Of a stretch of DNA of 64,000 nt, positions 1 through 64,000 are shown piece by piece. The DNA is taken from positions 394-64,393 of the forward strand of contig VGWF01000001.1 of assembly GCA_016873715.1 (NCBI GenBank), read 5' to 3'. Made by a program: the position numbers and the translations under genes. Under the pieces are notes generated by a model, which was not told the origin of the DNA, did no database searches, and saw only the letters and a list, made by a program, of their open reading frames with translations. How positions within the stretch are numbered: position 1 is the stretch's first letter; each line of letters starts with the position of its first letter. The DNA comes from Lentisphaerota bacterium (GTDB taxonomy: Bacteria; Verrucomicrobiota; Kiritimatiellia; PWTM01).

Positions 1-332
1 CGGAGGTGCGGCGCATTACGCGCGAGGTCGCGAAGGCGCGGGGCATCCCCGTGGTCGATCTCGATCCGGTCTTCGCGGGCGAACGCGGTCCGGGCGAAGG
101 GGCGTCGTCGTACATCCGGAACCAGGCCAATTCCGGCAAGCGCGACGGCGTGCACCTGACGCCCGACGGCTACCGCGCCGTCGCGGAGGCCGTCGCGGCG
201 GCGATCCGCGCGCACAAGCTCCCCGCGACGCGCGTCGTGTGCTTCGGCGACAGCCTCACCCTCGGCGCCGGCGCGGGCCGGGGAGGAAGCTATCCGGAGA
301 GGCTCGGGGAGATTGTCGAGACGAAGCCGTGA
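1..332 (+). CDS. SGNH/GDSL-family hydrolase, 5'-truncated at the window edge. The block-V-like 'DGVHLTPDGY' precedes a block-I-like 'VVCFGDSLTLGAG', an unusual order.
   Basis: ORF 6..332 carries a GDSL-like C-terminal motif followed, in the same frame, by an N-terminal-type GDSxT motif before the stop at 330-332. Confidence 0.45.
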   Translation, partial: EVRRITREVAKARGIPVVDLDPVFAGERGPGEGASSYIRNQANSGKRDGVHLTPDGYRAVAEAVAAAIRAHKLPATRVVCFGDSLTLGAGAGRGGSYPERLGEIVETKP

Positions 333-563
333 ACAGCGAACATCGAACATCCAACATCGAACACCGAACATCGAACGGCGGACGATCAACATCCAACAAC
401 CAACAACCAACATCCAACAACCAACAGCCAACAACCAACAACCAACATCCAACAACCAACAGCCAACAACCAACCGCGAACACCGAACATCGAACAACGA
501 ACATCGAACATCGAATGGCGGACAGCCAATAGCCAACACCCAACAACCAACGGCGAACAACGG
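331..563. repeat. Heptanucleotide tandem repeat (SAACANC)n of ~33 units. Blocks of GAACATC and CAACAAC are interrupted twice by GGCGGAC.
   Basis: Read directly: 'gaacatcgaacatccaacatc...caacaaccaacaaccaacatccaacaacc...'. It lies between the stop at 332 and the GTG start at 614. Confidence 0.9.
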
Positions 564-613
564 AGTTTGGAATTGAGGGCCGGCGGCCGGACGCCTCGAA
601 GAACGAGGAGGAC

Positions 614-1285
614 GTGGGTTCGACGAATGGCGTGGCGGTGAGCGATTGGGGACCGCTGTATGTCGAGACGGTGCCCGGCCGCTTCCCGGTCGAGCCGTGG
701 GCGACGGGGTCCAACCTCGTGTTCCTCGTCGTGGCGCTCTATTGGGCGGCACGCATCCGGGGCCAGGCGCGGCGCCATGCGCTGCTCGCGTTCTCGATTC
801 CCGTGCTGCTGGTCGGCTGGGCGGCGGGCACGGTCTACCACGCGACGCGCAGTCATCCCGCCTGGCTCCTGCTCGACTGGCTGCCGATCGTGATCCTGAT
901 GGCCGCGGCGGCGCTGTGGCTGTGGCGCGACCTGCTCGGCCGCACGTCGCTCGCGTTGGCCGTGTTCCTGGTGCCGCCGCTGATCGCGGCGTACGCGGCG
1001 GCGGAGGCGGGAGTGGGGGAGGCGGCCCGGATCACGGTCTCGTACGCGGCGATCGGTCTCGCGCTGGTCGTGCCGGCGGTGCTTCACGCGGCGCTGCGGC
1101 ACCGCGCGCTGGCCGGGTGGCTGGTCGCCGCGCTGGCGGCCTTCGCGGTGGCGCTGGTCGCGCGGCAGGCCGACGCGACCGCGGGCGCCGCGGGCTGGCC
1201 GATGGGCTCGCACTTTCTGTGGCACGTCTTCGGCGGCCTGGCGACGTTCTGCGTGTTCGGCTACCTGCACGGGGTGCGGCGGTAG
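614..1285 (+). CDS. Polytopic membrane protein of the alkaline-ceramidase/CREST hydrolase family ('EPWATGSNL' and C-terminal 'HFLWHVFGG' HxxxH motif).
   Basis: 223-aa hydrophobic ORF with a GTG start; the motifs resemble the ACER-family N-terminal 'fwNTxSN' and the C-terminal His pair. Confidence 0.55.
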   Translation: MGSTNGVAVSDWGPLYVETVPGRFPVEPWATGSNLVFLVVALYWAARIRGQARRHALLAFSIPVLLVGWAAGTVYHATRSHPAWLLLDWLPIVILMAAAALWLWRDLLGRTSLALAVFLVPPLIAAYAAAEAGVGEAARITVSYAAIGLALVVPAVLHAALRHRALAGWLVAALAAFAVALVARQADATAGAAGWPMGSHFLWHVFGGLATFCVFGYLHGVRR

Positions 1286-1321
1286 CCGCCGGCGCCGCTC
1301 GTCCACCCTTCCCCCGCGCCT

Positions 1322-2641
1322 TCAGGCCGTGCCGGGGATCGGGATGACGCCCTCCGCGGGGATCGTCACGGTGCCCTTCTCGAAGTCCTCGGGGGTCGGG
1401 CTGAGCTGGAGGTTGTAGAAGGGGCTCTCCTGGTTCTCGGCCAGGTCGACCCAGCGGACGATCTGCCCGGTGTAGGCGGAGAGACGCCCCATGATCGCGG
1501 TCAGCGTCGCCTCGGCGACGCCCCGCGTCTCGCTCAGCGGCCTGCCGTTGCGGAGGCTGGCGATCAGGTCGACGTGCTCCTGCACGTACGGGTTCACGCC
1601 GCCCTTCGGCTTCACGGCGGCCTTGCCGGCGGGGTTGAGCTTGCCGCCGGGCCACACGGAGCCGGTCGCGCCGACGAGATGCTCGCCGATGCGCTGGTAG
1701 CAGCCGTTGATCTGGCGGCACATGCTGTGGACCGTCACGTCGTCGCCGTAGTCATAGTCGACGCTGAAGAAATCGTAGCGGTTGCCGATCGGGCGGCGCG
1801 CCCGGCCGCCGAACCCGAGCGCGAACTGCGGCGGACGGCCGATGAACCAGTTCGCGACGTCGAGGTTGTGGACGTGCTGCTCGATGATGTGGTCGCCGCA
1901 GAGCTCGGTGAACTGGTACCAGTTGCGGACCATGAACTGCCCCGGGGTCTCGCCGTCGACCTTCTCGTACTCCAGCCGGGCGTTGCCGCCGCACCACCAG
2001 ACGCGGCCGGACAGGATCCTCCCGATCGCGCCGTCCTCGACCGCCTTTCGGTTCTCCAGGTAGACCGGGTCGTGCCGCCGCTGCGTTCCGGCGACGACGG
2101 AGAGCTTCTTCTCCTTCGCCAGCTCGCCCGCCGCGATCAGCCGCCGGCATCCGACGGGGTCCGCCGCGGCGGCCTTCTCGACGAACACGTGCTTCCCGGC
2201 CCGGACGCAGGCCTCGAGGTGGATCGGGTGGAACGCGACGGAGGAGGTGATGATGACGATGTCCATCGGAACCGCCGCCAGCATCTTGCGGTAGCCGTCG
2301 AAGCCGATGAAGGTCGTCTCCGGAGTGACCGTCACGCGCCGCTCGCCGGGCTTGAGGTTCTTCTCCGCCCACGCGGCCAGCGTCGCGCCGAACTTCGCGG
2401 AGCGGTCGGACAGCGCGTCCGCCGCCGCGACGATCTCGACCGCCGGATCCGCCTCCAGGCAGTTGATGGCGGCCCCGCCGCCGCGGTTCCCGCAGCCGAT
2501 CACCCCGACGCGGATGCGCTCGCTGCCCGCGGCGAGCATGCGGGGCGGCGCCGCGGCGGCGAGGGCCGGGATCGATGCGACGGCGGTGGCGGATCGCCGG
2601 AGGAAGTCGCGGCGGGTCGGGGCGGACGCGTTCGGGCTCAT
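1322..2641 (-). CDS. Gfo/Idh/MocA-family NAD(P)-dependent oxidoreductase with a Tat signal (RRDFLRR).
   Basis: 439 aa with the Rossmann motif 'VGVIGCGNRG' and a twin-arginine signal. Confidence 0.9.
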   Translation of the reverse strand: MSPNASAPTRRDFLRRSATAVASIPALAAAAPPRMLAAGSERIRVGVIGCGNRGGGAAINCLEADPAVEIVAAADALSDRSAKFGATLAAWAEKNLKPGERRVTVTPETTFIGFDGYRKMLAAVPMDIVIITSSVAFHPIHLEACVRAGKHVFVEKAAAADPVGCRRLIAAGELAKEKKLSVVAGTQRRHDPVYLENRKAVEDGAIGRILSGRVWWCGGNARLEYEKVDGETPGQFMVRNWYQFTELCGDHIIEQHVHNLDVANWFIGRPPQFALGFGGRARRPIGNRYDFFSVDYDYGDDVTVHSMCRQINGCYQRIGEHLVGATGSVWPGGKLNPAGKAAVKPKGGVNPYVQEHVDLIASLRNGRPLSETRGVAEATLTAIMGRLSAYTGQIVRWVDLAENQESPFYNLQLSPTPEDFEKGTVTIPAEGVIPIPGTA

Positions 2642-2702
2642 CGTTCTCTCCTTGCGCGGGCGGCCGTCGCGGTGCGCCGGGCCCCGCCGCGGTTCATCCC
2701 TA

Positions 2703-3653
2703 TCACGTCGCGGCGCGTCCCGCCACAGGTTCGGCGGGCATGCGGGCGTGCCGCGTGACGTAGGCGTTGTTGCGGGCGGTGTCGGCGACGCAGTCGGCGA
2801 GGTCGGGATGCTGGGTCTCGTAGACGAACCAGCCGTCGTAGCCGGTCTCCTCGAACGCGGCGAAAGCGGCGGGCCAGTCGATCGGGCCGGGCTCCTCGAT
2901 CAGCTTGTCCTCGTTCTTCACGTGCACCGCGCAGATCCGCCGGCCGAGCAGCTTCACGCCCGGCACCGTCTCGGCGCCGAAGCCGTAGAAGGCCATGTTG
3001 AAAGGGTCGTAGTAGACGCCCACCGACGGCCGGTCGGCGAGGTCCACGAGTTTCCGGTTGTCCGCGGGGCTCAGCGAGTTCTCCAGCCCGAGCATGACGC
3101 CCGCGTCCGCGGCGGCTGCGGCGACGGCCTGCAGGTTCGCCACCATCGGGCCGTAGGAGGCCTCGCGGGTCATGTCCGGTGCCGCGTCCTTGAAGAACGA
3201 GACCAGGATCACGCCGCAGCCGAGCATCTCCGCCGCGCGGATCGACAGGCGCAGGCTCTCGGGCGCCTTCGGGTCGGAAAGGGTGATGCCCTTGTCCCAC
3301 ACGCCGGAGAGCGACGGGACGCGGATGCCCCACCGGTCGCTCTCGCGCTTGTACGCGCGCACGACGTCCCCATCGCGCAGGTTCTTCGCGCCCGACGTCA
3401 CCTGCAGCTCGACGCCCGAGATGCCGGGCATGCCCGCGGCGGCGCGGAGGACGCCGAGATCGCCGACCATCCTCATGCTCGCCGCGCGGATGCCCAGCTT
3501 GAGCGGGCATCGCGCCCGAGGCGCCGGCGGGGCGTCCGCCGCGCGGGCGGCCCCGGGCATCGCGCCCGCCGCCAGCCCCATCACGCAGGACTTGAGGAAC
3601 CCCCGCCGCGCGACGTGGAATCCGTCAGGAGTGGTCATCGTCATCGCCTCCAT
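2703..3653 (-). CDS. Sugar phosphate isomerase/epimerase (xylose-isomerase-like TIM barrel) with a Tat signal (RRGFLK).
   Basis: 316-aa ORF that is a typical partner of Gfo/Idh/MocA genes; same-strand operon with 1322..2641. Confidence 0.8.
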   Translation of the reverse strand: MEAMTMTTPDGFHVARRGFLKSCVMGLAAGAMPGAARAADAPPAPRARCPLKLGIRAASMRMVGDLGVLRAAAGMPGISGVELQVTSGAKNLRDGDVVRAYKRESDRWGIRVPSLSGVWDKGITLSDPKAPESLRLSIRAAEMLGCGVILVSFFKDAAPDMTREASYGPMVANLQAVAAAAADAGVMLGLENSLSPADNRKLVDLADRPSVGVYYDPFNMAFYGFGAETVPGVKLLGRRICAVHVKNEDKLIEEPGPIDWPAAFAAFEETGYDGWFVYETQHPDLADCVADTARNNAYVTRHARMPAEPVAGRAAT

Positions 3654-3947
3654 GTCCTTCTCCGTCGCCTCCGTGCGATCCGTGGCGGGCCTTCCTCCGC
3701 CGCAGCAGGGCCAGGGCCGCGCCCGCCGCGATCAGCACGCCGCCGGCGGATGCCGCGAAGGGTACGCCCGGCCCGGCCGCCGAGGCGAGGCCGATCGGCG
3801 GGCCGACGAGGTGGGCGGGCACCGGCATCGCCGATGCCGTGCATCGATCGGGGAAGCGCCGCGGCGCCCGGGGCCTGCGGTTCGGGCTTGCGCGGGACGA
3901 TGAAACGGCCTATCAAACGACGTAACATTAGTAAATCGAGGTGGGCC

Positions 3948-4763
3948 ATGGCGGTCCGGACGAAGGCGGGCGGGGATGGTCGGTACGCGGTGCCTGCGGT
4001 GGACGGCATGCTGGACATCGTCGAGTTCCTCGCGGGGCAGCCGCGGCCGTGGGGGATCAACGAGCTGGCGCGGGAGCTGGGCATCACGACGAACATGGCC
4101 TTCCGCATCCTGCGGCGGCTGACGGAGCGGGGGTACGTCGAGGCGGCGGGCGAGGGGGGCTACCAGCTCGGCACCCGGTTCTTCTCGCTGGGGATGCGGC
4201 TCTACACGCGGTTCGAACTCCGGGCGCGAGCCCGGCCGCATCTCGAGCGGCTGGCGTCGTCGACCGGGGAGACGTGCCAGCTGCACGTCCTCAACGCCCG
4301 CGGCATGCTGGTGGTCGACGTGGTGAACCCGCGCGCCGACTTCTTCCTGCAGGTCGTGCCGGGCGCGCACCTCAACTGTCACGCCAATGCTTTCGGCAAG
4401 GCGGTGCTCGCGTTCCTGCCGTCCGCGGAGGCGCGGCGGTACCTGGCCGGGAAGCTCGAACGCATGACTGACCGGACGCTGATCTCCGCCGCGGCGGTGG
4501 TCCGCCAGTTCGACGCGATCCGCGCGACCGGCCTCGCCTACGACCGGGAGGAGTACGTGCGGGGCGTCCACTGCGTCGGCGCGCCGGTCTTCGACGCCTC
4601 CGGCGCGGTCGCTGCGGGCCTCGGGACCACGGGCCTGGCGATGGCCCGGGAGGGCGCGGGGGCGGAGACGTGCGAGCGGGCGGTGCTCGACTGCGCCGCC
4701 GCGGTCTCGAAGGACATCGGTTACGCTGGCGAGCGCTTCGAGGCGTGGAGGAAGCGGTCGTGA
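3948..4763 (+). CDS. IclR-family transcriptional regulator.
   Basis: An N-terminal wHTH ('INELARELGITTNMAFRILRRL') and a C-terminal IclR effector domain; ATG at 3948 follows an AT-rich segment. Confidence 0.85.
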   Translation: MAVRTKAGGDGRYAVPAVDGMLDIVEFLAGQPRPWGINELARELGITTNMAFRILRRLTERGYVEAAGEGGYQLGTRFFSLGMRLYTRFELRARARPHLERLASSTGETCQLHVLNARGMLVVDVVNPRADFFLQVVPGAHLNCHANAFGKAVLAFLPSAEARRYLAGKLERMTDRTLISAAAVVRQFDAIRATGLAYDREEYVRGVHCVGAPVFDASGAVAAGLGTTGLAMAREGAGAETCERAVLDCAAAVSKDIGYAGERFEAWRKRS

Positions 4764-7700
4764 ACTCCGCCATTCCCGCCTTCGCCGCGTGCGCAGCGGC
4801 CGTCCTTGCGGCAGCCGCGCCGCCGTCCCGTCCGCATCCGATCGTCGCGTGGCTGCCGCCGGAGTCGCTGCCGTCCGAGCCGGCGACGCGGGCGCTGACA
4901 CCCGACGAAGCTGCGGCGGCCTTGGAGCGCGACTGGCTGTTCCAGTGCGACGGGCGTCCTTCGCGGGGCGCCGTGGAGGCGGAGATCCGGCGCGCACGGC
5001 GCATCGCCACGGCCCTGGCCGACGGCCCCGCGCGGTCCGTTGCATCGTCCGCCCTGGAACGGCTGGCGGCGATCGAGGCCTCCCTGAAGGATCCGGCCGT
5101 CCCGCGGTGCGTACCCCCGCGGCCCGACGGCATCGCCGGACGGTGGTCGTTCGAGGGCACGGACGACGAGGTGTCGGCGTTCAGGCCCCTGGGATCCTGG
5201 GTCTTCGTCGACGGCGTGTTCGCAAACGGAGTGGCGCTCGGCGGCGGCGCCTACGCCGACGCCGGGGCGCAGGCCCATGGCGTCTTCGCAGGGTCCTACT
5301 CGGTGACCGCGTGGATCCGGACCTCGTCGGACGAGGCCGATGTGATCGGGACCGGGGTGGGGCGGGACCACGTCCTGCTGATGGCCTTCCGCGGCGTGGT
5401 GCGGGGCCATCACTGGACGGCCGGCGGTGCGAACGTGATCGACGGAAAGACCCCGTTGGCCGACGGCGCATGGCACCACATCGCGCAGGTCGTCGACGGC
5501 ACGACGATCCGGCTCTACGTCGACGGGAAGCCGGACGGCGAGCAGCCCTTCAAGGGCCGCGCCGCCGTGCCGCCCGCGCCGCTGCTGATCGGCGCGCGGT
5601 CCATGGATCCCGCGTCGCTCCGGTCGAGATTCCAGGGCGAGATGGACGAGATCCTGCTGCTCGGCCGGGCGCTGGGCGCCGACGAGATCGCCGGCCCCCA
5701 CGCCGCCGGGCGCGCCGCGCTGGAGGCATCGGCCGGGGCCTCGCGCGAGCCCTACCTGGCGGTGCGGCGCATCAAGCGCGACCTCATGGTCCGCGACCCC
5801 GCGGTCGACTTCAGCCGCGTCGTCTTCATCGACCAGCCGTATCCGCAGGGCGCGGAATGGGCGCACGAGGCGCGGCACCGCAACGGCACGATGGCCGTGC
5901 CCGGCGGGCGGCTGCTGACGCTCGAAGGCCTGCACCCGGGCGGCACGGTGCGCAAGCTCGCGCCGGCGGACGGCCCCGCCGCGTTCTGGCGGCCGGACGT
6001 GTCGTTCGACGGCCGCCGCGTGCTCTTCTGCATGAAGCCGGCGGCGGAGAAGGCCTTCCACCTGTACGAAATCGGCGCGGACGGAAAGGGGGTCCGCCGG
6101 ATCACGGACGGCGACTACGACGATCTCGACCCGATCTACCTTCCGGACGGGCGCCTCCTGTTCTCGACCTCGCGCGCGAACACCTACGTCCGCTGCATGC
6201 CCTACACGTACGCGTACGTGCTGGCGCGCTGCGACGCGGACGGCAGGAACCTCTACGTCGTCAGCCCCGGCAACGAGCCCGACTGGCTGCCGTCGCTGTT
6301 GAACGACGGACGCGTGATCTTCACGCGGTGGGAGTACACCGACAAGGCGCTGTGGCGGATCCAGAGCCTCTGGACGATGAACCCCGACGGATCCAGCCTC
6401 TCGGCCTTCTGGGGCAACCAGAGCGTCTGGCCCGACATGCTCGTCGAGCCGCGCGCGATCCCCGGGAGCCGCCGCGTGATGTTCAGCGGCTGCGGCCACC
6501 ACGACTGGTTCGGCGGTCCGATCGGCATCGTCGACCCCGCCCAGGGCTTCAACTTCCCCGACGGGCTGACGAAGGTCACGGCCGACGTGCCGTGGGCCGA
6601 GTGCGGGCCTCCGCCGGTCGACCCGGTCGAGAGCGCCGCCTACGAACCCGCCGGCCGGTTCGGCGCGTACAAGACGCCGTATCCGCTCTCCGACCGTCTC
6701 TTCCTCGTCTCGGCGCGCACCGGCGGGCTGAACACGCCGCGGGACAAGCAGCCGGGGAGCTTCAAGCTCTACCTGATGGACGTCGACGGCAACCGCGAGC
6801 TGATCCACGAGGGCGCGTTCAACATCCTCCACGCGATGCCGCTGCGCCCGAGGCCGGCCCCGCCGGTGATCGCCGACCGCGTCGAATGGCCCGGGACCGG
6901 GCCGGACCGCAAGCCCGCCGCGCCGGGCGTGCTCTTCTCGGGGGATGTCATCCAGGGACCGACGCGGATTCCGCGCGGCGAGGCGAAGTGGCTGCGCGTG
7001 GTCGCGATGGACGCGAAGACCTACTCGTCGTGGATCCGCGAGGAGATGCCGCACCAGCACTCGGGTCCGGCGGTTTCGCTGCTGCAGGCCGACGGCGTGA
7101 AGCGGATCGTCAGCGAGGTTCCGGTGGAGGCCGACGGTTCGGTGAACTTCGAGGCGCCCCCGGGCGTGGCGCTGCATTTCCAGCTTCTCGACGGCGGGCG
7201 TCGCGCGATCCAGACGATGCGCTCCTTCGTCGGCGTCATGCCCGGCGAGCGGCGCGGCTGCGTCGGCTGCCACGAGATGCACAGCGTCGCCCAGGTGAAC
7301 GCGCGCGGCGCGGCCCTGGAGCGCGCCCCGTCCGCGATGACGCCGCCGCCGTGGGGCGCGGACACGACGCTGGGCTACGAGCGGTCGATCCACCCGATCC
7401 TGGAGAGGCACTGCGGCGCCTGCCACCAGGGGGACGGCAAGGGGCGGAAGGCCTTCGACGTCACGCTGCGGCCGGGGCTCGGCATCTTCAAGGAGCCCTA
7501 CGTCACGCTCGTCGGCGGGTCGCTGTACCACGGTCCGAAGTCGCTCGAACCGCCCGCGACGATCGCTGGATGCCTGCCGGTCGAAACGTGGCCCACCGCC
7601 GGCGCGCCGGAGGGCGTGCGGACGTTTCCGCCGATGACGTGGATGTCGCGCACGAGCCGCCTCGTGAACCACTACGCCTCCGGGGCGCATCACGCCGAGG

Positions 7701-7930
7701 TGCGGATGCCGGAGGCCGAGCGCCGCGTGCTGGCCGCCTGGGTCGACCTCACCGCGCCCTACCGGGGCGACGAGGAGATCCGCGCGCTGCCCGATCCCGA
7801 CTTCCCCGGCATCGGGGACCTCCCCGTCCGCCCGCGCGTGCGCACCGCGCCGGTGATCGACCGCTTCAACCTGCCCCAGGACGGCGTGGCCAGGGCGATG
7901 TCCGCATCCGCCGGAAAGGCGACGCCATGA
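4760..7930 (+). CDS. Secreted multidomain protein, paralog 1. It has a signal peptide, a LamG/ConA-like domain, a PD40/TolB-like beta-propeller and two CxxCH motifs ('GCVGCHE', 'RHCGACHQGDGKGRKAFDVT', PSCyt1-like).
   Basis: ORF 4670..7930. The GTG at 4760 overlaps the IclR stop (GTGA), and a signal peptide follows it. Conserved blocks are shared with the genes at 7927 and 45528. Confidence 0.85.
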   Translation: MNSAIPAFAACAAAVLAAAAPPSRPHPIVAWLPPESLPSEPATRALTPDEAAAALERDWLFQCDGRPSRGAVEAEIRRARRIATALADGPARSVASSALERLAAIEASLKDPAVPRCVPPRPDGIAGRWSFEGTDDEVSAFRPLGSWVFVDGVFANGVALGGGAYADAGAQAHGVFAGSYSVTAWIRTSSDEADVIGTGVGRDHVLLMAFRGVVRGHHWTAGGANVIDGKTPLADGAWHHIAQVVDGTTIRLYVDGKPDGEQPFKGRAAVPPAPLLIGARSMDPASLRSRFQGEMDEILLLGRALGADEIAGPHAAGRAALEASAGASREPYLAVRRIKRDLMVRDPAVDFSRVVFIDQPYPQGAEWAHEARHRNGTMAVPGGRLLTLEGLHPGGTVRKLAPADGPAAFWRPDVSFDGRRVLFCMKPAAEKAFHLYEIGADGKGVRRITDGDYDDLDPIYLPDGRLLFSTSRANTYVRCMPYTYAYVLARCDADGRNLYVVSPGNEPDWLPSLLNDGRVIFTRWEYTDKALWRIQSLWTMNPDGSSLSAFWGNQSVWPDMLVEPRAIPGSRRVMFSGCGHHDWFGGPIGIVDPAQGFNFPDGLTKVTADVPWAECGPPPVDPVESAAYEPAGRFGAYKTPYPLSDRLFLVSARTGGLNTPRDKQPGSFKLYLMDVDGNRELIHEGAFNILHAMPLRPRPAPPVIADRVEWPGTGPDRKPAAPGVLFSGDVIQGPTRIPRGEAKWLRVVAMDAKTYSSWIREEMPHQHSGPAVSLLQADGVKRIVSEVPVEADGSVNFEAPPGVALHFQLLDGGRRAIQTMRSFVGVMPGERRGCVGCHEMHSVAQVNARGAALERAPSAMTPPPWGADTTLGYERSIHPILERHCGACHQGDGKGRKAFDVTLRPGLGIFKEPYVTLVGGSLYHGPKSLEPPATIAGCLPVETWPTAGAPEGVRTFPPMTWMSRTSRLVNHYASGAHHAEVRMPEAERRVLAAWVDLTAPYRGDEEIRALPDPDFPGIGDLPVRPRVRTAPVIDRFNLPQDGVARAMSASAGKATP

Positions 7931-10900
7931 GAATCGCCTCTTCCGGCCGACACGGAGGTCGGCCCTCCGGCCCGTCGGCATGCCGTTCGGTTTCGCGACT
8001 GGAGGGCCGGGCTCTGTCCCGGCCGTTCCGGTCCGGGGCGCTCGCCGCGTTTCTCAGCCTCGTCGCCGCGGTCGCACCCGCGGCGGAATCGGAAGCCACC
8101 GGTGTCGCGTCGCCGCTGCCCCCGCTGGCGGTTCACGTGAAGCGCGACACCCTCGCTGCGACCCTGCTCGCGAGCCGCGCCGCGCTGGCCGCATGGCGCG
8201 CGGAGCAGGCCGCCGTGCGGCCGGGGCTGGTGTGGGGCCCGTGGTCCGTCAGCGCGGCGGGCAAGCCCGACGCGCCCGCCCCCGCGGTCGATCCCGCGGC
8301 GAAGGACGCGGAGGGCGCGCCCCTCTGGCAGCCGCGGGCCGGATGGAAGGACGGCCAGTTCCTCCCGCTGGTTCCTGCCGGGCAGCCGAACGCGCCCGCG
8401 ACCGTGTGGCTGACGCGAACCGTCGTCGCCTCGCGACCCGCGACGGTGACCGTCGGCCTCGGCGGTGGCGACCGGATCGAGGTGCGGATCAACGGCACAG
8501 TCGCGCACACGCTCGACACCCGCGCCTGCTACGAGCGCTATGGCTGCAGTCTCGCGACGGACACGATCCACGCCGACCAGGTCATGGTGGGTTTGGCGCT
8601 CCCCGCGGGCACGAACCGGCTGACCCTCGGTGTGTCGCAGTCCGACATCGGGCGCCAGGCCCCGTTCCGTCTGTGGTTCTCCTCCGCGCCGAATCCCGTG
8701 CCGCACCTCTGGCAGCGCATCCGCCGCGACTTCCCGCCGTCGGGCCATGCGTTGCTGGAGGCCGTGCCGTACCCGTGGTTCGAAGCCGGGGGCTGGTTCG
8801 ACGCGGACGATTCGCGGCTCGAACGCGCGTTCGTCGCCGATGTCGCGGCCTCCAACGCGCCGCTCGCCGCGCTGCTCGGCCCGCCTCTCGCCGCCCTCGA
8901 GTCGGCGAAGGCCCCGGCCGGCGACCCCCGGTGGCTCGACCTTTGCGTCACCGCCGCGGAGCAGGCGCGGGCGGCGGACCGGCTCGGCCGGCTGGCGGCG
9001 GCGGTGGCGGAACTCGCGCGTTCGCACCCGGCGTATCCGGCGGATCGTCTGCTTGGCGAGATCGACGGGCTGCGCTCGGCGGTTCTTCGCGGCGAGCCGT
9101 CGCGCCCCGCGGTGGACGCCCTCGCGCGCCGCGCCCTGGTGGACGAGAGCCCGCTGCTGAAGGGGCGGAAGCTCCTCTTCTCCCGCCGGTACACGTACGA
9201 CTCGCGGCATTACTACGACGACTACTACGCGGGCCTTCGCGAATGGGGCGGGAACCTCTGCGAACTCGACCCCGCCACGGGCAAGGTCCGCGAGATCGTG
9301 CCGAAGCTCGCGGGCGGTATCTTCGACCGCTACGACCTCTCGCGGGACGGCCGGCGCGTCGTCTTCGGGTATCGCGCGCCGCGGCCCGAGGGCTTCCGCA
9401 TCTGGGAATGCCGCCTCGACGGCTCCGGCCTGCGGCAGCTCACGGCTCCGCCCGCCGACGAGCCGGAGCGCATCGCGCGGCACGCGGGCTACACGCGCGA
9501 GGCGATGGAGAAGGACCCGCGGCTCTACGGTCACTGGACCGACGACCTGCACCCGTGCTACCTGCCCGACGGCCGGATCGTCTTCGTCTCGAGCCGCTCC
9601 GAGCGCAGCGTCCTGTGCGGCGGGCACCCGCTGACCTGCACGACGCTCCACCGGATGGATGCCGACGGCCGCGACCTGCACGAGCTTTCGCAGGGCGCGC
9701 TGACCGAGTCGACGCCGACGCTGCTCGACGACGGCCGCATCCTCTACACGCGCTGGGAGTACGTCTACAAGGGCATTGCCGCCGTCCAGTCGCTCTGGGC
9801 GATGCGTCCCGACGGCACGGCCTCGGAGGAGATCTACGGCCACAACATCGACAACCCCGGCGTCTTCTTCGCCGGCCGCCAGATCCCCGGCGCGCCGGAC
9901 CGCGTCGTCGCCGTCGGCTGCGGCCACGAGCCGCTCGCCGTGGGTTCGATCCGCGTGATCGACCGCGCGAAGGACCGCCGCACGAAGGACGCGATGACGA
10001 GCCTCACGCCCGAGGTCGAGACGCGAAACCTCCGCGGGTTCTTCCAGTACCGCAACGGCCGGTGGAACGCGGAGGACGTGTACGGCCCGTTCTATACCGA
10101 CCCGTACCCGCTCTCGGAGCACTTCTTCCTCGTCTCGCACAACCCGTCCTCGCGGTACAACGACCGCGACGCCTACGGCATCTGGCTGATCGACACGTTC
10201 GGCAACCGCGTGCCCGTGTATGACGACCCGGAGATGTCCTGCTTCCAGCCGACGATCCTCGCCCCGCGCGCCGCGCCGCCCGCGCTGCCGCCGATGATCG
10301 CGGACGAGGCCGCGACCCACGGCGAGGCGACCGTGCTGCTGGTGGACCTCCACCGCGGCTTCACCAACGTCGCGCCGGGCACCGTGAAATACCTGCGCGT
10401 GATGGAGCAGATCCCGCGCTCGTGGGCGGCCTCGCAGGTGCAGCCGGGCGACGGCATCCCCGGCCAGACGACCGCCGTCTCGCTCAACACCCACATCTGG
10501 ATCGGCGTGCTGCTCGGCGTCGTCCCGGTCGAGGCGGACGGCTCGGCGTTCTTCCGCGTGCCGGCGCGGCGCAACCTCTACGTCACCGCGCTCGACGGCG
10601 ACTTCCTGGAAGTCCAGAAGATGCGGACCTTCGTCAACTTCCAGCCCGGCGAGACGCGCTCGTGCGTCGGCTGCCACGACCCGCGCGACGGCACCCCCGT
10701 CACGACGCGGCCGCTGGCGATGAACCGCGCGCCCTCGGCCATCGCCCCGCAGCCCGGCGACGCCGGTCCGCGTCCGATCCACTATCCGTCCGACGTCCAG
10801 CCGGTGTTCGACCGCCACTGCGTCGCCTGCCACGGCGGCGACAAGCCGAAGGGCGGCCTCGATCTGACCGGGGAGATGACGACGCACTTCAACCGCTCCT

Positions 10901-11832
10901 ACGAGACGCTCCTGAAGAAGGGCCTCGTGAACTTCATCCAGGAATGGACCGGGCCCGCGCCGGAGCAGGCCGGTCCGGGCCACGTGCCGAACGGAAGCAT
11001 GCTCTTCTCCGAGGCCGTCGCGCCGTACACGTTCGGTTCGCACCGCAGCCGCCTGATCGAGGTCCTGCGCAAGGGCCACCACGACGTGAAGCTCCCGCGC
11101 GAGGAGTTCATCCGCATCGCGACGTGGGTCGATGCCAACGTTCCGTACTACGGCTCCTACTTCGGCCGGAAGAACATCGCCGCGAAGGGGCGCCCGGGGT
11201 TCCGCCCGGCCCCGACGCTGGAGTCCGCGCGCGGGATCGAGCCGCCGCCCTACGTGCCGCCGGCCCTGCCGGCGAAACTTCTCGCGTCGTGGGGGGCGGA
11301 CGCGCTGCCCGCGGCGTTCGACGGCACGGCCGGGGTGGCCGGCGCCGCCCCCGGCGCGCACGAGGCGGTCTCGGTCGCGCTGTGGGTCCGGCCGGAGAGC
11401 CTCGGCAACCGGTGGAACCCGCTGCTCTTCACGGACGGTGGGGGCGCGTCGGCCTTCCATTTCAGCCTGCTCGAGGACGGCACGCCGAACGTCGCGGTCA
11501 ACTACGGCGGCAAGATGTGGATGCACAGCCGCGCCGAAACGGCGGTCGCGCCGGGCGCGTGGCGGCACGTCGCCGTCGCGTGCGATCCCCGCGCCGGCGG
11601 TTCGATCCGCTTCTTCGTCGACGGCCGCCCCGCCGGCCGCAAGCCGCTGGACCTCGGCGTGCCGGTCGACCTCGCCGCCTTCCGCCTCGGCGCCTGGAAC
11701 CAATGGGCGAAACAGCCCGCCAGCAACTTCCACGGCGTGATGGCCGGCGTGCGGCTGTACGCGGGCCTGCTGACCGACGACGAGGTCGCGGCGCTGGCCC
11801 GCACGGGACCGGATGCGGCGGTGCGACGGTAA
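7927..11832 (+). CDS. Secreted multidomain protein, paralog 2. It has an N-terminal beta-sandwich-like domain, a helical linker, a PD40 beta-propeller, two CxxCH motifs ('SCVGCHD', 'RHCVACHGGDKPKGGLDLT') and a C-terminal LamG/ConA-like domain.
   Basis: Second half of the 2347-aa fused ORF. ATG at 7927 overlaps the upstream stop (ATGA), indicating translational coupling. The motifs 'VPVEADGS', 'CVGCH', 'KPKGGLDLT' and 'W(V/I)DxN(V/A)xYYG' are shared with its paralogs. Confidence 0.85.
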   Translation: MRIASSGRHGGRPSGPSACRSVSRLEGRALSRPFRSGALAAFLSLVAAVAPAAESEATGVASPLPPLAVHVKRDTLAATLLASRAALAAWRAEQAAVRPGLVWGPWSVSAAGKPDAPAPAVDPAAKDAEGAPLWQPRAGWKDGQFLPLVPAGQPNAPATVWLTRTVVASRPATVTVGLGGGDRIEVRINGTVAHTLDTRACYERYGCSLATDTIHADQVMVGLALPAGTNRLTLGVSQSDIGRQAPFRLWFSSAPNPVPHLWQRIRRDFPPSGHALLEAVPYPWFEAGGWFDADDSRLERAFVADVAASNAPLAALLGPPLAALESAKAPAGDPRWLDLCVTAAEQARAADRLGRLAAAVAELARSHPAYPADRLLGEIDGLRSAVLRGEPSRPAVDALARRALVDESPLLKGRKLLFSRRYTYDSRHYYDDYYAGLREWGGNLCELDPATGKVREIVPKLAGGIFDRYDLSRDGRRVVFGYRAPRPEGFRIWECRLDGSGLRQLTAPPADEPERIARHAGYTREAMEKDPRLYGHWTDDLHPCYLPDGRIVFVSSRSERSVLCGGHPLTCTTLHRMDADGRDLHELSQGALTESTPTLLDDGRILYTRWEYVYKGIAAVQSLWAMRPDGTASEEIYGHNIDNPGVFFAGRQIPGAPDRVVAVGCGHEPLAVGSIRVIDRAKDRRTKDAMTSLTPEVETRNLRGFFQYRNGRWNAEDVYGPFYTDPYPLSEHFFLVSHNPSSRYNDRDAYGIWLIDTFGNRVPVYDDPEMSCFQPTILAPRAAPPALPPMIADEAATHGEATVLLVDLHRGFTNVAPGTVKYLRVMEQIPRSWAASQVQPGDGIPGQTTAVSLNTHIWIGVLLGVVPVEADGSAFFRVPARRNLYVTALDGDFLEVQKMRTFVNFQPGETRSCVGCHDPRDGTPVTTRPLAMNRAPSAIAPQPGDAGPRPIHYPSDVQPVFDRHCVACHGGDKPKGGLDLTGEMTTHFNRSYETLLKKGLVNFIQEWTGPAPEQAGPGHVPNGSMLFSEAVAPYTFGSHRSRLIEVLRKGHHDVKLPREEFIRIATWVDANVPYYGSYFGRKNIAAKGRPGFRPAPTLESARGIEPPPYVPPALPAKLLASWGADALPAAFDGTAGVAGAAPGAHEAVSVALWVRPESLGNRWNPLLFTDGGGASAFHFSLLEDGTPNVAVNYGGKMWMHSRAETAVAPGAWRHVAVACDPRAGGSIRFFVDGRPAGRKPLDLGVPVDLAAFRLGAWNQWAKQPASNFHGVMAGVRLYAGLLTDDEVAALARTGPDAAVRR

Positions 11833-12238
11833 GCCGGGCGGGTTCACCCGCGGGGCGTGTCATGCGGTCATGGAGTCGTGGGTTTGCCCGCGCGGCGAGG
11901 GAACCGGCGATCCGCACGACACGCTGTGCGGGCAACTGCAGGTGTGCCGACGCCAACGCAAGCCCGGCCCCTGCGATTCGCAACCCGCCTGCAACCTGGC
12001 TTTCCGCCGCGGCCCGTGGACCTCGCCACCGAGTCCCCCGGCACGAGGAGCTGCGAGCCATGCCCATTTCTGTGGCGCATCCGGCGCGCCTGTGGTGAAG
12101 TAGGCGGCACGATGAACCCGCGCGTTCTGTCCGCCACGCTCGCCGCCCGGTCGTCGGCGCTGCGCCGGTGGGGCGACCGCTTCGGCTTCGAGAGCCGAGA
12201 TGTCCGCCATCCGCGCCTGTCGCGATAAAGGAGAGGCC

Positions 12239-13447
12239 GTGAAGAGAACCGTCAGCCTGGGTCTTGCCGCTGTCCTGCTCGCACCGCCGGCCGCCCTGTG
12301 CGAGGCGCCGACGACGACGGAATCCCCGGGCGGCTTTGCGGTCGCTTCGAAGCTGGAGGAGTTCCTCGGCGAACCGGTCCTCGTGCCGATGCAGGAGCTC
12401 TGGAAGGGGCGCGGGGGGTGGGGCGGAATCGTGGCGGCGCGGGACGGGACGCTGGTGGTGTTCCGGTCGCCCGGCGGTGGCGAGTGCCGGCGCAGCCGCG
12501 ACGGCGGGAAGACCTGGGATGCCGACATCGTCATCGCGCCCGACGCGAAGGGCGGCCGCGCGCTGGTGGACGAGTCGAACGGCGACCTGCTCTATGCGAA
12601 TCCGCCGTCCGGCTGGCTCTACCGCAGCCGCGATTCCGGCGCCACGTGGACGTGCGAGACGAACGCGATCCTTCCCGACGGCTTCGGACTCGTTCCGACC
12701 CTCGAGGGCGTCTCCGCGATGCAGGCCGGCATCACGCTGGCGTTCGGACCGCGCAAAGGCCGGCTGATCATGCCCGCGCGCATCACGGGGCCGAAGGGTT
12801 CGAACGCCGTCGGGTGGCGGCCGTACCACTACAGCACCGCGCTCTACAGCGACGACGGCGGGAAGGTCTGGCAGACCAGCAAGCCCTTCCCCGTGATGGG
12901 CACCGGCGAGGCGACGCTGGCGGAACTCTCCGACGGCAGCATCCTCTACAACTCCCGCGAGCACATGAGCCGCGGCAACCGCTTCTTCGCGACGAGCCAC
13001 GACGGCGGCGACCTGTGGATCGACGCGCGTCGCAGCGCCGAGCTGCCCGACGGCGCGCGCGGCACGTCCTACGGCTGCATGGGCGGCATGGTCCGCCTGC
13101 CCGTCGCCGGGCGCGACATCCTGATCTACAGCAACCTCGACACCGACTCCGGCGAGATGCCGAGGCAGGTCGGGGCCTCGATCGTCAAGGGCCGGGAGAG
13201 GATCACCGTCTGGGCGAGCTTCGACGGCGGGCGCACGTGGCCGGTCAAGCGCCTGGTCTACGAAGGTCCCAGCGCCTACTCCAACCTCGGCGTCGGCCGC
13301 TCCGGCACGCCGTGCGCGGGCCGGATCTTCCTCGTCTTCGAGGGCAGCGCGGCGGGCTGCAGCGAGGCCGTCCACGTCGCCTCGTTCAACCTCGCCTGGC
13401 TGCTCGACGGCCGCGACATCGCCGGGTTCCTCGCGAAGCAACCCTGA
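12239..13447 (+). CDS. BNR/Asp-box sialidase (exo-alpha-sialidase, GH33-like) with a signal peptide.
   Basis: Five Asp-box motifs (SRDGGKTW, SRDSGATW, SDDGGKVW, SHDGGDLW, SFDGGRTW). An RBS 'aaaggagag' precedes the GTG at 12239. Confidence 0.8.
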   Translation: MKRTVSLGLAAVLLAPPAALCEAPTTTESPGGFAVASKLEEFLGEPVLVPMQELWKGRGGWGGIVAARDGTLVVFRSPGGGECRRSRDGGKTWDADIVIAPDAKGGRALVDESNGDLLYANPPSGWLYRSRDSGATWTCETNAILPDGFGLVPTLEGVSAMQAGITLAFGPRKGRLIMPARITGPKGSNAVGWRPYHYSTALYSDDGGKVWQTSKPFPVMGTGEATLAELSDGSILYNSREHMSRGNRFFATSHDGGDLWIDARRSAELPDGARGTSYGCMGGMVRLPVAGRDILIYSNLDTDSGEMPRQVGASIVKGRERITVWASFDGGRTWPVKRLVYEGPSAYSNLGVGRSGTPCAGRIFLVFEGSAAGCSEAVHVASFNLAWLLDGRDIAGFLAKQP

Positions 13448-13464
13448 CGGACGGTTCCTCTGCC

Positions 13465-14772
13465 ATGCCGTCGCCGCCCGTCCATCTCGCCGCCCTGCTT
13501 CTCGCGCCGCTGACCGTCGCGGCGGCGGGCGGCGGCTTCGAGGGCGGGATCGGCGTGGTGGACATCACGTCCACGGGGGCCGTCGTGCTGGCGGGCTCGC
13601 CGGTCCGGGTGGCGACGGCGGAGGTCGCGAGCCGTCTGCAGGTCCGCGCGCTGGTCCTCGCCGCGGGCGGGCGCAAGGTGGCGATCGTCGCGCTGGACAC
13701 GCTGAAGTACCCCGTCGAGCACGTGGAGCGGGCGCGCCGGCGGATCGAGGAGACGACGGGCATCCCGGCCGGCCACGTCGTCCTCTGCGCGTCGCACACG
13801 CACCGCGGCCCGCTGTGGAGCCACTACGGGGACCAGCTGGTGACGCCCATCGCCGAGGCGGTGGCGATCGCGACGCGCGATCTCGCGCCCTGCAGCCTCG
13901 GAGCGGCGAAGGGCAGGGCCGAGGGCGTCAGCGAGTGCCGGCGGGTGGTCAGGGAGGGCCACGCCTGGAACCGGTGGCAACTGGCCCCCGGGGAAGCCGA
14001 CACGTACCCGGCGGAGGGACCGGCCGATCCGGAATTCGACGTCCTCGCGGTGACCGGCGGCGACGGGAAGCTCAAGGCGATCGTGTACAACTTCGCCTGC
14101 CACGCCGCGAATACGCGGACTTCCGTGATCTCGGCGGACTACCCGGGCGACGTCGAGCGGCATGTCCGGAGCCGTCCGGGCTACGATGTCCCCGTGCTGT
14201 TCCTGGCCGGCGCGTGCGGCGACGTGAATCCGGTCTACAGCGCGGCGCAGGGGCTTCTCGGGGAGCGGCTCGGCGCGGCCGTCATCGACTGCCTTGGCCG
14301 GCTCGAACCCATCGCCGGGCCGTCGCTCTCGGTGGAAGGCCGGGAGCTGCGGATGCCGGGCCGGGAGCATCCGGAGTTCCGGGAGGCCGAGGTTGCCCGG
14401 AACTGGCCCGGGCAACTCGAGCACTACCGGAAGTCCTTCGACGACATGAAGCGGCGGGAGAAGCCGGCCTATCCGTTCGCCCTGACCGGCATCCGGATCG
14501 GCGACCGCTTGGCGATCGCGACCGTCCCCGGCGAGCTGTTCTGCGAGATCGGGATGGCCATCAAGACGCGGTCGCCGTTCCGGCACACGATGGTCGTCGA
14601 ACTTGCCAACGGCGCCCACGGTTACATCCCCACGGCGAAGGCGTTCGAGGGCGGAAGCTACGAGACATGGTTCGGCGAGCATTCCTGCCTCACGACGCGG
14701 GCCGGGGAGATCGTCGAGATGGAGTCGGTGGACATCCTGAACAACCTGAAACGAGCGGAGATGACCCCATGA
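13465..14772 (+). CDS. Neutral/alkaline (non-lysosomal) ceramidase-like hydrolase.
   Basis: 'GIGVVDITSTG' and 'CASHTHRGP' match the neutral-ceramidase N-terminal-domain motifs; there is a signal peptide and the stop overlaps the next start (ATGA). Confidence 0.7.
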   Translation: MPSPPVHLAALLLAPLTVAAAGGGFEGGIGVVDITSTGAVVLAGSPVRVATAEVASRLQVRALVLAAGGRKVAIVALDTLKYPVEHVERARRRIEETTGIPAGHVVLCASHTHRGPLWSHYGDQLVTPIAEAVAIATRDLAPCSLGAAKGRAEGVSECRRVVREGHAWNRWQLAPGEADTYPAEGPADPEFDVLAVTGGDGKLKAIVYNFACHAANTRTSVISADYPGDVERHVRSRPGYDVPVLFLAGACGDVNPVYSAAQGLLGERLGAAVIDCLGRLEPIAGPSLSVEGRELRMPGREHPEFREAEVARNWPGQLEHYRKSFDDMKRREKPAYPFALTGIRIGDRLAIATVPGELFCEIGMAIKTRSPFRHTMVVELANGAHGYIPTAKAFEGGSYETWFGEHSCLTTRAGEIVEMESVDILNNLKRAEMTP

Positions 14773-16526
14773 CACGCACCCGGACCGTGGCCGGCATCCT
14801 GTCGGTCCAGCTGTTCGCCTCCCCGGCCGTCCGCGGTGCCGACGAGGCGGCGTGGGTGCGGTTGAGGGATCCGCTGGACACCAGCGTCGTGAAGGTCGGC
14901 GAGACGATCTTCACGGACCGGCCGTACGCGTTCGAGTCGTATCCCAAGGAGATGGATGGACTGGCCTTCGTGCGCGGCGGCATCGAGTCGACATTCACGG
15001 TCGCGGTTGCGCGCGACGGCATCCTGCGGGCGCTGACGGCCGCGCCGGAGACGAAGGCGGCCCACGGGCAGGCGGCGTCGCTGCGGAGGCTGGGCTTCGA
15101 GGAGGTCGCCGAGGCCGGCCGGCACCAGTTGTTCGGCGCGTCGCCGGCGGACCGCGTCGCGCTCTTCCGCAAGACGGTGAAGGCCGGCGAGAGCTACACG
15201 TTCCATCGCTGGACCGTCGTTGCGGCGGGGCGGATCGAGGAGTCGCCGTTCAAGAAGATGGTGGCGCAGTACGCGCGCGACGAGGCGACCGGCCGGCATG
15301 TGCGGGAGAACCTGCTGTTCCTGCAGCCGGACTACGTGGTCTTCGTGCCGAAGCAGAAGCGGGAGATCGTCGGCGACCGCTACAACGATCACTTCCAGGT
15401 CTTCGACAAGCCGGACGGCACCCTCTTCGCCGCGTGGACGCAGGCGACGCGGGAGGGGGACGTCGACCAGCACGTCTGCTTCTCGCGCAGCCGGGACAAG
15501 GGGCGGACATGGACCGAGCCGGTGATCCTTGCCGGGTCGGCGAGTTACGTGAATCCGCAGCCGATCGCGAGCTGGCAGCAGCCGATGGTGTCGAAGTCCG
15601 GCCGCATCTACATGCTCTGGAACCAGCGCGTGTCGAACGACCCGCTTCACCACGGGATCATGATCGGGAAGTACTCGGACGACGACGGCGACACGTGGTC
15701 GCAGCCGCGCGTCGTGACGCTGCCGCGCGTGAACCGCGACCCGCCCGGCAAGCCGCCGAGCTGGTGCATCTGGCAGCGGCCGCTGAGGCTGGGGAAGGAC
15801 GGGAAGTACCTCGTCGGCCTCACGCGCCACGGCGTCGTCACGGGCGAGACCGCGACCGCCGCGGCGGCGGAGTCGGAGAAGGAGAACAAGGACGGCCGGC
15901 TGCAGTCCAAGCTCGCCGGCTCGACCGTCGAGTTCATCCAGTACGACAACATCGACGACGACCCGGCGATCGAGGACATCCGCGTCGTGCTGCTCGCCGC
16001 CAACGAGAAGGAGATGGCGGTGATCGATCCGAAGTGGGGCCTGTGCTGCCAGGAGGCGGGCATCGTCAACCTGCCCGACGGCCGCCTCTTCGCGCTGATG
16101 CGCACCAGCGCCGGCTCGCCCTACTGGAGCCAGAGCCGCGACAAGGGCCTGAACTGGGATCCGCCGAAGGCTCTGAAGGATGCGGACGGAAAGCCGTACC
16201 TCCACCCGTGCGCGCCGTGTCCGATCTACGACCGCAAGGGCCCCGAGGCCTGCAGCGGCGAGTACTTCGCCTTCGTGTCGAACGAGGAGCGCAGCGAGAA
16301 GAACTCCTACAGCCCGCGCGGACCGCTCTTCCTGATCGCCGGCAGGTTCGACTCGCAGGGCGAGCAACCGATCCGCTTCGCCGCGCCCAAGCCCTACCCG
16401 TCGCGCCCCTCGGGCAACGCCTTCTACACGAGCCTCACGGTGGTCGACGGCCTGACCGTCCTCTGGATCCCCGACTGGAAGCACTTCCTGATCGGCAAGA
16501 TCATCGGCGACGAGTGGTTCGAATAG
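14769..16526 (+). CDS. BNR/Asp-box repeat protein (sialidase-like) with an N-terminal extra domain.
   Basis: Asp-boxes SRSRDKGRTW, SDDDGDTW and SQSRDKGLNW; a signal peptide is present. Confidence 0.75.
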   Translation: MTRTRTVAGILSVQLFASPAVRGADEAAWVRLRDPLDTSVVKVGETIFTDRPYAFESYPKEMDGLAFVRGGIESTFTVAVARDGILRALTAAPETKAAHGQAASLRRLGFEEVAEAGRHQLFGASPADRVALFRKTVKAGESYTFHRWTVVAAGRIEESPFKKMVAQYARDEATGRHVRENLLFLQPDYVVFVPKQKREIVGDRYNDHFQVFDKPDGTLFAAWTQATREGDVDQHVCFSRSRDKGRTWTEPVILAGSASYVNPQPIASWQQPMVSKSGRIYMLWNQRVSNDPLHHGIMIGKYSDDDGDTWSQPRVVTLPRVNRDPPGKPPSWCIWQRPLRLGKDGKYLVGLTRHGVVTGETATAAAAESEKENKDGRLQSKLAGSTVEFIQYDNIDDDPAIEDIRVVLLAANEKEMAVIDPKWGLCCQEAGIVNLPDGRLFALMRTSAGSPYWSQSRDKGLNWDPPKALKDADGKPYLHPCAPCPIYDRKGPEACSGEYFAFVSNEERSEKNSYSPRGPLFLIAGRFDSQGEQPIRFAAPKPYPSRPSGNAFYTSLTVVDGLTVLWIPDWKHFLIGKIIGDEWFE

Positions 16527-16666
16527 CCGCCGCCACGGAACGAAGGCGTCGAAGTCGAGGGGCGCCAAACCAGGAGGGAGCAGAAACTCCAGGATCCGCC
16601 GCCGGCCAGTCGTCGCCCTTCTCCGCTTCCGCCCCCGGCGCTCGGCGCCGGTGAACCGACCGTTCC

Positions 16667-18358
16667 GTGCTCGACACCCATGCGGCCCCGAACGACTATG
16701 CCGCCGTGAATCAGGACAAGCCCCAACGGACGGCCGCTCGGGCCGCGGCGGAACCTGACCGGCCTCTGCCCGGCTGCGCCGGGACGGCGGCGTGCAGCGT
16801 TCTCGTCCGGTTCGCTTTTCTCGCTGCCCTGTGGCTCGCGCCGCTCGCGGCCCCGCCCGCCGAAGGCGCGCCGCGCGACCCGAACATCGTTGTGATCCTT
16901 GCCGATGACCTCGGCTACGGCGACGTGGGGTGCTACAACGACCGGGCCCGGGTCCCCACGCCCAACCTCGATCGCCTGGCGCGCGAGGGAATGCGGTTCA
17001 CCGATGCCCACAGTCCGGCGACCGTGTGCACGCCCTCGCGCTACAGCCTGCTGACCGGGCAGATGGCGTTCCGCGTTCCGCGCGGCGGCACGGTCTTCGA
17101 GGCCGTCGGCGGGCCGTCGCTGATCGCGCCCGGGCGGCTCACGCTGCCGGGCATGCTCCGGGCGCGCGGCTATGCCACGGCGTGCGTCGGCAAGTGGCAC
17201 GTCGGTCTGACGTTCTTCGACAAGGAGGGCCGGCCGGTCCGCGGCGGCGGCGTGGAGGCGGTCCGGCGCGTGGACTTCTCGCGCCGCATCGAAGGCGGAC
17301 CGGTGGACCACGGATTCGACACGTTCTTCGGCACGGCGTGCTGCCCCACGACGGACTGGCTCTACGCGCTCATCGAGGGCGACCGTGTGCCCGTGCCGCC
17401 CGCGGGCCCGCTCGACAGGACCCGGTTGCCCCGGCATCCCTACGCCGACGACTGCCGGGCCGGCCTGATCGCCACGAATTTCCCGATGGAGGAGATCGAC
17501 CTTCTCTTCCTCGCGAAGAGCCGCGAGTTCATCGAGTCGCACGTCCGCCGCGCGCCGGACAAGCCGTTCTTCCTCTACCACGCCGCGCAGGCGGTGCACT
17601 TGCCGTCGTTCCCGGCGGAACCGTTCAAGGGCAAGACCACGGCCGGTCCGCACGGGGATTTCATCTTCGAACTCGACCACGTCGTGGGGGAACTGCTGGC
17701 CACGCTCGATCGAGCGGGGGTGGCCGGCAACACGCTGGTCCTCTTCTCCAGCGACAACGGGCCCGAGACCGCCGCGGTGGTCCACATGCGCGCCGACCAC
17801 GGCCACGACGGCGCTCGGCCCTGGCGCGGCATGAAGCGCGACAACTGGGAGGGCGGCCATCGCGTCCCGTTCCTCGTCCGCTGGCCCGGCCGGGTGAAGG
17901 CCGGCGCGACCAGCGCGCAGCTCGCCAGCCTGACCGACGTGATGGCGACCGTCGCCGCGATCATCGGGGCCGACCTGCCGCGGGATGCGGGCGAGGACAG
18001 TTTCAACCTGCTGCCCGCACTGCTCGGCACGGACCGCGGCCCCATCCGTCCCTACCTGCTCCAGCAGGCCTTCGGCGGGGCGCAAACGCTCTCCATCCGC
18101 CGGGGAAACTGGAAGTACCTCGACCACGCCGGCTCCGGCGGCAACCGCTACGAAACCCATCCCGGACTCAAGAAGTTCATACTCCCCGACACCGCGCCCG
18201 GCGCGCCCGGCCAGCTCTACGATCTCGACGCCGACCCCGGCGAAACGAAGAACCTCTTCTTCGAGCAACCGCAGATCGCGAAGGAACTGAAGGCGCTGCT
18301 CGAGCAATCCAAGGCGTCCGGCCGCAGCCGCGAGGACCGGGCCAACCGCCAACCCTGA
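16667..18358 (+). CDS. Sulfatase (Cys-type; FGly motif CTPSRYSLLTGQ).
   Basis: 'ILADDLGYGD' metal-binding N-terminus plus C-x-P-x-R. The start is uncertain (GTG 16667 or GTG 16709). Confidence 0.85.
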   Translation: MLDTHAAPNDYAAVNQDKPQRTAARAAAEPDRPLPGCAGTAACSVLVRFAFLAALWLAPLAAPPAEGAPRDPNIVVILADDLGYGDVGCYNDRARVPTPNLDRLAREGMRFTDAHSPATVCTPSRYSLLTGQMAFRVPRGGTVFEAVGGPSLIAPGRLTLPGMLRARGYATACVGKWHVGLTFFDKEGRPVRGGGVEAVRRVDFSRRIEGGPVDHGFDTFFGTACCPTTDWLYALIEGDRVPVPPAGPLDRTRLPRHPYADDCRAGLIATNFPMEEIDLLFLAKSREFIESHVRRAPDKPFFLYHAAQAVHLPSFPAEPFKGKTTAGPHGDFIFELDHVVGELLATLDRAGVAGNTLVLFSSDNGPETAAVVHMRADHGHDGARPWRGMKRDNWEGGHRVPFLVRWPGRVKAGATSAQLASLTDVMATVAAIIGADLPRDAGEDSFNLLPALLGTDRGPIRPYLLQQAFGGAQTLSIRRGNWKYLDHAGSGGNRYETHPGLKKFILPDTAPGAPGQLYDLDADPGETKNLFFEQPQIAKELKALLEQSKASGRSREDRANRQP

Positions 18359-18370
18359 TCCGGGAGCCGA

Positions 18371-19555
18371 ATGATCCAACCCGCCGTTCATCCGCCTCCC
18401 AGGTCCACGGCCACGGTCTCCCGCCGGCACGTCCTTCTCGCCGCCGGAATCGCGGCCTTGGCCGTCCGCCCCGGGCCGGTTCGCGCCGCCGCGCCGGGAC
18501 GGTTCTTCTCCGTCGGCCGGAAGAACGGCCGCTGGTGGTTCGTCACGCCGGAGGGCAAGCCGTTCTTCTCGATCGCGCTGAACCATATCGATCCCGCGCC
18601 GCTGCGCACGACGGCGAACGGGGACCTGTGGGAGCGCAAGTACGGCAACTCGATGGAGCGCTGGCTCAGGGAGGCCGTGGCGCCCGACCTGCTCGCGTGG
18701 GGCTTCAACAGCGTCGGCTGGACGCAGGAGGTCGTCACGCGCGGCCTGACGAACCACCGTCACTCGCGCGCCTTCACCTTCGAGGAATACCAGTGGCTCG
18801 GGCTGCCGTACTGCCATCAGCTTCCGTTCGCCGACTTCCATCAGTGGGAGGTGGAGACGCGCCACCCCGATTTCGGCAGCGCCGAGTTCGCCGACTGGTG
18901 CGACTACGTCGCGCGCGAGCACTGCGCGCGGATGGCGGGCGATCCGAAGCTCATCGGCTACTTCTACATCGATTGCCCGACGTGGATTCACACGCGGCCC
19001 CACAACGAGTGGAAGGGGCCGCTCTTCGATCCCGGGAAGCTGAAGACCGACGCGGGCCGCCGGGAACTCACCGCGCTCGCGACGCAATGGTACCGGGTCA
19101 CGCACGACGCCATCCGCCGCTACGACAAGCACCACCTCATTCTCGGCGACCGCTACGAGGCCGGCCAGCCGATGGCCGAGGAGGTCGTGCGCGCCGCGCT
19201 GCCGTACGTCGACGTGCTGAGCTTCCAGCATTTCAAGCAGCCCGACGAGGTCGCCGCGAATCTCCGCCAATGGCACGACCTCACCGGCAAGCCCGTGCTG
19301 CTGGCCGATCAGTGCGTGTCCATCCGCGGGCCCGACGGCGTGCAGCGTCACGATGGCGCGGGCTACGCCGCCACCCTGGCCGCGCTGCGCGGTCTGCCCG
19401 GCTGCGTCGGCTACCACCTCTGCGGCGCGTATCTCCGCAACACCGCCCGCAACCGCGCCCTGCGCGCCGCCGACGAGACGCCCGACACCGCGGCGATCGA
19501 CGCCATCACCGCCGCCAACCGCGACGCGGCGGCGTGGATGAAGACGCAGGAATAG
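18371..19555 (+). CDS. Tat-secreted hypothetical protein, putative TIM-barrel glycoside hydrolase (GH5-like 'GRWWFVTPEGKPFFSIALNHI').
   Basis: 394-aa ORF with a Tat motif SRRHVLLAAG; the family assignment is tentative. Confidence 0.55.
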   Translation: MIQPAVHPPPRSTATVSRRHVLLAAGIAALAVRPGPVRAAAPGRFFSVGRKNGRWWFVTPEGKPFFSIALNHIDPAPLRTTANGDLWERKYGNSMERWLREAVAPDLLAWGFNSVGWTQEVVTRGLTNHRHSRAFTFEEYQWLGLPYCHQLPFADFHQWEVETRHPDFGSAEFADWCDYVAREHCARMAGDPKLIGYFYIDCPTWIHTRPHNEWKGPLFDPGKLKTDAGRRELTALATQWYRVTHDAIRRYDKHHLILGDRYEAGQPMAEEVVRAALPYVDVLSFQHFKQPDEVAANLRQWHDLTGKPVLLADQCVSIRGPDGVQRHDGAGYAATLAALRGLPGCVGYHLCGAYLRNTARNRALRAADETPDTAAIDAITAANRDAAAWMKTQE

Positions 19556-19594
19556 GCCGTGACGTCCGCCTCTCATGGCCTCAGGGTGAATCGA

Positions 19595-20995
19595 ATGAAA
19601 TCCTTCCCTTGCGCCTGCCTGCTGCTCCTGTTCTGCGCCGCTTCCGCGCCCGGTGCGCCCCGGCCGAACATCATTCTCATCCTCGCGGACGACATGGGTT
19701 GGCGTGATCCGGCCTGTTTCGGCGGCACGGCGGTGCCCACGCCGCACATGGACGCGTTGGCGGCGTCGGGATTGAAGATGACGCGCTTTTACTCCTCGAG
19801 CGCCGTATGCTCGCCCACCCGGGCGGCGATTCTCACCGGGCGCTATCCACTGCGTTTCGACATCCGCAAACACCTGACGGACGACGAGACGCACTTGCCG
19901 CGCTGCGTGACCACGCTCCCCGGTCTTCTGAAGCAGAAGGGGTATCAGACCGCCCATGTCGGCAAGTGGCACCTCGGCGGCCTGCACCTCGCCCATGCCA
20001 GGAATCGCAACGCCAGCATTCCCGGGCCGCGTGAGCACGGTTTCGATCATTACCTCTGCCAGAACGAGGAGCCGCCCCTGCGTCCCCGTCTCGGCAGGGA
20101 ACGCCGTCTCTACGCCGATGGCGGCACCTGCCTCCTGCGGGACGACGTGCCGGTGCCGGAGAGCGATCCCTACTTCAAGATGCACCTCACCGACATCATC
20201 GGCGCCGAGAGCGTACGGTTCGTCGAGAAGTCCCATGCGGACGGGAAGCCCTTCTTCCTCAATATCTGGCATCTCGTGCCGCACCTCCCGTACGAGCCCG
20301 GTAGCGAGCCGCATTGGAGCAACACCGCCGCGCCCGGCATCAGCGATGACCAGCACCGTTTCCGCTCCATGATGGCCCACATGGATGCGACCATCGGCGA
20401 TCTCGTGAAGAAGCTCGACGAACTCGGCATCCGCCGCCAGACGCTCATCGTCCTCGCCAGCGACAACGGCGGCGTCTATGAGGGCGACATCGGTCCGCTC
20501 AAGGGCGGCAAGACCGATCTGCATGAGGGCGGCATCCGGGTCTCCGCCATCGCGTCATGGCCCGGCCGGATTCCCGCAGGCGGCACCAGCACCCGGGCCG
20601 GCACCACCGCCGACCTTCTGCCGACTCTGTGTGCTGCCGCCGGAGCCGCCGTCCCGGCCGAGGCCAAGGTCGACGGCGTGAATCTGCTGGCGCACTGGCA
20701 AACCGGCACCGACATCGCCCGCCCAGACCCCTTGCTCTGGCAGATGGATCTCTACCCGAATCTCCAGCGCCACTACCCGAAGCCCGAGCCTTACGCCACC
20801 GAGGCGGTCATGGATGGCAGGTGGAAGCTCCTCAGCCGCGATGCGGAGCCGCTGGAGCTTTTCGACTTGGACAACGATCTCGCCGAGCAGACCAATCTGC
20901 TCGGCCAGCATCCCGACATCGCCAGCCGCCTCGCGAAGGCCGTCCGCGCCTTCCTCGACGAGCCGAGAGATCGCAGCGGACACGTGGCGAAGTGA
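19595..20995 (+). CDS. Sulfatase (Cys-type; CSPTRAAILTGR).
   Basis: Signal peptide MKSFPCACLLLLFCAASAPG; sulfatase motifs. Confidence 0.85.
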   Translation: MKSFPCACLLLLFCAASAPGAPRPNIILILADDMGWRDPACFGGTAVPTPHMDALAASGLKMTRFYSSSAVCSPTRAAILTGRYPLRFDIRKHLTDDETHLPRCVTTLPGLLKQKGYQTAHVGKWHLGGLHLAHARNRNASIPGPREHGFDHYLCQNEEPPLRPRLGRERRLYADGGTCLLRDDVPVPESDPYFKMHLTDIIGAESVRFVEKSHADGKPFFLNIWHLVPHLPYEPGSEPHWSNTAAPGISDDQHRFRSMMAHMDATIGDLVKKLDELGIRRQTLIVLASDNGGVYEGDIGPLKGGKTDLHEGGIRVSAIASWPGRIPAGGTSTRAGTTADLLPTLCAAAGAAVPAEAKVDGVNLLAHWQTGTDIARPDPLLWQMDLYPNLQRHYPKPEPYATEAVMDGRWKLLSRDAEPLELFDLDNDLAEQTNLLGQHPDIASRLAKAVRAFLDEPRDRSGHVAK

Positions 20996-21153
20996 ACACC
21001 CCGACCGCTTCCTGGTGAACATCACGTTCACCCTGGTCCTTAACCCCCTCGGTGCAGGGCTTCATGATGCGATGTCGAGAACCGGCAACGCCATGGGCTC
21101 GGGTGCATGAAACCGGTTGCGGTTGCGTTGCCCCGCGGCGATAACATCCCGGC

Positions 21154-23889
21154 ATGAGAACGATCCTGACGCTCCTGGCATCCCTCGCGGCCATGTCCCT
21201 GTGCGCGGCGGGGGACGCGGTTCGAATCGACCCCGGGGCGCCGTGGGTTCTCGTCAATCCGGGCGCGGGATTCCAGGACGGCGAGCGGCCGGGGGCGATG
21301 ATCATCGGCATGGACCGCACGACGAAGGGGCGGATCTGGGGCTGCTGGACGGGCACGGGGGACAAGAAGGACGGCTACTTCCTCCTCGCCACCAGCGACG
21401 ACGGTGGTGAGTCCTGGTCGAAGCCGCGGCTTGCCGTCGGCGCGCGCGCGAATGCCGCCCACCGGATGTACGGGGCGCTGGTAGGGAACCTCTGGACCGA
21501 TCCGCTCGGCCGGCTCTGGCTGTTCTTCGACCAGCAGATCGGCGACCCACAGGGCCGCATCACGAACTGGAGGATGCGCTGCGACGACCCCGACGCCGCC
21601 GGGGCGGCCTGGTCGGAGCCGGTGCAGTTCGCGGAGGGCTGCACGCTCTGCAAGCCGACGGTGCTCTCGAACGGCTACTGGCTGCTGCCGGTGTCCGACT
21701 GGCACAAGAAGACCGCCCGCGTGTTCGCGTCCACCGACCAGGGCCGCACCTGGGGCGAGCGCGGCCACGTGATGTTCCCAGGCTGGGAGTTCGACGAGCA
21801 CATGATGGTGGAGCTGCACGACGGCCGCCTGTGGATGCTCGCGCGCACCACGACCCAGCCGTTCGAGTGCTTCTCCTCCGACCGCGGCGCCACGTGGAGC
21901 GAGCCGCGCCAGGCCGCCACGGTGCAGAACGTGAACGCCCGCTTCTTCCTCCGCCGGCTCGCGTCGGGCCGGATCCTGCTCGTGAAGAACGGTCCGCCGA
22001 CCGAGCGCCTGCAGCGCCGCTCGCACATGTCCGCGTGGCTCTCCGAGGACGAGGGGCGGACGTGGAAGGGCGGGCTGCTGCTCGACGAGCGCGCGTCGGT
22101 GTCATACCCCGACGGCTTCGAGGCTCCCGGCGGACTGATCCACATCCTCTACGACTGGAACCGGCACACCGACGCCGAGATCCTGATGGCGAAGTTCCGC
22201 GAGGAGGACGTGCTCGCCGGCAAGATCGTGTCGAAGGACGCGAAGCTGCTCATGCCCGTGAACAAGGCGACCGGCCCGAAGCCCGAGAAGCTCTACAACG
22301 GCATCGAGATGCCGCTGCCCTGGCCGCCGCCGTTCCGCGATCCGAAGTCCACCGAGCCGATGCCGGTGCCCTACCTCGAGCGGCCGCCGAAGACCATCCC
22401 GATCGACGTCGGCCGGCAGCTTTTCGTCGACGACTTCCTCGTCGAGCGCACGACGCTCCGGCGCACCTATCACCAGGCCGTGACGTTCGCGGGCAACCCG
22501 GTGCTCCGCGCGGAGACGGAGCGTGAACTCGGCGCCTCGACGCAGGGCGAGGCCGGCGAGAGGGCGACGCTGTTCACCGGCCAGGGCGGCATCTTCTGGG
22601 ATCCTGCGGCGCGGCACTTCAAGCTCTACCACGTGGCCGGCTGGCGCGGGCCGCTGTCGCTGGCGACGAGCACCGACATGGTGCACTGGGTCCGGCAGGG
22701 GCCGCTGCTGCCCGAGGGCCTGCGATGGACCGGCCCGAAGCTGGCCTCCGGCGGCTCCGACAACTGCGTCTGGCTCGACCTGAACGCCACGAATCCCGCC
22801 GAGCGCGTCAAGTTCCTGACCTGCTGGATGCACGTGCCCCAGGAGCAGCGTCCGCCGGGCTTCAACCACTCGCTGCAGATGTCCGACGGTGCCGCGTGGT
22901 CCGACGCCGTGCCGACGACCATTGCGGCGGACGACTACTGCTCGTTCTTCTTCAATCCGTTCCGGGACAAGTGGTGTTTCAGCATCAAGAAGGGCACCTC
23001 GCGCGGGCGCAGCCGCTACTACGCCGAGAGCGACGGATTCCTCCAGGGCGCAGACTGGTCGAAGGCCGTCTACTGGACGAACGCCGACCGGCTCGACGCG
23101 CCCGAGCCGGCGGGCCGCTATCCCGGCGCCGGCGACGCGCCCCAGCTCTACAGCCTGAATGCCGTCGCCTACGAGAGCCTGATGGTCGGGATGCACTACA
23201 TCCACCGCGGCCCGGACAACCGCGTGTGCGCCGCGGGGAAGTTCCCCAAGCTGATCGATCTCGAGCTGGGCTTCAGCCGCGACGGCTTCCACTGGCATCG
23301 GCCGGACCGCCGCGGGTTCATCGCGGGCGCCCGGACCGAGGGGGCGTGGGACCGCGCCTACCTGCACGGCGCGGCGGGAATGTTCGTCGTGCTCGACGAC
23401 ACGCTCGTGTTCCCCTACACGGCGACCTCCGGCCGGTCGCCCGACGGTCACCGCGGCATGTATACCGGCGGCAGCATCGGCCTCGCGACGCTGCGGCGCG
23501 ACGGCTTCGCCTCGATGGATGCCGGCGAGCGGGAGGGCGCGCTCACGACGCGGCCGCTCACGTTCAAGGGCAAGCATCTCTACGTCAATCTCGACGCTCC
23601 GGAGGGCGAACTACGCGCCGAGGTGCTCGACGACAACAACCAGGTTGTCGCGCCCTTCACGGCCGCCAACTGCGCGCCGCTGCGCGGCAACACGACGCGC
23701 CGGCGCGTGACGTGGCAGGGCGCCGACAGCCTCGCCGCGGTGCGCGGGAAGCCGGTGAAGTTCCGGTTCCTGCTGCGCGGCGGCTCCCTCTACTCGTTCT
23801 GGGTCACGCCCGACGCGAACGGCGCGAGCCACGGCTACGTCGGCGCCGGCGGCCCGGCCTTCGACAGCGTGCGCGATCTGCCCCGGTGA
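21154..23889 (+). CDS. Fusion of a BNR/sialidase-like beta-propeller with a second beta-propeller glycoside-hydrolase-like domain (GH32/43/130-like).
   Basis: Asp-boxes SDDGGESW, STDQGRTW, SSDRGATW and SEDEGRTW in the N-terminal half; the C-terminal half contains 'IDVGRQLFVDDFLVE...'; a signal peptide is present. Confidence 0.75.
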   Translation: MRTILTLLASLAAMSLCAAGDAVRIDPGAPWVLVNPGAGFQDGERPGAMIIGMDRTTKGRIWGCWTGTGDKKDGYFLLATSDDGGESWSKPRLAVGARANAAHRMYGALVGNLWTDPLGRLWLFFDQQIGDPQGRITNWRMRCDDPDAAGAAWSEPVQFAEGCTLCKPTVLSNGYWLLPVSDWHKKTARVFASTDQGRTWGERGHVMFPGWEFDEHMMVELHDGRLWMLARTTTQPFECFSSDRGATWSEPRQAATVQNVNARFFLRRLASGRILLVKNGPPTERLQRRSHMSAWLSEDEGRTWKGGLLLDERASVSYPDGFEAPGGLIHILYDWNRHTDAEILMAKFREEDVLAGKIVSKDAKLLMPVNKATGPKPEKLYNGIEMPLPWPPPFRDPKSTEPMPVPYLERPPKTIPIDVGRQLFVDDFLVERTTLRRTYHQAVTFAGNPVLRAETERELGASTQGEAGERATLFTGQGGIFWDPAARHFKLYHVAGWRGPLSLATSTDMVHWVRQGPLLPEGLRWTGPKLASGGSDNCVWLDLNATNPAERVKFLTCWMHVPQEQRPPGFNHSLQMSDGAAWSDAVPTTIAADDYCSFFFNPFRDKWCFSIKKGTSRGRSRYYAESDGFLQGADWSKAVYWTNADRLDAPEPAGRYPGAGDAPQLYSLNAVAYESLMVGMHYIHRGPDNRVCAAGKFPKLIDLELGFSRDGFHWHRPDRRGFIAGARTEGAWDRAYLHGAAGMFVVLDDTLVFPYTATSGRSPDGHRGMYTGGSIGLATLRRDGFASMDAGEREGALTTRPLTFKGKHLYVNLDAPEGELRAEVLDDNNQVVAPFTAANCAPLRGNTTRRRVTWQGADSLAAVRGKPVKFRFLLRGGSLYSFWVTPDANGASHGYVGAGGPAFDSVRDLPR

Positions 23890-23965
23890 CGCGCGGAGAA
23901 GAGGCGACGCGGGGGGCGCGGTGGGGTAGGATCGGCGTGTCCGGCTGACTCCCTGGAGGACCGCC

Positions 23966-25849
23966 ATGATCGCACGTTGGATAGCCGCCGTCTCGATGGT
24001 GTTCGCGTTGGCCGCCCCCGCCGCGGAGCGTCCGCCGAACGTCCTGTTCATCATGGCCGACGACTTCGGCTGGCGCGATCCGGGCTGCTTCGGCAGCACG
24101 TTCCACCGAACGCCGAACCTCGACAAGCTCGCGGCGCGCGGCGTGAAGTTCACGCAGGCCTACGCGGCCAATCCGCTCTGCTCGCCGACGCGCTCGAGCA
24201 TCATGACCGGGCTCTGGCCGGCGCGCACGGGCATCACCGCGCCCGCCTGTCACGTGCCGCAGGTTGTGATGGAGAAGAAGCTCTCGCCGGGCAGTCCGAA
24301 CGTCCGCGTGCTCGTCGCCAACAGCGTCACGCGGCTGTCGACGGACTACGTCACGCTGCCGGAGATCCTGAAGTCCGCCGGCTACCGCACCGGCCACTTC
24401 GGCAAGTGGCACCTGGGACCCGAGCCGTACTCGCCGCTGCAGCACGGCTTCGACGTCGACTTCCCGCACTCGCCGGGCCCGGGACCGGCGGGCAGCTACG
24501 TCGCGCCGTGGAGGTTTCCGCCCGCCCTGGGGATCGATTCGAAGGAGGGCGAGCACATCGAGGACCGGGTTTCCTCGGAGGTCGTGAAGTTCATCCGCGA
24601 GAACAAGGACCGCCCGTTCTACGCCAACTACTGGCAGTTCAGCGTCCATGCGCCGTACGACGCGAAGGATGAACTGGTCGCGAAATACCGGAAGCTGGCC
24701 GATCCGAACAACCCGCAGCGCAACCCCGTCTACGCGGCGATGGTCGAGAGCCTCGACGACGGGGTGGGGCGGGTGCTCGCCGCGCTGGACGAGTGCGGCA
24801 TCGCCGACCGCACGATCGTCGTCTACTTCTCCGACAACGGCGGCGTGAGCTGGCCCGGCAAGGACGCCGAGAACGGGATGCACAAGAGCGAGCGGTTCCA
24901 GGCGGACATGAAGTCGCCTCCGACCAGCAACCTGCCCCTGCGCAACGGCAAGGCCAGCCTCTACGAGGGCGGCGTCCGCGAGCCCTGCATCGTCGTGTGG
25001 CCCGGCGTGACGAAGCCCGGGACGGTCAACGAAACGGTGATCCAGAGCATCGACTGGATGCCGACGCTGCTCGAGATGGCCGGCGTGCCGCTTCCCGCCG
25101 CCGTGAAGCCCGACGGCCTCAGCATCGTGCCGGCGATCAAGGGCGGGACCCTCGCGCGCGAGGCGGTCTTCACGCATTTCCCGCACGACACCCCGGCCAG
25201 CGGTCAGCATCCGGGGACGAGCGTGCGGCGCGGCGACTGGAAGTTGATCCGCCTCTTCGCCGGCAACGAGGACGGCAGCGACCTGCTGGAGCTCTACAAC
25301 CTCAAGGACGACCTCGGCGAGACGCGGAACCTCGCGGCGGAGAAGCCCGACCTGGCGCGCGAGCTCAACGCGCTCATCGACGGCTTCCTGAAGGAGACCG
25401 GGGCGGTGATTCCGAAGCTGAATCCGGCGTACAAGGCCGGCGGGGCGGCGGCGTCGGCCGCGAAGGCCGACGATCCGCTGCGCGGCTGGACCGCGCGAGG
25501 CTGCGAGGGCGCGACGAAGGGCGATGCGCTGGCCGTCACGGGGAAGGGGCCGGCACCGTTCCTCGGGTTTGCGGCTGGGACGAAGGGTCCGGGCAGCATC
25601 CGGCTGCGCGCCCGCTCGACCAGGGGTGGCGCGGGCAAGGTCGAGTGGATCCCGTCCGGCGCGAAGCAGACGGACGCGCGGTCCGTTCCGTTCACGCTGC
25701 CGCCCGGCGGCTGGCACGACGTCGCCGTCGACCTGCCCGCGGACGCGGCGATCGGGATCCTGCGCGTCTACCTGCCGGCGCAGGAGCAGGTGGTCGAGGT
25801 CGACCGGATCGAACTCAAGGCCGGCAAGGCGCGGAGTTGGGATTTCTGA
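23966..25849 (+). CDS. Sulfatase (CSPTRSSIMTGL) with a conserved ~100-aa C-terminal extension.
   Basis: The sulfatase core is followed by a C-terminal domain '...GKVEWIPSGAKQ...WHDVAVDLP...ILRVYLP...VEVDRIELK' that is shared with the sulfatases at 30834 and 43100. Confidence 0.85.
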   Translation: MIARWIAAVSMVFALAAPAAERPPNVLFIMADDFGWRDPGCFGSTFHRTPNLDKLAARGVKFTQAYAANPLCSPTRSSIMTGLWPARTGITAPACHVPQVVMEKKLSPGSPNVRVLVANSVTRLSTDYVTLPEILKSAGYRTGHFGKWHLGPEPYSPLQHGFDVDFPHSPGPGPAGSYVAPWRFPPALGIDSKEGEHIEDRVSSEVVKFIRENKDRPFYANYWQFSVHAPYDAKDELVAKYRKLADPNNPQRNPVYAAMVESLDDGVGRVLAALDECGIADRTIVVYFSDNGGVSWPGKDAENGMHKSERFQADMKSPPTSNLPLRNGKASLYEGGVREPCIVVWPGVTKPGTVNETVIQSIDWMPTLLEMAGVPLPAAVKPDGLSIVPAIKGGTLAREAVFTHFPHDTPASGQHPGTSVRRGDWKLIRLFAGNEDGSDLLELYNLKDDLGETRNLAAEKPDLARELNALIDGFLKETGAVIPKLNPAYKAGGAAASAAKADDPLRGWTARGCEGATKGDALAVTGKGPAPFLGFAAGTKGPGSIRLRARSTRGGAGKVEWIPSGAKQTDARSVPFTLPPGGWHDVAVDLPADAAIGILRVYLPAQEQVVEVDRIELKAGKARSWDF

Positions 25850-25877
25850 GATCGGGGTCGCAATCGCGAGGAGTCGT

Positions 25878-28800
25878 ATGAGAACTGCAGCTGCGTGGGC
25901 AGCTCTTCTGCCGGCATTCGTCGCCGCGGTGTCCGCGACGGAGCCCTCCCCGCTGGCCTCTGCGGCGGGCCGGTGGGACATGGCGGCGACGGGGCCGGGG
26001 CTCGCGATGGTCGGCGGAACGGTGGAACTCGGCGTCGCGCTGGAAGGCGCGGAGCGGGAGGCGTCGCTCGCACGGGGAGGGGACGGCCGCGTGGCGCGGT
26101 TCGCCGGCGGACGGCTGGAGCTTCCGCCGGGCGCGCTGACGGCGCTGGATGCGTCGCAGTGGACCGTCGCGGTGCGCCTGCGCGATCCGTCCGGCGCGTG
26201 GACCGGCACCATTTTCGGCGACCGCGGCGACGACCGGCAGGTGAGCGTCGCCTTGCGCGCCGTGGATGGGCTCGACCTGCCGATGCGCGACCGCAACTAC
26301 GTCGGCCACGAGGGGCCGACCGTCGCCGCCTGGCTGTTCAACCCGGGCGGCCCGAGGTCCGTGTCCGGCTCGACCGCGATGATCGAGGCGGTCTGGGGCG
26401 CCCGCGAGCCCAACACGCCCCGGGTCCGGCGCATCCGCGACCTGCAACCGAAGGACTCGAAGCCGAATGCGCTCGAACGGGACGTCGAGAACGGCGTGCT
26501 GCGGGTCGGCTTCCCGGTTGCGCTGCTCGGCCCGGCCGCATGGCACGATGTCGTGCTCGCGCGCACCCGCGCGAAGCTCGAGTTGTGGGTCGACGGCGTG
26601 CTGGTCGATGAGGAGTACCCGATCGGCGCGACGCGCACGCGATCGCAGCCGATGGTCATCGGCGACGGCTTCCGCGGCTGGGTCGACCATGTCGCGGTGT
26701 GGAACCGCGCGCTGGCGCCGGGCGAGATCGCCGCGCTCGCCGGCGGCCGCGAGGAGGTGCGCAGGCGCGAACGGGCCATCCTCGGCGACGAGAGCCCGTC
26801 GATGCAGTACTTCCGCGCCCGAGGCATCAACCGGAAGGCCGGCGATCTGATCCCGTACTGGGACGCGCAGTCCGGCACGTTCCGTCTCTTCTACCTGATC
26901 CTCCGCCGCAACATGCACAGCAAGTGGGACGGCGGACACGGCGGGCTGGAGATCTGGCAGGCCTCGACGAAGGACCTCAAGACGTGGACCCACCCTCCGT
27001 GCACGATCCCCATCACCGAGGAGTGGGAGGCATGGAACGGGACCGGCGCGGTCGCGTTTCACGACGGCCGGTACAACTGGTTCTACCCGACGCCCGACTA
27101 CGACGGGAAGCGCGGCGGCATCCAGCGGGCCGTCAGCGCCGACGGCGTGGTGTTCGCGAAGACGGAGCCGCACCCGTTCCTCGAGGGCGGCGACTGCGAG
27201 GTGTTCGAGGAGGGCGGCCTGTTCCACATGGTCAAGGGCGGCCCGACGCGACAGGCGAAGACGCCGCCGGTCGCCGCCAGGACGCTGGTCGCCTGGGTGA
27301 GGCTCGCCGACCTCGACCAGCGCGGCGGCAGCGCGCTGACCATCGAGCATCCCGACCAGGACCAGTTCGACGGGCTGGTCTTCGGCGAGCGCAGCGCGCG
27401 GCGATGGATGCCCGGCAGCGACCGTTACCAGCGGACGCCCGCGGCGCAGGAGGCGTGGCCCGCGGAGACCGCCGGGCCGGACACCGTGGTGCAGGTCGCC
27501 ATGGTCTGCGACGGCGGGAAGGGCCGGCTGATCCGCGACGGCCGCGTGTACGCGCAGTACGATGTGGCCTGGCCGGTCGTCTTCCCGGCCGGGTCCTCGA
27601 TCCTCATGGGCCTGCGGCACTCGCACGCGACGCGTTCCGGCTCGTACTTCCGCGGCCGCATCCTCGATGCGCGGCTGTACGGCTCCGCGCTGCCGGTGGA
27701 ACAGATCGCGGCGCTCACGCCCGACGCCGCGGGCGGCCCCGAGCCTCTCGCGTGGTTCGACTTCGAGGACGGAACCGCCCGCGACCGTTCCGGGCACTAC
27801 CCGCCCGGACTTCTGCACGGCGACGCCCGCATCGAGGGCGGAGCGCTGATCCTCGGCGACGGCGGCTACCTCAAGACGCCGGGCACCCTGTTCAGCCAGG
27901 TGAGGCTGACGTCGAAGGACCTCGAATCGTGGAGTCCGGTCGAGGGAGCCTTCATCGAGTCCGACAAGCCTCTGGGGATCTGTCCCAACGTCTTCCGCAT
28001 GGGCGACTGGCGCTACTACCTCTGCGGATCCGGCCTCTGGCGGTCGCGCGGTGCGTCCGGTCCGTGGACGGAACATGCGCCGCTTCGCCTCGACAACCTC
28101 GCCGTGCCCAAGACCGCCGCGTTCGGGAAGGACCGGCGCATCTATGCCGGATTCCTCCCCGACGGCGGCTGGGGCGGAAACTCGGTGCTGCGCGAGGTCG
28201 TGCAGGACGCGGAGGGCCGGCTCGGCACGCGCTTCGTGCCGGAGTTGATCCCCGCCTGTGGCGAGCCGCTGAAGCTGCCCGCGGAGCTGCGGGTCGAGGC
28301 GTCCGGCGCACGGGCGGACCGCGAACTGGGCGGCATGCCTGAGGATTACCGGTTGGAGGCCGAGGTGGTGCCCGGGCCGGGAGCGACCGCGTGCGGGCTG
28401 ACCGTTCGCGCGGGCGGGGGTGGGGGCGACGGGTGCGACCTCGTCGTGGAACGCGCGACCGGCCGCGTCCGTTTCTCCGTCATGACCGACAGCGCGGGCG
28501 GGTCGTCGTCTGGCCCGGCGATCGAGGCGGTCGATGGGCTCGACAAGGCCTTCCGGATCGACGTGGTGGTCCGGCACGACATCGTCGACGCCGAGATCGG
28601 CGGCTTCCGGTCGCTCGTCACGCGCTACTGGAACCCCGGCGGCGATCGCCTGCGCCTGTTCGCCGAGGGCGGCCCCGTGACATTCCGGAACGTGCGCGTG
28701 CGGCCCCTGGAAGACCGCTATGAGCCGTATCCGGGCTGGCGCGCGGCGCAGGCCGACGACGATCCGTCCGCGCTGGGCTTCCACCTGATGCACCCGGGCG

Positions 28801-30179
28801 GCGACAGCGCGCCGGGCGACCCGAATGCCGCGTTCTTCCTCGACGGGACCTGCCACCTGCACTACATCCTTCAGCACCCGTGGCAGGGCAAGCGCTCGTT
28901 CTCGTTCGTCCACGTCACCAGCCCCGACCTGCTTCACTGGACTTGGCAGCCGACGAAGCTCCAACCGTCGTTCACGGGCCACGGCATGTTCAGCGGCACC
29001 GGCTTCCTGACGAGGGAGGGCCGGCCGGCCGCGATCTACCACGGGCAGGGCTCCGGGCGGAATCAGATCGCGATCGCGAAGGACCGCCAGCTCTCCGCAT
29101 GGGAGAAACCCTATCCGGTGGAGGTGCGCACCGCCGACGGCAAGGAGGCGGCCATGCGCCACTGGGATCCGGACTGCTTCCTCGTCGGCGACACCTACTA
29201 CGCGATTTCCGGCGGCCAGAATCCTCCGGTGTTCAAATCGAAGGACCTGAAGCAGTGGACCTTCGTCGGGCCGTTCCTGCAGCGGGAGATGCCCGACGTG
29301 CGGTTCGGCGAGGACGTTTCCTGCGCGAACTTCTTCCCGATCGGGAAGGGCTGGATGCTGCTCTGCATCAGCCATCCGCTAGGCTGCCGGTACTACCTCG
29401 GCGATTGGGACGCCAAGTCGGAGCAGTTCGTCCCGCGGTCTCACGGGCGCATGAACTGGCGGCGCGAGGACCAGTCCTTCGAGGAGCCCTGGCGCGACTT
29501 CTTCGCGCCCGAGAGCGTCCTCACGCCCGACGGCAGGCGCGTGATGTGGGCGTGGCTGGCGACGCTGCCCCAACTCGGGCAGAAGACGCTGCAGTCGCTG
29601 CCGCGCGAGCTCAACGTGCCGGACGACGGCATCCTGCGCATCCGGCCGCTGCGCGAACTGGAATCGTTGCGCGCCGCGCCGCGCGTTCTGACGAACGTCG
29701 TTGTGGCGCTGACGCCGCGGCACAACGGAGGCACCGCGCGGCAGCGGATCGCCGAATTGCCCGGCGATGTGTGCGAGGTGCGGATCACGGTCGCGCGCGC
29801 GGAGGCGGAGCACAAGCAGCTCGGGTTCACGCTCTTCTCGGACGGGAAGGGCGGGGGCCTGCCGATCCTCCTCCGCCCGGAGACCCGCACACTGCGCGTC
29901 GGCGCGACCGAGGCGCCGTTCGCCGTCGCCGACCTGCCCGCGGGCGAGGACGTTGTCCTGCGCATCTTCGTCGACAAGTACCTCGTCGAGGTCTTCGCCA
30001 ACGACCGGCAGGCCATGGTCGCGGCGTTCGCGGACTACCGTGGCCGGCCGGGCGTGGACGCGTACACCTTCGGCGCGCCGACGGCGATCCGGACCGTCGA
30101 GACTTGGCGCATGAAGGCCGCCAACCAGGGATACCTGGAGGCGAGACGGAACCGCGCGTGGGAGCCCGCGACGAAATGA
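25878..30179 (+). CDS. Giant secreted multidomain protein (1433 aa) with LamG/ConA-like lectin domains plus two GH32/GH43-clan beta-propeller domains ('PGDPNAAFFLDGTCHLHY', 'RHWDPDCFLVGDTYYA').
   Basis: An RBS 'gaggag' precedes the ATG at 25878. The GH32-like NDPNG/RDP-type motifs are degenerate, so the family is tentative. Confidence 0.8.
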   Translation: MRTAAAWAALLPAFVAAVSATEPSPLASAAGRWDMAATGPGLAMVGGTVELGVALEGAEREASLARGGDGRVARFAGGRLELPPGALTALDASQWTVAVRLRDPSGAWTGTIFGDRGDDRQVSVALRAVDGLDLPMRDRNYVGHEGPTVAAWLFNPGGPRSVSGSTAMIEAVWGAREPNTPRVRRIRDLQPKDSKPNALERDVENGVLRVGFPVALLGPAAWHDVVLARTRAKLELWVDGVLVDEEYPIGATRTRSQPMVIGDGFRGWVDHVAVWNRALAPGEIAALAGGREEVRRRERAILGDESPSMQYFRARGINRKAGDLIPYWDAQSGTFRLFYLILRRNMHSKWDGGHGGLEIWQASTKDLKTWTHPPCTIPITEEWEAWNGTGAVAFHDGRYNWFYPTPDYDGKRGGIQRAVSADGVVFAKTEPHPFLEGGDCEVFEEGGLFHMVKGGPTRQAKTPPVAARTLVAWVRLADLDQRGGSALTIEHPDQDQFDGLVFGERSARRWMPGSDRYQRTPAAQEAWPAETAGPDTVVQVAMVCDGGKGRLIRDGRVYAQYDVAWPVVFPAGSSILMGLRHSHATRSGSYFRGRILDARLYGSALPVEQIAALTPDAAGGPEPLAWFDFEDGTARDRSGHYPPGLLHGDARIEGGALILGDGGYLKTPGTLFSQVRLTSKDLESWSPVEGAFIESDKPLGICPNVFRMGDWRYYLCGSGLWRSRGASGPWTEHAPLRLDNLAVPKTAAFGKDRRIYAGFLPDGGWGGNSVLREVVQDAEGRLGTRFVPELIPACGEPLKLPAELRVEASGARADRELGGMPEDYRLEAEVVPGPGATACGLTVRAGGGGGDGCDLVVERATGRVRFSVMTDSAGGSSSGPAIEAVDGLDKAFRIDVVVRHDIVDAEIGGFRSLVTRYWNPGGDRLRLFAEGGPVTFRNVRVRPLEDRYEPYPGWRAAQADDDPSALGFHLMHPGGDSAPGDPNAAFFLDGTCHLHYILQHPWQGKRSFSFVHVTSPDLLHWTWQPTKLQPSFTGHGMFSGTGFLTREGRPAAIYHGQGSGRNQIAIAKDRQLSAWEKPYPVEVRTADGKEAAMRHWDPDCFLVGDTYYAISGGQNPPVFKSKDLKQWTFVGPFLQREMPDVRFGEDVSCANFFPIGKGWMLLCISHPLGCRYYLGDWDAKSEQFVPRSHGRMNWRREDQSFEEPWRDFFAPESVLTPDGRRVMWAWLATLPQLGQKTLQSLPRELNVPDDGILRIRPLRELESLRAAPRVLTNVVVALTPRHNGGTARQRIAELPGDVCEVRITVARAEAEHKQLGFTLFSDGKGGGLPILLRPETRTLRVGATEAPFAVADLPAGEDVVLRIFVDKYLVEVFANDRQAMVAAFADYRGRPGVDAYTFGAPTAIRTVETWRMKAANQGYLEARRNRAWEPATK

Positions 30180-30264
30180 CGAAGTCCGCCTCGCGCGACG
30201 ATCACGGGACGTCGCGGCCGGCACGCATTCAGGCGCACGCGGCCGCGGTCCGCGGTCGCGGCGA

Positions 30265-30471
30265 CTACAGCTCGCGGGGCATGCAGAGGCTGTCGGATCG
30301 CTTCGCGGTGCGCCCGCAGCCCTGGCAGATGAACTGCGCGTCCTGGACCAACGCCTTGTACTCGGCCCGGTGCGCGTAGTGGAACCCCTCGTACTGGAGG
30401 TAGCAGAGGTGTTCGGTGTGGGTGCCGCACGTGCAATCCCGGTTGTGGTCCTTCTTGGTCTCGCCTTGCAT
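30265..30471 (-). CDS. Small Cys-rich protein (68 aa; 'DCTCGTHTEHLC...FICQGCGRTAKRSDSLC'), possibly zinc-ribbon-like.
   Basis: GC3 is ~90%, typical of real genes here; a 'gggagg' RBS lies ~8 nt upstream of the ATG and there are 7 Cys residues. It is the 3' part of the track ORF 30265..30900. Confidence 0.4.
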   Translation of the reverse strand: MQGETKKDHNRDCTCGTHTEHLCYLQYEGFHYAHRAEYKALVQDAQFICQGCGRTAKRSDSLCMPREL

Positions 30472-30694
30472 CCCGCGCCTCCCGCCCGACGGTTGGTCTC
30501 GAACGTCGGGACTGCGACCAGTGTACGTTGCGCCGCGAGCCGCCGCAACGCGCGGGGTTCGACCGCGGCGGGACGCCGCACCGGGCGGAGTCACTCCCGC
30601 ACCGACCGCCGCCCGGTGTCCCCGCGCACCGCGCTCCGATAACGGCGGCGATGGAGCCGTGACGGGAGGTCGAGGCAGGGCCTGAGCATGGACC

Positions 30695-30734
30695 GCATTG
30701 CCGCGACCATCGGTCGCGGCTACAGTCGCCCGCG
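30695..30734 (+). promoter_or_regulatory. Conserved 40-bp palindromic motif A (GCATTGCCGCGACC-at-CGGTCGCGGCTACAGTCG-cc-CGCG), 100 nt upstream of the sulfatase gene at 30834.
   Basis: Near-identical to 54197..54236. It contains TTGCCG-17-TACAGT and the inverted repeat GCCGCGACC/GGTCGCGGC. Confidence 0.4.
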
Positions 30735-30833
30735 AAGAGGGGGTGCCCGGCCCTCTGAAGGTCCGCGGGGGAGGATCCCGGATGGAACCGCCTCGCGCCT
30801 GTCGGGTCAGCCACGGGCGGTGTCGAGGCTCCC

Positions 30834-32672
30834 ATGAGACGCATGAGCGTGATGCTGGCGGTTCTCGGGTCGGTGGTGACAGGGGTGGCGTTGGCGGCAC
30901 CGAAGCCGAACGTTCTGCTGATCTACACCGACGACCACGGGTGGGCGGACCTGGGGGCGCAGGGGGTCAACGGGGAGATCCGGACACCGAACCTCGACCG
31001 GCTCGCGGCGGACGGGGTGCGCTTCACGCGCGGCTACGTCACGGCCCCGCAGTGCACGCCGTCGCGCGCCGGCGTCATCACGGGCATGTACCAGAACCGC
31101 TTCGGCGTCGAGCACAACGGCATCGCCATGCAGCGGGAGGTCGTGACGCTGCCCGAGCGGCTCCGGGACGCGGGCTACGTCACGGGGATCAGCGGCAAGT
31201 GGCACCTCGACGTGGAGAGCATCCCCGGCGGCGGCAGGCGGCACGCGGCGAGGCCGGACCTCGCCCCGATGCACCAGGGGTTCGACGAGTACTTCACGGG
31301 CACGATGCGGGACTACGAGGCCTCGCACGCGCTGGACGGAACGTCGTTTCCCGACGCGCCGAGGAAGGTGACGGAGAAGGGCTGCCGCGTCGTGATCCAG
31401 ACCGAGGCGGCGCTCTCGTTCCTCAATCGACGAGCGGCGAAACCCACCCAGCCGTGGTTCCTGTACCTGGGCTACTTCGCGCCGCACGTGCCGATGGAGT
31501 CGGCCGAGCCGTGGTTCTCGCAGACGCCGACGAACCTCCCGATGCTGCGGCGGCAGGCGCTGTCGCTGATCGGTGCGATCGACGACGGCGTCGGCCGCAT
31601 CCGCGCGCAACTCGGGGCGATGGGGCAGACGACCAACACGCTGATCTTCCTCATCGGCGACAACGGCGCGCCGCTCGGGAGCGCGTGGGACGGCTCGCTC
31701 AACCTGCCGCTCAAGGGCCAGAAGGGCATGCTCGCCGAGGGCGGCATCCGCACGCCCTTCGTCGCCGCGTGGCCCGGACGGATTCCCGCGGGGTCGGTCT
31801 ACAACCATCCTGTCATCAGCCTGGACGTGGCCGCCACCGCGCTGGCGCAAAGTGGTCATCACGCTCCGCGCGATGACTCGCTGGATGGTGTGGATCTTCT
31901 GCCGTTCCTGACGGGCGCGAAGGACGGCGCGCCGCATGAGACGCTCTACTGGCGCTGGATGACGCAGGCGGCGATCCAGGAGTACCCGCACAAGCTGATC
32001 ATCCTCGGCGACCGCGAGCGGCTGCTCTTCGACATCACCACCCCCGAGGGCGAGAACGTGGAGCGCAACCTGCTCGCAAAGGAGCCGGAGATCGCGGCGC
32101 GGCTGGAGAAGAAGCTGCTGGCGTGGACCGCCGGCCTGAAGCCGCCGGGACTGTCGACGAACTTCGACTCGCACCACGAGGGGCTCTTCGCCGAGCACGA
32201 GATCCTCAAGGCCGGGGCGCCGCCGGAGGGCGCGCGGCGCGGCGCCGCGGCGGAGCCGGGGACCGTCCGGGGCTGGCTGGCGCGCTCGGGGACGCTCGCG
32301 GTGAAGGACGGCGCCCTCGTTCTCGTGCCGGACGCCTCGGGCGGCCGCCCGTTCCTCACGAACGGCGGTCTCGACCTTCCGGGCCCGGCCTCGATCACGA
32401 TGCAGATCCGCGCCGCGGCGGGCGGGAAGAGCGCCGTCACGTGGCGCACGAAACAGCAGCCGGACTTCGTGCCGGCCAACAGCGCCGCCTTCGACTGGCC
32501 CGCCGGTCCCGAGTGGCGGGAGGTGAAGGTGGAGCTGCCCGTCACGGGCCGGCTGATCCACGTGCGGATCACGCCCGCGAAGGAGGCCCGCGGGATCGAG
32601 ATCCGGTCGATCGTCATCCACGGCGCGCAAGGGACGCCGCAGGTGTGGAACTTCGAAGAGAGCGGCACGTGA
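30834..32672 (+). CDS. Sulfatase (CTPSRAGVITGM) with the conserved C-terminal extension domain.
   Basis: Signal peptide; sulfatase motifs; C-terminal domain similar to those of 23966 and 43100. Confidence 0.85.
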   Translation: MRRMSVMLAVLGSVVTGVALAAPKPNVLLIYTDDHGWADLGAQGVNGEIRTPNLDRLAADGVRFTRGYVTAPQCTPSRAGVITGMYQNRFGVEHNGIAMQREVVTLPERLRDAGYVTGISGKWHLDVESIPGGGRRHAARPDLAPMHQGFDEYFTGTMRDYEASHALDGTSFPDAPRKVTEKGCRVVIQTEAALSFLNRRAAKPTQPWFLYLGYFAPHVPMESAEPWFSQTPTNLPMLRRQALSLIGAIDDGVGRIRAQLGAMGQTTNTLIFLIGDNGAPLGSAWDGSLNLPLKGQKGMLAEGGIRTPFVAAWPGRIPAGSVYNHPVISLDVAATALAQSGHHAPRDDSLDGVDLLPFLTGAKDGAPHETLYWRWMTQAAIQEYPHKLIILGDRERLLFDITTPEGENVERNLLAKEPEIAARLEKKLLAWTAGLKPPGLSTNFDSHHEGLFAEHEILKAGAPPEGARRGAAAEPGTVRGWLARSGTLAVKDGALVLVPDASGGRPFLTNGGLDLPGPASITMQIRAAAGGKSAVTWRTKQQPDFVPANSAAFDWPAGPEWREVKVELPVTGRLIHVRITPAKEARGIEIRSIVIHGAQGTPQVWNFEESGT

Positions 32673-32681
32673 TGAGCGGCG

Positions 32682-32706
32682 GGGAGGGTCGCGCCCCGCG
32701 CGACCG
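32682..32706. repeat. REP-like palindrome GGGAGGGTCGCGCCCCGCGCGACCG (copy 1), immediately after the sulfatase stop codon.
   Basis: 8-bp stem GGTCGCGC/GCGCGACC with a CCC loop; two further copies at 36962 and 37072. Confidence 0.7.
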
Positions 32707-32731
32707 CTCGATCGATGAGAGGAATCGACCA

Positions 32732-33997
32732 ATGAGGGCGGACAGGCTTGCGAGGTCCGTCGCCGCGGCGCTGGGGCTCGCGGCGGCTGCCGCCGGGGCG
32801 GAGACGCAGTACATCCTCTTCTGCCGCGCGCCGGGGCAGGGGATGAACCAGGCCCGGCCGGAGACGCTCGGCCGGGCGCAGTTCGAGGAGGTCCTTGCGC
32901 GCTTTCCGAACCGGCCGTCGGCGCCGGTGCAGACCGGGATCAGCTTCGTCTTCTCGCCCCTGCGCACGGCGCCGGAGACCACGGCGCGGGCGTTGGAGAC
33001 GTTCCTCGCGGCCGCGGAGTCGACCGAGACCCCGGTGGTCGTACAGATCGACCTCGAGCACTGGTGGGAGGCGCGGCCGGACCTCTGGAACTGGTGGGAT
33101 CCGGCGAAGCCCGGCTACGATCCCGCCAACCGCGCGAACGTCGAATGGACCGGCGGGTCGCCGGAGGACGCGGTGAAGATCGCGTGGCGAAACTGGGGCC
33201 GGGAGATCCGCATCCTTCCGCCGCCGAACCTCGCGAGCCCGCGCTACCTCGCCGCCTGCCGCGACGAGATCCGCCGCCTCGTGCCCGTCGTGATGGCGTG
33301 GCATGCGCGGCTTCCGGAGGGGCGAAAGCACCTGCTGATCGGGATCAAGCTCGGCCACGAGACCTCGATCGGCGTCAACGCCTACCACCATCCGGGCGGC
33401 AACGCGCGGCTCGACCGTCCGGCGGCGGAGGATCCCGTGCGGCCGCTGGACCCCGATGACGTGACGGCGCGCGGCATGGCGCCGCTCGGTTACGCGGCGC
33501 TCGCGACGCTCGGCGTCCGGACGAACGGCGCGCCGACCGAGGCGGACCTGCGCGACGTCGCCCGCGGTTACCTGGCGGGTCTCTGCGCCGAGGCGGCGAA
33601 GGCGGGCGTTCCGCGCCGGCTCCTGTTCGCGCACGGCGCCGGGTGGAAGGACGGCGAGCTCATCTACGACGTGCCCGTCAATCCGCACGCCTGCCCGGGC
33701 TGGAGCTTCTACAAGCACGCGGCCGATCCGCGGCGGGATGCCGGCGTGCAGCGGAACGTGGCGGCCTCCGACGCGCCGTTCTGGGCGGCCTGCGAATGGC
33801 TCTTCCAGGGGCCCCGCACCGAGGCGGCCTGGAGCGGCGCGCTCGCCGCGACGCTGGCCGACCGGCGCTGCCGCTACCTGTGCGTCTTCAACTGGGAGGG
33901 CATCCGCGCCCACGAGCCCGTGATGCGGGCGATCGACGCATGCCTCCGCGAGCAAGCCGCGGACCTGCGTTCGAATTCTCCCACGGGTGGATCGTGA
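32732..33997 (+). CDS. Hypothetical secreted protein (signal peptide MRADRLARSVAAALGLAAAAAGA).
   Basis: 421-aa ORF; an RBS 'gagagga' precedes the ATG at 32732; no recognisable family. Confidence 0.6.
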   Translation: MRADRLARSVAAALGLAAAAAGAETQYILFCRAPGQGMNQARPETLGRAQFEEVLARFPNRPSAPVQTGISFVFSPLRTAPETTARALETFLAAAESTETPVVVQIDLEHWWEARPDLWNWWDPAKPGYDPANRANVEWTGGSPEDAVKIAWRNWGREIRILPPPNLASPRYLAACRDEIRRLVPVVMAWHARLPEGRKHLLIGIKLGHETSIGVNAYHHPGGNARLDRPAAEDPVRPLDPDDVTARGMAPLGYAALATLGVRTNGAPTEADLRDVARGYLAGLCAEAAKAGVPRRLLFAHGAGWKDGELIYDVPVNPHACPGWSFYKHAADPRRDAGVQRNVAASDAPFWAACEWLFQGPRTEAAWSGALAATLADRRCRYLCVFNWEGIRAHEPVMRAIDACLREQAADLRSNSPTGGS

Positions 33998-34076
33998 ACG
34001 ACGCCCGCGCCACGCCCGCGGCAGAATGGGGGAATCGGAAACAGCCTGTTCGTGTGACCCGGATGGAGCCGCGACC

Positions 34077-36917
34077 ATGAAAACGCCGATCCTGTTCGCC
34101 GCCCTCCTGGCCGGGGCCTGCGCGGCTGCCGCGCCCCGGCCGCCGAACGTCGTGATCTTCCTCGTCGACGACCTCGGCTACGGCGACCTCGCGTGCCACG
34201 GCAACCCGCACGTGAAGGCGCCGAACATCGACGCGTTCGCGAAGGAGGCGGTCGAGTTCGCGAGCTTCCACGTCAGCCCCGTCTGCGCGCCGACGCGCGC
34301 CTCGCTGATGACCGGGCGCTGGAACTTCCGCACGGGCGTCGCCGACGTGTTCGGCCCGGCCGCGGTCATGGACGCATCCGAGGTCACGCTGGCCGAGCGG
34401 CTGAAGGCCGCGGGCTACGCGACCGGCATCTTCGGAAAGTGGCATCTCGGCGACGCCGGCGGGCATGCGCCCAACGCGCAGGGGTTCGACGAGGCGCTCG
34501 TCCACCGCGGCGCCGCGATGCGGCGGTACTTCGACCCGGTGCTGCTCCACAACGGTCGCGAGGAGCCGCGCACCGGCTACTGCATGGACATCTTCACCGA
34601 AGCGGCGATCGGCTTCATCCGCGCGAATCGCGAGCGGCCGTTCCTGGTCTATCTTCCGGCGAACCTGATCCACACGCCGCTGCAGGTCGCCCCGGAACTG
34701 GCCGCGGAGTTCGACGCGCTCGGAGTTGGCGACAGCACGAAGCGGATCTACGGGATGATCCGCAGCGTCGATGCCAACTTCGGGCGCGTGCGGCGCGTTC
34801 TGCGCGAACTGGACCTGGAGGAGAACACGCTGCAGATCCTCTTCGCCGACAACGGGCCGTGCTCCGGCTCCAACCCGGTCGACCGCCACGCGGCCGGGTT
34901 GCACGGGTTGAAGGGCACGGTCTACGAGAACGGCATCCGAGTGCCCTGCTTCATGCGCTGGCCGGCAGGCTTCCCCGCCCCGGCGACCGTGACGCGGCTG
35001 GCGGCGCACGTCGACATCCTGCCGACGGTGCTCGAGGCCTGCGGCGTCGCGGCGGCCGGCGGCCCGCCGGTCGACGGTCGCAGCCTGCTGCCGCTCCTGC
35101 GCGACCCGGCCGCCGCGTGGTCCGACCGCCTTCTGTTCCTCCAGTGGGACAGTGGTCAGGCGCCGCGCCGGGGCCACGCGTACACGGTGCTGACGGACCG
35201 GTGGAAGCTGGTCCAGCCGTGCGGCATGGACGCGCCGAACCAGAAGCACATCCGCGACCGCTACGCCGAGATGTGCCGGCTGCAGGGCCGCGGCGAGCGC
35301 AGCATCGAAGGGCCGCCGCGATTCGAACTCTATGACCTTGCCGCCGATCCGGGCGAGACGAACGACCTTGCCGCCGCGCACGCGGACGTCGTCGACGCGA
35401 TGAGAGCCCAGTACGACGCATGGTTCTCGGACGTGGCGGCGCGGTGGGCGCAAGCGCCGCCGGTCGCGGCGGCCGGCGCAACGGCGCCGCGGCCGAACAT
35501 CGTGCTGATCCTCGCCGACGACCTCGGCTACGGAGACCCGGGCTGCTACAACCCGAAATCGAAGATCCCGACGCCGAATCTCGACCGGCTGGCGCGCGAG
35601 GGCATCCGCCTGACCGACGCGCACGCGCCTGCGTCCGTATGTTCGCCCACGCGCTACGGGCTGCTCACCGGCCGGTACCCGTGGCGCGACCGGCCGCAGG
35701 GCGGGGCGCTGGGTCCCTGGGCGGCTCCCATCATCGCGCAGGACCGCCTGACGCTGCCGGCGATGCTGAAGCGGCAGGGCTACGCGACCGCATGCATCGG
35801 CAAATGGCACCTCGGCTGGGTGTGGCCGACGAAGGACGGGAAGCCGCCGACCGTCAAGCCGGATAACCTCGGGAACGTCGACTTCACGCGGCCGATTGCG
35901 CAGGGGCCGACCGCGCGCGGCTTCGACAGCTACTTCGGCACCTGCGTGCCGAACTATCCGCCGTACTGCTTCATCGAGAACGACCGCACCGTCGGTCTGC
36001 CCGGCGAGCCGAGCGACGAGTTCGAGTTCCCCGGGCCGAAGCTCCCGGGATGGCGGCAGGTCGACATCCTTCCCGAACTGACCCGGCGGGCCGTCGCGAC
36101 GATCGGGCAGGCGGCGAAGACCAACGTCCCGTTCTTCCTCTACTTCGCGCTGACATCGCCGCATCACCCGCTCGTGCCGGCGTCCGAGTTCCAGGGCGGG
36201 AGCGGGGCCGGCGTCTATGGCGATTTCGTCGTGCAGACCGATTGGACCGTCGGACAGGTGATCGATGCGATCGACCGCGCGGGCATCGCGGGCAACACGC
36301 TGCTGATCGTCACCAGCGACAACGGTCCCGAAATCACGCGGACGAACGCGTTGCGCACCCGGAACGTCATGCCCATCGGCGCCTACGACCGCATCCGCGA
36401 GTACGGCCACGCGAGCATGGGCGACCTGCGCGGCGTGAAGAGCGAGGCGTGGGAGGGCGGCCACCGGGTGCCGTTCGTCGCCCGCTGGCCCGGGCGCATC
36501 CCGGCCGGGACGACCCGCGGCGATCTGCTGTGCCTGACGGACTTGATGGCGACGTTCGCCGCCGCTGCCGGTGCCACGGTGCCCGCGGGGGCGGGGGAGG
36601 ACAGCTTCGATGCGCTGCCGCTGTTGGTCGGCGGCAAGGGCACGCGCGACAGCGCCATCCTGCAGAGCGCGCGCACGGCTCTGGCCGTGCGAAGCGGCGA
36701 CTGGGTCTACATCAATGCCGCAGCCGGCGTGAACCCGGAGCCCGACGAGATCATGCAGGCGCGCGGCTACACGACCAACGCGATGCCGGACCAGCTGTAC
36801 CGACTGTCGGACGACCTGTCGCAGACGCGAAACCTCGTCGCCGAACACCCCGGGAAGGCCGCCGAGCTGAAGGCGCTTCTCGGGACGATCCGTGCCCGTG
36901 GCCGCCACGCGCCGTGA
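34077..36917 (+). CDS. Tandem di-domain sulfatase: two complete sulfatase domains in one polypeptide (CAPTRASLMTGR and CSPTRYGLLTGR).
   Basis: Two 'DDLGYGD' N-termini and two FGly motifs; the second domain is paralogous to the 16667 sulfatase. Confidence 0.85.
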   Translation: MKTPILFAALLAGACAAAAPRPPNVVIFLVDDLGYGDLACHGNPHVKAPNIDAFAKEAVEFASFHVSPVCAPTRASLMTGRWNFRTGVADVFGPAAVMDASEVTLAERLKAAGYATGIFGKWHLGDAGGHAPNAQGFDEALVHRGAAMRRYFDPVLLHNGREEPRTGYCMDIFTEAAIGFIRANRERPFLVYLPANLIHTPLQVAPELAAEFDALGVGDSTKRIYGMIRSVDANFGRVRRVLRELDLEENTLQILFADNGPCSGSNPVDRHAAGLHGLKGTVYENGIRVPCFMRWPAGFPAPATVTRLAAHVDILPTVLEACGVAAAGGPPVDGRSLLPLLRDPAAAWSDRLLFLQWDSGQAPRRGHAYTVLTDRWKLVQPCGMDAPNQKHIRDRYAEMCRLQGRGERSIEGPPRFELYDLAADPGETNDLAAAHADVVDAMRAQYDAWFSDVAARWAQAPPVAAAGATAPRPNIVLILADDLGYGDPGCYNPKSKIPTPNLDRLAREGIRLTDAHAPASVCSPTRYGLLTGRYPWRDRPQGGALGPWAAPIIAQDRLTLPAMLKRQGYATACIGKWHLGWVWPTKDGKPPTVKPDNLGNVDFTRPIAQGPTARGFDSYFGTCVPNYPPYCFIENDRTVGLPGEPSDEFEFPGPKLPGWRQVDILPELTRRAVATIGQAAKTNVPFFLYFALTSPHHPLVPASEFQGGSGAGVYGDFVVQTDWTVGQVIDAIDRAGIAGNTLLIVTSDNGPEITRTNALRTRNVMPIGAYDRIREYGHASMGDLRGVKSEAWEGGHRVPFVARWPGRIPAGTTRGDLLCLTDLMATFAAAAGATVPAGAGEDSFDALPLLVGGKGTRDSAILQSARTALAVRSGDWVYINAAAGVNPEPDEIMQARGYTTNAMPDQLYRLSDDLSQTRNLVAEHPGKAAELKALLGTIRARGRHAP

Positions 36918-36961
36918 GGCCGGGCGCGCGACCGGATCGTGCGCAACACCCGGGAGGGTCG

Positions 36962-36986
36962 CGCTCCGCGCGACCGGGGTGGCGCG
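36962..36986. repeat. REP-like palindrome GGGAGGGTCGCGCTCCGCGCGACCG (copy 2).
   Basis: Identical to copy 3. It lies between the convergent genes ending at 36917 (+) and 37112 (-). Confidence 0.7.
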
Positions 36987-37071
36987 GGGGCAGCGCGGCG
37001 GCCGCACCACGCGCCGCTGCGCGTCGAGTGGCAGGCGGAGTGCGGCTCTCCAAAAAGCGTTGGGAGGGTCG

Positions 37072-37096
37072 CGCTCCGCGCGACCGGTGGTTGGAT
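37072..37096. repeat. REP-like palindrome GGGAGGGTCGCGCTCCGCGCGACCG (copy 3).
   Basis: 110 bp downstream of copy 2, in the same convergent intergenic region. Confidence 0.7.
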
Positions 37097-37111
37097 CAGG
37101 TGCGGCTTACG

Positions 37112-39511
37112 TCAGGGCCCGCCGGCCGTCGTCCCCGCCTCGACCATGACCGTCCGCAAGAGGCCGCCGTCGGTGCGGAAGGTGACGGCGCCACGGTAGC
37201 GGGGGCGGTCGCGGCCGTCGTCGGCGATCGACACGCGCACGGTCGCAGGCTTCCCGTCCGCCGCGCCACGGTCCGGAGTGCACGTCAGCCACGGGCTGTT
37301 GGGATGGGCGCTCCACGAGGCGCCGGCCGCCGCCGGGATCACGACGCGCAACTCGCCTTCAACGCGCCCGCCCTTCGCCGGGGGCGCCAGCACGGTGCGC
37401 AGCGGCAGAACGCTGAGGCCATGGGGACGTGGCGGGAAGTCGGGTCCGTCGAGGCCGCTCTCGAGCGCGCCCATGTCCGGGGCCGCGCCGGCGAAGGCGT
37501 CGTTGAGGCCCGGCAGGCGGACGCCCGCGTCGAGGCCCGGCGATCCCGGGGCCAGCCGGAGATCCCCCTGCGCGGCCGCGACGAAGACCGGGGCGGACGT
37601 CACGGCATGCCGCTCGCCGCCGCCGGCCAGCTTCACGCCGCCGCGCGCGGTGAGGTCGTGGTCGAAGTCGTTGCGCGGGTCGGTGGACACGTTGGTCACG
37701 TCGCCCCCTCCGTCGCCGGCGAAGACGTTGTTGCGCGAGCGGGCGACGTAGGCGCCCCGGTTGCGGTCGTTGCCGAAGCCGACGCTGCGCAGGCCGCCGC
37801 CGGGGCCGTGGATCGTGTTGTGGACGATCACGTTCATCCCGGGCGACTGTGAGGCTCCGCCCATCTTGAACGCGGAGCCCGTCTTGCCGCGCTCCTCGCC
37901 CAGGCCGGCGATGAGGTTGCGGAAGACGTACGAGGGGCCGGCGCGGTTCGGCGCACAGCTCACGCCGCAGAGGGCGCGGTCGATCCAGTTGTGCCAGTAG
38001 CGGACGTTGATCTGCCCGCCGTCGAGCTCGGTGCCGTCGTCGTTGCTGAAGGCCAGCACGTTGCCGTGGATGTCCGTGTCGCGGTAGGGACCGCCGCTGA
38101 CCTCGCCGTTGGCGATGCTCTCGATCGCATCGTTCCACCAGCGCGCCTCGCAGCCGACGATGTCGTTCCGGCGGAGCACGTGGTTGCCGCCGGTGCGGTC
38201 GAGGATGATGCCCTGCGGCCCGGCCGGATGTCCGAACTCCCACGAGTTCGCGGTGCCTCGCGGGGCGTGGAGGAAGCAGTCCTCGACCACGATGCGGGTG
38301 CTGCCGTCGCAGACGCGGATGCCCGCCTGGAAGTTGATCACGCGCCCGCGTGCGTCGACGTACAGTCCGTCGGAAAGCCCGGCCTTCCGCGTGCCGGGAT
38401 CGCCCCAGCCGGCGACGTCGCAGCGGCGCACGCGAATCGAATCGGACTTCGCGATGCGGACCGCGTCGCGCCGGCCGCCGCGGATCGTGAAGCCCTCGAC
38501 CACGACGTACGCGGCGCCCTCGATCCGCACCGCGTGGTCGGTGTTCGTGCCCGCGTCGACCGGTGCGGCACCGGACGCGGGGCGGTAGGCGATCCATCCA
38601 TCGGGCCGGCCCTTCGCGTCGATCAGGATCCCGCCGTCGGGCCCGGGTGAGGGCAGGGGGCGGATCTCGGCGACGGGGACGTCCTCCCGCCAGGTCCGGG
38701 TCTCGAGTCGCAGGACGGACGAAGCCGGCTTCGCAGCGGCCGATGTGTCGATGAGGCGGCATTCGATCTGGTAGGCGGTGTCGGGGCGCAGGCCGAAGAT
38801 GGAGCCGCGGAACTGTCGGTCGGCCGCGCAGGGTTCGAGGTTCATGCCTTCGATCCATTCCTGTGCGCCCGTGGCGCGGTGGCGAACGGCGCAGGCGGCG
38901 GTCCCGGAGACCCCGCCGCGGACGTCGACGCACAGTCCCGCGCATTCGAAGGTGGGGACGGCCTGGCCGCCGGCGATGGACGGCGGTCCCGCCTCCGCCA
39001 GTTGCACGTCGCGGAACCAAACGGTCTGGCCGAGCGTGTCCGCGCGCTGCCGGAAGCGGCAGAGGATCTCGATCTCGTCCGCATCGTCGCCGGAGAAGGC
39101 GGCCTCGACGACGGTCCAGTCGGGGCCGCATCGTGGCTCCGCGGTGACGCGGCGTTGCTCGCGTCCGCCGCGGTGGAGCTTCACCTGGAGATGGGCGATT
39201 CCGGACTTGGTGCCGCGAATCTGTCCCGCAAGCACGTAGGCGCGGCCGGGCTGGAGGACCTTCACGCGCTGGACGATCTGTCCGTCGTTCTCCGCCGCGC
39301 GGCCGATGTCGACCCGCAGCGCCCCCTCCGCGGCATCCCCCGAGACCTTGTGTCCCGTGTCCACGATGCGCCACCCCGCGGGTGCGGCGGCCGGGGTGTC
39401 CCATGTCCGGAACGAGCCGTTGCGGACGAGGTTGGTTTCGCCGGCCGCCGTTCCGGCGGCCGCGACCAGCAGCAGGGGGATCAGTGCACGGCGGGTGAAC
39501 GTCTGTCTCAT
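37112..39511 (-). CDS. Right-handed beta-helix protein (pectate-lyase-like/polysaccharide lyase fold) with an N-terminal CBM-like domain.
   Basis: Signal peptide, CBM-like 'LVRNGSFRTW', then beta-helix repeats ('NVIVHNTIHG', 'RNNVFAGDGGG'). ATG at 39511..39509. Confidence 0.75.
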   Translation of the reverse strand: MRQTFTRRALIPLLLVAAAGTAAGETNLVRNGSFRTWDTPAAAPAGWRIVDTGHKVSGDAAEGALRVDIGRAAENDGQIVQRVKVLQPGRAYVLAGQIRGTKSGIAHLQVKLHRGGREQRRVTAEPRCGPDWTVVEAAFSGDDADEIEILCRFRQRADTLGQTVWFRDVQLAEAGPPSIAGGQAVPTFECAGLCVDVRGGVSGTAACAVRHRATGAQEWIEGMNLEPCAADRQFRGSIFGLRPDTAYQIECRLIDTSAAAKPASSVLRLETRTWREDVPVAEIRPLPSPGPDGGILIDAKGRPDGWIAYRPASGAAPVDAGTNTDHAVRIEGAAYVVVEGFTIRGGRRDAVRIAKSDSIRVRRCDVAGWGDPGTRKAGLSDGLYVDARGRVINFQAGIRVCDGSTRIVVEDCFLHAPRGTANSWEFGHPAGPQGIILDRTGGNHVLRRNDIVGCEARWWNDAIESIANGEVSGGPYRDTDIHGNVLAFSNDDGTELDGGQINVRYWHNWIDRALCGVSCAPNRAGPSYVFRNLIAGLGEERGKTGSAFKMGGASQSPGMNVIVHNTIHGPGGGLRSVGFGNDRNRGAYVARSRNNVFAGDGGGDVTNVSTDPRNDFDHDLTARGGVKLAGGGERHAVTSAPVFVAAAQGDLRLAPGSPGLDAGVRLPGLNDAFAGAAPDMGALESGLDGPDFPPRPHGLSVLPLRTVLAPPAKGGRVEGELRVVIPAAAGASWSAHPNSPWLTCTPDRGAADGKPATVRVSIADDGRDRPRYRGAVTFRTDGGLLRTVMVEAGTTAGGP

Positions 39512-39796
39512 GTCGCCCAAAATGGAGGGAATGATCTGGAAATGCAAGGGCCGGTCCGGACCGCAGATCATCGGCCCCGCATCGGAGATCAAGGACGGGG
39601 GCGCTCCGAGGGCCGGCTGCGCGGCGCCGACGGAGCGGCGCCCTCCAGGGGCATCTGCCGCGCGTCGATGGTTCGTCCTGATTGCTTCACGCGGGCCGCG
39701 CCCGCGGGCGCGGTGACCGCCGGGAACCGGGGCGGGGGGCCCCTTGCCGACTCATAGGCTTTGACGGATGGCGCGGTGCGGGTGCAGAGTGAGCCG

Positions 39797-41302
39797 ATGA
39801 AAGCATGGGTACTGTGCCTCTTCCTCGCGGTCGCCGTCTCCGCCGCCGCCGCGCCGCGTCCGAACATCCTGTGGTTCGTCGTCGACGACATGTCGGCCGA
39901 CTTCGGGTGTTACGGGCAGACGCTGATCCGGACGCCGCACGTCGACCGCCTGGCGCGCGAGGGGGTGCGCTTCACGCGCGCCTACATCACGGCGCCGGTC
40001 TGTTCGCCGTCCCGCTCCGCGATGATCACGGGCATGTACCAGACGACGATCGGGGCTCACCACCACCGCAGCGGGCGGGGTCAGCTCAAAATCCACCTGC
40101 CCGACGGCATCGAGCCCGTGCCCGCGCTGTTCCGGAAGGCCGGGTACTGGACCTGCATCGGCAGCGGCCTGCCGGGGTTCGACCACCGTGGCGTCGCCGT
40201 GCCGGCGCCGAAGGGGAAGGCGGCGGCGGCGGATCCGAAGGGGCGTCTCGGCAAGACCGACTACAACTTCGAGTGGGATGCCTCGATCTACGACGGGGCG
40301 GACTGGGCGGGCCGCGGGAAGGACCAGCCGTTCTTCATGCAGGTGCAGCTCCACGGCGGGAAGCTGCGGGCCGACAGCCTCGAGGGCAACCGGGCGCTCG
40401 CGCAGCGAGCGCGGGAGGAACTCGGGTCGGCGGTCGATCCGACGGCCGTCGCGCTGCCCCCGTACTACCCGCGCGACCCGGTGCTGCTGGAGGACTGGGC
40501 GGCCTACCTCGACAGCGTGCGGCTGACCGACGCGCACGTCGGGCGCGTGCTGGAGCGGCTGGAGAAGGAAGGGATGCTGGAGTCGACGCTCGTCCTGTTC
40601 ATGACCGACCACGGCATCAGCCACGCGCGCGGGAAGCAGTTCCTCTACGACGAGGGCGCGCACATCCCGTTCGTCGTGCGCGGTCCCGGGCTGCCGCGCG
40701 GCGCGGTCCGCGAGGATCTCGTCGAGCACCTCGACATGGCGGCGCTCTCGCTCGCCGCCGCCGGGATCCCGATCCCCGCCGGCATGCAGGCCCGCGATGT
40801 GTTCGCGAAGGACTACCGTCCGCGCGAGGCGGTCTTCGCGGCGCGCGACCGGTGCGACGAGACCGTCGAGCGCATCCGCAGCGTCCGCACCGACCGCTAC
40901 CTCTACATCCGCAATTTCCTCCCGAAGCGCCCGCACCTGCAGCCGAACGCGTACAAGGACAAGAAGGCGATCGTCGTCGCCCTGCGCGCCGCGCACGCCG
41001 CCGGGACGCTGCCGGAGGTCTCCGAGCGGCTGCTGTTCGCGCCCGAGCGCCCCGCGGAGGAACTCTACGAGTACGGGAAAGACCGCTGGCAGGTGACCAA
41101 TCTCGCCGCGGATCCGGCCCACCGCGCGGCGCTGGAGGATCACCGCGCGAGGCTCGACCGCTGGATCGCGGAGTCGCGCGACCGCGGCCCCGAGTCGGAG
41201 GCGATGTACGACAGCGACATGGCCGAGTACCTGAAGCGGCCCAACCCGGACGTCGAGCGGAACATCGCGCTCATGAAGCGGTGGGCGGCGGAGGGGAAGT
41301 AG
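39797..41302 (+). CDS. Sulfatase (CSPSRSAMITGM).
   Basis: Signal peptide MKAWVLCLFLAVAVSAAAA; sulfatase motifs. Confidence 0.85.
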   Translation: MKAWVLCLFLAVAVSAAAAPRPNILWFVVDDMSADFGCYGQTLIRTPHVDRLAREGVRFTRAYITAPVCSPSRSAMITGMYQTTIGAHHHRSGRGQLKIHLPDGIEPVPALFRKAGYWTCIGSGLPGFDHRGVAVPAPKGKAAAADPKGRLGKTDYNFEWDASIYDGADWAGRGKDQPFFMQVQLHGGKLRADSLEGNRALAQRAREELGSAVDPTAVALPPYYPRDPVLLEDWAAYLDSVRLTDAHVGRVLERLEKEGMLESTLVLFMTDHGISHARGKQFLYDEGAHIPFVVRGPGLPRGAVREDLVEHLDMAALSLAAAGIPIPAGMQARDVFAKDYRPREAVFAARDRCDETVERIRSVRTDRYLYIRNFLPKRPHLQPNAYKDKKAIVVALRAAHAAGTLPEVSERLLFAPERPAEELYEYGKDRWQVTNLAADPAHRAALEDHRARLDRWIAESRDRGPESEAMYDSDMAEYLKRPNPDVERNIALMKRWAAEGK

Positions 41303-41333
41303 GACCCGCTGCGGCGGCGCGCGGGCGGGGCGG

Positions 41334-42914
41334 TCACGCTTCGCCGCGGAGTTCGCACAGCGAGGCGTCGATCTTCCCGAGGACCACGCGTCGGACCACG
41401 AAGAGATCCTCGGCCATCGCGAGCGACCCCAGGTACCGGCGCAGGCGGCTGGGATTCCGGCGGCGGATGCCCGCGAGCTGCGCCCAGTAGCGCCACCGGC
41501 AGGGGGCGATCACGCCCAGCTGCCAGGACAGGCGCGCGAAGAGCTCGACGTCGCGCCAGCGGATTCGGGCCTGCGGACGGCGCGGGTCGGCGTCCTTGAC
41601 GCCCGCGGCGGCGCGCAGCGCGGCGCGGGTCGGCCGCATCCGCAGGTGGTACCGGTAGGCCCGCGCCAGGAGATCGGAGGGTTCCATCAGCCGCGTCCAG
41701 AGGCCGCGGTAGCCGGCCAGGACGTCGGCCGCCGGCCGCGAGGGGCGGTAGGCGAGGCGGCCGATCGTCGTGTTGCCCTGATCCGTGCCTCCGGTCTCCA
41801 GAAGGCGGCCCTCCCGCGCGAGCCGTTGCCACAGGCGCGTGTTGGGCAGCGGGACGAGCAGGTTGAGCACGATCTGCGGAAGGTCGGTGGCCGCGACGAA
41901 TTCCTCGATCCGCCGCTCGGCGTCCGGCGATTCGCCATCCAGCCCGAGCACGAAGCTGCCCACCACGTTGAGCCCGTTGGCCCCCATGGCGTTGACGGAC
42001 TCCTCCATCGATCCGCGGACGTTCTGGTGCTTCCCGGCCTGCTGGAGGGCGTTGTCGTCCAGGGTTTCGATGCCGACGAAGACGGTGGAGAAGTTCGCCT
42101 CGGTCATGCGGTCGATGAGGTCCCGGTCGCGGCCCAGCCGGATCGACGCCTGCGTCCAGAACACGAACGGTTCGCCGTGCGCCTTCATCCACGGGATGAG
42201 CCGGTCGAGGAGGGCGCGCGCGCGCGGCGGGCTGCCGATGAAGTTGTCGTCGCTGATGAAGACCTCGTGCCGCCACCCGAGCCGGTACAGCTGCTCCAGC
42301 TCGGCGATGACCTGGTCGGGCGTCTTGTGCCGCGGCCTGCGGCCCAGGAGAGCCACCACGTCGCAGAACTCGCAGTCGTGGGGGCACCCGCGGGAGGTCT
42401 GGACGGCCATCGCGCCGTAGTCCTCCATCCGGACGAGATCGAAGCGCGGCACCGGCGAGTCGGCCAGGTCGGGCCGCTCGGCCGCCTCGAGGACGATCCC
42501 GGAACGCCCCGATGCGAGGGCCTCCAGGAGCGCCGGGACCAGCGCCTCGGCCTCGCCGCGGAGGACGATGTCGCTTCCGGCCGCAAGCATCGCGTCGGTC
42601 AGCGAACTCGTCGCGGGGCCGCCGGCGACGACCCTCTTCCCGCGCGCGCGGGCCCCGCGGATGAGCGCGAGCAGGCCCTCCTTCTGGACGAGCATGCCCG
42701 AGACCATCACCACGTCCGCCCAAGTCCAGTCCGCCTCCGGAGTGGGCCGGGCGTTCTCGTCCGCGAGCCGGATCTGCCAGTCGCGCGGCAGCAGCGCGGC
42801 GACGGTGAGCAGGCCGAGCGGGGGGATGAGCGTCTTCCACCCGCTTTGCCGGCACAGCCGGTCGAGGCTCCAGTAGGAGTACGGGAACCCCGGATGGACC
42901 ATCAGGACCTTCAC
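41334..42914 (-). CDS. B12-binding-domain radical SAM protein (CPHDCEFC cluster motif after an N-terminal cobalamin-binding-like domain).
   Basis: The GTG at 42914 is preceded by 'ggaagga' (alternative ATG at 42950). CxxxCxxC lies ~190 aa into the protein and there is no SPASM-type arrangement. Confidence 0.8.
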   Translation of the reverse strand: MKVLMVHPGFPYSYWSLDRLCRQSGWKTLIPPLGLLTVAALLPRDWQIRLADENARPTPEADWTWADVVMVSGMLVQKEGLLALIRGARARGKRVVAGGPATSSLTDAMLAAGSDIVLRGEAEALVPALLEALASGRSGIVLEAAERPDLADSPVPRFDLVRMEDYGAMAVQTSRGCPHDCEFCDVVALLGRRPRHKTPDQVIAELEQLYRLGWRHEVFISDDNFIGSPPRARALLDRLIPWMKAHGEPFVFWTQASIRLGRDRDLIDRMTEANFSTVFVGIETLDDNALQQAGKHQNVRGSMEESVNAMGANGLNVVGSFVLGLDGESPDAERRIEEFVAATDLPQIVLNLLVPLPNTRLWQRLAREGRLLETGGTDQGNTTIGRLAYRPSRPAADVLAGYRGLWTRLMEPSDLLARAYRYHLRMRPTRAALRAAAGVKDADPRRPQARIRWRDVELFARLSWQLGVIAPCRWRYWAQLAGIRRRNPSRLRRYLGSLAMAEDLFVVRRVVLGKIDASLCELRGEA

Positions 42915-43099
42915 GCGTCGTTCATCCTTCCGCCATCGGCATGCGCGCATGGTAGGCTTCTGACGCTCCGCACTCAAACCCCCTTTTGGCGCCCGGGGTC
43001 CCCCGGGGCGCCGACAATAAAGCCCGCACCGGGCCGTTTGCTCCTATGGCCTCGGCGCCGGCCGGTCCGGGCCGCCGGAACCACGGGAGATCGAACAGC

Positions 43100-45118
43100 A
43101 TGAGACGTCACGGTTGGTTGGGTCTCGCGTGCGCGGGGCTGGCCGCGCTGGGTGCGGCGGCGGATGCGGCGGAACGGAGGCCGAACGTCGTCCTCTTCCT
43201 CGTCGACGACATGGGCTGGATGGACAGCGGCGCGTACGGCTCCAAGTACTACGAAACGCCCGCCATGGACCGGTTCGCGACGCAGGCGATGCGCTTCACG
43301 CGGGCCTACTCGCAGCCGCTCTGCTCGCCGACGCGCGCCTCGATCCTCAGCGGCCAGTACTCGTCGCGCCACGGCGTCACCAGCGCCACCGGCCACCAGC
43401 CGCCCCAGCCGCCCGGCCACTCGTTCCTTCCCGCGAAGGCCCCGGCCAACCAGCCGCTGCTGATGCCGGAGAGCAAGAACTACCTCGACCCGTCGGTCGT
43501 CACGCTGGCCGAGGCGCTGCGCGAGTCCGGCTACCGCACCGCCCACATCGGCAAGTGGCACCTCGGCACGACCGGGCCGCACTGGCCCGAGGCGCAGGGG
43601 TTCGATGTCGCCTTCCACTGCCACCCCGATCCGGGCCCGCCGGGCGAGTACTTCTCCCCGTACGGCGTCGTGCCGCCGGGCAGCCCGCCGCCGGCGGACC
43701 GCCGCCAGAAGCATGTCGTCGGCACGATCACCGACGGTCCCGCGGGCGAGTACATCGTCGACCGCCTCGCGGACGAGGCGATCCGCTTCATCGAGTCGTC
43801 GAAGGACCGCCCGTTCTTCCTGAACCTCTGGAACTACGGCGTCCACGGGCCGTGGGGCCACAAGGAGGAGACCACGAGGGAATTCGCGAAGAAGACCGAT
43901 CCGCGCGGCGTCCAGGGCAATCCGATCATGGGCTCGATGCTCCGCAGCGTCGACGAGTGTTTCGGGCGCATCCTCGCGAAGCTCGATGAACTCAAGCTTG
44001 CGGACGACACGGTCGTCATCTTCTACTCCGACAACGGCGGGAACATCCACAGCAACACGCCGGACGACGGCAAGCAGGCGAACATCAAGCCGGGCCACCC
44101 GAAGTACGCCTTCCTCGAAGGCTGGCGGAAGTGGGCCGGCGACCGGCCGCCGACCTGCAACGCGCCGCTGCGCGACGGCAAGGGCCGGATGTACGAGGGC
44201 GGCGTGCGCGTGCCGCTGATGGTGCGGTGGCCCGGGAAGATCGCGGGCGGCGGCACCAGCGACGCGATCGTCGGGTGCATCGACATGTACCCGACGATCC
44301 TCGACCTCCTCGGCGTGCGGACGCCGGCGCAGCACACGGTGGACGGCGTCTCCTTCGCGCCCGTGCTGAAGGGGACCGGCGGCCTCGCGCGCGACGCCTA
44401 CTTCATCTGGTTCCCGCACCTCGTCCCCGGCGTGAGCGTGCACCAGGGCGACTGGAAGCTGATCCGCAGGTTCCAGGAGCGGCCCGGCGACTACGAGGGC
44501 ACGCGCGAGCTGTTCAACCTCAAGGACGACCCCGGGGAGACCACCAACCTCGCGGCAAAGATGCCGGAGAAGGTGAAGGAGCTCGACGCGCGGATCGACC
44601 GGTTCGCCGCGGAGACGGGCGCGCTGCTGCCGCAGCCGAACCCGGACTACAAGCCGCGTCCGGCCGCCGCCGTCGGCGCCACGAAGGCCCCGGCATCCGC
44701 CGACCCCGCCGCCGGGCTCGTGCCGAAGTCCTGCAGGATCACGGTCGTCGCCGGCGCGCTGCGCGTCGAGGCCGAAGGCAAGGCGCCGTTCCTCGGCACC
44801 GCGCAGGTGAAGTCCTCCGGGCCGCTCACGCTCGCGCTTCGCGCCCGCAGCGCCGCCGGCGGGGCGGGGAAGGTGCAGTGGGTGACGAAGGACCAGGAGG
44901 ACTTCCCGAAAGAGGGGCAGGTCGTCCCGTTCACGCTGCCCGCCGGCGCGGACTGGCAGGACGTGACCGTCGAGGTCCCGATGAAGGGCGAGACCCGCAT
45001 CCTCCGGCTCTACCTGCCGGCGGACAAGGGCCCGGTCGAGGTCGAGTCGATCCGCTGGACCCCCGCCAAGGCCGCCAAGCCCGCCCGGGCCTGGCAGTTC
45101 GGCGCCGCCCGCCCCTAG
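43100..45118 (+). CDS. Sulfatase (CSPTRASILSGQ) with the conserved C-terminal extension domain.
   Basis: Signal peptide; C-terminal '...GKVQWVTKDQEDFPKEGQVVPFTLPAGADWQDVTVEVP...ILRLYLPADKGPVEVESIRWTP'. Confidence 0.85.
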   Translation: MRRHGWLGLACAGLAALGAAADAAERRPNVVLFLVDDMGWMDSGAYGSKYYETPAMDRFATQAMRFTRAYSQPLCSPTRASILSGQYSSRHGVTSATGHQPPQPPGHSFLPAKAPANQPLLMPESKNYLDPSVVTLAEALRESGYRTAHIGKWHLGTTGPHWPEAQGFDVAFHCHPDPGPPGEYFSPYGVVPPGSPPPADRRQKHVVGTITDGPAGEYIVDRLADEAIRFIESSKDRPFFLNLWNYGVHGPWGHKEETTREFAKKTDPRGVQGNPIMGSMLRSVDECFGRILAKLDELKLADDTVVIFYSDNGGNIHSNTPDDGKQANIKPGHPKYAFLEGWRKWAGDRPPTCNAPLRDGKGRMYEGGVRVPLMVRWPGKIAGGGTSDAIVGCIDMYPTILDLLGVRTPAQHTVDGVSFAPVLKGTGGLARDAYFIWFPHLVPGVSVHQGDWKLIRRFQERPGDYEGTRELFNLKDDPGETTNLAAKMPEKVKELDARIDRFAAETGALLPQPNPDYKPRPAAAVGATKAPASADPAAGLVPKSCRITVVAGALRVEAEGKAPFLGTAQVKSSGPLTLALRARSAAGGAGKVQWVTKDQEDFPKEGQVVPFTLPAGADWQDVTVEVPMKGETRILRLYLPADKGPVEVESIRWTPAKAAKPARAWQFGAARP

Positions 45119-45527
45119 CGGGCGCCGCATGCCCGCGTGGGACCCGCTTGGACGCCCGCCGCGACCGTGTATGACCCAGGACGCGCCGCTCATCGGTCCC
45201 GGCCCGGATCACGGAGCTTGCAGATCGCATCCGAGTTCAGTCCCTTGCCGGAACGGCGACGTGCCGGTTCCGTCGGAAGACCCGGACGACACATCCTTCC
45301 TCGACCTGCCGCAGCAACTCGCTGAACCTCGTCTGGCCTCGAATGCACCAATCTCCAGGGTCTTCATGCCGTCATCATCCGACGAACCAACCAGCTTCAC
45401 AACCAGTTGTTTCGAACCGGCCGGTGCGGGGGTCGCGGGGGCGGTGTCCGGGCATTGACCTTGCGTTGGCCTTGTGTTTGACTGATCGCATGAGCGTTGA
45501 CCTGTCAAATGACCGGCGGAGGCGGGC

Positions 45528-48425
45528 ATGACGCGGGCCGTGCTTCTCTTTTTGCTGTCGGCGGTCGCGGCGCGGGCCGGGGAGCCGTACCGTCCGCTGG
45601 CCTGGCGCGGGGATGCCGAGTGGTACGGGTCGGCGTTCTGGACGGGGCCGGACTGGACGCGGGTCGGGAAGGACTGGCACCACCCGGGGAACGACACGCC
45701 GAGCGTCCGCAGGTTCGAATGCCCGCGCGACGGGCGCGTGGCCGTCACCGGTCGCGTGGCGAAGCTCCATCTCAGCGGCGACGGCATCCGCGCGACGATC
45801 CGGCACAACGGGCGCGATGCGTGGACCGCGGAGATCGGCGGGACCGACGGCACGGGCGTCGTCCACCGCGTCGAGTTCGACGTGAAGGCCGGCGACGCGA
45901 TCCGTTTCGTCGTCCACAAACGCGGCCACATCGGCTGCGATACGACCGGTTGGGATCCTGTGGTTGTGTATGCGGACGGCGCGGCGTTCCGCGCGTCGGA
46001 GGCGTTTGCGGCCGCGAAGCAGGGCGGGGGAGGGTGGTCCTACGAGCAGGAGGGCGAGGGGACCGCGCCGCCCGCGGTGCCGGCTGCGGCCGCTCCGGAG
46101 CGTCCGTCCGCGCCGCCGTCCCCGGCGCTGTCCGCCCTCCTGGCCGCGCGGGCCGGCGAACTCGCGCCGGAGACCGATTCCGCGCTGCTCGCCATGGCGA
46201 TGGAGGAATGGTGGCGGGAGGACGGGCTCGACGACACGCCCGCGACGTACCGGGCCGCGGCAAGCAACCACCTGGAGCGGGTGCGCGCGCTCGCCTCGTG
46301 CGCCGGCGCGCCGCCGGCGGACGCGGACCGCCTTGTCGGAGCCGGGCCGCAGTCGCTCGACGACTGGCGTCTCCACTACCTCCGCGTCCGCGCCCTGAAG
46401 CGCTCGCTGATGATGGGCCGTCCCGAGATGCGGTTCGGCGAACTACTCGTGTGCAAGCGCCGCATGCCGTCCTACGCACACCTCGTCGCCCAGTACTACG
46501 GCTGGCGGCAGCGGGCGGGCGGGGGCCTCTACGCCGTGGCGCGGCCGGGACAGTCACTCGCGCTGCGCGACCTCACGGGCGGGCGCCTGCCGCCGGGCAG
46601 CTGCCTCGAGCCGCGCGTGCATCCGGACGGACGCCGCGTCCTGTTCGCCTTCGTCGCGTGCGACCTGACCACGCCCGAGCCGACCTCGCTGCCGGTGAAC
46701 GAGGCCGGGCCGGATGAGCGCTACTTCCACCTGTACGAGATCGCCGCGGACGGCACGGGCCTGCGCCAGCTCACGCGCGGGCCCTACGACGACATGATGG
46801 CCGACTACCTGCCCGACGGCGGCCTCGTCTTCTGTTCGACGCGCCGGAAGGGCTACTCGCGCTGCTTCGGGCCGCAGTACAGTCCGCGGTGGGACACCTA
46901 CACGCTGCACCGCGCCGACGGCGACGGCGGCGGCATCCGCACGCTTTCATGGAACGACGTCAGCGAGTGGTTCCCCGCGGTGGGGCACGGCGGCGAGATC
47001 CTCTTCGCGCGGTGGGACTACATCGACCGCGACGCGGTGACGCACCAGAACCTGTGGTCGTGCCGGCCCGACGGCACCAACCCGATGGCGGTCTGGGGCA
47101 ACGGCCTTCCGAAGCCGCACTGCACGTTCCAGGCGCGTCCGGTGCCCGGCTCGCACAGGCTCGTCTTCACCGCGTCGGCGCACCACTCGATCACGGCGGG
47201 GCCCGTGTGCCTGCTCGACCCGACGGTCGGCCTCAACGCGCCCGAGGCGGTCGAGCGCGTGACGCCGCTGCCGTATCCGGAGGCCGAGGGCTGGGCGCTG
47301 CCCGAGTGGTACGAGTCGCCGTGGCCGCTCTCGGAGGACTGGTTCCTCGCCGCCTACAGCCCGAAGCGGCTGCGGTCCGAGGGGCAGCACAAGAGCGACC
47401 CGAACCCGGATGACGCGCTGCGGATCGTCCTGCTCGACCGCCGCGGCAACCGCGAACTCGTGTACCGCGACCGCGGGATCGGGACCACGACGCCGGTTCC
47501 GCTCGCCCCTCGTCGCCCGCCCCCCGTGGTCGCCAGCGTCCTGCCTGCCGATCCGCCGCCGCACGGCGAGCTGACGATCTACGACGTCTACCGCGGCCTC
47601 GACGGCGTGCCGCGCGGGTCGATCGCGGAGATCCGGATCGTGCAGCTCTTCCCCAAGACCACGCCGGTCGCCAACGTGCCGCGCATGGGCCTGGCGGGCG
47701 AGGAGAACGGCCGCGCGATCCTCGGCACCGTGCCGGTCGAGGCGGACGGCTCCGCGCGGTTCCTGCTGCCCGCGCGCACGAAGGTGCTGTTCCAGGCGGT
47801 CGACCGCGACGGCTTCGTGCGGCGCACGATGCGCTCGTCGACCTACGTCCAGCCCGGCGAGGTCACCTCGTGCGTCGGCTGCCACGAGTACGGGACCACG
47901 CTGCCCTCGGCCGCCGGCGGCGCGCCCATGGCGATGCGCCGCGCGCCCTCGACGATCGAGCCCGGACTGCTGGGCGGGCGTCCGTTCGGCTTCGTCGAGG
48001 TCGTGCAGCCCGTCCTCGACCGCCATTGCATCCGCTGCCACGCCGGGGAGAAGCCGAAGGGCGGGATCGATCTCACGCGGGCGCCGGACCGCGGGTTCAC
48101 GCGGTCCTACTGGGCGTTGTGCGGCGACGCGGCGGGGCGTCCGACGCGCCCCGAGGCCGACGCGGGCGACCTCGTGCCGCGCTACCGGCAGCGCAACCAG
48201 ATCCAGATCACGCCGCCGGACGACCTGCGCGCCGCGCGGCAGAGCCGGCTGATCCGCATGCTGGCGGCCGCGTCCGGCCACCAGGGGGTGAAGGTGCCGC
48301 CGGACGACCTCCGCCGCCTCGCCGCCTGGATCGACCTCAACGCGATCTTCTACGGCGTCTACGACGCGCCCTCGCAGGCCCGCCAGGTCGCCGGCGACCC
48401 CGTCCCGATGCCGGACATCCGCTGA
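45528..48425 (+). CDS. Secreted multidomain protein, paralog 3. It has an N-terminal beta-sandwich-like domain, a linker, a PD40 beta-propeller and two CxxCH motifs ('SCVGCHE', 'RHCIRCHAGEKPKGGIDLT').
   Basis: An RBS 'ggcggagg' precedes the ATG at 45528. Conserved blocks are shared with the genes at 4760 and 7927. Confidence 0.85.
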   Translation: MTRAVLLFLLSAVAARAGEPYRPLAWRGDAEWYGSAFWTGPDWTRVGKDWHHPGNDTPSVRRFECPRDGRVAVTGRVAKLHLSGDGIRATIRHNGRDAWTAEIGGTDGTGVVHRVEFDVKAGDAIRFVVHKRGHIGCDTTGWDPVVVYADGAAFRASEAFAAAKQGGGGWSYEQEGEGTAPPAVPAAAAPERPSAPPSPALSALLAARAGELAPETDSALLAMAMEEWWREDGLDDTPATYRAAASNHLERVRALASCAGAPPADADRLVGAGPQSLDDWRLHYLRVRALKRSLMMGRPEMRFGELLVCKRRMPSYAHLVAQYYGWRQRAGGGLYAVARPGQSLALRDLTGGRLPPGSCLEPRVHPDGRRVLFAFVACDLTTPEPTSLPVNEAGPDERYFHLYEIAADGTGLRQLTRGPYDDMMADYLPDGGLVFCSTRRKGYSRCFGPQYSPRWDTYTLHRADGDGGGIRTLSWNDVSEWFPAVGHGGEILFARWDYIDRDAVTHQNLWSCRPDGTNPMAVWGNGLPKPHCTFQARPVPGSHRLVFTASAHHSITAGPVCLLDPTVGLNAPEAVERVTPLPYPEAEGWALPEWYESPWPLSEDWFLAAYSPKRLRSEGQHKSDPNPDDALRIVLLDRRGNRELVYRDRGIGTTTPVPLAPRRPPPVVASVLPADPPPHGELTIYDVYRGLDGVPRGSIAEIRIVQLFPKTTPVANVPRMGLAGEENGRAILGTVPVEADGSARFLLPARTKVLFQAVDRDGFVRRTMRSSTYVQPGEVTSCVGCHEYGTTLPSAAGGAPMAMRRAPSTIEPGLLGGRPFGFVEVVQPVLDRHCIRCHAGEKPKGGIDLTRAPDRGFTRSYWALCGDAAGRPTRPEADAGDLVPRYRQRNQIQITPPDDLRAARQSRLIRMLAAASGHQGVKVPPDDLRRLAAWIDLNAIFYGVYDAPSQARQVAGDPVPMPDIR

Positions 48426-48548
48426 CCTTCCAACCCTTGGACGCCGCGGCCTGCCGACGGTCCAAGGGTTGGAACCCCGCGCGGTCCGGGCTTGCGCCGG
48501 CCGGCCATCCTGGGCCACGCTGCCGTTGTCGAGCGTGGAGGACCGGAC

Positions 48549-50114
48549 ATGAGCCGAGGAATGCGGCGTCGGGATTTCGTGGGGTTGTGCGGTGCGGCGG
48601 CGGCGGTCCCGTGGGCCGGGCGCGGGGCGGGGGCGGACCGTCCCAACATCCTGTTCGTCTTCGCGGACCAGCTTCGCTCGATGGATCTGGGCTGCTACGG
48701 GAGCCGGCAGGTCCGGACGCCGCACATCGACCGGTTGGCGCGCGAGGGCATGCTCTTCACGAACGCGATCAGCACGGCGCCGGTCTGCTCGCCGTTCCGC
48801 GCGATGCTTCTGACCGGAAACCACCCGATGAAGAACGGCATGGTCTACAACGACCACTTCCTCCGCAACCCGACCCCCTGCTTCGCGGAGGCCTGCAAGG
48901 CCGTCGGCTACCGCACCGGCTACATCGGCAAATGGCACGTCGACGGCGCGGGCCGCTCGGCGCGCATCCCGCCGGAGCGACGGCTCGGCTTCGATTTCTG
49001 GCGCACGCTGGAATGCACGCATGCCTACTTCAAGTCGCCGTACTACCACCAGGACGAGGCGACGCCGCGCACGTGGGAGGGCTACGACGCCGCCGCGCAG
49101 ACCGGCGCGGCGTGCGGCTTCATCCGGGACCGTCAGGCGGGCCGCCCGTTCTGCCTGTTCCTGTCGTGGGGCCCGCCGCACGATCCCTACGTCGCGCCGC
49201 CGGAGTACATGAGGCGGTTCGATCCGGCGGGGATCGAGATGCGGCCGAACGTCGACGACTTCGCCGCGGCGGAGCGGATGCGAGCCGAGTGCGACACGGA
49301 GCTTCCGGCCGGCTTCGCCGTCAACCGGCGGCGGCTCGTCGCCTCGCTGAGCGACCGCTCGAACGCCGCCGTCCGCGAGTGGTACCGCGGCTACTTCGCC
49401 GCGATCGAGGCGCTCGACGACTGCATGGGCCGGCTGCTCGCGGCACTGAAGGAGGCCGGCGAACTGGACCGCACGGTGGTGGTGTTCACATCGGACCACG
49501 GCGACAGCCTCGGGTCGCACCGGCAGTACGGGAAACAGATGCCCTACGAGGAATCGATCTCCGTCCCGTTCCTTGTCCGCCATCCGCCGGCGGTTCCCGC
49601 CGGCGCGAGGACCGACGCGCTGCTCGCCCCGCTCGACATGATGCCGACCGTGCTCGGCCTCGCCGGCGTGCCGTGCCCGGCGGTCGACGGCCGCAGCCTC
49701 GCCGACGTCGTGCGCGGGCGCCGCGCGGACGACCGCGATGCGGTGCTGATCCAGAACACGACCTGGATCGGCACGAACTGGATCGCGAACGGCGCCGGCC
49801 CGTGGCGCGGCGTGCGGACGAAGACGCACACCTACGCGCGCCGGTCGGACACCCGGAAGCCGTGGATGCTGTTCGACAACCGGGCCGACCCGTACCAGAT
49901 GACCAATCTCGTCGACCGCCCCGGGCACGCCGCGCAGGTCGCAGCGCTCGATGCGCGGACGACCGAGCTGTGCGCCGAGGCCGGGGATCCCGAAGATCCG
50001 GTCCGCATCGCGAAGCTGATCCAGGACGAGCGCCGCTCCCGCGGACTCGACGAGCGGGCCGCGGACCTTCTGCCGGCCCGCGTCGAGCCGGGGAGCGGGT
50101 TTCGGGATCTGTGA
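48549..50114 (+). CDS. Sulfatase (CSPFRAMLLTGN) with a Tat signal (RRRDFVGLCGAAAA).
   Basis: Sulfatase motifs; an RBS 'ggagga' lies upstream. Confidence 0.85.
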   Translation: MSRGMRRRDFVGLCGAAAAVPWAGRGAGADRPNILFVFADQLRSMDLGCYGSRQVRTPHIDRLAREGMLFTNAISTAPVCSPFRAMLLTGNHPMKNGMVYNDHFLRNPTPCFAEACKAVGYRTGYIGKWHVDGAGRSARIPPERRLGFDFWRTLECTHAYFKSPYYHQDEATPRTWEGYDAAAQTGAACGFIRDRQAGRPFCLFLSWGPPHDPYVAPPEYMRRFDPAGIEMRPNVDDFAAAERMRAECDTELPAGFAVNRRRLVASLSDRSNAAVREWYRGYFAAIEALDDCMGRLLAALKEAGELDRTVVVFTSDHGDSLGSHRQYGKQMPYEESISVPFLVRHPPAVPAGARTDALLAPLDMMPTVLGLAGVPCPAVDGRSLADVVRGRRADDRDAVLIQNTTWIGTNWIANGAGPWRGVRTKTHTYARRSDTRKPWMLFDNRADPYQMTNLVDRPGHAAQVAALDARTTELCAEAGDPEDPVRIAKLIQDERRSRGLDERAADLLPARVEPGSGFRDL

Positions 50115-50565
50115 GGGGCGGGCAGGAGGGCCCGCGCCACGGCGACCGGGAGCCGCGCAGGGCAGACGCATCTTGTTCCTGTCGAAACCGGGCCGTGTGC
50201 GCGGGATCCTCAGGATCCCCCTTCCAGCGCCGGGAAAGGGAGATCTGAGCCGAACAATCCTTGAATCAAGGCGAAGGCGATGCCGCGGCGCGCACCAGGT
50301 GGCCCCGAGCCCGCGAGGGGCCCGGCCGGGAACGCGGCAGACCGCCCCGGATGCAAGACGACGAAGGGGGCGCTGGACTCGTGTCCGCGCCCCCTTCGGC
50401 AACGCCGCAGGCGGGGCGGGATCCCGCGCGATCCGGCCGGCCTGGTGCGCGTCGCACCCCCGCAACCGCGAGGGCTCCAGCGTCCACCAGCCACCCCGCG
50501 CCACGGCGACCGGGAGCCGCGCGGCCGGGCTTGCAGTGCCGAGACCACTCGGGCATGGTTTCGTC

Positions 50566-51579
50566 ATGAACGCGATCCGGTACGGCGTGGCGATCGGGAT
50601 GGCGGCGGCGGCCTGCGGGGCGGGGGAGCCCGTGCTGGCGCCGGGCGTGCGGCTGCAGGCCGACGGCAAGGACATCGACGTCGAGATCGGTCACCTCGTG
50701 CCCTGCGTTGCCGATTGGAACGGCGACGGGCGAAAGGACCTCCTCCTCGGCCAGTTCAGGGAAGGCCGCATCCGCTTCTATCCGAACACCGGCACCGACG
50801 CGCAGCCGGAGTTCAAGTCCTTCGAGCTTCTCTCCGCCGGCGGAACACCCATCCGCCTGGACGCGGGGTGATGCGTGGGCTCGTATCCACAGGTTGTGGA
50901 TACCAACAACGACGGGCTGCCGGACATCGTCAGCGGTGATGCGAGTGGCGCGGTGTGGCTGTTCCGGAACGCGGGGACGCGGACGCAGCCGAATCTGGCC
51001 GTCGGCGAGCGCGTGAAGGCCGGAGGCGTGCCCATCGAGGGGACGCGTCGGCGCTACGAGAAGGGGGCCGACGGCCGCTTCCGGGTGATTTCCGAAACCA
51101 ACGCCGTGAGCGGCGTCTATTCGAAGCTCCACCTGGCCGACTGGGATGGGGACGGACTGCGCGATCTGCTCGTCGGCCAGGACGGACCCGCCGGTCAGGA
51201 TCTCGTTGTCTATCGCAACGCGGGCGCCGCGGACCGCATGGAGTTGGAGGCGCCCGTGCCCCTTGCGCTGCCGGGGCCGCAGATGTCCCGTCCGTCGATG
51301 CTGCTGTTCGACTGGGACGGCGACGGGAAGACGGACGTGCTCTGCGGCACGGAGAACGCGCGGATCGTCTTCTTCCGGCGCACCGGCGACGGTCGGGCGC
51401 CGACGTTCGCCGAAGGGGTGGACCTGAAGCTGGAGGGCCCGGGCTTCGAGAAGAGCTACCGGTGCCGCCCGTGGGTTGCCGACTGGAACAACGACGGCAA
51501 ACCCGACCTGCTCGTCGGCAACATCTACAGCGACGCGAAGAAGGCCGGCGGCAACGTCTGGCTCTTCCTGGCGAAGTGA
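50566..51579 (+). pseudogene. FG-GAP/VCBS-repeat lipoprotein interrupted by an in-frame TGA at 50869-50871. It may be a pseudogene, a sequencing error, or a recoded (selenocysteine?) gene.
   Basis: The two track ORFs (50173..50871 and 50875..51579) are in the same frame. Five FG-GAP repeats (DWNGDGRKD, DTNNDGLPD, DWDGDGLRD, DWDGDGKTD, DWNNDGKPD) span the stop. Lipobox 'AAAC'. Confidence 0.55.
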
Positions 51580-51629
51580 GCCGCGCCCGGCGCCGCCGGG
51601 TGGATCCGATCCGCCGGCCCGCGGGCCGG

Positions 51630-52064
51630 TCAGGGCTTGGTCAGCGTCCAGATCCCGCTTCCGCCCCCGCCGGCGATGATCGTGAAGGTGCCGGTCATGA
51701 CGTCGCGGTCGTCGTTGGCGGTGCCGGTCCATTCCGAGACGGCCGCGCCGCTCTGGACGGTCATCGTGACCGTGTCGCCGTTGATCTCGCCGGTCATCGT
51801 GCCGTTCACGCCGCCGGTGCCCTGGTAGGTTCCGCTCAGCGTGTTGCCGGACTGCACGATCCCCATGCCGATGTTCGCCGGGGGATTCCCGTTCTGGGCG
51901 ATGGTACCGGTCCACGCCCCGCTCAGCGTTGCGGAGGTTGCGTTGGTGACGTTGTTCGTGACGACCGTGGTGCCGCCGTTACCGTCGTCGCTGTCGCAGC
52001 CCACCACCCCCGTCATCGCGGCCGCAAGACAGGCCATTCCACACCAGGCAAGCAGCGTCTTCAT
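51630..52064 (-). CDS. Small Gly/Thr/Asn-rich lipoprotein (144 aa; lipobox VVGC).
   Basis: A 'ggag' RBS lies 8 nt upstream of the ATG at 52064..52062; high GC3; signal plus Cys. Confidence 0.6.
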   Translation of the reverse strand: MKTLLAWCGMACLAAAMTGVVGCDSDDGNGGTTVVTNNVTNATSATLSGAWTGTIAQNGNPPANIGMGIVQSGNTLSGTYQGTGGVNGTMTGEINGDTVTMTVQSGAAVSEWTGTANDDRDVMTGTFTIIAGGGGSGIWTLTKP

Positions 52065-52266
52065 GGGCACTCCATTGAGAAGCGGCCTCCATCCGGTGCG
52101 GCACCGTGCCGGCATGGCCGGGCGGAGGTCGCGCTTGCACGGGCGCAGGGTATCACGGCGGACTCGGAACGCCAGCCCGAAAGCCGTTCACGCGCCGTGT
52201 CCGGGCAATAACGGCCGGCCCGGGGCGTTATCCAAGGACCGCCGGCATCCGGCGGACGAGGGATTC

Positions 52267-54135
52267 ATGAGACCCGACCTTGCGTTGTTCGTTGCCGCCG
52301 GACTGACGGCGCTCCGGCTGGGGGCCGCGGAGCCGGGCCCGAACGTCCTGCTGATCACGGTGGACGACATGAGCGCGGAGTCGATCGGCGCCTTCGGCTG
52401 CCGGCTGAAGGACACGACGCCGACGATCGATCGCCTCGCGCAGCGCGGCGTCCGGTTCAGCCACGCGCACGTCGTGGTCGCCAACTGCATGCCGTCGCGA
52501 AACGTCATGTGGTCGGGTCTCTACCCGCACCGGAGCGGGGTCGAGGGGTTCTACCAGGTGCCGACGGCGAAGTACCCGCACCTCGTCGACCTGATGAAGG
52601 GCGCCGGCTACTTCACCGCGATCCGCGGCAAGATCTCGCACTCGACGCCCTACACGCCGTACGCCTGGGATGCCGAGTTGGAGACGATGCCCGACGGATC
52701 GAAGGTCCACCCGAAGAACGCGAAATCGTACGGCCACTCGACGGCCGAGGGCATCCGGCTCGCGAAGGCCGCCGGGAAGCCGTTCTGCCTGCTGATGAAC
52801 ATCTCGGATCCGCACAAGCCCTTCTACGCCGAGGGGAAGAACGGCGAGACGGTGCCCGATGCGAACGTTCCGTCGCGCGTCTTCACGCCGGACGAGGTCC
52901 CGGTGCCGGGCTTCCTGTTCGACGACCCGGTCGTCCGCAAGGAGCTCTCGCACTACTACTCGAGCGTGCGGCGCGCGGACGATTGCGCCGCGGAGATCCT
53001 CGCCGCGCTGAAGGCGGCGGGCGCGGAGACGAACACGCTGATCGTGTTCCTGTCCGACCACGGCATGCCGCTGCCGTTCTCGAAGACGCAGGTCTATCAC
53101 GACAGCACCCGAACGCCGCTCTTCTTCGTCTGGCCCGGCCGGCTGCCGGAGGGCCGTGTGGACGACCGGCACATGGTCTCGACCGTTGACCTGCTTCCGA
53201 CGCTGCTCGATCTGCTCGGCATCGTGCATCCGGGCACGATGGACGGCCGGTCCTTCGCCTCGTTGCTCCGGGGCGGGGGGGATGGCGGTCGCGAGTGGGT
53301 GATCAAGGAGTACAACGAGAACTCCGGCGGAAACCGCAATCCGATGCGCGCGATCGAGAGCCTCGACGACCTCTACATCTTCAGCCCCTGGGCCAACGGC
53401 GAGCGGACGATGGCGACGGCCACGATGGGCACGCCGACCTACCGCCGCATGGCCGCGATGGCGGGGAGCGACGCGGCCATCGCGGCGCGGCACGAGCTGT
53501 TCGTCCACCGCGTCCCCGAGGAGCTCTACGCGGTCGGGCGCGATCCGGACTGCCTCACGAACCTCGTCGCCGACGCGTCGTCCCGGGGCCGTCTCGACCG
53601 CAGCCGCTCGACGATGGAGACCTGGATGGCCGAGACCGACGATCCCATGCTCGCCACCTTCCGGCAGCGGGGCGACGCGGCGGCGCGCGAGGCGTTCATG
53701 TCCGGCCAGGTCGCCGCGGCGCAGGACCGCAAGGCGGACAAGCCGAAGAAGGGCGCGAAGCGCGCCGCGGCGGCGGAGAAGGCGGATGCCGCCAGGCCCC
53801 GCGCCGCGGGGAAGAGCGCCGGCGCGAAGGCCCTCATCGCCATCGAGCCGCCGGACGTGGTGGCGGCCGGCACGACGGTCGTCGTGCGCATCCGCCACGA
53901 GCTGCCCGCGGACCTGGGCGAGCAGGTGCTGACGGTGACCGCCAAGGAGGGGCAGGCGGGGGAGCGGCTCGACCGGACCACCGTCAAGGCGCGGGGGACG
54001 GGCGTCGCCGAGGCGTCGCTGAAGATTCCCGCCGGCGTCGACACCGCCGTCAGCTTCGCCGCCTTCGTCGGCGAGGACTTCAAGGCGACCCGCCAGCACG
54101 TCATCACCGGGCCGGTGCCGGTGCTTCAGCGATGA
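52267..54135 (+). CDS. Sulfatase (CMPSRNVMWSGL) with a Lys/Ala-rich linker and a C-terminal domain.
   Basis: Signal peptide and sulfatase motifs; C-terminal '...KADKPKKGAKRAAAAEKADAARPRAAGKSAGAKA...'. Confidence 0.85.
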   Translation: MRPDLALFVAAGLTALRLGAAEPGPNVLLITVDDMSAESIGAFGCRLKDTTPTIDRLAQRGVRFSHAHVVVANCMPSRNVMWSGLYPHRSGVEGFYQVPTAKYPHLVDLMKGAGYFTAIRGKISHSTPYTPYAWDAELETMPDGSKVHPKNAKSYGHSTAEGIRLAKAAGKPFCLLMNISDPHKPFYAEGKNGETVPDANVPSRVFTPDEVPVPGFLFDDPVVRKELSHYYSSVRRADDCAAEILAALKAAGAETNTLIVFLSDHGMPLPFSKTQVYHDSTRTPLFFVWPGRLPEGRVDDRHMVSTVDLLPTLLDLLGIVHPGTMDGRSFASLLRGGGDGGREWVIKEYNENSGGNRNPMRAIESLDDLYIFSPWANGERTMATATMGTPTYRRMAAMAGSDAAIAARHELFVHRVPEELYAVGRDPDCLTNLVADASSRGRLDRSRSTMETWMAETDDPMLATFRQRGDAAAREAFMSGQVAAAQDRKADKPKKGAKRAAAAEKADAARPRAAGKSAGAKALIAIEPPDVVAAGTTVVVRIRHELPADLGEQVLTVTAKEGQAGERLDRTTVKARGTGVAEASLKIPAGVDTAVSFAAFVGEDFKATRQHVITGPVPVLQR

Positions 54136-54158
54136 CGCTGGAAGCCATGACGGCTGCA

Positions 54159-54179
54159 GCCGCGACCGAGGGTCGCGGC
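54159..54179 (+). terminator. GC-rich hairpin GCCGCGACC-gag-GGTCGCGGC immediately downstream of the sulfatase stop (no U-tract).
   Basis: Perfect 9-bp stem read directly; its half-sites are related to those of motif A/B and the REP copies. Confidence 0.4.
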
Positions 54180-54196
54180 AGGCCCCGCGCCCGTGG

Positions 54197-54236
54197 ACGC
54201 ATTGCCGCGACCGCCGGTCGCGGCTACAGTCGACCG
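54197..54236 (+). promoter_or_regulatory. Conserved 40-bp palindromic motif B (GCATTGCCGCGACC-gc-CGGTCGCGGCTACAGTCG-ac-CGCG), 90 nt upstream of the sulfatase gene at 54326.
   Basis: 38/40 identical to motif A at 30695. Confidence 0.4.
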
Positions 54237-54325
54237 CGCGGCCGGCCTTCACGGGCTTCCGGGAATCGGAGAGACGGGGGCCCTTGCCCTGGGCGCTGTC
54301 ACGACCGCCAACCATGGAGTTCGCG

Positions 54326-55846
54326 ATGAACCATCGAATCGCCGCCGCCCTCGCCGGTGCGCTCGCCGCCTCCGGTCCGCTGCTCGCGGCGCCGGAGCGG
54401 CCGCTGAACGTCCTCTTCCTGATGACGGATGAGCAGCACTACAGGTCCCTTTCGCTGACCGGAAACCCGTACATCACGACGCCGAACATCGACCGCATCG
54501 GCCGCGAGGGGGCGCAGTTCGTCAACGCGACGTGCGTGACGCCGTTCTGCTCGCCGTCCCGCGCCTCGTTCATCACCGGCCTCTACCCGCACCGCCACGG
54601 GATCCTCGTCAACGTGGACGGCAAGGGTGCGCGGCAGGCGCCGCTCCCGCAGCATGCGTTTCCCAACACCGAGACGATCCTGCACAAGGCCGGCTACGCG
54701 ACGGCGCACTTCGGCAAGTGGCACCTCGGGGACACGGGCGACTTCGACTGCTACGAGTCGCGCGTCTACGCCGGCGCGGACAACCAGGAGTACAAGCGCT
54801 TCCTCGACGAGCGGCTGCCGAAGTCGAAGTTCGCGGACTTCGCGGGCCCCGGGCGCTACCTGGACCGCCCCGTCGAGATGATCCCCGCGATCGAGAAGGC
54901 CTACCGCGAGTTCACGAAGCCGCCGAGCGACCGCGTGTCCTATATCTCGATCATCGGGCGGAGCCTGATCCCGCCCGAGTTGCTGCCGGAGACGCGCATC
55001 ACGGATGCCGCGATCGAGCGGATCCGGAAGCATGCGAACGAACCGTTCATGATCACCGTGTCGTGGAGTCCGCCACACGACCTGTGGGTGATTCCGGAGC
55101 CCTACTACGGCATGGTCGACCGCAGGAAGATCGAGCTGCGCGGCAGCCGCGACATGCCGGAGTGGGACCAGCGCGGCGCCAGCAAGCGCCTCGGCGACCT
55201 GGCGGGGGACGAGGGTGTTCGCGAGTACGCCGCCATCTACCACGGCATGGTGAAGTACATCGACGACCAGGTCGGACGCGTGCTCGGGACGCTCGACGAC
55301 CTCGGCCTTGCGGAGCGGACGCTGGTGGTCTTCACGACCGACCACGGCGACATGGTCGGCGCGCACGGCTGCATCGGGAAGTCCATCACGGGCTTCTACG
55401 ACGACCTCGTGCACATCCCGTTCCTGATGAGGCTGCCCGGCGCGATCCGTCCGGGAACGGTGGTGGACCGGCCGGTCAGCCAGGTCGACCTCATGCCGAC
55501 GATCCTCGATCTCACCGGGCGGCAGGCGCCGGAGGGGATCCACGGCCGCTCCCTTCGTCCGCTGATGCAGGGGCGGGACGTGCCGTGGCGCGACCACGCC
55601 TTCTGCCAGCGCGCGAACCACCAGTTCATGCTGCGCACCGCGACGCACAAGTACGTCTTCGGTCCGAAGCCGCGGATGGCGGCGCTCTACGACCTGAAGG
55701 CCGATCCCGATGAGAACCGCAACCTCGCCGCGGCCCCCGAGCACGCGGACCTCGTGCGGTCGATGCACCGGAGGCTGATCGAGGTCATGAAGGCCGACGG
55801 CGCCGCGACAACACTGCCCGCGGACCCGCTGGCGTCCGGGGAGTGA
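54326..55846 (+). CDS. Sulfatase (CSPSRASFITGL).
   Basis: Signal peptide MNHRIAAALAGALAASGPLLAA and sulfatase motifs; a 'ggag' RBS precedes the ATG at 54326. Confidence 0.85.
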   Translation: MNHRIAAALAGALAASGPLLAAPERPLNVLFLMTDEQHYRSLSLTGNPYITTPNIDRIGREGAQFVNATCVTPFCSPSRASFITGLYPHRHGILVNVDGKGARQAPLPQHAFPNTETILHKAGYATAHFGKWHLGDTGDFDCYESRVYAGADNQEYKRFLDERLPKSKFADFAGPGRYLDRPVEMIPAIEKAYREFTKPPSDRVSYISIIGRSLIPPELLPETRITDAAIERIRKHANEPFMITVSWSPPHDLWVIPEPYYGMVDRRKIELRGSRDMPEWDQRGASKRLGDLAGDEGVREYAAIYHGMVKYIDDQVGRVLGTLDDLGLAERTLVVFTTDHGDMVGAHGCIGKSITGFYDDLVHIPFLMRLPGAIRPGTVVDRPVSQVDLMPTILDLTGRQAPEGIHGRSLRPLMQGRDVPWRDHAFCQRANHQFMLRTATHKYVFGPKPRMAALYDLKADPDENRNLAAAPEHADLVRSMHRRLIEVMKADGAATTLPADPLASGE

Positions 55847-55920
55847 GAAGCGATGGGGCGGCGCTCCGACTTGAAACTTGAAACTTGGAACCTGAACCTT
55901 GAGACTCCGCCTCCGCGCGG

Positions 55921-55996
55921 GCCAGCTTAGCTCAGCCGGTAGAGCAGCTGATTTGTAATCAGCAGGTCGTCGGTTCGATCCCGACAGCTGGCTCCA
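55921..55996 (+). tRNA. tRNA-Thr (anticodon UGU), 76 nt with encoded CCA.
   Basis: Manual cloverleaf: acceptor GCCAGCT/AGCTGGC, D-arm GCTC-AGCCGGTA-GAGC, anticodon arm GCTGA-TTTGTAA-TCAGC, T-arm GTCGG-TTCGATC-CCGAC. Confidence 0.85.
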
Positions 55997-56014
55997 GACG
56001 ATGGGAGGCATGGA

Positions 56015-56947
56015 GTGAACCGCAGACCTGTCCCGATCCTCCTGGTGACGCTGGCGCTTGGCCTCGCGCCGGTCCTTCCATTCGGCTGCGGCGCGGTGCG
56101 GGCCGCCGAGAAGGGGGGCGTCTCGCCCGACGAGCCGTACAAGAAGCTGACCCCGGACTCGGAGGAGCAGGCCGGCGTGCCGAAGGGCGGGATCACGGAG
56201 CACGAGTGGAACGCGAGCAAGGTCTTCCCCGGCACCGTGCGGAAGTACTGGGTCTACGTGCCGAAGCAGTACGACGCGGCGAAACCGGCGTGCGTGTTCG
56301 TCTGCCAGGACGGCGTCCTGTACAAGGCCCCGACGGTCTTCGACAACCTGATCGCGAAACGGGAGATGCCCGTGACGATCGGGATCTTCATCCAGCCCGG
56401 CGACTTCCCCCTCAAGCCCGGCGAGGCGCCGCGCCGGCGTCCGGACGGCCGCCCGGCCCCGCGGGCCAACCGCAGCCGGGAGTACGACACGCTGAGTGGC
56501 GACTACGCCCGGTTCCTGATCGAGGAGATCCTCCCGGAGGTCGGCCGGACGCACTCCCTGACGACGAATCCCGAGGGCCGGTGCATCGCCGGCAGCAGCA
56601 GCGGCGGCATCTGCGCGTGGACCGTGTGCTGGGAGCGGCCCGACGCCTTCCGCAAGTGCTTCACCACCGTCGGCAGCTTCACGAACATCCGAGGGGGCGG
56701 CGCGTATCCGGAGCTTGTGCGGGCCGCGCCGCGGAAGCCGATCCGGATCTTCCAGCAGGACGGCGCGAACGATCTCGTCAACGAGTTCGGAAGCTGGCCG
56801 GAGGCGAACCGGGCGATGGCGGCCGCGCTCGGCGAGAAGGGATACGACCACCGGTTCGTGTTCGGCGAGGGCGTCCACAGCAGCCACCACGGCACGCAGC
56901 TTTTCCCGGACGCGATGCGGTGGATGTGGCGGGACTTCAAGCCGTGA
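56015..56947 (+). CDS. Secreted alpha/beta-hydrolase esterase (putative esterase/enterochelin-esterase-like; GSSSGG nucleophile elbow).
   Basis: An RBS 'gggagg' precedes the GTG at 56015; signal peptide; GxSxG motif. Confidence 0.7.
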   Translation: MNRRPVPILLVTLALGLAPVLPFGCGAVRAAEKGGVSPDEPYKKLTPDSEEQAGVPKGGITEHEWNASKVFPGTVRKYWVYVPKQYDAAKPACVFVCQDGVLYKAPTVFDNLIAKREMPVTIGIFIQPGDFPLKPGEAPRRRPDGRPAPRANRSREYDTLSGDYARFLIEEILPEVGRTHSLTTNPEGRCIAGSSSGGICAWTVCWERPDAFRKCFTTVGSFTNIRGGGAYPELVRAAPRKPIRIFQQDGANDLVNEFGSWPEANRAMAAALGEKGYDHRFVFGEGVHSSHHGTQLFPDAMRWMWRDFKP

Positions 56948-56962
56948 TCGGCGGCGCGGTCT

Positions 56963-58111
56963 CTACCCGTCCCCCATCAGGTTGGCGAGGGCGGTGCGGA
57001 TCGCGCGGACGGATCCGCGGTCGTCGGGATGGACGCGGTTGGTGAGGATGACGAGGAAGAGGTTCCGGCGCGGGTCGCAGACGATGGACGTGCCCGTGTA
57101 GCCGCTGTGGCAGAAGGCGGTGGCGTCCATCGCGTCGCCCTTGATCCATGCATGGGAACTGCTCACGTCGAACCCGAAGGCGCGTCCGTGCGACTGCGGC
57201 GTGGTCAGCCGGGCCACGGATTCGGGCGAGAGCACGCGGCGTCCGTCCGACATCCCGTTGTTGAGGAGCATGCGGCAGTAGCGGGCGAGGTCGCCGGCGG
57301 TGGAGAAGACGCCGGCATTGCCCGAGACGCCGCCCATGAGGCGGGCCAGCGGATCGTGCACCTCGCCCACGGGGTGGCGGCCGTCGCGCAGCTGCGTTCC
57401 CGCGATCCTCGGCCGCCAGCCGGGCGGCGGCGCGTAGATCGTGTTGGTCATGCCCAGCGGCCCGAACAGGTGCGTGCCCGCGAAGCGGTCGAGCGGCATG
57501 CCCGATGCGATCTCGACGATCCGGCCGAGGATGATGTAGCCGAGGCAGCTGTAGCGGGAGGTCCCGCCGGGCGGCTGGAGCGGCCGGAGACCGCAGATCG
57601 CGCGCAGGACCGCGTCGGGGCAGACGTTGCCGTGCGCGGCGGCGAGCGCGGCGGCGTCGGTGTAGGGCGGGAGGCCGGAGTCGTGCGCGAGCAGGTGGCG
57701 GATCCGCACATCCTGCTTTCCCCGGGTGGCGAAGTCCGGAAGGTGCCGCGCCACGGGGTCGTCGAGTCCGAGTTTCCCCTGTTCGACCAGGAGCAGCACC
57801 GAGGGCGCGGTCGCCACCGCCTTGGTGAGCGAGGCGATGTCGAAGACCGTATCGGACTGCATGGGGGCCGGAACGTTCGTGGTCGAGGCCATCCCGCGGG
57901 CGAAGGTGAAGACGACGCCTTCACGGCGGCCGACGGCCACCACGGCGCCCGGGACGCTGCCCCTGGCGATCTCGGCTCCGACGACGGCATCCATGCGGGA
58001 CTGCAGGGCGGACGCCACGTCCTCGGCTCCGCAGGTCGTGTGCGCCGCCAGGGCGGCAGCGCCGGCGAGCGCGCGGCGGTGCCCGGCGCGGATCGACCGT
58101 CCGTCGTTCAT
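56963..58111 (-). CDS. Serine hydrolase of the beta-lactamase/penicillin-binding-protein family (SLTK = SxxK motif).
   Basis: C-terminal segment of the 1636-aa minus-strand track ORF; ATG at 58111..58109 ('MNDGRSIRAG...'); signal-like N-terminus. Confidence 0.8.
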   Translation of the reverse strand: MNDGRSIRAGHRRALAGAAALAAHTTCGAEDVASALQSRMDAVVGAEIARGSVPGAVVAVGRREGVVFTFARGMASTTNVPAPMQSDTVFDIASLTKAVATAPSVLLLVEQGKLGLDDPVARHLPDFATRGKQDVRIRHLLAHDSGLPPYTDAAALAAAHGNVCPDAVLRAICGLRPLQPPGGTSRYSCLGYIILGRIVEIASGMPLDRFAGTHLFGPLGMTNTIYAPPPGWRPRIAGTQLRDGRHPVGEVHDPLARLMGGVSGNAGVFSTAGDLARYCRMLLNNGMSDGRRVLSPESVARLTTPQSHGRAFGFDVSSSHAWIKGDAMDATAFCHSGYTGTSIVCDPRRNLFLVILTNRVHPDDRGSVRAIRTALANLMGDG

Positions 58112-58303
58112 CGCCGGCACGATGCCGCAGCGCGGGCGGGACATCAACATCCAACGGCCTGCAGCCGCCCGCAGGTCCGCGCCGCGCCGTTCCCGGCCCC
58201 TGCGTTCCTGCGTACGCTTGACTGTCATCCGGACTCGTGCGTGACTGGGATCGCGTCCGCGCCGGGGGCGTCGGGACCCGTGCGCGGCGGAGAGGATGGA
58301 CCC

Positions 58304-61300
58304 ATGAGGCGGATGGCGCGGGCGGTGGGGATCGCAGCGGCCGCGTGGCCGGCGTTGGCGACGGTGGCCGGGGCGGCGGCGCGGGCGCCGGACGAGGCTC
58401 CCTTGCTGAGCCACGAGGCGTTCGCGCAGCCGCCGCCGGCGTGGCGGTCGGTGCCGTTCTGGTCGCTGAACGACGAGCTCGAGCCGGCCGAGATCGAGCG
58501 CCAGATGGAGGCGTTCAAGGCCGGCGGTTTCGGCGGCGCCTACCTGCACAGCCGGATCGGCCTGCTGACGGAGTACCTCGGCCCCGACTGGTGGGCCGCG
58601 ATGGATGCGGGCGTCCGCGCCGCGGAGCGGCTCGGCATCGAGGCGTGGTTCTACGACGAGGACAAGTGGCCCAGCGGCTTCGCGGGCGGCATCGTGCCGC
58701 TGGCGAGCGAGGACTTCCACGCGCGCGCGCTGCTGCGGCTCGACAAGTCCGCGCCGCTGCCCGAGCGGTGCGAGGTGCTCGCGGAGGACGCCGCCCACCG
58801 CTACGTCGGCTGGAAGGTGCCGATGGGCGACGCGTGGTTCAACGGCACGTGCTGGGTCGACCTGATGAACCCCGCGACCGTGAAGGCCTTCATCGACTGC
58901 AGCTACCGCCCCTACGCCGAGCGCTACGCGAAGCAGATGGGCGGGGCCGTCCACGGCATCTTCACCGACGAGCCGCAGGTCTCGCCGCGGACCTCCGGCG
59001 TCGTTCACAAGGGGGCGGTGGCCTACTCGCCGGTGCTGCGCGAGCGCTTCCGCCGCGAGCACGGCTACGACTTCGTCGAGCGCATCGCCGGCCTGTTCGA
59101 GAATGCCCCGGGATCGGCGACGGTGCGTCTGCACTACTTCCAGACGGTCGGCCGCGCGCTGGAGGAGAGCTTCTCGAAACAGATCGGCGAGCACTGCGAG
59201 CGGACGGGCATGACGTGGACCGGCCACTACAACGGAGAGGAAACGTTCCGCTCGGTGCAGATGAACGTCGGCAACCTGATGATCCAGTACCGCCACATGC
59301 AGCGGCCGGGCATCGACCACCTCGGCCTGCGGCTGCCGATGCTGGTCGTCCACATGATGCGCAGCCTCTCGAGCGTCGCGAACCAGTACGGCCGCACGCG
59401 CCGCCTCTCCGAGATGTTCGGCATCAGCGGCCAGAACATGAACTTCGAGGATCGCGCGTGGATCTGCGCCGGCCACGCGGTGCTGGGCATCAATCACGTC
59501 TGCCCGCACCTGACGCTCTACAGCATGAAGGGCTGCCGGAAGCGCGACTACCCGCCGACGATCTCGCCGCAGCAGCCCTACTGGGGTTGGAACGGCGCGG
59601 TCGAGGACTGCATGGCGCGGGTGTGCTACCTCTCGTCGGTCGGCGCCTACGCGCCGGAGCTGCTCGTGATCCATCCGCTCGAGAGCGCGACCATCGACGA
59701 CCCCGGCAGCGGCGCCTCGCCCGTGGGCAACGCCCGGTTCGGGCGGTTCATGAAGGTCCTGGAGTCGCTGCAGGCGTCGCACCGCGACTACGACCTTGGG
59801 GACGAGCAGATCCTGGCCGACCTCGGGGTGGTGGAGGGCGCCTCGCTGCGCGTCGGGAAGATGGTCTACCCGGCGGTGCTGCTGCCGTGCCTGCGCACGG
59901 TGCGCGCAAGCACGCTGGCGCTGCTGGACCGCTTCGCCGCGGCGGGCGGCACGGTGCTCGTGGCGGACGGCATGCCGGACCTGGTCGACGGCCTCCCCAA
60001 CGCGGCGCCGCTGGCGGCGCTGGCGGGCGTCGCCAGAACGCTGCCGGCGGAGGGCGCGGGGCCGGCGCTCGAAGCGCTGCGGCCGGCCGCGGTGCGCGTC
60101 GAGGGCGACGGCGCGGAGGCCGTGTGGACGCACCGCCGCGCGCTGCCGGGCGGGCAGATGGTGATGCTCTTCAACCGGTCGCGTCTCGCGGCGGCCGACG
60201 TGCGCGTGACGCTGGCCGCGGGCGCGGACCACCCGGTGGTGTGGGACCCGACGTCCGGCCGGACGATGTCCGTGAACCCGGGGGCCGACGGGACCTTCGC
60301 GCTGCGTCTCGATCCGGCGCGCACGCTCTTCCTCTCCACCGGCGGCGCCTCCGGCCCGGCCCGGCCGTCCGGCGCGTATGCCGCCGCGCGCCCCGGCGCC
60401 GCGGTGCAGACGCTCGACGGCTCGTGGACGGGCCGCCGGCTGGATGCGAACGCGATCACGCTCGATTTCGCGCGCTGGTCGACGAACGGCGGGGCCTCGT
60501 TCCAGGCCGCGGAGCCGGTGATCGGCATCCACGAACGCTTCACGCACCGGCCGTACCGCGGACCGCTGCGCCTGGCGTTCGACGTGGTGGTCGACACGCC
60601 GCCGAGGCGCTGCTCGCTCGTGATGGAGCAGCCGGCGATGTACCGCTCGATCGCGGTCAACGGGCGGACGGTCGGCTTCGCCGGCTCCGGCTTCTACCGC
60701 GACGCCTCGTTCCGGATGGCGGAGATCGGCGCGCTGCGGAAGGGGACGAACACGGTGACGCTCGACCTCGACTACGTGGCGCCGGTGCCCCCGAGCCGCG
60801 ACGCGCGCGAGCGCTACGGAACGGAGATCGAAAGCGTCTACCTCGTCGGCGACTTCGCGGTGCATGCGGAGGCCTCGCCGGAGCCGGCGAAGTCCGAGCG
60901 CAACGACCGGGGCGAGCTCCCGAAGCGGCCGGTGCACCGGTTCCGCTCGTTCCGGATCGGGACGGAGAAGGGCGCGTTCGAGGGCGACCTCGCGCCGCAG
61001 GGCTACCCGTTCTACGCGGGCGCGTTCGAGTTGGAACGGACCTTCACGGCGCCGGCACCGGCCGCGGGGGCGCGTCACGTGCTGACGTTCCCGGAGATGG
61101 AGGCCATCGTGGCGGTGGTCGAACTCAACGGGAAGCGCCTGCCGCCCGCCGTGTGGAGCCCGTGGGAGGTGGACGTCACCGAGGCGCTGCGCGAGGGGAC
61201 GAACACGCTCAAGGTGACGCTGGTCAACTCGATGCGGAACCTGCTCGGACCGCACCATCACGCGTTGGGCGAACTGACCTCCGTCGGGCCGGTGTCCTTC

Positions 61301-61450
61301 ACCGGCGGCGTCGGCTGGCCGACGAATGCGGACGGGGAGGAGGACTGGTACGACGTGCGCCTTTCGCGCGAGCCGAAACTCTGGCGGGACGACACGCATT
61401 GCATCCCGTTCGGCTTCCTGCGTCCGCCGGTGCTGGAACAGAGGCGGTAG
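58304..61450 (+). CDS. Large secreted putative glycoside hydrolase (1048 aa) with an N-terminal TIM-barrel-like domain and C-terminal galactose-binding-like beta-sandwich domains.
   Basis: Signal peptide; 'PFWSLNDEL...AGGFGGAYLHSR'; C-terminal 'LNGKRLPPAVWSPWEVDVTEALREGTNTLKVTLVN' resembles a GH2-type sugar-binding domain. The family is uncertain. Confidence 0.7.
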   Translation: MRRMARAVGIAAAAWPALATVAGAAARAPDEAPLLSHEAFAQPPPAWRSVPFWSLNDELEPAEIERQMEAFKAGGFGGAYLHSRIGLLTEYLGPDWWAAMDAGVRAAERLGIEAWFYDEDKWPSGFAGGIVPLASEDFHARALLRLDKSAPLPERCEVLAEDAAHRYVGWKVPMGDAWFNGTCWVDLMNPATVKAFIDCSYRPYAERYAKQMGGAVHGIFTDEPQVSPRTSGVVHKGAVAYSPVLRERFRREHGYDFVERIAGLFENAPGSATVRLHYFQTVGRALEESFSKQIGEHCERTGMTWTGHYNGEETFRSVQMNVGNLMIQYRHMQRPGIDHLGLRLPMLVVHMMRSLSSVANQYGRTRRLSEMFGISGQNMNFEDRAWICAGHAVLGINHVCPHLTLYSMKGCRKRDYPPTISPQQPYWGWNGAVEDCMARVCYLSSVGAYAPELLVIHPLESATIDDPGSGASPVGNARFGRFMKVLESLQASHRDYDLGDEQILADLGVVEGASLRVGKMVYPAVLLPCLRTVRASTLALLDRFAAAGGTVLVADGMPDLVDGLPNAAPLAALAGVARTLPAEGAGPALEALRPAAVRVEGDGAEAVWTHRRALPGGQMVMLFNRSRLAAADVRVTLAAGADHPVVWDPTSGRTMSVNPGADGTFALRLDPARTLFLSTGGASGPARPSGAYAAARPGAAVQTLDGSWTGRRLDANAITLDFARWSTNGGASFQAAEPVIGIHERFTHRPYRGPLRLAFDVVVDTPPRRCSLVMEQPAMYRSIAVNGRTVGFAGSGFYRDASFRMAEIGALRKGTNTVTLDLDYVAPVPPSRDARERYGTEIESVYLVGDFAVHAEASPEPAKSERNDRGELPKRPVHRFRSFRIGTEKGAFEGDLAPQGYPFYAGAFELERTFTAPAPAAGARHVLTFPEMEAIVAVVELNGKRLPPAVWSPWEVDVTEALREGTNTLKVTLVNSMRNLLGPHHHALGELTSVGPVSFTGGVGWPTNADGEEDWYDVRLSREPKLWRDDTHCIPFGFLRPPVLEQRR

Positions 61451-61459
61451 GGGGGCGAG

Positions 61460-61933
61460 GTGTCGGATTCCAAATGCCAGGCGGAACGGCGCGGGCGCTT
61501 CGTCGGCGAGGCGGTCTCCGGGCCGGCCCGGGCCCCGGTCCGCGTCGATGGAGGGCCGGCCTCCGTGCCGGCCGCGAGCGGTACCGGGATGATCGGGCGC
61601 TTCGTCGGCGAGGCGTTGACGCCCGTATCCGGCACCGCCGATCCGCGCCGCATGGCCGCGGGCGGGCCGGGATTGCCGATCTCGTTCACCTGGCGCGGCG
61701 GGACGGTCCGCGTGGCCTCGGTCCTCCGGGAATGGCGCGAGACCGGCGCCTGCACGCACGGCAGCGGGGAACGCTACGCGCGCAAGCACTGGTTCGAGAT
61801 CAGGGATGCCGACGGGCGAACGATGAAGCTCTACTTCGAGCGCCGGCCCCGGGGTCGCGGGGCGCGCTGGCATCTCTTCAGCACGACGGAAACCGCGAAA
61901 GGGGCCGGGCGCGGGGCGTCCCCGTCTTCGTGA
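61460..61933 (+). CDS. Hypothetical protein with an internal duplicated 'GRFVGEA' motif.
   Basis: An RBS 'gggggcgagg' precedes the GTG at 61460; high GC3; no family recognised with confidence. Confidence 0.4.
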   Translation: MSDSKCQAERRGRFVGEAVSGPARAPVRVDGGPASVPAASGTGMIGRFVGEALTPVSGTADPRRMAAGGPGLPISFTWRGGTVRVASVLREWRETGACTHGSGERYARKHWFEIRDADGRTMKLYFERRPRGRGARWHLFSTTETAKGAGRGASPSS

Positions 61934-61957
61934 CCGGTGCGCCGGAGGGCGCGGCCC

Positions 61958-62857
61958 TCACCAGACGGTCGGATCCTCGCCGAGGACCTCCGCGACCTTG
62001 CGGTCGATGATCTGGTCGCGGAACTCCCGGCGCGACTCGATCTCCTTCTTGAGCCGCGCGAGCTCCTCCTCCATCTGGCGGATGCGCGCGGCACGGTCGC
62101 GTTCGCGGAGTTCGTAGGTCTGGCCGACCTGTTCGCGGATGCGGCGGCGGAGCTGTTCCTTGGGCTCGCCCTTCGCGTGATGGTACTGGTCGACCAGTCC
62201 CTTGACGCTGGCCATGTGTTCCGACAACGCGGCCTCGGTGCCGGCGGCCTTGCCGGGGGCCTTCGGCGCGGCGGGGCGGTCGGACTTCTCCCCTGCCGGG
62301 CCGGGGCGCTTCGCGCCGTCGGCGCGGTCGGTGGTCATCGGAGGGCGGACCTCGGCCGGACCGGCGAACGGCGGCCGGGGCGCGTCGCCGCCCTCGGTCT
62401 TGCGCCAGACGTTGGTGCGGCGGGGGTCGCCGCCGGGTTCCCGGAACCGGGTGGACGCCTCCTCGAACCGGCGGCGGAGCGCCTGCTGGAAGGCCTCGGG
62501 GTCCTCCCTGCGCAGCGTGACGAGCCGTTCGTACTCGTCGGGGTGGTTGCGCTTCACGTACTCGAGCAGGCGGTCGACGGGGCGCGCGCCCTCGGTCCAC
62601 GTTCCCGACCCCTGCGGTCGGCCGGGACCGCCCGGGGCGGCGGGGTCGCGAACGCGGTCGGAGCGGGCCGCGGGTTCGGCTTTCTCGGCGGCGGCGTCCG
62701 TCGCCGGGGTCGCGGGCTCGTCGGCATCGCGGCGGACGACAATCTTGGCCCCGGCGTCACGGTCCGACGCCTCCACGGAGTCGGCGGCGACGGAATACGC
62801 GGCGCCGGCAAGCAGGGCCGACGCGGCCGCGATGCGGACCGGCAGGGCCGGGCTCAC
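61958..62857 (-). CDS. Hypothetical exported protein with a Glu/Arg-rich coiled-coil C-terminus, last gene of the sigma/anti-sigma operon.
   Basis: Signal peptide; the start is 1 nt after the anti-sigma stop. Confidence 0.6.
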   Translation of the reverse strand: MSPALPVRIAAASALLAGAAYSVAADSVEASDRDAGAKIVVRRDADEPATPATDAAAEKAEPAARSDRVRDPAAPGGPGRPQGSGTWTEGARPVDRLLEYVKRNHPDEYERLVTLRREDPEAFQQALRRRFEEASTRFREPGGDPRRTNVWRKTEGGDAPRPPFAGPAEVRPPMTTDRADGAKRPGPAGEKSDRPAAPKAPGKAAGTEAALSEHMASVKGLVDQYHHAKGEPKEQLRRRIREQVGQTYELRERDRAARIRQMEEELARLKKEIESRREFRDQIIDRKVAEVLGEDPTVW

Positions 62858-62858
62858 G

Positions 62859-63410
62859 TCAGGCCTCCACCTGGAGCATTCGCGTCGCGATCTCGTCGAG
62901 CGACTCGCCGGACTCCTGCGGATCGAACGGCAGGGCGCGCTTCATGTCCTCGGCCACCGTCGCGAGGTCGTCGCTCAGCAGGTCCATCCGCACGTCGACC
63001 CACTCGTCCATCGCCCACGCGTGGGCGGGGACGGCGGTGCGGGCGACGGCCGGACCGCCCGGGCGCGAGGCGGCGACAACGATGCCGAACCCGATCGCGA
63101 AGGCGGCGACCGCCGCGGCGGCGAGGGCGAGAACCGGGCGGTGGCCGAGGCCGAACCACGCGTGGCGGCGGATCGTCTCCTCCTCCTCGCGGCGGCGGGC
63201 CTCGACGACGAGCGAGGTCACCGTGAAACGGGTGGGCGGGGGCAGGGCCGCGTCCGCGCGCGCCTCGTCGCCGAGATGCAGCAGGGCGGCACGGTAGGAG
63301 CGGCACGACGGGCAGCCGGCCAGGTGCGCGTCGAGGCGCGCCCGGTCGGCGGGCTTCAACTCCCCGCTCGACTCGAGCAGGATGTACTGCGTGGAATGTT
63401 CGCACTTCAT
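62859..63410 (-). CDS. Anti-sigma factor (zinc-finger 'HLAGCPSCR', single TM helix).
   Basis: ATG at 63410..63408 overlaps the sigma-factor stop (ATGA). Confidence 0.75.
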   Translation of the reverse strand: MKCEHSTQYILLESSGELKPADRARLDAHLAGCPSCRSYRAALLHLGDEARADAALPPPTRFTVTSLVVEARRREEEETIRRHAWFGLGHRPVLALAAAAVAAFAIGFGIVVAASRPGGPAVARTAVPAHAWAMDEWVDVRMDLLSDDLATVAEDMKRALPFDPQESGESLDEIATRMLQVEA

Positions 63411-63991
63411 GACGACTGCCCTCCGCAGGCCCTGTACTCGTCCTTCAGGGCCTCCCTCAACTTCAACACCGCGTAATGCATGCGGGCCAGCGCGGTGTTG
63501 ATGCTGACGCCCTGGATCACGGCGATTTCCTTGAACGGAACCTCGCCCTCCGTGCGCAGCAGGAACACCTCCCGCTGCTCCGGCGGGAGCTTGACCAGCT
63601 CCTCCCGGATGCGCCGGCCGAGATCGCGTCCCGCGGTCTCCGACGCCGGCCCGATCCCGGCGGCCGGGACGCGGTTGATCCAACTGCTCTGCGTCTGCGT
63701 GCCCGCCGAACTCGGCTGGACGAACGGCTTGCACCGCCGGGCGAGGTCGATGATCAGGTTGTGGGCGATGCGGAAGAGCCATCCCAGGAGGTTCTCCTCC
63801 CGGAAGGCGTCCAGCTTCCGGATCGCGCGAATCCAGACTTCCTGAAAGACCTCGTCGGCGTCCGTCCGCCCCTCGGTCATCTTGAGAATGAACGAATAGA
63901 GCGGCCGGCGGTAGTGCTCGACAAGCTTCCCGAGGGCCTCCCGGCTGCCCTTCCGGTACTCGTCCAGCCACGCGCGTTCCTGAGCGTCCAT
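63407..63991 (-). CDS. ECF-family RNA polymerase sigma factor (sigma-70 regions 2 and 4).
   Basis: 'VFQEVWIRAIRKLDAF' (region 2) and 'FKEIAVIQGVSINTALARM' (region 4 HTH). Confidence 0.85.
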   Translation of the reverse strand: MDAQERAWLDEYRKGSREALGKLVEHYRRPLYSFILKMTEGRTDADEVFQEVWIRAIRKLDAFREENLLGWLFRIAHNLIIDLARRCKPFVQPSSAGTQTQSSWINRVPAAGIGPASETAGRDLGRRIREELVKLPPEQREVFLLRTEGEVPFKEIAVIQGVSINTALARMHYAVLKLREALKDEYRACGGQSS

Positions 63992-64000
63992 CGATGTCCG

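Follow-up and report, generated by a model that had tools for sequence, protein, structure and literature searches.

Heptamers are described as the most abundant class of long SSRs in many bacteria, possibly generated by polymerase slippage (Mrazek 2007, as summarized in PMC4679880 and PMC4692102). The heptanucleotide SSRs of free-living bacteria include the class of Mrazek 2007, the cyanobacterial STRRs, the GGGAATC repeats of Xanthomonas and the TAACTGA repeats of Beggiatoaceae and cyanobacteria. In the same sources (PMC4679880, PMC4692102), they appear as tandem 7-nt arrays that lie between genes, are often imperfect, occur as several arrays with different units per genome and are not conserved in length or sequence between relatives; their function is given as unknown, and polymerase slippage is proposed as their origin. 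According to a literature summary, long SSRs with 5–11-nt units are typical of non-pathogens and those with 1–4-nt units are typical of host-adapted bacteria.

Heptad arrays with an assigned role are organized differently. The hmw1A and hmw2A genes of H. influenzae carry an (ATCTTTC)n tract in the 5'-UTR, in which at least 11 homogeneous units base-pair with a right arm rich in G, and RNase III cleaves the resulting hairpin (PMC12721329). The omega (ParB) arrays of pSM19035 consist of gap-free 7-bp units, four or more of them contiguous, in which direct and inverted heptads are mixed in sets of 7–10 units beside the genes of the system (PMC9499535). Higher-order-repeat satellites, such as the eukaryotic alpha satellite, provide a structural analogy only, in that units are arranged in multi-unit blocks and the blocks are duplicated, which is a signature of unequal exchange. 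The rut sites lie in untranslated RNA of more than 80 nt with much C, little G and little structure, and they are not periodic repeats.

The array analyzed here lies near the start of a 64,000-nt stretch of DNA (the window). It resembles the known heptanucleotide SSRs in its tandem 7-nt units, its intergenic position, its imperfection and its lack of conservation between relatives. Two arrays with different units lie within the 64 kb analyzed. It differs from them in its host (~71% GC and apparently a PVC-like glycan degrader, not a cyanobacterium or proteobacterium), in its length of 33 units and in its nested 35-bp and ~140-bp higher-order copies. The tract lacks the G-richness needed for quadruplexes, and, unlike most TAACTGA sets, it is not placed directly against a start codon. 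No description of its SAACANC unit was found in the searchable literature. Like the hmw tracts, the array is a heptamer repeat 5' of an envelope-protein gene, whose expression could in principle be modulated by repeat number; unlike them, it has heterogeneous units, no complementary arm, RNA that is predicted to be open and an environmental rather than host-adapted host. It shares gap-free contiguous heptads with the pSM19035 arrays but comprises 33 direct units, lies in what looks like a chromosomal region and has no partner gene in its vicinity. It is C-rich, G-poor, predicted to be unstructured and located after a stop codon, as rut sites are, but it is periodic and belongs to a motif class without sense-strand preference. 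Its hierarchy recalls that of alpha satellite but on a scale of 7, 35 and 140 bp in a 230-bp bacterial tract with no centromere role. On balance, we consider it probable that the tract is a passive, non-coding, imperfect heptanucleotide long SSR of the cyanobacterial-STRR kind, which grows by slippage or unequal exchange, is probably co-transcribed and is not a programmed switch.

Anatomy of the array and its flanking genes

The array and its surroundings consist of the following features.

3–332, plus strand: 3' half of an SGNH/GDSL hydrolase gene, circularly permuted and intact, with block V (DGVH) ahead of block I (VVCFGDSLTLG) at the C terminus and a natural TGA stop at 330–332
331–561, plus strand: heptanucleotide array of 33 SAACANC units in register, A/C-rich on the plus strand
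331–372, plus strand: G-type block 1, six mostly G-type units (GAACAGC GAACATC GAACATC CAACATC GAACACC GAACATC)
373–386, plus strand: junction 1, degenerate units GAACGGC GGACGAT, which include GGCGGAC
387–477, plus strand: C-type block of 13 CAACAWC/CAACAGC units, in which 393–474 is exactly 35-bp periodic
478–512, plus strand: G-type block 2, five units, which copy block 1 (81% identity, shift of ~140 bp)
513–526, plus strand: junction 2, GAATGGC GGACAGC, which include GGCGGAC
527–561, plus strand: short C-type block of four units and a last unit GAACAAC (CAATAGC CAACACC CAACAAC CAACGGC GAACAAC)
562–613, plus strand: GC-rich unique spacer with a Shine-Dalgarno sequence, GAGGAGG, at 605–611
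614–1285, plus strand: gene for a ceramidase-like multi-pass membrane protein of 223 residues with a GTG start

When positions 331–561 are cut into 7-mers, 33 units are obtained without a single indel, all of them direct and head-to-tail. Unit position 3 is A in all 33 units and position 7 is C in 32; A at position 2 and C at position 4 are each found in 31 of the 33 units and A at position 5 is found in 28, whereas position 1 is divided between C (18 units) and G (15 units) and position 6 is free. TRF reports the tract at 339–551 with period 7 and 30.4 copies, and its score of 144 is the highest in the window. With up to one mismatch, SAACANCSAACANC has 29 matches in the window, of which 27 fall inside the tract; shuffled sequences give an expectation of 0.46. 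Compared with itself, the tract is 0.65–0.81 identical at all shifts divisible by 7, and the average over the remaining shifts is 0.29. The heptanucleotide tandem repeat proposed in the earlier note is thus real, and so is its A/C-rich character in GC-rich surroundings (GC content of 50.2%, with A103 C85 G32 T13, versus 71.3% for the window). The proposed block order is also essentially right, the tract does begin at the upstream stop codon (the TGA overlaps the first unit), and the GTG at 614 stands 50 nt past position 563, as the note had stated. A second heptamer array with a different unit, (ACTTGAA)5.4, is located at 55869–55906.

Two levels of higher-order structure are superimposed on the 7-nt period. 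The 82 nt at 393–474 are perfectly 35-bp periodic, with an exact 47-nt repeat at an offset of 35 and the 35-bp unit present 2.3 times, and mark a recent five-unit duplication. The best long-range shift within the tract is 140 bp, at 81% identity. Identical units seldom adjoin, and the longest run of them is two.

The 281-bp spacer between the hydrolase and ceramidase-like genes, both on the plus strand, is mostly filled by the tract. The upstream gene had been read as a GDSL-hydrolase remnant; HMMER and alignment instead identify an intact circularly permuted SGNH hydrolase, for whose family the C-terminal GDS block is normal. The idea that the array truncated a second SGNH gene was rejected, as the ORF ends where its homologues end in an exhaustive HMMER search and alignment. 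A word-index search of proteins with the upstream fragment as query gave no matches, but this negative carries no weight, as homologues at 57–62% identity were missed as well. The nearest genes encode the SGNH hydrolase, the ceramidase-like protein and a GFO/IDH/MocA oxidoreductase, and the window is rich in sulfatase and BNR genes. From this gene context, the host looks like a free-living glycan or polysaccharide degrader, and it is probably a PVC-type environmental bacterium with ~71% GC.

The array is confined to this locus among the relatives that were compared. Neither an array nor synteny was found at relatives of the ceramidase-like gene (83, 57, 56 and 50% identity) or of the hydrolase gene (62 and 57% identity), so the tract shares the non-conservation of length and sequence between relatives. 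Orthologous arrays in two metagenome contigs, L089 and L129, differ in content.

Repeat number, RNA structure and the downstream gene

The earlier note placed the tract among slipped-strand contingency loci. Its slippage-type character holds, as the 35-bp duplication and the ~140-bp block copy are whole-heptad growth steps; its status as a contingency locus is not supported, given that no run of identical units exceeds two. A contingency locus, phase- or rheostat-variable, in which slipped-strand gain or loss of units tunes expression of the ceramidase-like gene in the manner of the hmw1A 5'-UTR (ATCTTTC)n, is in our estimate unlikely. The heptamer repeat does stand directly 5' of a membrane-protein gene, a heptamer precedent exists (PMC12721329) and the 82 nt of exact 35-bp periodicity are a good slippage substrate. 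The behavior of other assemblies can also be read in this direction. The ceramidase-like protein is identical in five other assemblies, and these five independent short-read assemblies all end inside the tract, at 483–505, which is 37–59 nt short of the point at which a 31-mer is first repeated in the window's version. Breaks that come earlier than the tract's own repeated k-mers explain would fit a mixture of variant copies, although this is suggestive only, and they could mean real hypervariability. Nevertheless, positions 483–563 (the 3' 80 nt, ~11 units), which are the sole independently supported part of the tract, are identical in all five. A 22-mer of the 3' flank, compared exactly, matched no metagenome contig.

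The remaining evidence speaks against such a locus. The homogeneous run that defines a contingency substrate is missing, and the complementary arm and long hairpin required by the hmw mechanism have no counterpart, as positions 1–1400 contain no inverted repeats and the tract is mostly unpaired in predicted folds. A scan of 1–1400, limited to promoters of the sigma-70 type and to terminators, found none, so the effect on promoter spacing suggested earlier has no recognizable element to act on. The genes concerned are those of a glycan degrader and a ceramidase-like protein, not a surface or restriction gene of a host-adapted pathogen, and in the literature summary the 7-nt unit length falls in the 5–11-nt range of non-pathogens. 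Nothing shows that the tract acts as a genetic switch.

As RNA, the tract would be exceptional. No other 200-nt stretch of the window is predicted to fold as weakly (−21.7 kcal/mol versus a mean of −92.6 and a standard deviation of 12.6 kcal/mol), and its C/G ratio reaches 11.7 over 78 nt, compared with at most 2.8 elsewhere. Predicted pairing probabilities of 0.37 (whole tract) and 0.21 (C-type block) contrast with 0.72–0.74 in the flanking coding sequence. The modeled transcript would have the rut-type property of a C-rich, G-poor, unstructured and untranslated RNA of ~80 nt or more. Rfam 15 gave no match in 1–1400 even at E ≤ 1, and the only Rfam match in the whole window is a tRNA at 55921.

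These properties suit an RNA role, and the extreme position of the tract in both folding weakness and C/G ratio counts against a passive reading. The untranslated 230 nt might be a selected element, either an attenuator at which Rho loads, as at a rut site, or an open standby leader through which the ratio of ceramidase-like to hydrolase output is set; such an element would be consistent with the YC dinucleotides at 7-nt intervals, with the coincidence of the C-rich strand and the sense strand of both neighboring genes and with the lack of an intrinsic terminator between them. We nonetheless hold a selected RNA element to be improbable. Relatives carry no array at the equivalent position, and transcription of the tract and Rho in this organism enter the argument as assumptions. 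Moreover, the array may have its present orientation by chance. In a set of 63 SAACANC arrays from contigs with a GC content of at least 0.55, the flanking genes are +24/−20 on the left and +19/−27 on the right, and 11 arrays with both genes on the plus strand face 11 with both on the minus strand, the gene strands being assigned by a home-made local GC-frame heuristic that was checked on this window only. This missing strand bias argues against a general RNA function of the motif class.

Heptad arrays in other DNA

At least 119 contigs from metagenomes contain arrays of (SAACANC)5 or longer, and in many of these contigs, as in the window, CAACATC units stand together with GAACATC units; the arrays were retrieved with a SAACANC search pattern at a threshold of five units, so the motif is selected by the pattern itself. 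The 7-nt period is also seen at loci picked by protein homology only, where five of six arrays with at least four copies have period 7. At motif-picked loci from which the seed motif was removed, period 7 (n=43) is followed by periods 14 (n=14), 6 (n=13) and 8 (n=9). A fixed module of 5–6 units was ruled out for the metagenome arrays, whose lengths just decay from the five-unit search threshold. The GGCGGAC junction might have marked a shared family, as strings resembling it lie close to arrays in contigs L116, L056 and L059. However, the string in L059 reads as coding (…EWAERLG…), and the resemblance is treated as chance.

Some of these arrays form arrangements that are absent from the window. 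In the metagenomes, SAACATC arrays form long terminator-like hairpins, in which (SAACATC)n is followed by a loop, (GATGTTS)n and a T run. An inverted (GATGTTS)n partner lies at most 200 nt downstream in 15 of 129 arrays, mostly 18–41 nt away and then followed by the T run, and upstream in one of 129. Other arrays are inserted in frame in PriA-, PurM-, Sua5- and RsmB-like genes. The two heptamer families of the window, SAACATC and GAACCTT/CTTGAAA, occur together on unrelated contigs (L119, L089/L129 and L069), and in L165 a similar order is found, with SAACATC units followed by GAACGGC ... CAATAG. No (GATGTTS)n partner was detected within 200 nt on either side of the window's arrays, so the tract does not have the heptad-stem hairpin arrangement.

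This material raises the possibility of a dispersed, cross-lineage family of SAAC-NNN heptad arrays that spreads by copying (template switching, gene conversion or a dedicated activity), builds terminator-like hairpins and in-frame inserts elsewhere and is represented here by direct-only copies that later expanded. The abundance of the arrays, their mixed unit types, the excess of downstream over upstream inverted partners, the housekeeping-gene insertions and the resemblance to L165 favor it. The joint recurrence of the two families on unrelated contigs is not predicted by independent slippage from chance seeds; it counts against a passive reading and in favor of such a family. We still give the dispersed family a low probability: the search pattern predetermines the motif, no module size is fixed, the window has neither an inverted partner nor a further copy of the motif, shared ancestry is inseparable from spread in metagenome contigs without taxonomy, and no candidate enzyme was identified.

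A DNA-level role is very unlikely. By analogy with the ribbon-helix-helix dimers of omega/ParB on pSM19035, a small DNA-binding protein might bind the heptads cooperatively, as an operator or a centromere-like site, and the gap-free contiguous heptads far exceed the four needed there (PMC9499535). At five of its seven positions the unit hardly varies, and the missing gene-strand bias also fits a DNA-level role. However, amplification of a few unit variants suffices for the conserved positions, all 33 units share one orientation, and the neighboring hydrolase, membrane-protein and oxidoreductase genes include no partner gene. In addition, the second array has another unit and genomes carry many heptamers, which one protein cannot explain.

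It is equally hard to credit that the tract is an assembly artefact, with copy number or block order misbuilt from short reads, or a translated low-complexity segment with a 7-residue period. In favor of these readings, only 483–563 is independently confirmed, every independent assembly breaks in the tract, exact look-ups of three tract-spanning ORFs returned no record, and all three plus-strand frames are nearly stop-free across the tract. However, five samples contain the right third of the tract in exactly the same form, and the 81% identity of the blocks is too low for a simple collapse or loop, which leaves only the 35-bp copy number open to assembly error. Translation, and with it the 21-nt-periodic peptide that had been suggested, is excluded. 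The upstream frame is closed by the stop at 330–332 and the frame of the downstream gene by a TAG at 530–532, after which that gene has no earlier in-frame start; it has a start codon and a Shine-Dalgarno sequence of its own, no start preceded by a Shine-Dalgarno sequence serves the tract, and the single Pfam match to the tract translations is below threshold and of a compositional type.

Growth of the array and its significance

The reading that we prefer, a passive long SSR, accommodates the nested anatomy as a series of growth steps. The tract would have arisen, and would still change, in whole-heptad steps by replication slippage or unequal sister-strand exchange. A block of ~20 units (G-type units, a GGCGGAC junction and C-type units) would have been duplicated earlier and a five-unit (35-bp) segment recently, and point substitutions would afterwards have blurred the units. 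Because no promoter or terminator is recognizable nearby, RNA polymerase most likely reads through from the hydrolase gene into the tract, and the transcript is predicted to form an intercistronic stretch that is rich in C, poor in G and almost free of structure. Whatever influence the tract might have on the downstream gene, whether as a spacer, as an open leader or through possible loading of Rho, would then be a by-product of presumably neutral sequence rather than a selected function.

The tract alone is ordinary. It adds a long, well-structured case to a known class of heptanucleotide repeats, from an environmental bacterium that is GC-rich and probably of PVC type, and its nested 7/35/140-bp structure records how an array grows. 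It also carries a practical warning, as such arrays break short-read assemblies and invite over-reading as switches. The abundance of the bacterial heptamer class has been unexplained since 2007. If a SAAC-NNN family exists, its in-frame copies would be tolerated even in essential genes such as PriA, PurM and Sua5. It would then point to an activity dedicated to generating the arrays or to a factor that reads heptads, and would provide a handle on the bacterial preference for 7-nt repeats. The hairpin arrays, the in-frame arrays in housekeeping genes and the co-occurrence of the two families offer material with which heptamer arrays that are mutational by-products may be told from those that are spread and used.

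Architecture of the heptad tract

The window region 331–561 divides into 33 successive 7-mers with zero indels and the consensus SAACANC (S, C or G). Unit position 3 is A in 33/33 units and position 7 is C in 32/33. Positions 2, 4 and 5 are also conserved (A in 31/33, C in 31/33 and A in 28/33, respectively), position 1 is C in 18 units and G in 15, and position 6 can be any base. The best Tandem Repeats Finder result in the window, well ahead of every other, is a period-7 array at 339–551 (30.4 copies, score 144). A two-unit pattern with at most one mismatch has 29 matches, 27 of which lie inside the tract, versus 0.46 expected from shuffles. Self-identity is 0.65–0.81 at all multiple-of-7 shifts and averages 0.29 at the remaining shifts. 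The tract contains 103 A, 85 C, 32 G and 13 T (50% GC) in a window of 71.3% GC. The tandem heptamer tract reported in the earlier note is thus real and beyond chance, and the block order given there is essentially correct; it is specified below by a unit list, in which G-type and C-type denote the first base of the unit.

Organization of the tract (5′ to 3′) and the downstream gene
Tract start: six units, mostly G-type
Junction 1: GAACGGC-GGACGAT, after the first six units
C-type block: thirteen units, after GAACGGC-GGACGAT
Second G-type block: five units, after the thirteen C-type units
Junction 2: GAATGGC-GGACAGC, after the second G-type block
Tract end: four C-type units, then the last unit GAACAAC
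614–1285, + strand: ceramidase-like membrane protein, 223 aa, weak Ceramidase match

Two nested copies can be added to this order. Positions 393–474 are perfectly 35-bp periodic, with an exact 47-nt repeat at offset 35 in the self-comparison, which indicates a recent duplication of five heptads. The top long-range self-match, at a 140-bp shift with 81% identity, points to an older duplication of the whole block of G-type units, junction and C-type units. A reasonably probable reading of the tract is that of a passive long heptanucleotide repeat, which slippage or unequal exchange would have built and reshaped in whole-heptad steps.

Flanking genes and comparison at the locus

The upstream ORF extends past the window start, and its TGA stop (330–332) overlaps the first heptad. 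Its last ∼35 residues (VVCFGDSLTLG…SYPERL) resemble an N-terminal block I and follow a normal C-terminal block V. Such an arrangement would suit the description of the gene as a GDSL-hydrolase remnant in the earlier note. When the upstream fragment was compared exhaustively by HMMER with 1.84 billion representatives, 280 matches (representative clusters at E ≤ 1e-3) were obtained. The best homologues are 215–250 aa long, and the whole fragment aligns to their residues ∼124–229. In an alignment of homologues P0030–P0039, the blocks follow the order II, III, V, I, with the GDS catalytic motif at the C-terminus, and the proteins stop 8–15 residues past SYPxxL, as does the window ORF. The Pfam Lipase_GDSL_2 match of full-length homologues begins only at profile position ∼32, at their N-termini. 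The shared block order and shared end after SYPxxL identify the upstream gene as an intact, circularly permuted SGNH/GDSL hydrolase with the array beginning at its natural stop codon, and the remnant description does not hold. Truncation of the gene by the array was ruled out because the ORF ends where its permuted-family homologues end. A tRNA-Ala(CGC) called by ARAGORN within the SGNH coding sequence (157–236, − strand) lacks an Rfam match at E ≤ 1 and is probably a false positive.

The downstream ceramidase-like ORF is preceded by GAGGAGG (605–611). Its frame is open back to 533, where it is closed by a single TAG (530–532) in the unit CAATAGC, one C-to-T change from CAACAGC; past this codon, the frame is open again as far as 239. 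Between the TAG and the start at 614, no other in-frame start is found. Translations of the tract gave a sole Pfam match, which is below threshold and compositional-looking. The tract is not translated, since the upstream frame stops at 330–332 and the downstream frame is closed at 530–532; the periodic peptide envisaged earlier is thereby discarded.

In genome collections, the proteins closest to the ceramidase-like protein come from unclassified, Victivallales, Planctomycetaceae and Phycisphaerae MAGs (≤50% identity). Elsewhere in the window are genes for several sulfatases, BNR-repeat proteins, Laminin_G_3 and HZS_alpha-middle-domain proteins, a GFO/IDH/MocA oxidoreductase and a xylose-isomerase-like TIM barrel, and this predicted gene profile is that of a free-living, PVC-type polysaccharide degrader. 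A 'hydrazine synthase alpha middle domain' (PF18582) occurs in two large proteins (4670–7930 and 45528–48425), in one case alongside Laminin_G_3; the surroundings are rich in sulfatase and BNR genes.

Five Logan contigs (L001–L005), one per sequencing run, encode the exact ceramidase-like protein. All five end within the tract (483–505) and are identical over the spacer and the final (3′) 80 nt of the tract. The sole repeated 30-/31-mers of the window's version lie at 393–445, so a k=31 graph of the window sequence should reach leftward to ∼446. The five assemblies stop 37–59 nt short of the first repeated 31-mer, which suggests, as a hint only, that left of ∼483 these samples are heterogeneous or unlike the window. 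Exact look-ups of three tract-spanning ORFs, and of a 22-mer from the 3′ flank in metagenome contigs, found no contig that spans the whole tract. Both the array and the gene order are missing from relatives of the gene downstream (83, 57, 56 and 50% identity) and of the gene upstream (62 and 57% identity), which makes the array young or unstable at the genus scale.

The earlier note had proposed a contingency locus in which unit number acts as a switch. The breakage of five assemblies inside the tract is consistent with this proposal, but the long homogeneous run that defines such loci is absent, as at most two adjacent units are identical. Moreover, hmw1A of H. influenzae, the only well-studied heptamer example, needs a complementary arm (PMC12721329), whereas no inverted partner of the window tract was found. 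A switch is unlikely; a slippage-type origin, to which the nested whole-heptad duplications point, is retained.

RNA properties and related arrays

No sigma-70-like promoter was detected in window 1–1400 by a scan limited to the sigma-70 type, which leaves the suggested effect on promoter spacing without such a promoter to act on. The one terminator-like match in 1–1400 (1190–1211) is within the downstream gene and at chance level, and Rfam gives no hit to the tract at a cut-off of E ≤ 1. With no detectable promoter or terminator, the tract would be co-transcribed with the hydrolase gene.

Rho loading sites and open standby leaders are C-rich, G-poor and weakly structured RNAs, and the predicted plus-strand RNA of the tract resembles them in composition and openness. 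Its C/G ratio of 11.7 in 78 nt is by far the window maximum (runner-up, 2.8), and it forms the least structured 200 nt in the window (predicted −21.7 versus a mean of −92.6 kcal/mol, sd 12.6). In a 900-nt fold, the predicted pairing probability is 0.37 for the tract, 0.21 for the C-type block and 0.72–0.74 for flanking coding sequence. A selected Rho or leader element, modeled on these properties, is nonetheless as doubtful as the switch. A metagenome scan with (SAACANC)5 recovered 119 or more contigs. Where contig GC was ≥ 0.55 (63 arrays), flanking-gene strands were assigned by local GC frame, a method that had been validated on the window. These 63 arrays show no sense-strand bias (left, +24/−20; right, +19/−27; co-directional, 11 ++ versus 11 −−), nor do arrays of at least 10 units by reading of the strand table. 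A selected RNA role is thus unlikely for the motif class, and the sense orientation of the window tract may be chance.

Many metagenome arrays combine CAACATC and GAACATC units, like the window. For 15/129 arrays, an inverted (GATGTTS)n array lies within 200 nt downstream, mostly at a distance of 18–41 nt and with a T run behind it; an upstream partner is present for only 1/129. The heptad-periodic stems are 35–40 bp, with folds of approximately −44 to −82 kcal/mol when well formed and only −30 kcal/mol at L070. The typical layout is (SAACATC)5–7, a 10–30-nt loop often closed by CAATG/CATTG, (GATGTTS)4–5 and a T run (loci L116, L128, L074, L123, L102, L106, L122, L097, L044, L077, L068, L066, L127 and L162), and the A/C arm comes first, with L069 as one apparent exception. 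These predicted hairpins match no Rfam family and look like intrinsic terminators made of heptamers.

Some fetched arrays are in frame within conserved genes. In a PriA-like gene (L089 300–560; orthologue L129 1–165, minus strand), the array forms a ∼85-aa insert between the 3′BD and helicase domains, and the orthologues, 82% identical, are unlike in array content. Other in-frame arrays occur in PurM-like (L071 2689–2723) and Sua5-like (L098 1387–1421) genes, which share the insert NIQHPTSNIQHP, and in RsmB-like (L038 3932–3966) and CheW-like (L119 1355–1396) genes. On a viral contig (L165 3801–3835, minus strand), (SAACATC)5 and GAACGGC are followed by CAACAGC CAAGAGC CAATAG immediately before ATG, a unit-type order that matches window 499–533.

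The window contains a second heptamer array, (ACTTGAA)5.4 (55869–55906), which decays into GGAACCT/GAACCTT and is located ∼20 nt past a sulfatase gene stop and 15 nt before tRNA-Thr(TGT) (55921–55996). GAACTTT/GAACCTT/CTTGAAA arrays adjoin SAACATC arrays on L089, L069 and L119. The joint recurrence of the window's two heptamer families on L119, L089/L129 and L069 is contrary to independent slippage from chance seeds and makes membership of a dispersed, copied family of heptad arrays worth considering. This membership is slightly less probable still than the switch or the RNA element: the SAACANC motif was itself the search key of the metagenome collection, and an apparent 5–6-unit 'module' was rejected as a decaying length distribution cut off at the search threshold. 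A protein-binding heptad array, by analogy with omega/ParB of pSM19035 (PMC9499535), and an artefact or coding segment are both highly improbable.

The heptamer-repeat class in bacteria

The passive repeat would be tolerated in its spacer position between two intact genes, and any effect on expression would be a by-product. Period 7 is also dominant beyond this locus. Among loci fetched by ceramidase-like homology only (309 kb, many phyla), period 7 accounts for 5/6 non-redundant arrays of at least 4 copies, and motif-fetched loci, with the seed motif removed, contain 43 period-7 and 14 period-14 arrays versus 13 period-6 and 9 period-8 arrays. Homology-fetched units include GAAAGGT (×13.7), GTTGGTG (×12), GTTCAAG (×8.4) and TACCTAA (×6.7), and L019 contains five period-7 arrays in a 10-kb span. 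Tandem repeats on L019, L026, L030, L006 and L007 (Cytophagales, Bacteroidales and other contigs) are mainly period-7 with unrelated units.

This dominance agrees with published work in which heptamers outnumber all other long simple-sequence repeats in many bacteria, with a replicative polymerase footprint that favors 7-nt slippage as the proposed cause (Mrazek 2007, as cited in PMC4679880 and PMC4692102). Described cases include cyanobacterial STRRs, Xanthomonas GGGAATC repeats and the TAACTGA repeats of Beggiatoaceae, cyanobacteria and Bacteroidetes, all of speculative function and variable in length among close relatives. No description of bacterial CAACATC/GAACATC arrays was found in the searchable literature. 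The tract is a further case of this known, still unexplained class of bacterial heptamer repeats.

Follow-up and report, generated by a model that had tools for sequence, protein, structure and literature searches.

Gene arrangement and glycan-degradation setting

The locus described here (71% G+C) lies in a 64-kb window, the term used below for the whole stretch of DNA that was analyzed. On the forward strand, a gene for an IclR-family transcriptional regulator (positions 3948 to 4763; Pfam HTH_IclR and IclR_C) is followed directly by two genes for HzsA-related proteins on the same strand, P1 (4760 to 7930; 1,056 amino acids [aa]) and P2 (7927 to 11832; 1,301 aa from the coupled ATG), with P2 belonging to a subfamily other than P1's. 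The tandem open reading frames and their short overlaps, as described in the original prediction, were confirmed at both junctions. At the GTGA overlap (4760 to 4763), the GTG start of P1 at 4760 runs into the IclR stop TGA at 4761 to 4763, and at the ATGA overlap (7927 to 7930), the ATG start of P2 at 7927 precedes the P1 stop at 7928 to 7930. The NCBI annotation of P2 uses an internal start (8137; 1,231 aa), which makes the coupled ATG at 7927 plausible, not certain. A promoter and terminator scan of positions 3500 to 12400 returned nothing useful.

A third paralog, P3 (45528 to 48425, forward strand; 965 aa; HZS_alpha E value, 1.4e-20), was found 34 kb from the P1/P2 pair, beyond the region that the original prediction covered. 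It is about 31% identical to P1 and to P2, and the gene after it encodes a sulfatase with a TAT signal. Description of the surroundings as a sulfatase/sialidase glycan-degradation locus was borne out, as the window contains about 11 sulfatases and three BNR sialidase-like genes, together with a GH32 and a CBM/beta-helix protein.

Domain architecture of P1 and P2

P1 consists, in order, of a signal peptide, a helical region, a LamG domain, a long helix, a propeller, an HZS_alpha middle domain, and a C-terminal cytochrome c domain (AF2 model; pLDDT, 87.5; pTM, 0.88); all domain positions given here are on the forward strand. The Laminin_G_3/ConA-like beta-sandwich (residues about 125 to 311; positions 5132 to 5692) matched Laminin_G_3 (PF13385) over residues 161 to 311 (76.5 bits; cut-off, 27.6; E value, 3e-21). 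Within the TolB-like beta-propeller (residues about 353 to 700; positions 5816 to 6859), Arg472, Cys479, Arg523-Trp524-x-Tyr526, and His580 are invariant in the family. A TolB/PD40 propeller had been proposed for both proteins; a TolB-like propeller is present, and neither the PD40 threshold (PF07676; gathering score, 20.9) nor that of the TolB equivalog (TIGR02800; cut-off, 343) was reached. The HZS_alpha middle domain (residues 740 to 839; positions 6977 to 7276; Pfam PF18582; E value, 4.9e-21) contains the invariant Met820 and is closed by the first CxxCH motif (positions 7259 to 7273), in the block VPVEADGS...CVGCHE (Cys834/Cys837/His838). It is followed by a class-I-like cytochrome c domain (positions 7361 to 7789; weak Cytochrom_C and CBB3 matches) that aligned with the haem alpha-II region of HzsA and carries the conserved His977 and the second CxxCH motif (positions 7412 to 7426), in the block RHCGACHQGD (Cys885/Cys888/His889).

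P2 starts with an N-terminal beta-sandwich (residues about 101 to 252) and a helical bundle (residues about 258 to 406), which together span positions 8227 to 9144 in the AF2 model (pLDDT, 89.6); Foldseek matches of the sandwich to PA14 and to the sugar-binding sandwiches of GH2, GH3, and GH31 were weak (E values, 1e-4 to 1e-2). The HZS_alpha middle domain (residues 818 to 918; Pfam E value, 4.4e-21) and the start of the cytochrome c domain occupy positions 10378 to 10833, and both regions are colinear with HzsA. Here the CxxCH motifs lie at positions 10663 to 10677 and 10819 to 10833, in the blocks VPVEADGS...CVGCHD (913/916/917) and RHCVACHGGD (965/968/969); both motif blocks, as quoted in the original prediction for the two proteins, were found as described. 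A C-terminal Laminin_G_3 domain (residues 1145 to 1288; positions 11359 to 11790; PF13385, 72.6 bits against a cut-off of 27.6; Pfam E value, 5.1e-20) had domain 4 of AbnA as its PDB match, and in one other locus (L005), its counterpart is encoded as a separate gene just downstream. LamG is N terminal in P1 and C terminal in P2, as stated at the outset.

The comparison did not bear out a recently duplicated pair with exchanged domain positions. P1 and P2 share 32% identity over 668 aa (E value, 4e-76), whereas P1-type and P2-type proteins each have orthologues of 55 to 75% identity in other phyla, which rules out that the genes were duplicated in tandem recently and LamG then relocated. P2 has its own N-terminal beta-sandwich, and P1 and P2 are members of two old subfamilies.

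Haem motifs, family membership, and kinship with hydrazine synthase

P1, P2, and P3 are members of the family that NCBI names "HzsA-related protein," which, at a 50% identity threshold, falls into about 2,900 clusters from Verrucomicrobiota, Planctomycetota, and neighbouring phyla. Matches to HZS_alpha (PF18582; gathering score, 26.6) reached 75.5 bits for P1, 75.7 for P2, and 74.0 for P3, the order of propeller, middle domain, and cytochrome c domain is colinear with HzsA, and two CxxCH motifs stand at matching positions in all three proteins (positions 47871 to 47885 and 48027 to 48041 for P3). These six are the only CxxCH motifs in the called genes of the window, and they occupy homologous positions, with 0.004 to 0.007 motifs per protein expected by chance from composition.

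Among 77 diverse family members, drawn from subfamilies about 30% identical to one another, both CxxCH motifs (all six Cys and His columns), one Cys (Cys479), and one Met (Met820) were conserved in 77/77. His977 was conserved in 74/77 and lies within one residue of the distal His772 of HzsA in the alignment. Secretion of both proteins, as predicted, was corroborated by the clear Sec signal peptides of orthologues, and these, taken with the conservation of the CxxCH motifs and of His977, indicate that haem binding is under selection. Haem attachment and axial ligands in P1 and P2 are predicted from sequence, the putative ligand assignments being those of the alignment. The same conservation weighs against the view that these are non-redox glycan-binding or scaffold proteins, TolB-like binders with purely structural haems. 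Several lectin-like modules in P1 and P2 would suit such binders, as would the lack of a match to an enzymatic signature in any profile library; conservation in 77/77 of the two haem motifs, Met820, Cys479, and His580 across subfamilies 30% identical points instead to a chemical role, and we consider a scaffold quite unlikely.

A close match of the second motif block to PSCyt1, part of the original prediction, was not borne out. The PSCyt1 profile (PF07635; gathering score, 22) gave 20.1 bits for P2 (E value, 0.001; profile positions 1 to 18 of 59; residues 965 to 982) and no match for P1; assignment to that family was rejected because the match is below threshold and partial. Class I cytochrome c profiles (PF00034 and PF13442; gathering scores, 21.3 and 27) likewise stayed below threshold, the best being those of P2 (Cytochrome_CBB3, 23.1; Cytochrom_C, 17.2).

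The suggested resemblance to the propeller-plus-dihaem organization of hydrazine synthase alpha was upheld by the HZS_alpha scores and by both sequence and structure searches. HzsA of Kuenenia stuttgartiensis (PDB 5C2V chain A) was the best PDB match by sequence (5c2v_A; E values, 7.5e-10 for P2 and 8.6e-14 for the profile) and the top Foldseek match of the P1 model (E value, 1.1e-27; TM, 0.60 on target; 833 columns). P1 and P2 share the tripartite core of HzsA, in which an N-terminal propeller is followed by a middle domain that closes with CxxCH, and a C-terminal class-I cytochrome c domain supplies the second CxxCH together with the distal His. The sequences are only about 17% identical, however, and HzsA has Ala, Leu, and His where the HzsA-related family has Met820, Arg821, and Glu830, its specific invariants beside haem I. 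P1 and P2 also contain LamG or PA14-like modules and helical linkers that HzsA lacks, and their genes lie in a glycan-degradation locus, whereas that for HzsA lies in an anammox gene cluster. The family has the invariant propeller Cys479 and HzsA has the propeller Cys303 as zinc ligand, with partial alignments between the two.

Nitrogen-oxide, hydroxylamine, or hydrazine chemistry, as in genuine hydrazine synthase alpha, is suggested by the fact that HzsA is the closest characterized relative. Scores against the hydrazine synthase alpha equivalog (NF052339; cut-off, 800) were 25.5 bits for P1 and 39.4 bits for P2. Tyr591, the proximal ligand of HzsA haem alpha-I four residues past the CxxCH His (PMC12607021, PMC12758564), has no counterpart at that position (Ser842 in P1, Asp in P2, and Thr in P3), so the CxxCH His is probably a conventional ligand of haem I. 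[quoted passage not shown] The equivalog scores, together with the lack of Tyr591 and of beta/gamma genes in the window, rule out a genuine hydrazine synthase, and Hagglund et al. 2025 (PMC12758564) likewise judged other HzsA homologues not to be hydrazine-type enzymes; we regard nitrogen chemistry of this kind as very improbable for P1, P2, and P3.

These three belong to the HZS_alpha-domain proteins of non-anammox bacteria already described (PMC12758564; Dalcin Martins et al. 2023, PMC10732223), which have a wide distribution among Planctomycetota, Verrucomicrobiota, and neighbouring phyla and do not conserve key catalytic residues of hydrazine synthase. The clades in PMC12758564 were chosen for an adjoining gene for a fused beta-gamma homologue, a partner that P1, P2, and P3 do not have; in clade I of that work, the distal His of haem II is reported absent, whereas P1, P2, and P3 keep theirs. 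Both publications are silent on CBM fusions and on polysaccharide-locus context, and a search of the available library of papers found none tying hydrazine-synthase-like proteins to sulfatases, polysaccharides, fucoidan, or Kiritimatiellae.

Neighbourhoods across genomes and a proposed role

The view that haem proteins are not an expected component of such a locus was too strong, as HzsA-related genes recur in comparable loci and He et al. 2017 (10.1101/150078) had already reported cytochrome-c-domain genes with CBMs adjoining sulfatases in Verrucomicrobia. A role in carbohydrate metabolism was proposed for the PSCyt ("Planctomycete-specific cytochrome c") proteins with PSD domains in that work; like P1 and P2, they are exported proteins of the PVC group with a cytochrome c domain and numerous copies in each genome. 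Fusions to Laminin_G_3, NPCBM, or F5_F8_type_C modules, seen in members of the HzsA-related family as well, are frequent among them, as is a position beside sulfatase genes. PSD1-5 domains are absent from P1 and P2, as are DUF1501 and DUF1552 partners, and of the two groups only P1 and P2 have the propeller and HZS_alpha domains; they form part of a separate family.

Neighbouring genes in other genomes were called by codon usage, with training, locus by locus, on the HzsA-like gene. An IclR gene followed by an HzsA-related gene was also seen in loci L003, L005, L006, and L089, and in six independent loci the gene directly upstream of the HzsA-related genes encodes an IclR or GntR regulator. 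Arrays of HzsA-related genes stand among GH5, GH32, GH36, GH78, GH123, GH127, BNR, and sulfatase genes in the window, in L003 to L006, and on the P0001 contig. An IclR gene that precedes an array of divergent paralogs, with glycoside hydrolases and sulfatases alongside, recurs in several phyla, comparable arrays having been found in Verrucomicrobiota, Kiritimatiellae, and Planctomycetota.

Co-occurrence with sulfatase loci across genomes, put forward as a check, did not prove general. A sulfatase lay within 10 kb in only 8/80 GTDB loci (local sulfatase HMM) and was encountered twice among 118 immediate neighbours; a Pfam census of these neighbours, from 80 species-level loci, matched 152 families, none more than three times, and so revealed no conserved neighbour. 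The 8/80 loci and the census rule out a general association; the link is confined to some lineages and subfamilies, and some HzsA-related loci are without any CAZymes. A degree of co-location is to be expected by chance, given how rich PVC genomes are in glycoside hydrolases and sulfatases.

P1 and P2 might form an obligate heteromer, as in hydrazine synthase, with the overlapping genes ensuring equal production. The ATGA overlap is consistent with such a complex, as is the recurrence of adjacent divergent paralogs (P3-type then P2-type in L005 and L006; mixed types in L016, L018, L047, L077, and L089). A natural fusion of two cores in one 1,774-aa protein with four CxxCH motifs (P0241) points the same way, weakly, as a singleton from one assembly. 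Against this, the P1-P2 pairing, which the original prediction treated as a unit, is not conserved: after the P1 orthologue, the closest relatives (L007, 93% identity; L003, 84% identity) encode an unrelated 802-aa protein without a haem motif. A single HzsA-related copy is found in 61/80 GTDB loci, most P1-type genes are solitary, the subfamilies making up pairs differ from locus to locus, and the NCBI start of P2 at 8137 would abolish the overlap. The heteromer, which is compatible with the reading that we prefer, is a tentative and less likely possibility.

We propose, with a probability of roughly 0.55, that P1, P2, and P3 are exported dihaem c-type cytochromes, probably glycan-targeted periplasmic redox proteins. 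In each, the TolB-like propeller would be packed against the HZS_alpha middle domain carrying haem I, with haem II carried by the C-terminal cytochrome c domain. P1 and P2 would not act as hydrazine synthases, having neither a beta/gamma partner in the window nor Tyr591, and probably not the Tyr591/zinc arrangement of HzsA haem alpha-I. The ConA-like and PA14-like sandwiches may anchor the protein on a glycan or a glycan-derived ligand in the periplasm, the propeller/haem-I region may bind or convert the substrate, and haem II, probably bis-His, may exchange electrons with an outside partner. P1 and P2 would be cotranscribed with the upstream IclR gene, probably under IclR control, in a locus for utilization of sulfated/sialylated glycans. 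The redox or lectin-guided glycan-processing module suggested in the original prediction is a plausible hypothesis.

Alternatively, the proteins could be electron carriers and not enzymes, with neighbouring exported oxidoreductases as partners. Haem II resembles the surface bis-His electron-transfer haem of HzsA, and a TAT-signal Gfo/Idh/MocA oxidoreductase, a candidate partner, and a TAT-signal xylose-isomerase-like TIM-barrel protein are encoded immediately upstream, on the opposite strand. GFO_IDH_MocA was the most frequent neighbour family (12/87 loci, weak evidence given the great abundance of such oxidoreductases in PVC genomes), and in locus L091, the HzsA-related gene adjoins genes for a 3-keto-disaccharide hydrolase and GFO_IDH_MocA. 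A conserved 700-residue propeller with many invariant polar residues far exceeds the needs of a shuttle, however, and known periplasmic Gfo/Idh/MocA-type enzymes recycle their bound nicotinamide cofactor internally, which makes a pure carrier role unlikely. For the preferred reading, glycan-directed redox proteins, the pyranose dehydrogenase of Coprinopsis cinerea (AA12-AA8-CBM1) offers an analogy only: it is one of the haem- or quinone-linked sugar dehydrogenases that combine a six-bladed propeller, a cytochrome, and a CBM, but enzymes of this type use PQQ and b-type haem, and many other six-bladed propellers resemble P1 and P2 just as well.

Hydrazine synthase was long regarded as without relatives, and distant homologues have been reported only recently. 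The present locus has three HzsA homologues with sugar-binding-type modules, IclR coupling, and a sulfatase/sialidase-like cluster, and comparable arrays across Verrucomicrobiota, Kiritimatiellae, and Planctomycetota give a concrete, testable setting, namely, growth on sulfated/sialylated glycans. Were the proteins electron carriers or binders, the finding would be an ordinary one; were they glycan redox enzymes, they would add an extra oxidative or reductive step to polysaccharide degradation by abundant environmental bacteria. More speculatively, HzsA-related proteins could be a large, unrecognized haem-c class of glycan-directed redox proteins in PVC-type bacteria, an "auxiliary activity" beside sulfatases, sialidase-like enzymes, and glycoside hydrolases, with IclR-controlled divergent arrays serving differing specificities or hetero-complexes, and could be the pool from which anammox HzsA was recruited. 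The locus is also relevant to the activity of the ancestor of hydrazine synthase.

Gene layout, domains and predicted folds

The tandem paralogs P1 (4760-7930, +; 1056 aa) and P2 (7927-11832, +; 1301 aa) lie head to tail behind an IclR-family regulator gene (3948-4763, +; Pfam HTH_IclR and IclR_C), in a window of 69-74% G+C. The overlaps are as originally predicted, with the GTG of P1 on the IclR stop (GTGA) and the ATG of P2 on the P1 stop (ATGA). The translationally coupled P2 start at 7927 is likely but not proven, because the NCBI annotation starts P2 at 8137 (1231 aa). Both NCBI records (MBM4153409.1 and MBM4153426.1; metagenome-assembled "Lentisphaerae bacterium") are named "hypothetical protein".

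Both predicted CxxCH-bearing motif blocks were found in P1 and P2. By composition, 0.004-0.007 CxxCH would be expected per protein; among all called genes of the window, the motif was limited to P1, P2 and a third paralog, P3, at homologous positions. The N-termini of orthologues carry ordinary Sec signal peptides, and c-type haem attachment requires export.

Pfam searches matched HZS_alpha (PF18582) in P1 (E 4.9e-21) and P2 (E 4.4e-21) and Laminin_G_3 at residues 161-311 of P1 and 1145-1288 of P2; PD40 and general cytochrome c profiles stayed below threshold in both. The proposed PSCyt1 likeness proved weak, with a sub-threshold match in P2 that covers 18 of the 59 profile positions (20.1 bits against a gathering score of 22) and no hit in P1. 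The two proteins are 32% identical over 668 residues, spanning the propeller, middle and cytochrome domains. P1 was modelled confidently (pLDDT 87.5, pTM 0.88). Behind the signal peptide and three helices come a beta-sandwich (125-301) and a 38-residue helix, then the propeller (~353-700) and a middle domain, rich in beta structure, that closes with the first CxxCH; the C-terminal helical cytochrome-type domain bears the second. The N-terminal 350 residues of P2, without Pfam match, were modelled as a beta-sandwich and helical bundle (pLDDT 89.6); for the sandwich, PA14 and the sugar-binding sandwiches of GH2/GH3/GH31 enzymes were weak structural matches (E 1e-4 to 1e-2). The "swapped" LamG arrangement therefore holds for the Pfam domain; a beta-sandwich and helical linker nevertheless precede the propeller in both proteins, and the LamG of P2 is additional.

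Relation to hydrazine synthase and conservation

HzsA, the alpha subunit of hydrazine synthase (Kuenenia stuttgartiensis, PDB 5c2v_A), was the top PDB match by sequence (E 7.5e-10 with P2, 8.6e-14 with the family profile), with segments colinear across the propeller, middle domain and C-terminal haem domain. It also ranked first in Foldseek (E 1.1e-27, 833 columns, TM 0.60 on target), with TolB next. It is established that P1, P2 and P3 are exported HzsA-related family members with two conserved haem-binding sites, and equally that they are not hydrazine synthases. A genuine hydrazine synthase was ruled out on three grounds: scores of 25.5 (P1) and 39.4 bits (P2) against the cut-off of 800 for the NCBIfam alpha-subunit equivalog; Ser, Asp or Thr in P1, P2 and P3 in place of Tyr591, which in HzsA is an atypical proximal ligand to haem alpha-I (PMC12607021); and, in the 64-kb window, no beta or gamma subunit gene and no CxxCH gene besides P1-P3. 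Nitrogen chemistry is a very unlikely rival explanation, favoured by the HzsA matches and opposed by these differences.

Distant HzsA homologues outside anammox bacteria were described by Hagglund et al. 2025 (PMC12758564), with more than 600 structural matches named "HZS_alpha domain-containing protein", none of known function; according to the authors, these homologues do not conserve key catalytic residues. Dalcin Martins et al. 2023 (PMC10732223) raised the idea of a wider enzyme family whose members use other substrates. P1 and P2 are new members of a known, named, uncharacterised family. At 90% identity there are at least 2,399 clusters for the P2 core and at least 869 for P1 (from 8,000 scored candidates per query), nearly all unnamed and some called "HzsA-related protein" by NCBI. 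When 1.84 billion representatives were searched with a core profile, 2,936 clusters reached E ≤ 1e-30 and 6,733 reached E ≤ 1e-10. Species-representative genomes held at least 599 matching places, often several per genome, with Verrucomicrobiota, Planctomycetota, Armatimonadota, Hydrogenedentota and Omnitrophota among the matches listed.

In an alignment of 77 members, whose subfamilies are mutually ~30% identical, both CxxCH motifs, the propeller Cys479 (P1 numbering), Met820 (14 residues ahead of the first CxxCH) and Trp524 and Tyr526 of an RWEY motif were kept in all 77. Arg472, Arg523 and His580 were kept in 76, Arg821 in 75 and His977 in 74. This conservation argues that haem binding is clearly under selection. 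In the alignment with HzsA, His977 falls within one residue of His772, which is the distal ligand to the bis-His haem alpha-II. HzsA has Ala, Leu and His where the family has Met820, Arg821 and Glu830; judged from the aligned residues, the predicted surroundings of haem I differ from those in HzsA.

Glycan loci in the window and in other genomes

Besides ~11 sulfatase genes, the window has three BNR sialidase-like genes, an esterase, a GH32 with two LamG domains and a CBM/beta-helix protein. With the HZS_alpha and 5c2v_A matches, this content bears out the core of the original prediction: HzsA-like, dihaem, LamG-bearing proteins in a glycan locus. The GH32 protein (25929-30176, +; 1416 aa) has its two Laminin_G_3 matches N-terminal to the catalytic domain, and a 946-aa protein (34077-36914, +) has two tandem sulfatase domains. 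A 435-aa protein without Pfam match (13465-14769, +), beside BNR sialidase-like genes, recurs in four loci (including L003, 19113-20420) and by eye only resembles neutral ceramidase-type hydrolases. Amid sulfatase genes lies a radical SAM protein with DUF4070 (41337-42914, -), without the SPASM-type architecture usual for anaerobic sulfatase-maturating enzymes. P3 (45528-48425, +; 965 aa) has both CxxCH and an N-terminal domain without Pfam match; a sulfatase with a twin-arginine (TAT) signal, RRRDFV, begins ~120 nt 3' of it. Farther downstream, 2.1 kb from P3, are two short adjoining ORFs with FG-GAP repeats (50566-51576, +) that may be a single disrupted gene; Hagglund et al. 2025 (PMC12758564) report an FG-GAP (CRTAC1-like) gene beside the HzsA homologues of their clades I-III. 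At the right end, an ECF sigma factor and zf-HC2 anti-sigma factor pair (62862-63991, -) forms a second regulatory system bordering the locus.

Upstream of the IclR gene, a Gfo/Idh/MocA oxidoreductase is paired with a xylose-isomerase-like TIM-barrel protein (1325-3653, -), and the pair recurs in L001-L003 (homologous loci from other genomes). As both bear twin-arginine export signals, they would be periplasmic sugar-type redox or isomerase enzymes. A less likely rival explanation makes P1, P2 and P3 pure electron carriers serving such neighbouring TAT-exported oxidoreductases; Gfo/Idh/MocA is the commonest neighbour family of HzsA-related genes, at 12 of 87 loci.

Glycan genes recur around related proteins. 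A Verrucomicrobia locus (L005) runs IclR, BNR, two adjoining HzsA-related genes, a separate LamG gene, GH5, three sulfatases, GH32 and a further LamG-HzsA-related gene; a Kiritimatiellae locus (L006) has IclR, two adjoining HzsA-related genes, two GH genes, two more HzsA-related genes and GH78. The contig of P0001, a 75% orthologue of P2, carries a sulfatase, GH36 and four consecutive HzsA-related genes, and a Planctomycete locus (L004) has GH127 immediately upstream and GH78 close by. L089 (Planctomycetota) has IclR and three HzsA-related genes with no CAZyme, and glycan genes are absent from L087, L088 and L090 (various taxa). In L091 (5523-9881, -), genes for PSCyt1/PSCyt2, PSD1 and DUF1501 directly adjoin a 3-keto-disaccharide hydrolase gene and an HzsA-related one, which places two different "PVC-specific" cytochrome c families in one neighbourhood.

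Neighbouring copies are normally of different subfamilies by typing (P3-type then P2-type in L005 and L006). An obligate P1-P2 complex is a rival explanation for the overlapping pair; the pairing is not conserved, as an unrelated 802-aa protein follows the P1 orthologue in its closest relatives L007 (93% identical) and L003 (84%), in L003 with the same 4-nt overlap. That protein (L003, 13171-15576; L007, 2750-5155) has no Pfam match or haem motif, and its "DDGW" stretch recalls, by eye only, alpha-galactosidase-type TIM barrels. Two full HzsA-related cores with four CxxCH, joined via a beta-sandwich and helical linker, make up P0241 (1774 aa; ENA, 1.9-Mb contig), which may be an assembly artefact because it is the sole member of its cluster.

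Among 80 species-level loci retrieved with the P1 profile, only 8 had a sulfatase within 10 kb. Neighbour clustering over 87 loci gave no common partner gene (IclR 8, sulfatase 8), and none of the 152 Pfam families matched among 118 immediate neighbours occurred more than three times. The association with sulfatases and polysaccharide utilisation loci (PULs) is therefore limited to some lineages and subfamilies and does not hold family-wide.

Proposed function and significance

Three features support a putative link of HzsA-related proteins to glycans. Modules of lectin or CBM type are fused to them repeatedly (Laminin_G_3 in many members, NPCBM with Laminin_G_3 in P0225, F5_F8_type_C in L006, the PA14-like sandwich of P2); their genes have an operon-like placement among glycoside hydrolases and sulfatases at five or more independent loci; and IclR or GntR regulators lie immediately upstream. 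These lead us to favour P1, P2 and P3 as periplasmic, glycan-targeted haem proteins with a redox function, in which haem II would be the entry or exit point for electrons and the propeller/haem-I region the working site. A non-redox binder is a less likely rival explanation, favoured by the lectin-like modules and opposed by the conserved haem sites.

That haem proteins are unexpected in such loci was overstated. In freshwater Verrucomicrobia, He et al. 2017 (10.1101/150078) found PSCyt-type cytochrome c genes that bear CBMs (including Laminin_G_3, NPCBM and F5_F8_type_C) and adjoin sulfatases, and proposed a carbohydrate role; haem c proteins there are thus not without precedent. For HzsA-related proteins, a link to sulfatases or polysaccharide loci was found neither in PMC12758564 and PMC10732223 nor in the other literature searched, and the recurring CBM-bearing paralog arrays in polysaccharide loci appear to be unpublished. 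The window itself is one further example; the arrays give a useful pointer to what a very large family does and to the ancestry of hydrazine synthase.

Follow-up and report, generated by a model that had tools for sequence, protein, structure and literature searches.

Three adjacent genes (g1, g2 and g3) in the 64 kb window, that is, the whole stretch of DNA analysed, are best explained as a cassette of three co-transcribed genes for exported enzymes directed against acidic, N-acylated, sulfated glycoconjugates. The products of g1 and g3 would act as divergent exo-glycosidases of the GH33 fold and that of g2 as a zinc amidohydrolase; the probability of this reading is put at about 0.5. An original prediction, based on the same DNA, had proposed the degradation of gangliosides and sulfatides, which is unproven and less likely than the glycoconjugate reading.

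Gene organization

The features of the cassette and its surroundings are collected in Table 1. Hundreds of homologues with E near 0 were found for each of g1, g2 and g3, and therefore the three ORFs are real genes; the antisense ORFs overlapping them are spurious and result from the 71% GC content. Each product has an N-terminal hydrophobic signal and no further transmembrane segments, and is predicted to be secreted. The spacing between g1 and g2 and the overlap of g2 with g3 indicate a single transcript and translational coupling. A sigma-70 consensus and an intrinsic terminator were looked for in the intergenic region ahead of g1 and none was found, a result that is uninformative in this phylum.

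Table 1. Features of the cassette and of neighbouring regions, with the basis of each assignment.
Feature	Position	Strand	Description	Basis
7-TM membrane protein, weakly alkaline-ceramidase/CREST-like	614..1285	+	Real ORF	GC3 0.91, seven hydrophobic segments
IclR regulator	3948..4763	+		Pfam
First giant LamG / HZS_alpha / CxxCH-motif protein	about 4760..7930	+		Pfam
Second giant LamG / HZS_alpha / CxxCH-motif protein	about 7927..11832	+		Pfam
Intergenic region ahead of g1	11833..12238	+	406 nt; likely cassette promoter/leader	Sequence
g1	12239..13447	+	402 aa; GTG start at 12239, AAGGAG ahead at 12230-12235	GC3 frame plot, start-codon inspection
g2	13465..14772	+	435 aa; begins 17 nt past g1 stop	GC3 frame plot, start-codon inspection
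g3	14769..16526	+	585 aa; ATG overlaps g2 TGA as ATGA	GC3 frame plot, start-codon inspection
Sulfatase, 394-aa gene, sulfatase, third BNR_2 protein, sulfatase	16892..25849	+	Downstream of the cassette	Pfam
Third BNR_2 protein	21154..23889	+	911 aa	Pfam

The coordinates and the fold or superfamily assignments of the original prediction, in which two sialidase-type genes flank a neutral-ceramidase-like gene and the last two genes overlap, were borne out. In single-sequence Pfam scans BNR_2 exceeded the cut-off in g1 and g3, and PF04734 and PF05875 remained below theirs.

The sialidase-fold proteins g1 and g3

Sequence comparison assigns g1 to the GH33 fold as a divergent, predicted secreted six-bladed propeller. 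It matches Pfam BNR_2 with 47.1 bits (cut-off 31.4) and the Micromonospora viridifaciens sialidase 1EUR with E 9e-17 as a single sequence and 2e-22 as a family profile (hhalign probability 99.7%), and contains five Asp boxes. Residues E224, R240, R319 and Y347 are invariant in the family and aligned with E260, R276, R342 and Y370 of 1EUR; of the six catalytic positions of sialidases, g1 thus keeps four. The acid/base residue D92 of 1EUR aligns with R76 of g1, which is Gln in most relatives. The RIP motif is absent or shifted, the sequence Q52..W55..R58-GGWGG being found instead, and the invariant R58 might stand in for the RIP arginine. Compared with the M. viridifaciens sialidase, the loop of the first blade is shorter by 10 residues, and the putative active-site positions in the first blade of the propellers were mapped by alignment alone.

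The protein g3 (BNR_2, 63.1 bits) is, as modelled, a predicted secreted protein of the GH33 sialidase fold, in which an N-terminal β-sandwich (about residues 25-185) precedes the propeller. The AF2 model (pLDDT 82.7) superimposed on 1EUS with a TM of 0.72, and its best Foldseek matches were the Bacteroidetes-type sialidases 4FJ6, 6MRX, 8GN6 and 4BBW (E about 4e-14). In alignments with NanC and anhydrosialidase, E429 and R445 fall on the catalytic Glu and the second Arg; R517 and Y553, both invariant in the family, were equated with the third Arg and the Tyr by motif position only. Three Asp boxes are present, and the RIP strand is replaced by an invariant YNDHFQV. Residues 200-250 gave weak matches, near noise (E 0.004-0.04), to a model of the BT3686 rhamnosidase and to L-rhamnose-α-1,4-glucuronate lyase. 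According to the alignments, the presumed catalytic Glu and second Arg are thus in place in both propellers, as are the Tyr and third Arg in g1; with the RIP arginine and the Asp lost, the two proteins could perhaps be inactive on carboxylated sugars altogether.

The short-form ceramidase-superfamily protein g2

From its sequence g2 is placed in the neutral-ceramidase superfamily, as a predicted Zn-dependent amidohydrolase of a short form devoid of the C-terminal domain. The single sequence scored only 14.9 bits against Pfam Ceramidase_alk (PF04734), under the cut-off of 32.1, and 27 of 30 relatives matched this family. Pseudomonas neutral ceramidase 2ZWS was matched with E 8.5e-5 by the single sequence and with E 1e-31 by a broad family profile, which also reached 4WGK (E 3e-25). 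Foldseek, run with a model whose pLDDT was only 58.8, gave the four neutral-ceramidase chains as its sole significant matches (E ≤ 0.001), with E between 4e-12 and 5e-11. All the zinc-binding and catalytic residues of neutral ceramidase are present: H111, H113, R160, H213, Y387 and Y399 are invariant in the family and E357 is near-invariant.

The short-form family comprises 16,238 sequence clusters, mostly of 420-470 aa, and many members align from residue 2-5 and have no leader, which suggests that these are not exported. The g2 domain is fused to S1 sulfatase, LamG/DUF7133/cytochrome c, FG-GAP, GNAT and methyltransferase modules, and no lipid-related partner was present among the fusions found. 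In a single case (P0361), an S1 sulfatase is joined to the g2 domain through a Pro/Ser/Thr linker with no internal signal peptide, and the neighbouring genes are GH29-, GH43- and GH88-like; another homologue is translationally coupled with a polysaccharide-deacetylase-like gene and a β-helix gene. The size of the family, the many leaderless members and the kinds of fusion make a dedicated ceramidase role unlikely.

The membrane protein at 614..1285

The original prediction had included an alkaline-ceramidase-family membrane protein; the ORF is real and has seven hydrophobic segments, its likeness to the family is only weak, and a link to the cassette did not stand. The protein scored 23.2 bits (E 5e-5) against Pfam Ceramidase PF05875, under the cut-off of 32.5, and a PDB sequence search gave no match. 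Likeness to CREST/PF05875 proteins lies in the seven segments, in the N-terminal EPWATGSN (resembling E-x-W-x-T-x-SN), in one His and one Asp of the central helices, and in the C-terminal HFLWH (HxxxH); to our knowledge, bacterial members of this group are uncharacterised. The gene is located 11 kb from g1 in another transcription unit, with two minus-strand genes, the IclR gene and the two giant genes between them, and none of 59 g2-family loci had a homologue of it at a distance of up to 10 kb. On account of the distance, the separate unit, the missing linkage elsewhere and the sub-threshold score, it was rejected as a part of the cassette.

Genomic context and conservation

The cassette lies within a glycan-degradation island that is rich in sulfatases and exceeds 50 kb, in a bacterium probably belonging to the Verrucomicrobiota. 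The many sulfatases of the original prediction were counted by Pfam as ten in the 64 kb window, in a run starting downstream of the cassette; a GH32-like/LamG protein, a rhamnosidase-like protein, a CBM and β-helix protein and an esterase also belong to the island. Gene calls on an identical contig (L064) gave 4-nt start/stop overlaps joining the IclR gene and the two giant genes. Pfam searches of the 64 kb window returned no sialic-acid or sphingoid-base catabolic genes; a glucosylceramidase, a sialate lyase and genes for the handling of sphingosine were likewise absent.

In a relative, L001 (86-89% amino acid identity), the operon consists of six genes in the order GH123, g1, g2, 738-aa protein, 665-aa protein, g3, and the cassette is a trimmed form of it. 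The GH123 gene, encoding a β-N-acetylgalactosaminidase, has a strong Pfam score (358.8 bits); the 738-aa protein is a borderline GH42 match (21.8 bits) and the 665-aa protein a GH65-C match under the cut-off (20.1 bits). The genes from g2 through g3 are joined by 4-nt overlaps, and these overlaps, together with the glycosidase matches of the added genes, suggest a coherent glycan-processing unit. Positions 12053-12140 of the window show 92% identity with the region immediately ahead of the L001 GH123 gene, so that a common upstream region drives the longer operon in L001. An 801-aa gene and GH123 take the place of the second giant gene of the window, the two loci differing by the insertion or deletion of entire genes, with the breakpoints at gene boundaries.

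Homologues of both g1 and g3 were found near a g2 homologue at one of 59 loci, that of L001, a close relative, and g2 was found near none of 80 loci of g1 homologues; g1 and g3 homologues are also found singly, in unrelated surroundings. The arrangement g1-g2-g3 is therefore lineage-specific and no conserved module, and co-transcription here may not signify a common substrate. A sulfatase was present near about 30% of the g2-family loci, which fits chance given the sulfatase-rich genomes. The capability had been called uncommon; this was not supported, all three families being widespread in metagenome-assembled genomes of Verrucomicrobiota, Planctomycetota, Lentisphaerae and Kiritimatiellia.

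Possible substrates

In the preferred reading, g1 and g3 would use a retaining mechanism with a Tyr nucleophile and, with altered specificity, would still release a terminal acidic sugar of the 2-keto-3-deoxy type, which may be a sialic acid, another nonulosonic or ulosonic acid, or something closely analogous. The protein g2 would cleave an N-acyl (amide) group of the class of sulfated extracellular glycoconjugates on which g1 and g3 act, its target being more probably a sugar or glycan than free ceramide. The mucin-type glycoconjugates named in the original prediction are a milder alternative, nearer to what the evidence permits than gangliosides. The most serious competitor, although unlikely, is that the three are chance neighbours in a very plastic island, co-expressed but acting on different substrates with no joint mechanism; the synteny missing beyond one close relative, the isolated homologues and the insertions and deletions at gene boundaries agree with it, and the coupling of g1, g2 and g3 and the overlapping L001 genes, with their strong GH123 and borderline 738-aa glycosidase matches, speak against it. 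It is rather improbable that g1, g3 or both are not ulosonic-acid hydrolases, having either been adapted to a sugar that is neutral or sulfated, much like the GH93 arabinanases and the rhamnose-acting GH145/PL42 propellers, or become non-catalytic binding proteins. The RIP arginine, which clamps the carboxylate, is missing or displaced in g1, and YNDHFQV stands in its place in g3; Arg or Gln occupies the acid/base Asp position in g1, g3 has weak matches to rhamnose-acting enzymes, and a rhamnosidase-like gene lies in the island. However, these matches are near noise and the top structural matches of g3 are all sialidases, the aligned Glu and second Arg persist in both proteins with the invariant Tyr and third Arg of g1, and Y553 and R517 of g3 are invariant, if matched by motif only.

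More improbable still is the glycosphingolipid pathway, in which g1 and g3 would desialylate gangliosides, the sulfatases desulfate sulfatides, and g2, possibly with the protein at 614..1285, split ceramide. The only solved homologues of g2 are ceramidases and its catalytic residues are all kept, g1 retains most of the sialidase positions, and CREST-like motifs occur in the membrane protein. In L001, GH123 before g1 and the weak β-galactosidase-type (GH42) protein after g2 give the enzyme order required for a GM2-type headgroup, and GH33 and GH123 enzymes are reported to cooperate on GalNAc-β-1,4-(Neu5Ac-α-2,3)-Gal (PMC12856340). Against this stand the truncation of g2 and the breadth of its family, with leaderless members and no lipid fusions, the RIP arginine gone from both propellers, the unconserved g1-g2 linkage, the unlinked, sub-threshold membrane protein, and the lipid and sialate catabolic genes missing from the window; the GH32-like, rhamnosidase-like and β-helix genes point to microbial or plant/algal polymers.

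Comparison with known systems

Both g1 and g3 resemble the GH33 exo-α-sialidase of M. viridifaciens (1EUR/1EUS) in the six-bladed propeller, the Asp boxes and the predicted secretion. In g1 the nucleophilic Tyr, the Glu paired with it and two arginines out of three also lie at aligned invariant positions; in g3 the Glu and second Arg are aligned, and the Tyr and third Arg correspond by motif. The N-terminal β-sandwich followed by a propeller relates g3 to the Bacteroidetes-type sialidases (BTSA 4BBW, Porphyromonas gingivalis 8GN6, Tannerella forsythia NanH 7QXO). Both g1 and g3 differ in lacking the (F/Y)RIP motif, g1 also lacks a conserved Asp at the acid/base position, and g3 has low identity (12-20%, Foldseek) with characterised sialidases; we know of no characterised member of either clade.

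With the neutral ceramidases (Pseudomonas aeruginosa PaCD 2ZWS/2ZXC; human ASAH2 4WGK) g2 shares the catalytic-domain fold, the predicted secretion, the HxHxGP motif (H111, H113), the second Zn histidine H213, the ligands E357 and Y387, and the catalytic R160 and Y399. In contrast, its length is 435 aa, compared with 646-688 aa for the chains of known structure, and it has no C-terminal domain. The counterpart of PaCD 286-394 did not align and is smaller by about 45 residues, identity is about 15-17%, and the partners of g2, both in the genome and in fusions, are modules for glycan processing and not enzymes of lipids.

SiaBb3 of Bifidobacterium bifidum is described as a bifunctional GH33/GH123 sialidase/β-N-acetylgalactosaminidase, the two activities cooperating on the Sda/GM2-type epitope (PMC12856340). 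The cassette resembles it in that L001 encodes GH123 together with an enzyme of the GH33 fold, as adjacent genes behind one upstream region. It differs in that the bacterium carrying it is environmental and belongs to the PVC group (Planctomycetota, Verrucomicrobiota and allies) instead of being specialised on gut mucin, the GH33-like partner is non-canonical and the window has no GH123 gene.

Gene structure of the cassette

The window has a GC content of 71% and contains many spurious overlapping ORFs, and in the plot of codon-position GC one frame of the + strand stood out as coding in each segment (GC3 0.9-1.0), with frame switches at about 13450 and 14700. Together with the inspection of start codons and the hundreds of close homologues found for each protein, the plot exactly reproduced the coordinates and the ATGA overlap of the original prediction for g1 and g3, which encode sialidase-fold (BNR_2 propeller) proteins of 402 and 585 aa, and for g2, the 435-aa neutral-ceramidase-superfamily gene between them. 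Each protein carries an N-terminal hydrophobic signal-like segment and no further membrane segment. The genes of the cassette run in the same direction, are tightly coupled and encode exported proteins. Scans for promoter and terminator consensus sequences gave no match.

Features of the window discussed in the text, in window positions; start sites of g1, g2 and g3 are from start-codon inspection
Feature	Position	Strand	Remarks
Membrane protein	614..1285		alkaline-ceramidase-like in the original prediction
Giant genes (three)	4760..11832 and 45528..48425		secreted products
Giant gene with a different gene in its place in L001	8137..11832		
g1	12239..13447	+	GTG start, AAGGAG before it
g2	13465..14772	+	ATG start 17 nt past the g1 stop
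g3	14769..16526	+	ATG overlaps the g2 TGA as ATGA; GGAG 11 nt upstream
Conserved-looking gene	18371..19555	+	394 aa
Third BNR_2 protein	21154..23889	+	108.9 bits
Conserved-looking gene	32732..33997	+	421 aa
Tandem sulfatase protein	34077..36917	+	946 aa
Radical SAM protein with DUF4070	41334..42914	-	
FG-GAP/VCBS-repeat ORF pair	50566..51579	+	same frame
In-frame TGA of the ORF pair	50869-50871	+	...LDAG-stop-CVGSYPQ...
Sigma/anti-sigma factor genes	61958..64000	-	right edge of the window

Sialidase-fold propellers g1 and g3

The g1 protein matched BNR_2 with 47.1 bits (Pfam cut-off 31.4) and the Micromonospora viridifaciens sialidase 1EUR with an E-value of 9e-17 as a single sequence and 2e-22 as a family profile (hhalign probability 99.7%). 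It contains five Asp boxes (S-x-D-x-G-x-T-W), at residues 86, 130, 204, 253 and 327. Residues E224, R240, R319 and Y347, invariant in an alignment of 18 relatives, align with Glu260, Arg276, Arg342 and Tyr370 of the M. viridifaciens enzyme, its catalytic Glu, second and third Arg and Tyr nucleophile; the offset of this numbering agreed with the printed alignment. No (F/Y)RIP arginine motif (RIP) was found ahead of the first Asp box, in a region that neither HMMER nor hhalign aligned. The g1 family has there an invariant motif of its own, Q52..W55..R58-G-G-W-G-G, whose R58 lies in sequence 2-6 residues off the position expected for the RIP arginine and might take its role. The FRSP element (residues 75-78) was rejected as a RIP equivalent, as it follows the DGTLVVF strand and is only 10 residues short of the first Asp box. 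In the alignment, the acid/base Asp of the M. viridifaciens enzyme (D92) falls on R76 of g1, a Gln in most relatives, and the surrounding loop FxSPGGGxC, ten residues shorter, holds no conserved acidic residue.

For g3 the BNR_2 score was 63.1 bits, and the AlphaFold (AF2) model had a pLDDT of 82.7. The top Foldseek matches were two-domain Bacteroidetes-type GH33 sialidases, along with propeller-only sialidases with a TM score of 0.72; the 50 PDB matches listed were all sialidases or sialidase-derived except Dfer_1899, a protein of unknown function (E 3e-14, with TM 0.72 to 1EUS). Aligned to NanC and to anhydrosialidase, E429 and R445 fall on the catalytic Glu and the second Arg, and the invariant R517 and Y553 (GNxFYxS) were paired with R342 and Y370 by motif position only. 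Where the RIP motif is expected, in the strand leading into the DG turn, g3 has the invariant YNDHFQV (residues 205-211), with no Arg in it. Compared directly, the profiles of the g3 and g1 families matched only weakly (hhalign probability 10%), and the alignment of g3 to the M. viridifaciens sialidase was limited to an Asp-box region. The conserved residues suggest that g1 and g3 probably use the Tyr/Glu retaining mechanism. As to the two sialidases originally predicted, the fold is present in both proteins and the full GH33 catalytic signature in neither, so that sialidase activity should not be assumed.

A third BNR_2 protein of the window has four Asp boxes, no RIP motif and a C-terminal extension of about 540 aa without a Pfam match; in L002, an unrelated locus, a 68%-identical copy of this extension adjoins a g2 homologue.

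The short-form neutral-ceramidase-superfamily protein g2

Taken alone, g2 scored 14.9 bits against Pfam Ceramidase_alk (PF04734), under the cut-off of 32.1, and its sole PDB sequence match was the Pseudomonas neutral ceramidase. The profile of its family (A5, built from 30 sequences down to 27% identity) matched the P. aeruginosa enzyme 2ZWS at 1e-31 and human ASAH2 (4WGK) at 3e-25, with an alignment over the N-terminal part as well as the catalytic segment at the C-terminal end, and 27 of the 30 relatives matched PF04734. The 30 sequences share H111, H113, R160, H213, Y387 and Y399 without exception and E357 in at least 90%, all within segments aligned to the 2ZWS motifs HTHSGP, VHS, PAEF, SYVTT and YEG, where the zinc ligands (two His, Glu and Tyr) and the catalytic His, Arg and Tyr of the solved ceramidases lie. 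Confidence in the structure model was low (pLDDT 58.8, pTM 0.68) because the alignment was shallow, and the model was used for fold assignment alone; its Foldseek matches were significant (E <= 0.001) only for four neutral-ceramidase chains. The profile matches and conserved residues bear out the assignment of g2 as neutral-ceramidase-like, and g2 is probably an active zinc amidohydrolase of this superfamily, in a short form.

An exhaustive profile search collected 16,238 representative clusters of the g2 family at E <= 1e-3, of which the best 150 were almost all 420-470 aa long. The clade of g2 itself is secreted and 66-86% identical across Verrucomicrobiota, Planctomycetota and Lentisphaerae; the cultured Chthoniobacter flavus Ellin428 carries a g2 homologue (locus L045). 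No characterised member of the short-form family (>16,000 sequence clusters) was found, and literature searches on PF04734 and on ceramidases, either of this bacterial group or linked to polysaccharide utilisation, yielded nothing relevant.

The membrane protein upstream of the cassette

The ORF described as encoding an alkaline-ceramidase-family membrane protein is real, with seven hydrophobic segments; its match to Pfam Ceramidase (PF05875; E 5e-5, 23.2 bits) was under the cut-off of 32.5, and NCBIfam and PDB gave no match. It carries the motifs EPWATGSN at residue 27 and HFLWH at residue 200, and YH..SH....D was read in helices 2-3; these His, Asp and HxxxH residues may correspond to the ACER3 ligands. 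The original prediction had grouped this gene with the cassette. It lies 11 kb from g1, with two minus-strand genes, the IclR gene and two giant genes between, and no homologue of it occurred near g2 (59 loci) or g1 (80 loci) in the 139 other loci. It should not count as part of the g1-g3 system.

Synteny and the operon of a close relative

Loci with a g2 homologue (n=59) came from Verrucomicrobiota, Planctomycetota, Lentisphaerae and one Bacteroidales genome bin. Both g1 and g3 accompanied the g2 homologue in 1 of the 59, namely L001, the locus of a close relative with 86-89% protein identity, and g2 was absent from all 80 loci that were found in metagenomes by a g1 homologue and of which 44 were at least 8 kb long. 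Conserved synteny was on these counts discarded as support for a joint function. Single g1 and g3 homologues were found in unrelated gene contexts, and the g1-g2-g3 arrangement is lineage-specific.

In L001 a region 92% identical to window positions 12053-12140 is followed by a longer operon in the order GH123 (358.8 bits), g1, g2, a 738-aa gene, a 665-aa gene and g3, with 4-nt overlaps between the genes from g2 through g3. The 738-aa protein gave a borderline GH42 match (21.8 bits, cut-off 21) and the 665-aa protein matched GH65-C with 20.1 bits, under the cut-off of 22; further searches for an identity, for example as a glucosylceramidase, gave a PDB E-value of 0.025 for one, none for the other, and no NCBIfam match. 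The junctions compared were 12053..12215 and 14703..14825 of the window with 4613..6752 and 9239..13559 of L001. At about 90% DNA identity, the window has no GH123 just upstream of g1 and no 738- and 665-aa genes between g2 and g3, and has kept the non-coding segment upstream of g1; an 801-aa gene takes the place of one giant gene in L001. From this comparison whole genes seem to have been swapped at 4-nt overlap junctions. As L001 has the longer operon behind the corresponding upstream region, the cassette of the window is a trimmed form of an operon with at least one clear glycosidase.

Fusions and partners of the g2 domain

In locus L147 (6001..8742) an S1 sulfatase domain (residues 44-485) is fused to a g2-type ceramidase_alk domain (495-912). 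This protein, P0361, is probably a true fusion, since its two domains are joined by a Pro/Ser/Thr linker and an internal signal peptide is absent; the next gene is again ceramidase_alk-like, and the fusion gene is flanked by genes for a GH29 fucosidase and for GH43 and GH88-like proteins. Further fusions of the g2 domain involved LamG/DUF7133/cytochrome c giants, FG-GAP repeats, a GNAT acetyltransferase and a methyltransferase, and for one other g2 homologue translational coupling links it to genes for a polysaccharide-deacetylase-like protein and a beta-helix protein. None of the fusion or coupled partners found was lipid-related. The recurrent neighbours of g2 in the 59 loci were sulfatases (18-20), beta-lactamase-like genes (8), DUF1501 (6) and giant LamG proteins, with no lipid-related gene among them. 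Sulfatase proximity was set aside as proof of a role of g2, being not clearly above chance for such genomes.

Gene content of the island

The window is a glycan-degradation island with ten sulfatase genes, a GH32-like/LamG protein, a CBM and beta-helix protein, a rhamnosidase-like protein, an IclR regulator, three giant LamG/HZS_alpha/CxxCH proteins, an esterase and a beta-lactamase-like protein. A sialate lyase, a sialic-acid transporter, a glucosylceramidase or a sphingoid-base gene did not occur in the 64 kb.

The secreted giants combine LamG, a "hydrazine synthase alpha middle domain" and CxxCH motifs of the planctomycete cytochrome c type, and elsewhere ceramidase_alk-like domains are fused to similar giants. 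The first two are seemingly translationally coupled to the IclR gene, according to the gene calls on the identical contig L064. At the right edge, genes for an ECF-type sigma factor, a zf-HC2 anti-sigma factor and a 299-aa protein without a match were found, and together these may be a second regulator of the island beside the IclR gene. Among the sulfatases, one protein has two complete tandem domains (two Pfam stretches, 323 bits), and midway through the run there is a radical SAM gene of opposite orientation; the window showed neither a formylglycine-generating enzyme nor a SPASM-type sulfatase maturase. Two conserved-looking genes between sulfatases (GC3 >0.9) had no Pfam or NCBIfam match. 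Two FG-GAP/VCBS-repeat ORFs are separated only by an in-frame TGA, and eleven nt 3' of it lies a perfect 9-bp hairpin, GUAUCCACA-GGU-UGUGGAUAC, with a U-C motif, a fold z-score of only -0.88 and no Rfam match. The TGA could encode selenocysteine, with the hairpin as its bacterial SECIS-like element, or mark a pseudogene or a sequencing error.

Possible function of the cassette

The cassette encodes two sialidase-fold propellers with part of the catalytic set and one neutral-ceramidase-superfamily amidase with the full set, in a sulfatase- and glycan-rich context. We propose that the propellers would remove terminal acidic sugars of the 2-keto-3-deoxy type, or an analogue, with a non-canonical specificity, and that the amidase would take an N-acyl group off the same class of extracellular sulfated glycoconjugate. 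To this general statement we give about an even chance (roughly 0.5). That g1, g2 and g3 are neighbours without a joint substrate is rather doubtful; their homologues are scattered over unrelated loci, and in the window the genes are tightly coupled. It is unlikely that the propellers have left ulosonic-acid chemistry altogether: neither has a RIP motif, and invariant residues match the Glu, two Arg and the Tyr of the sialidase site, in g3 by motif position for the third Arg and the Tyr.

The original prediction of ganglioside or sulfatide degradation was not carried by the analysis, as the window has no glucosylceramidase or sphingoid-base gene and g2 no lipid-related partners. The best point for a glycosphingolipid substrate is the GH123 gene of the L001 operon, since in Bifidobacterium bifidum GH33 and GH123 are reported to act together on the Sda/GM2-type epitope (PMC12856340); the fusion partners of the g2 domain point elsewhere, and such a substrate is quite improbable. 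A more specific form of the sulfated-glycoconjugate proposal, put forward tentatively and with the odds against it, is that the g2 clade represents an uncharacterised extracellular N-deacylase acting with sulfatases on sulfated glycoconjugates, a new activity class in the neutral-ceramidase superfamily, which in the cassette would lie between two sialidase-fold enzymes whose altered active sites, without the RIP motif, would mark a new specificity. Such an enzyme might take N-acetyl or other N-acyl groups off sulfated amino sugars or nonulosonic acids, or be lyso-forming on sulfated glycolipids.

The families of g1 and g3 and of g2 are usually annotated as "exo-alpha-sialidase" and "neutral ceramidase N-terminal domain protein". 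All three are abundant in metagenome-assembled genomes of these phyla, so that the gene content, contrary to the original prediction, is not uncommon. A ganglioside substrate, if true, would imply an animal-glycolipid diet for free-living bacteria of this group. The short-form members in these bacteria are unusually conserved and occur in glycan-degrading operons, one of them fused to a sulfatase, and two abundant sialidase-fold clades bear the label "exo-alpha-sialidase" apparently without a defining arginine; "ceramidase" and "sialidase" labels in environmental metagenomes should thus not be read at face value. The sulfatase-associated short-form amidase clade and the sialidase-fold clades without the RIP arginine are tractable enzymes worth biochemical testing.

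Comparison with known enzymes

Compared to GH33 exo-alpha-sialidases, g1 keeps the fold, the Asp boxes and the Tyr/Glu pair but lacks the acid/base Asp at the aligned position; g3 shares the fold and the architecture but not the RIP arginine. With the characterised neutral ceramidases g2 has the catalytic domain and its residues in common; it lacks their C-terminal beta-sandwich domain, ending at residue 435, about 35 residues past the last catalytic Tyr, compared with 646-688 aa in the solved ceramidase chains, and its stretch matching residues 286-394 of the P. aeruginosa ceramidase is unaligned and about 45 residues shorter.
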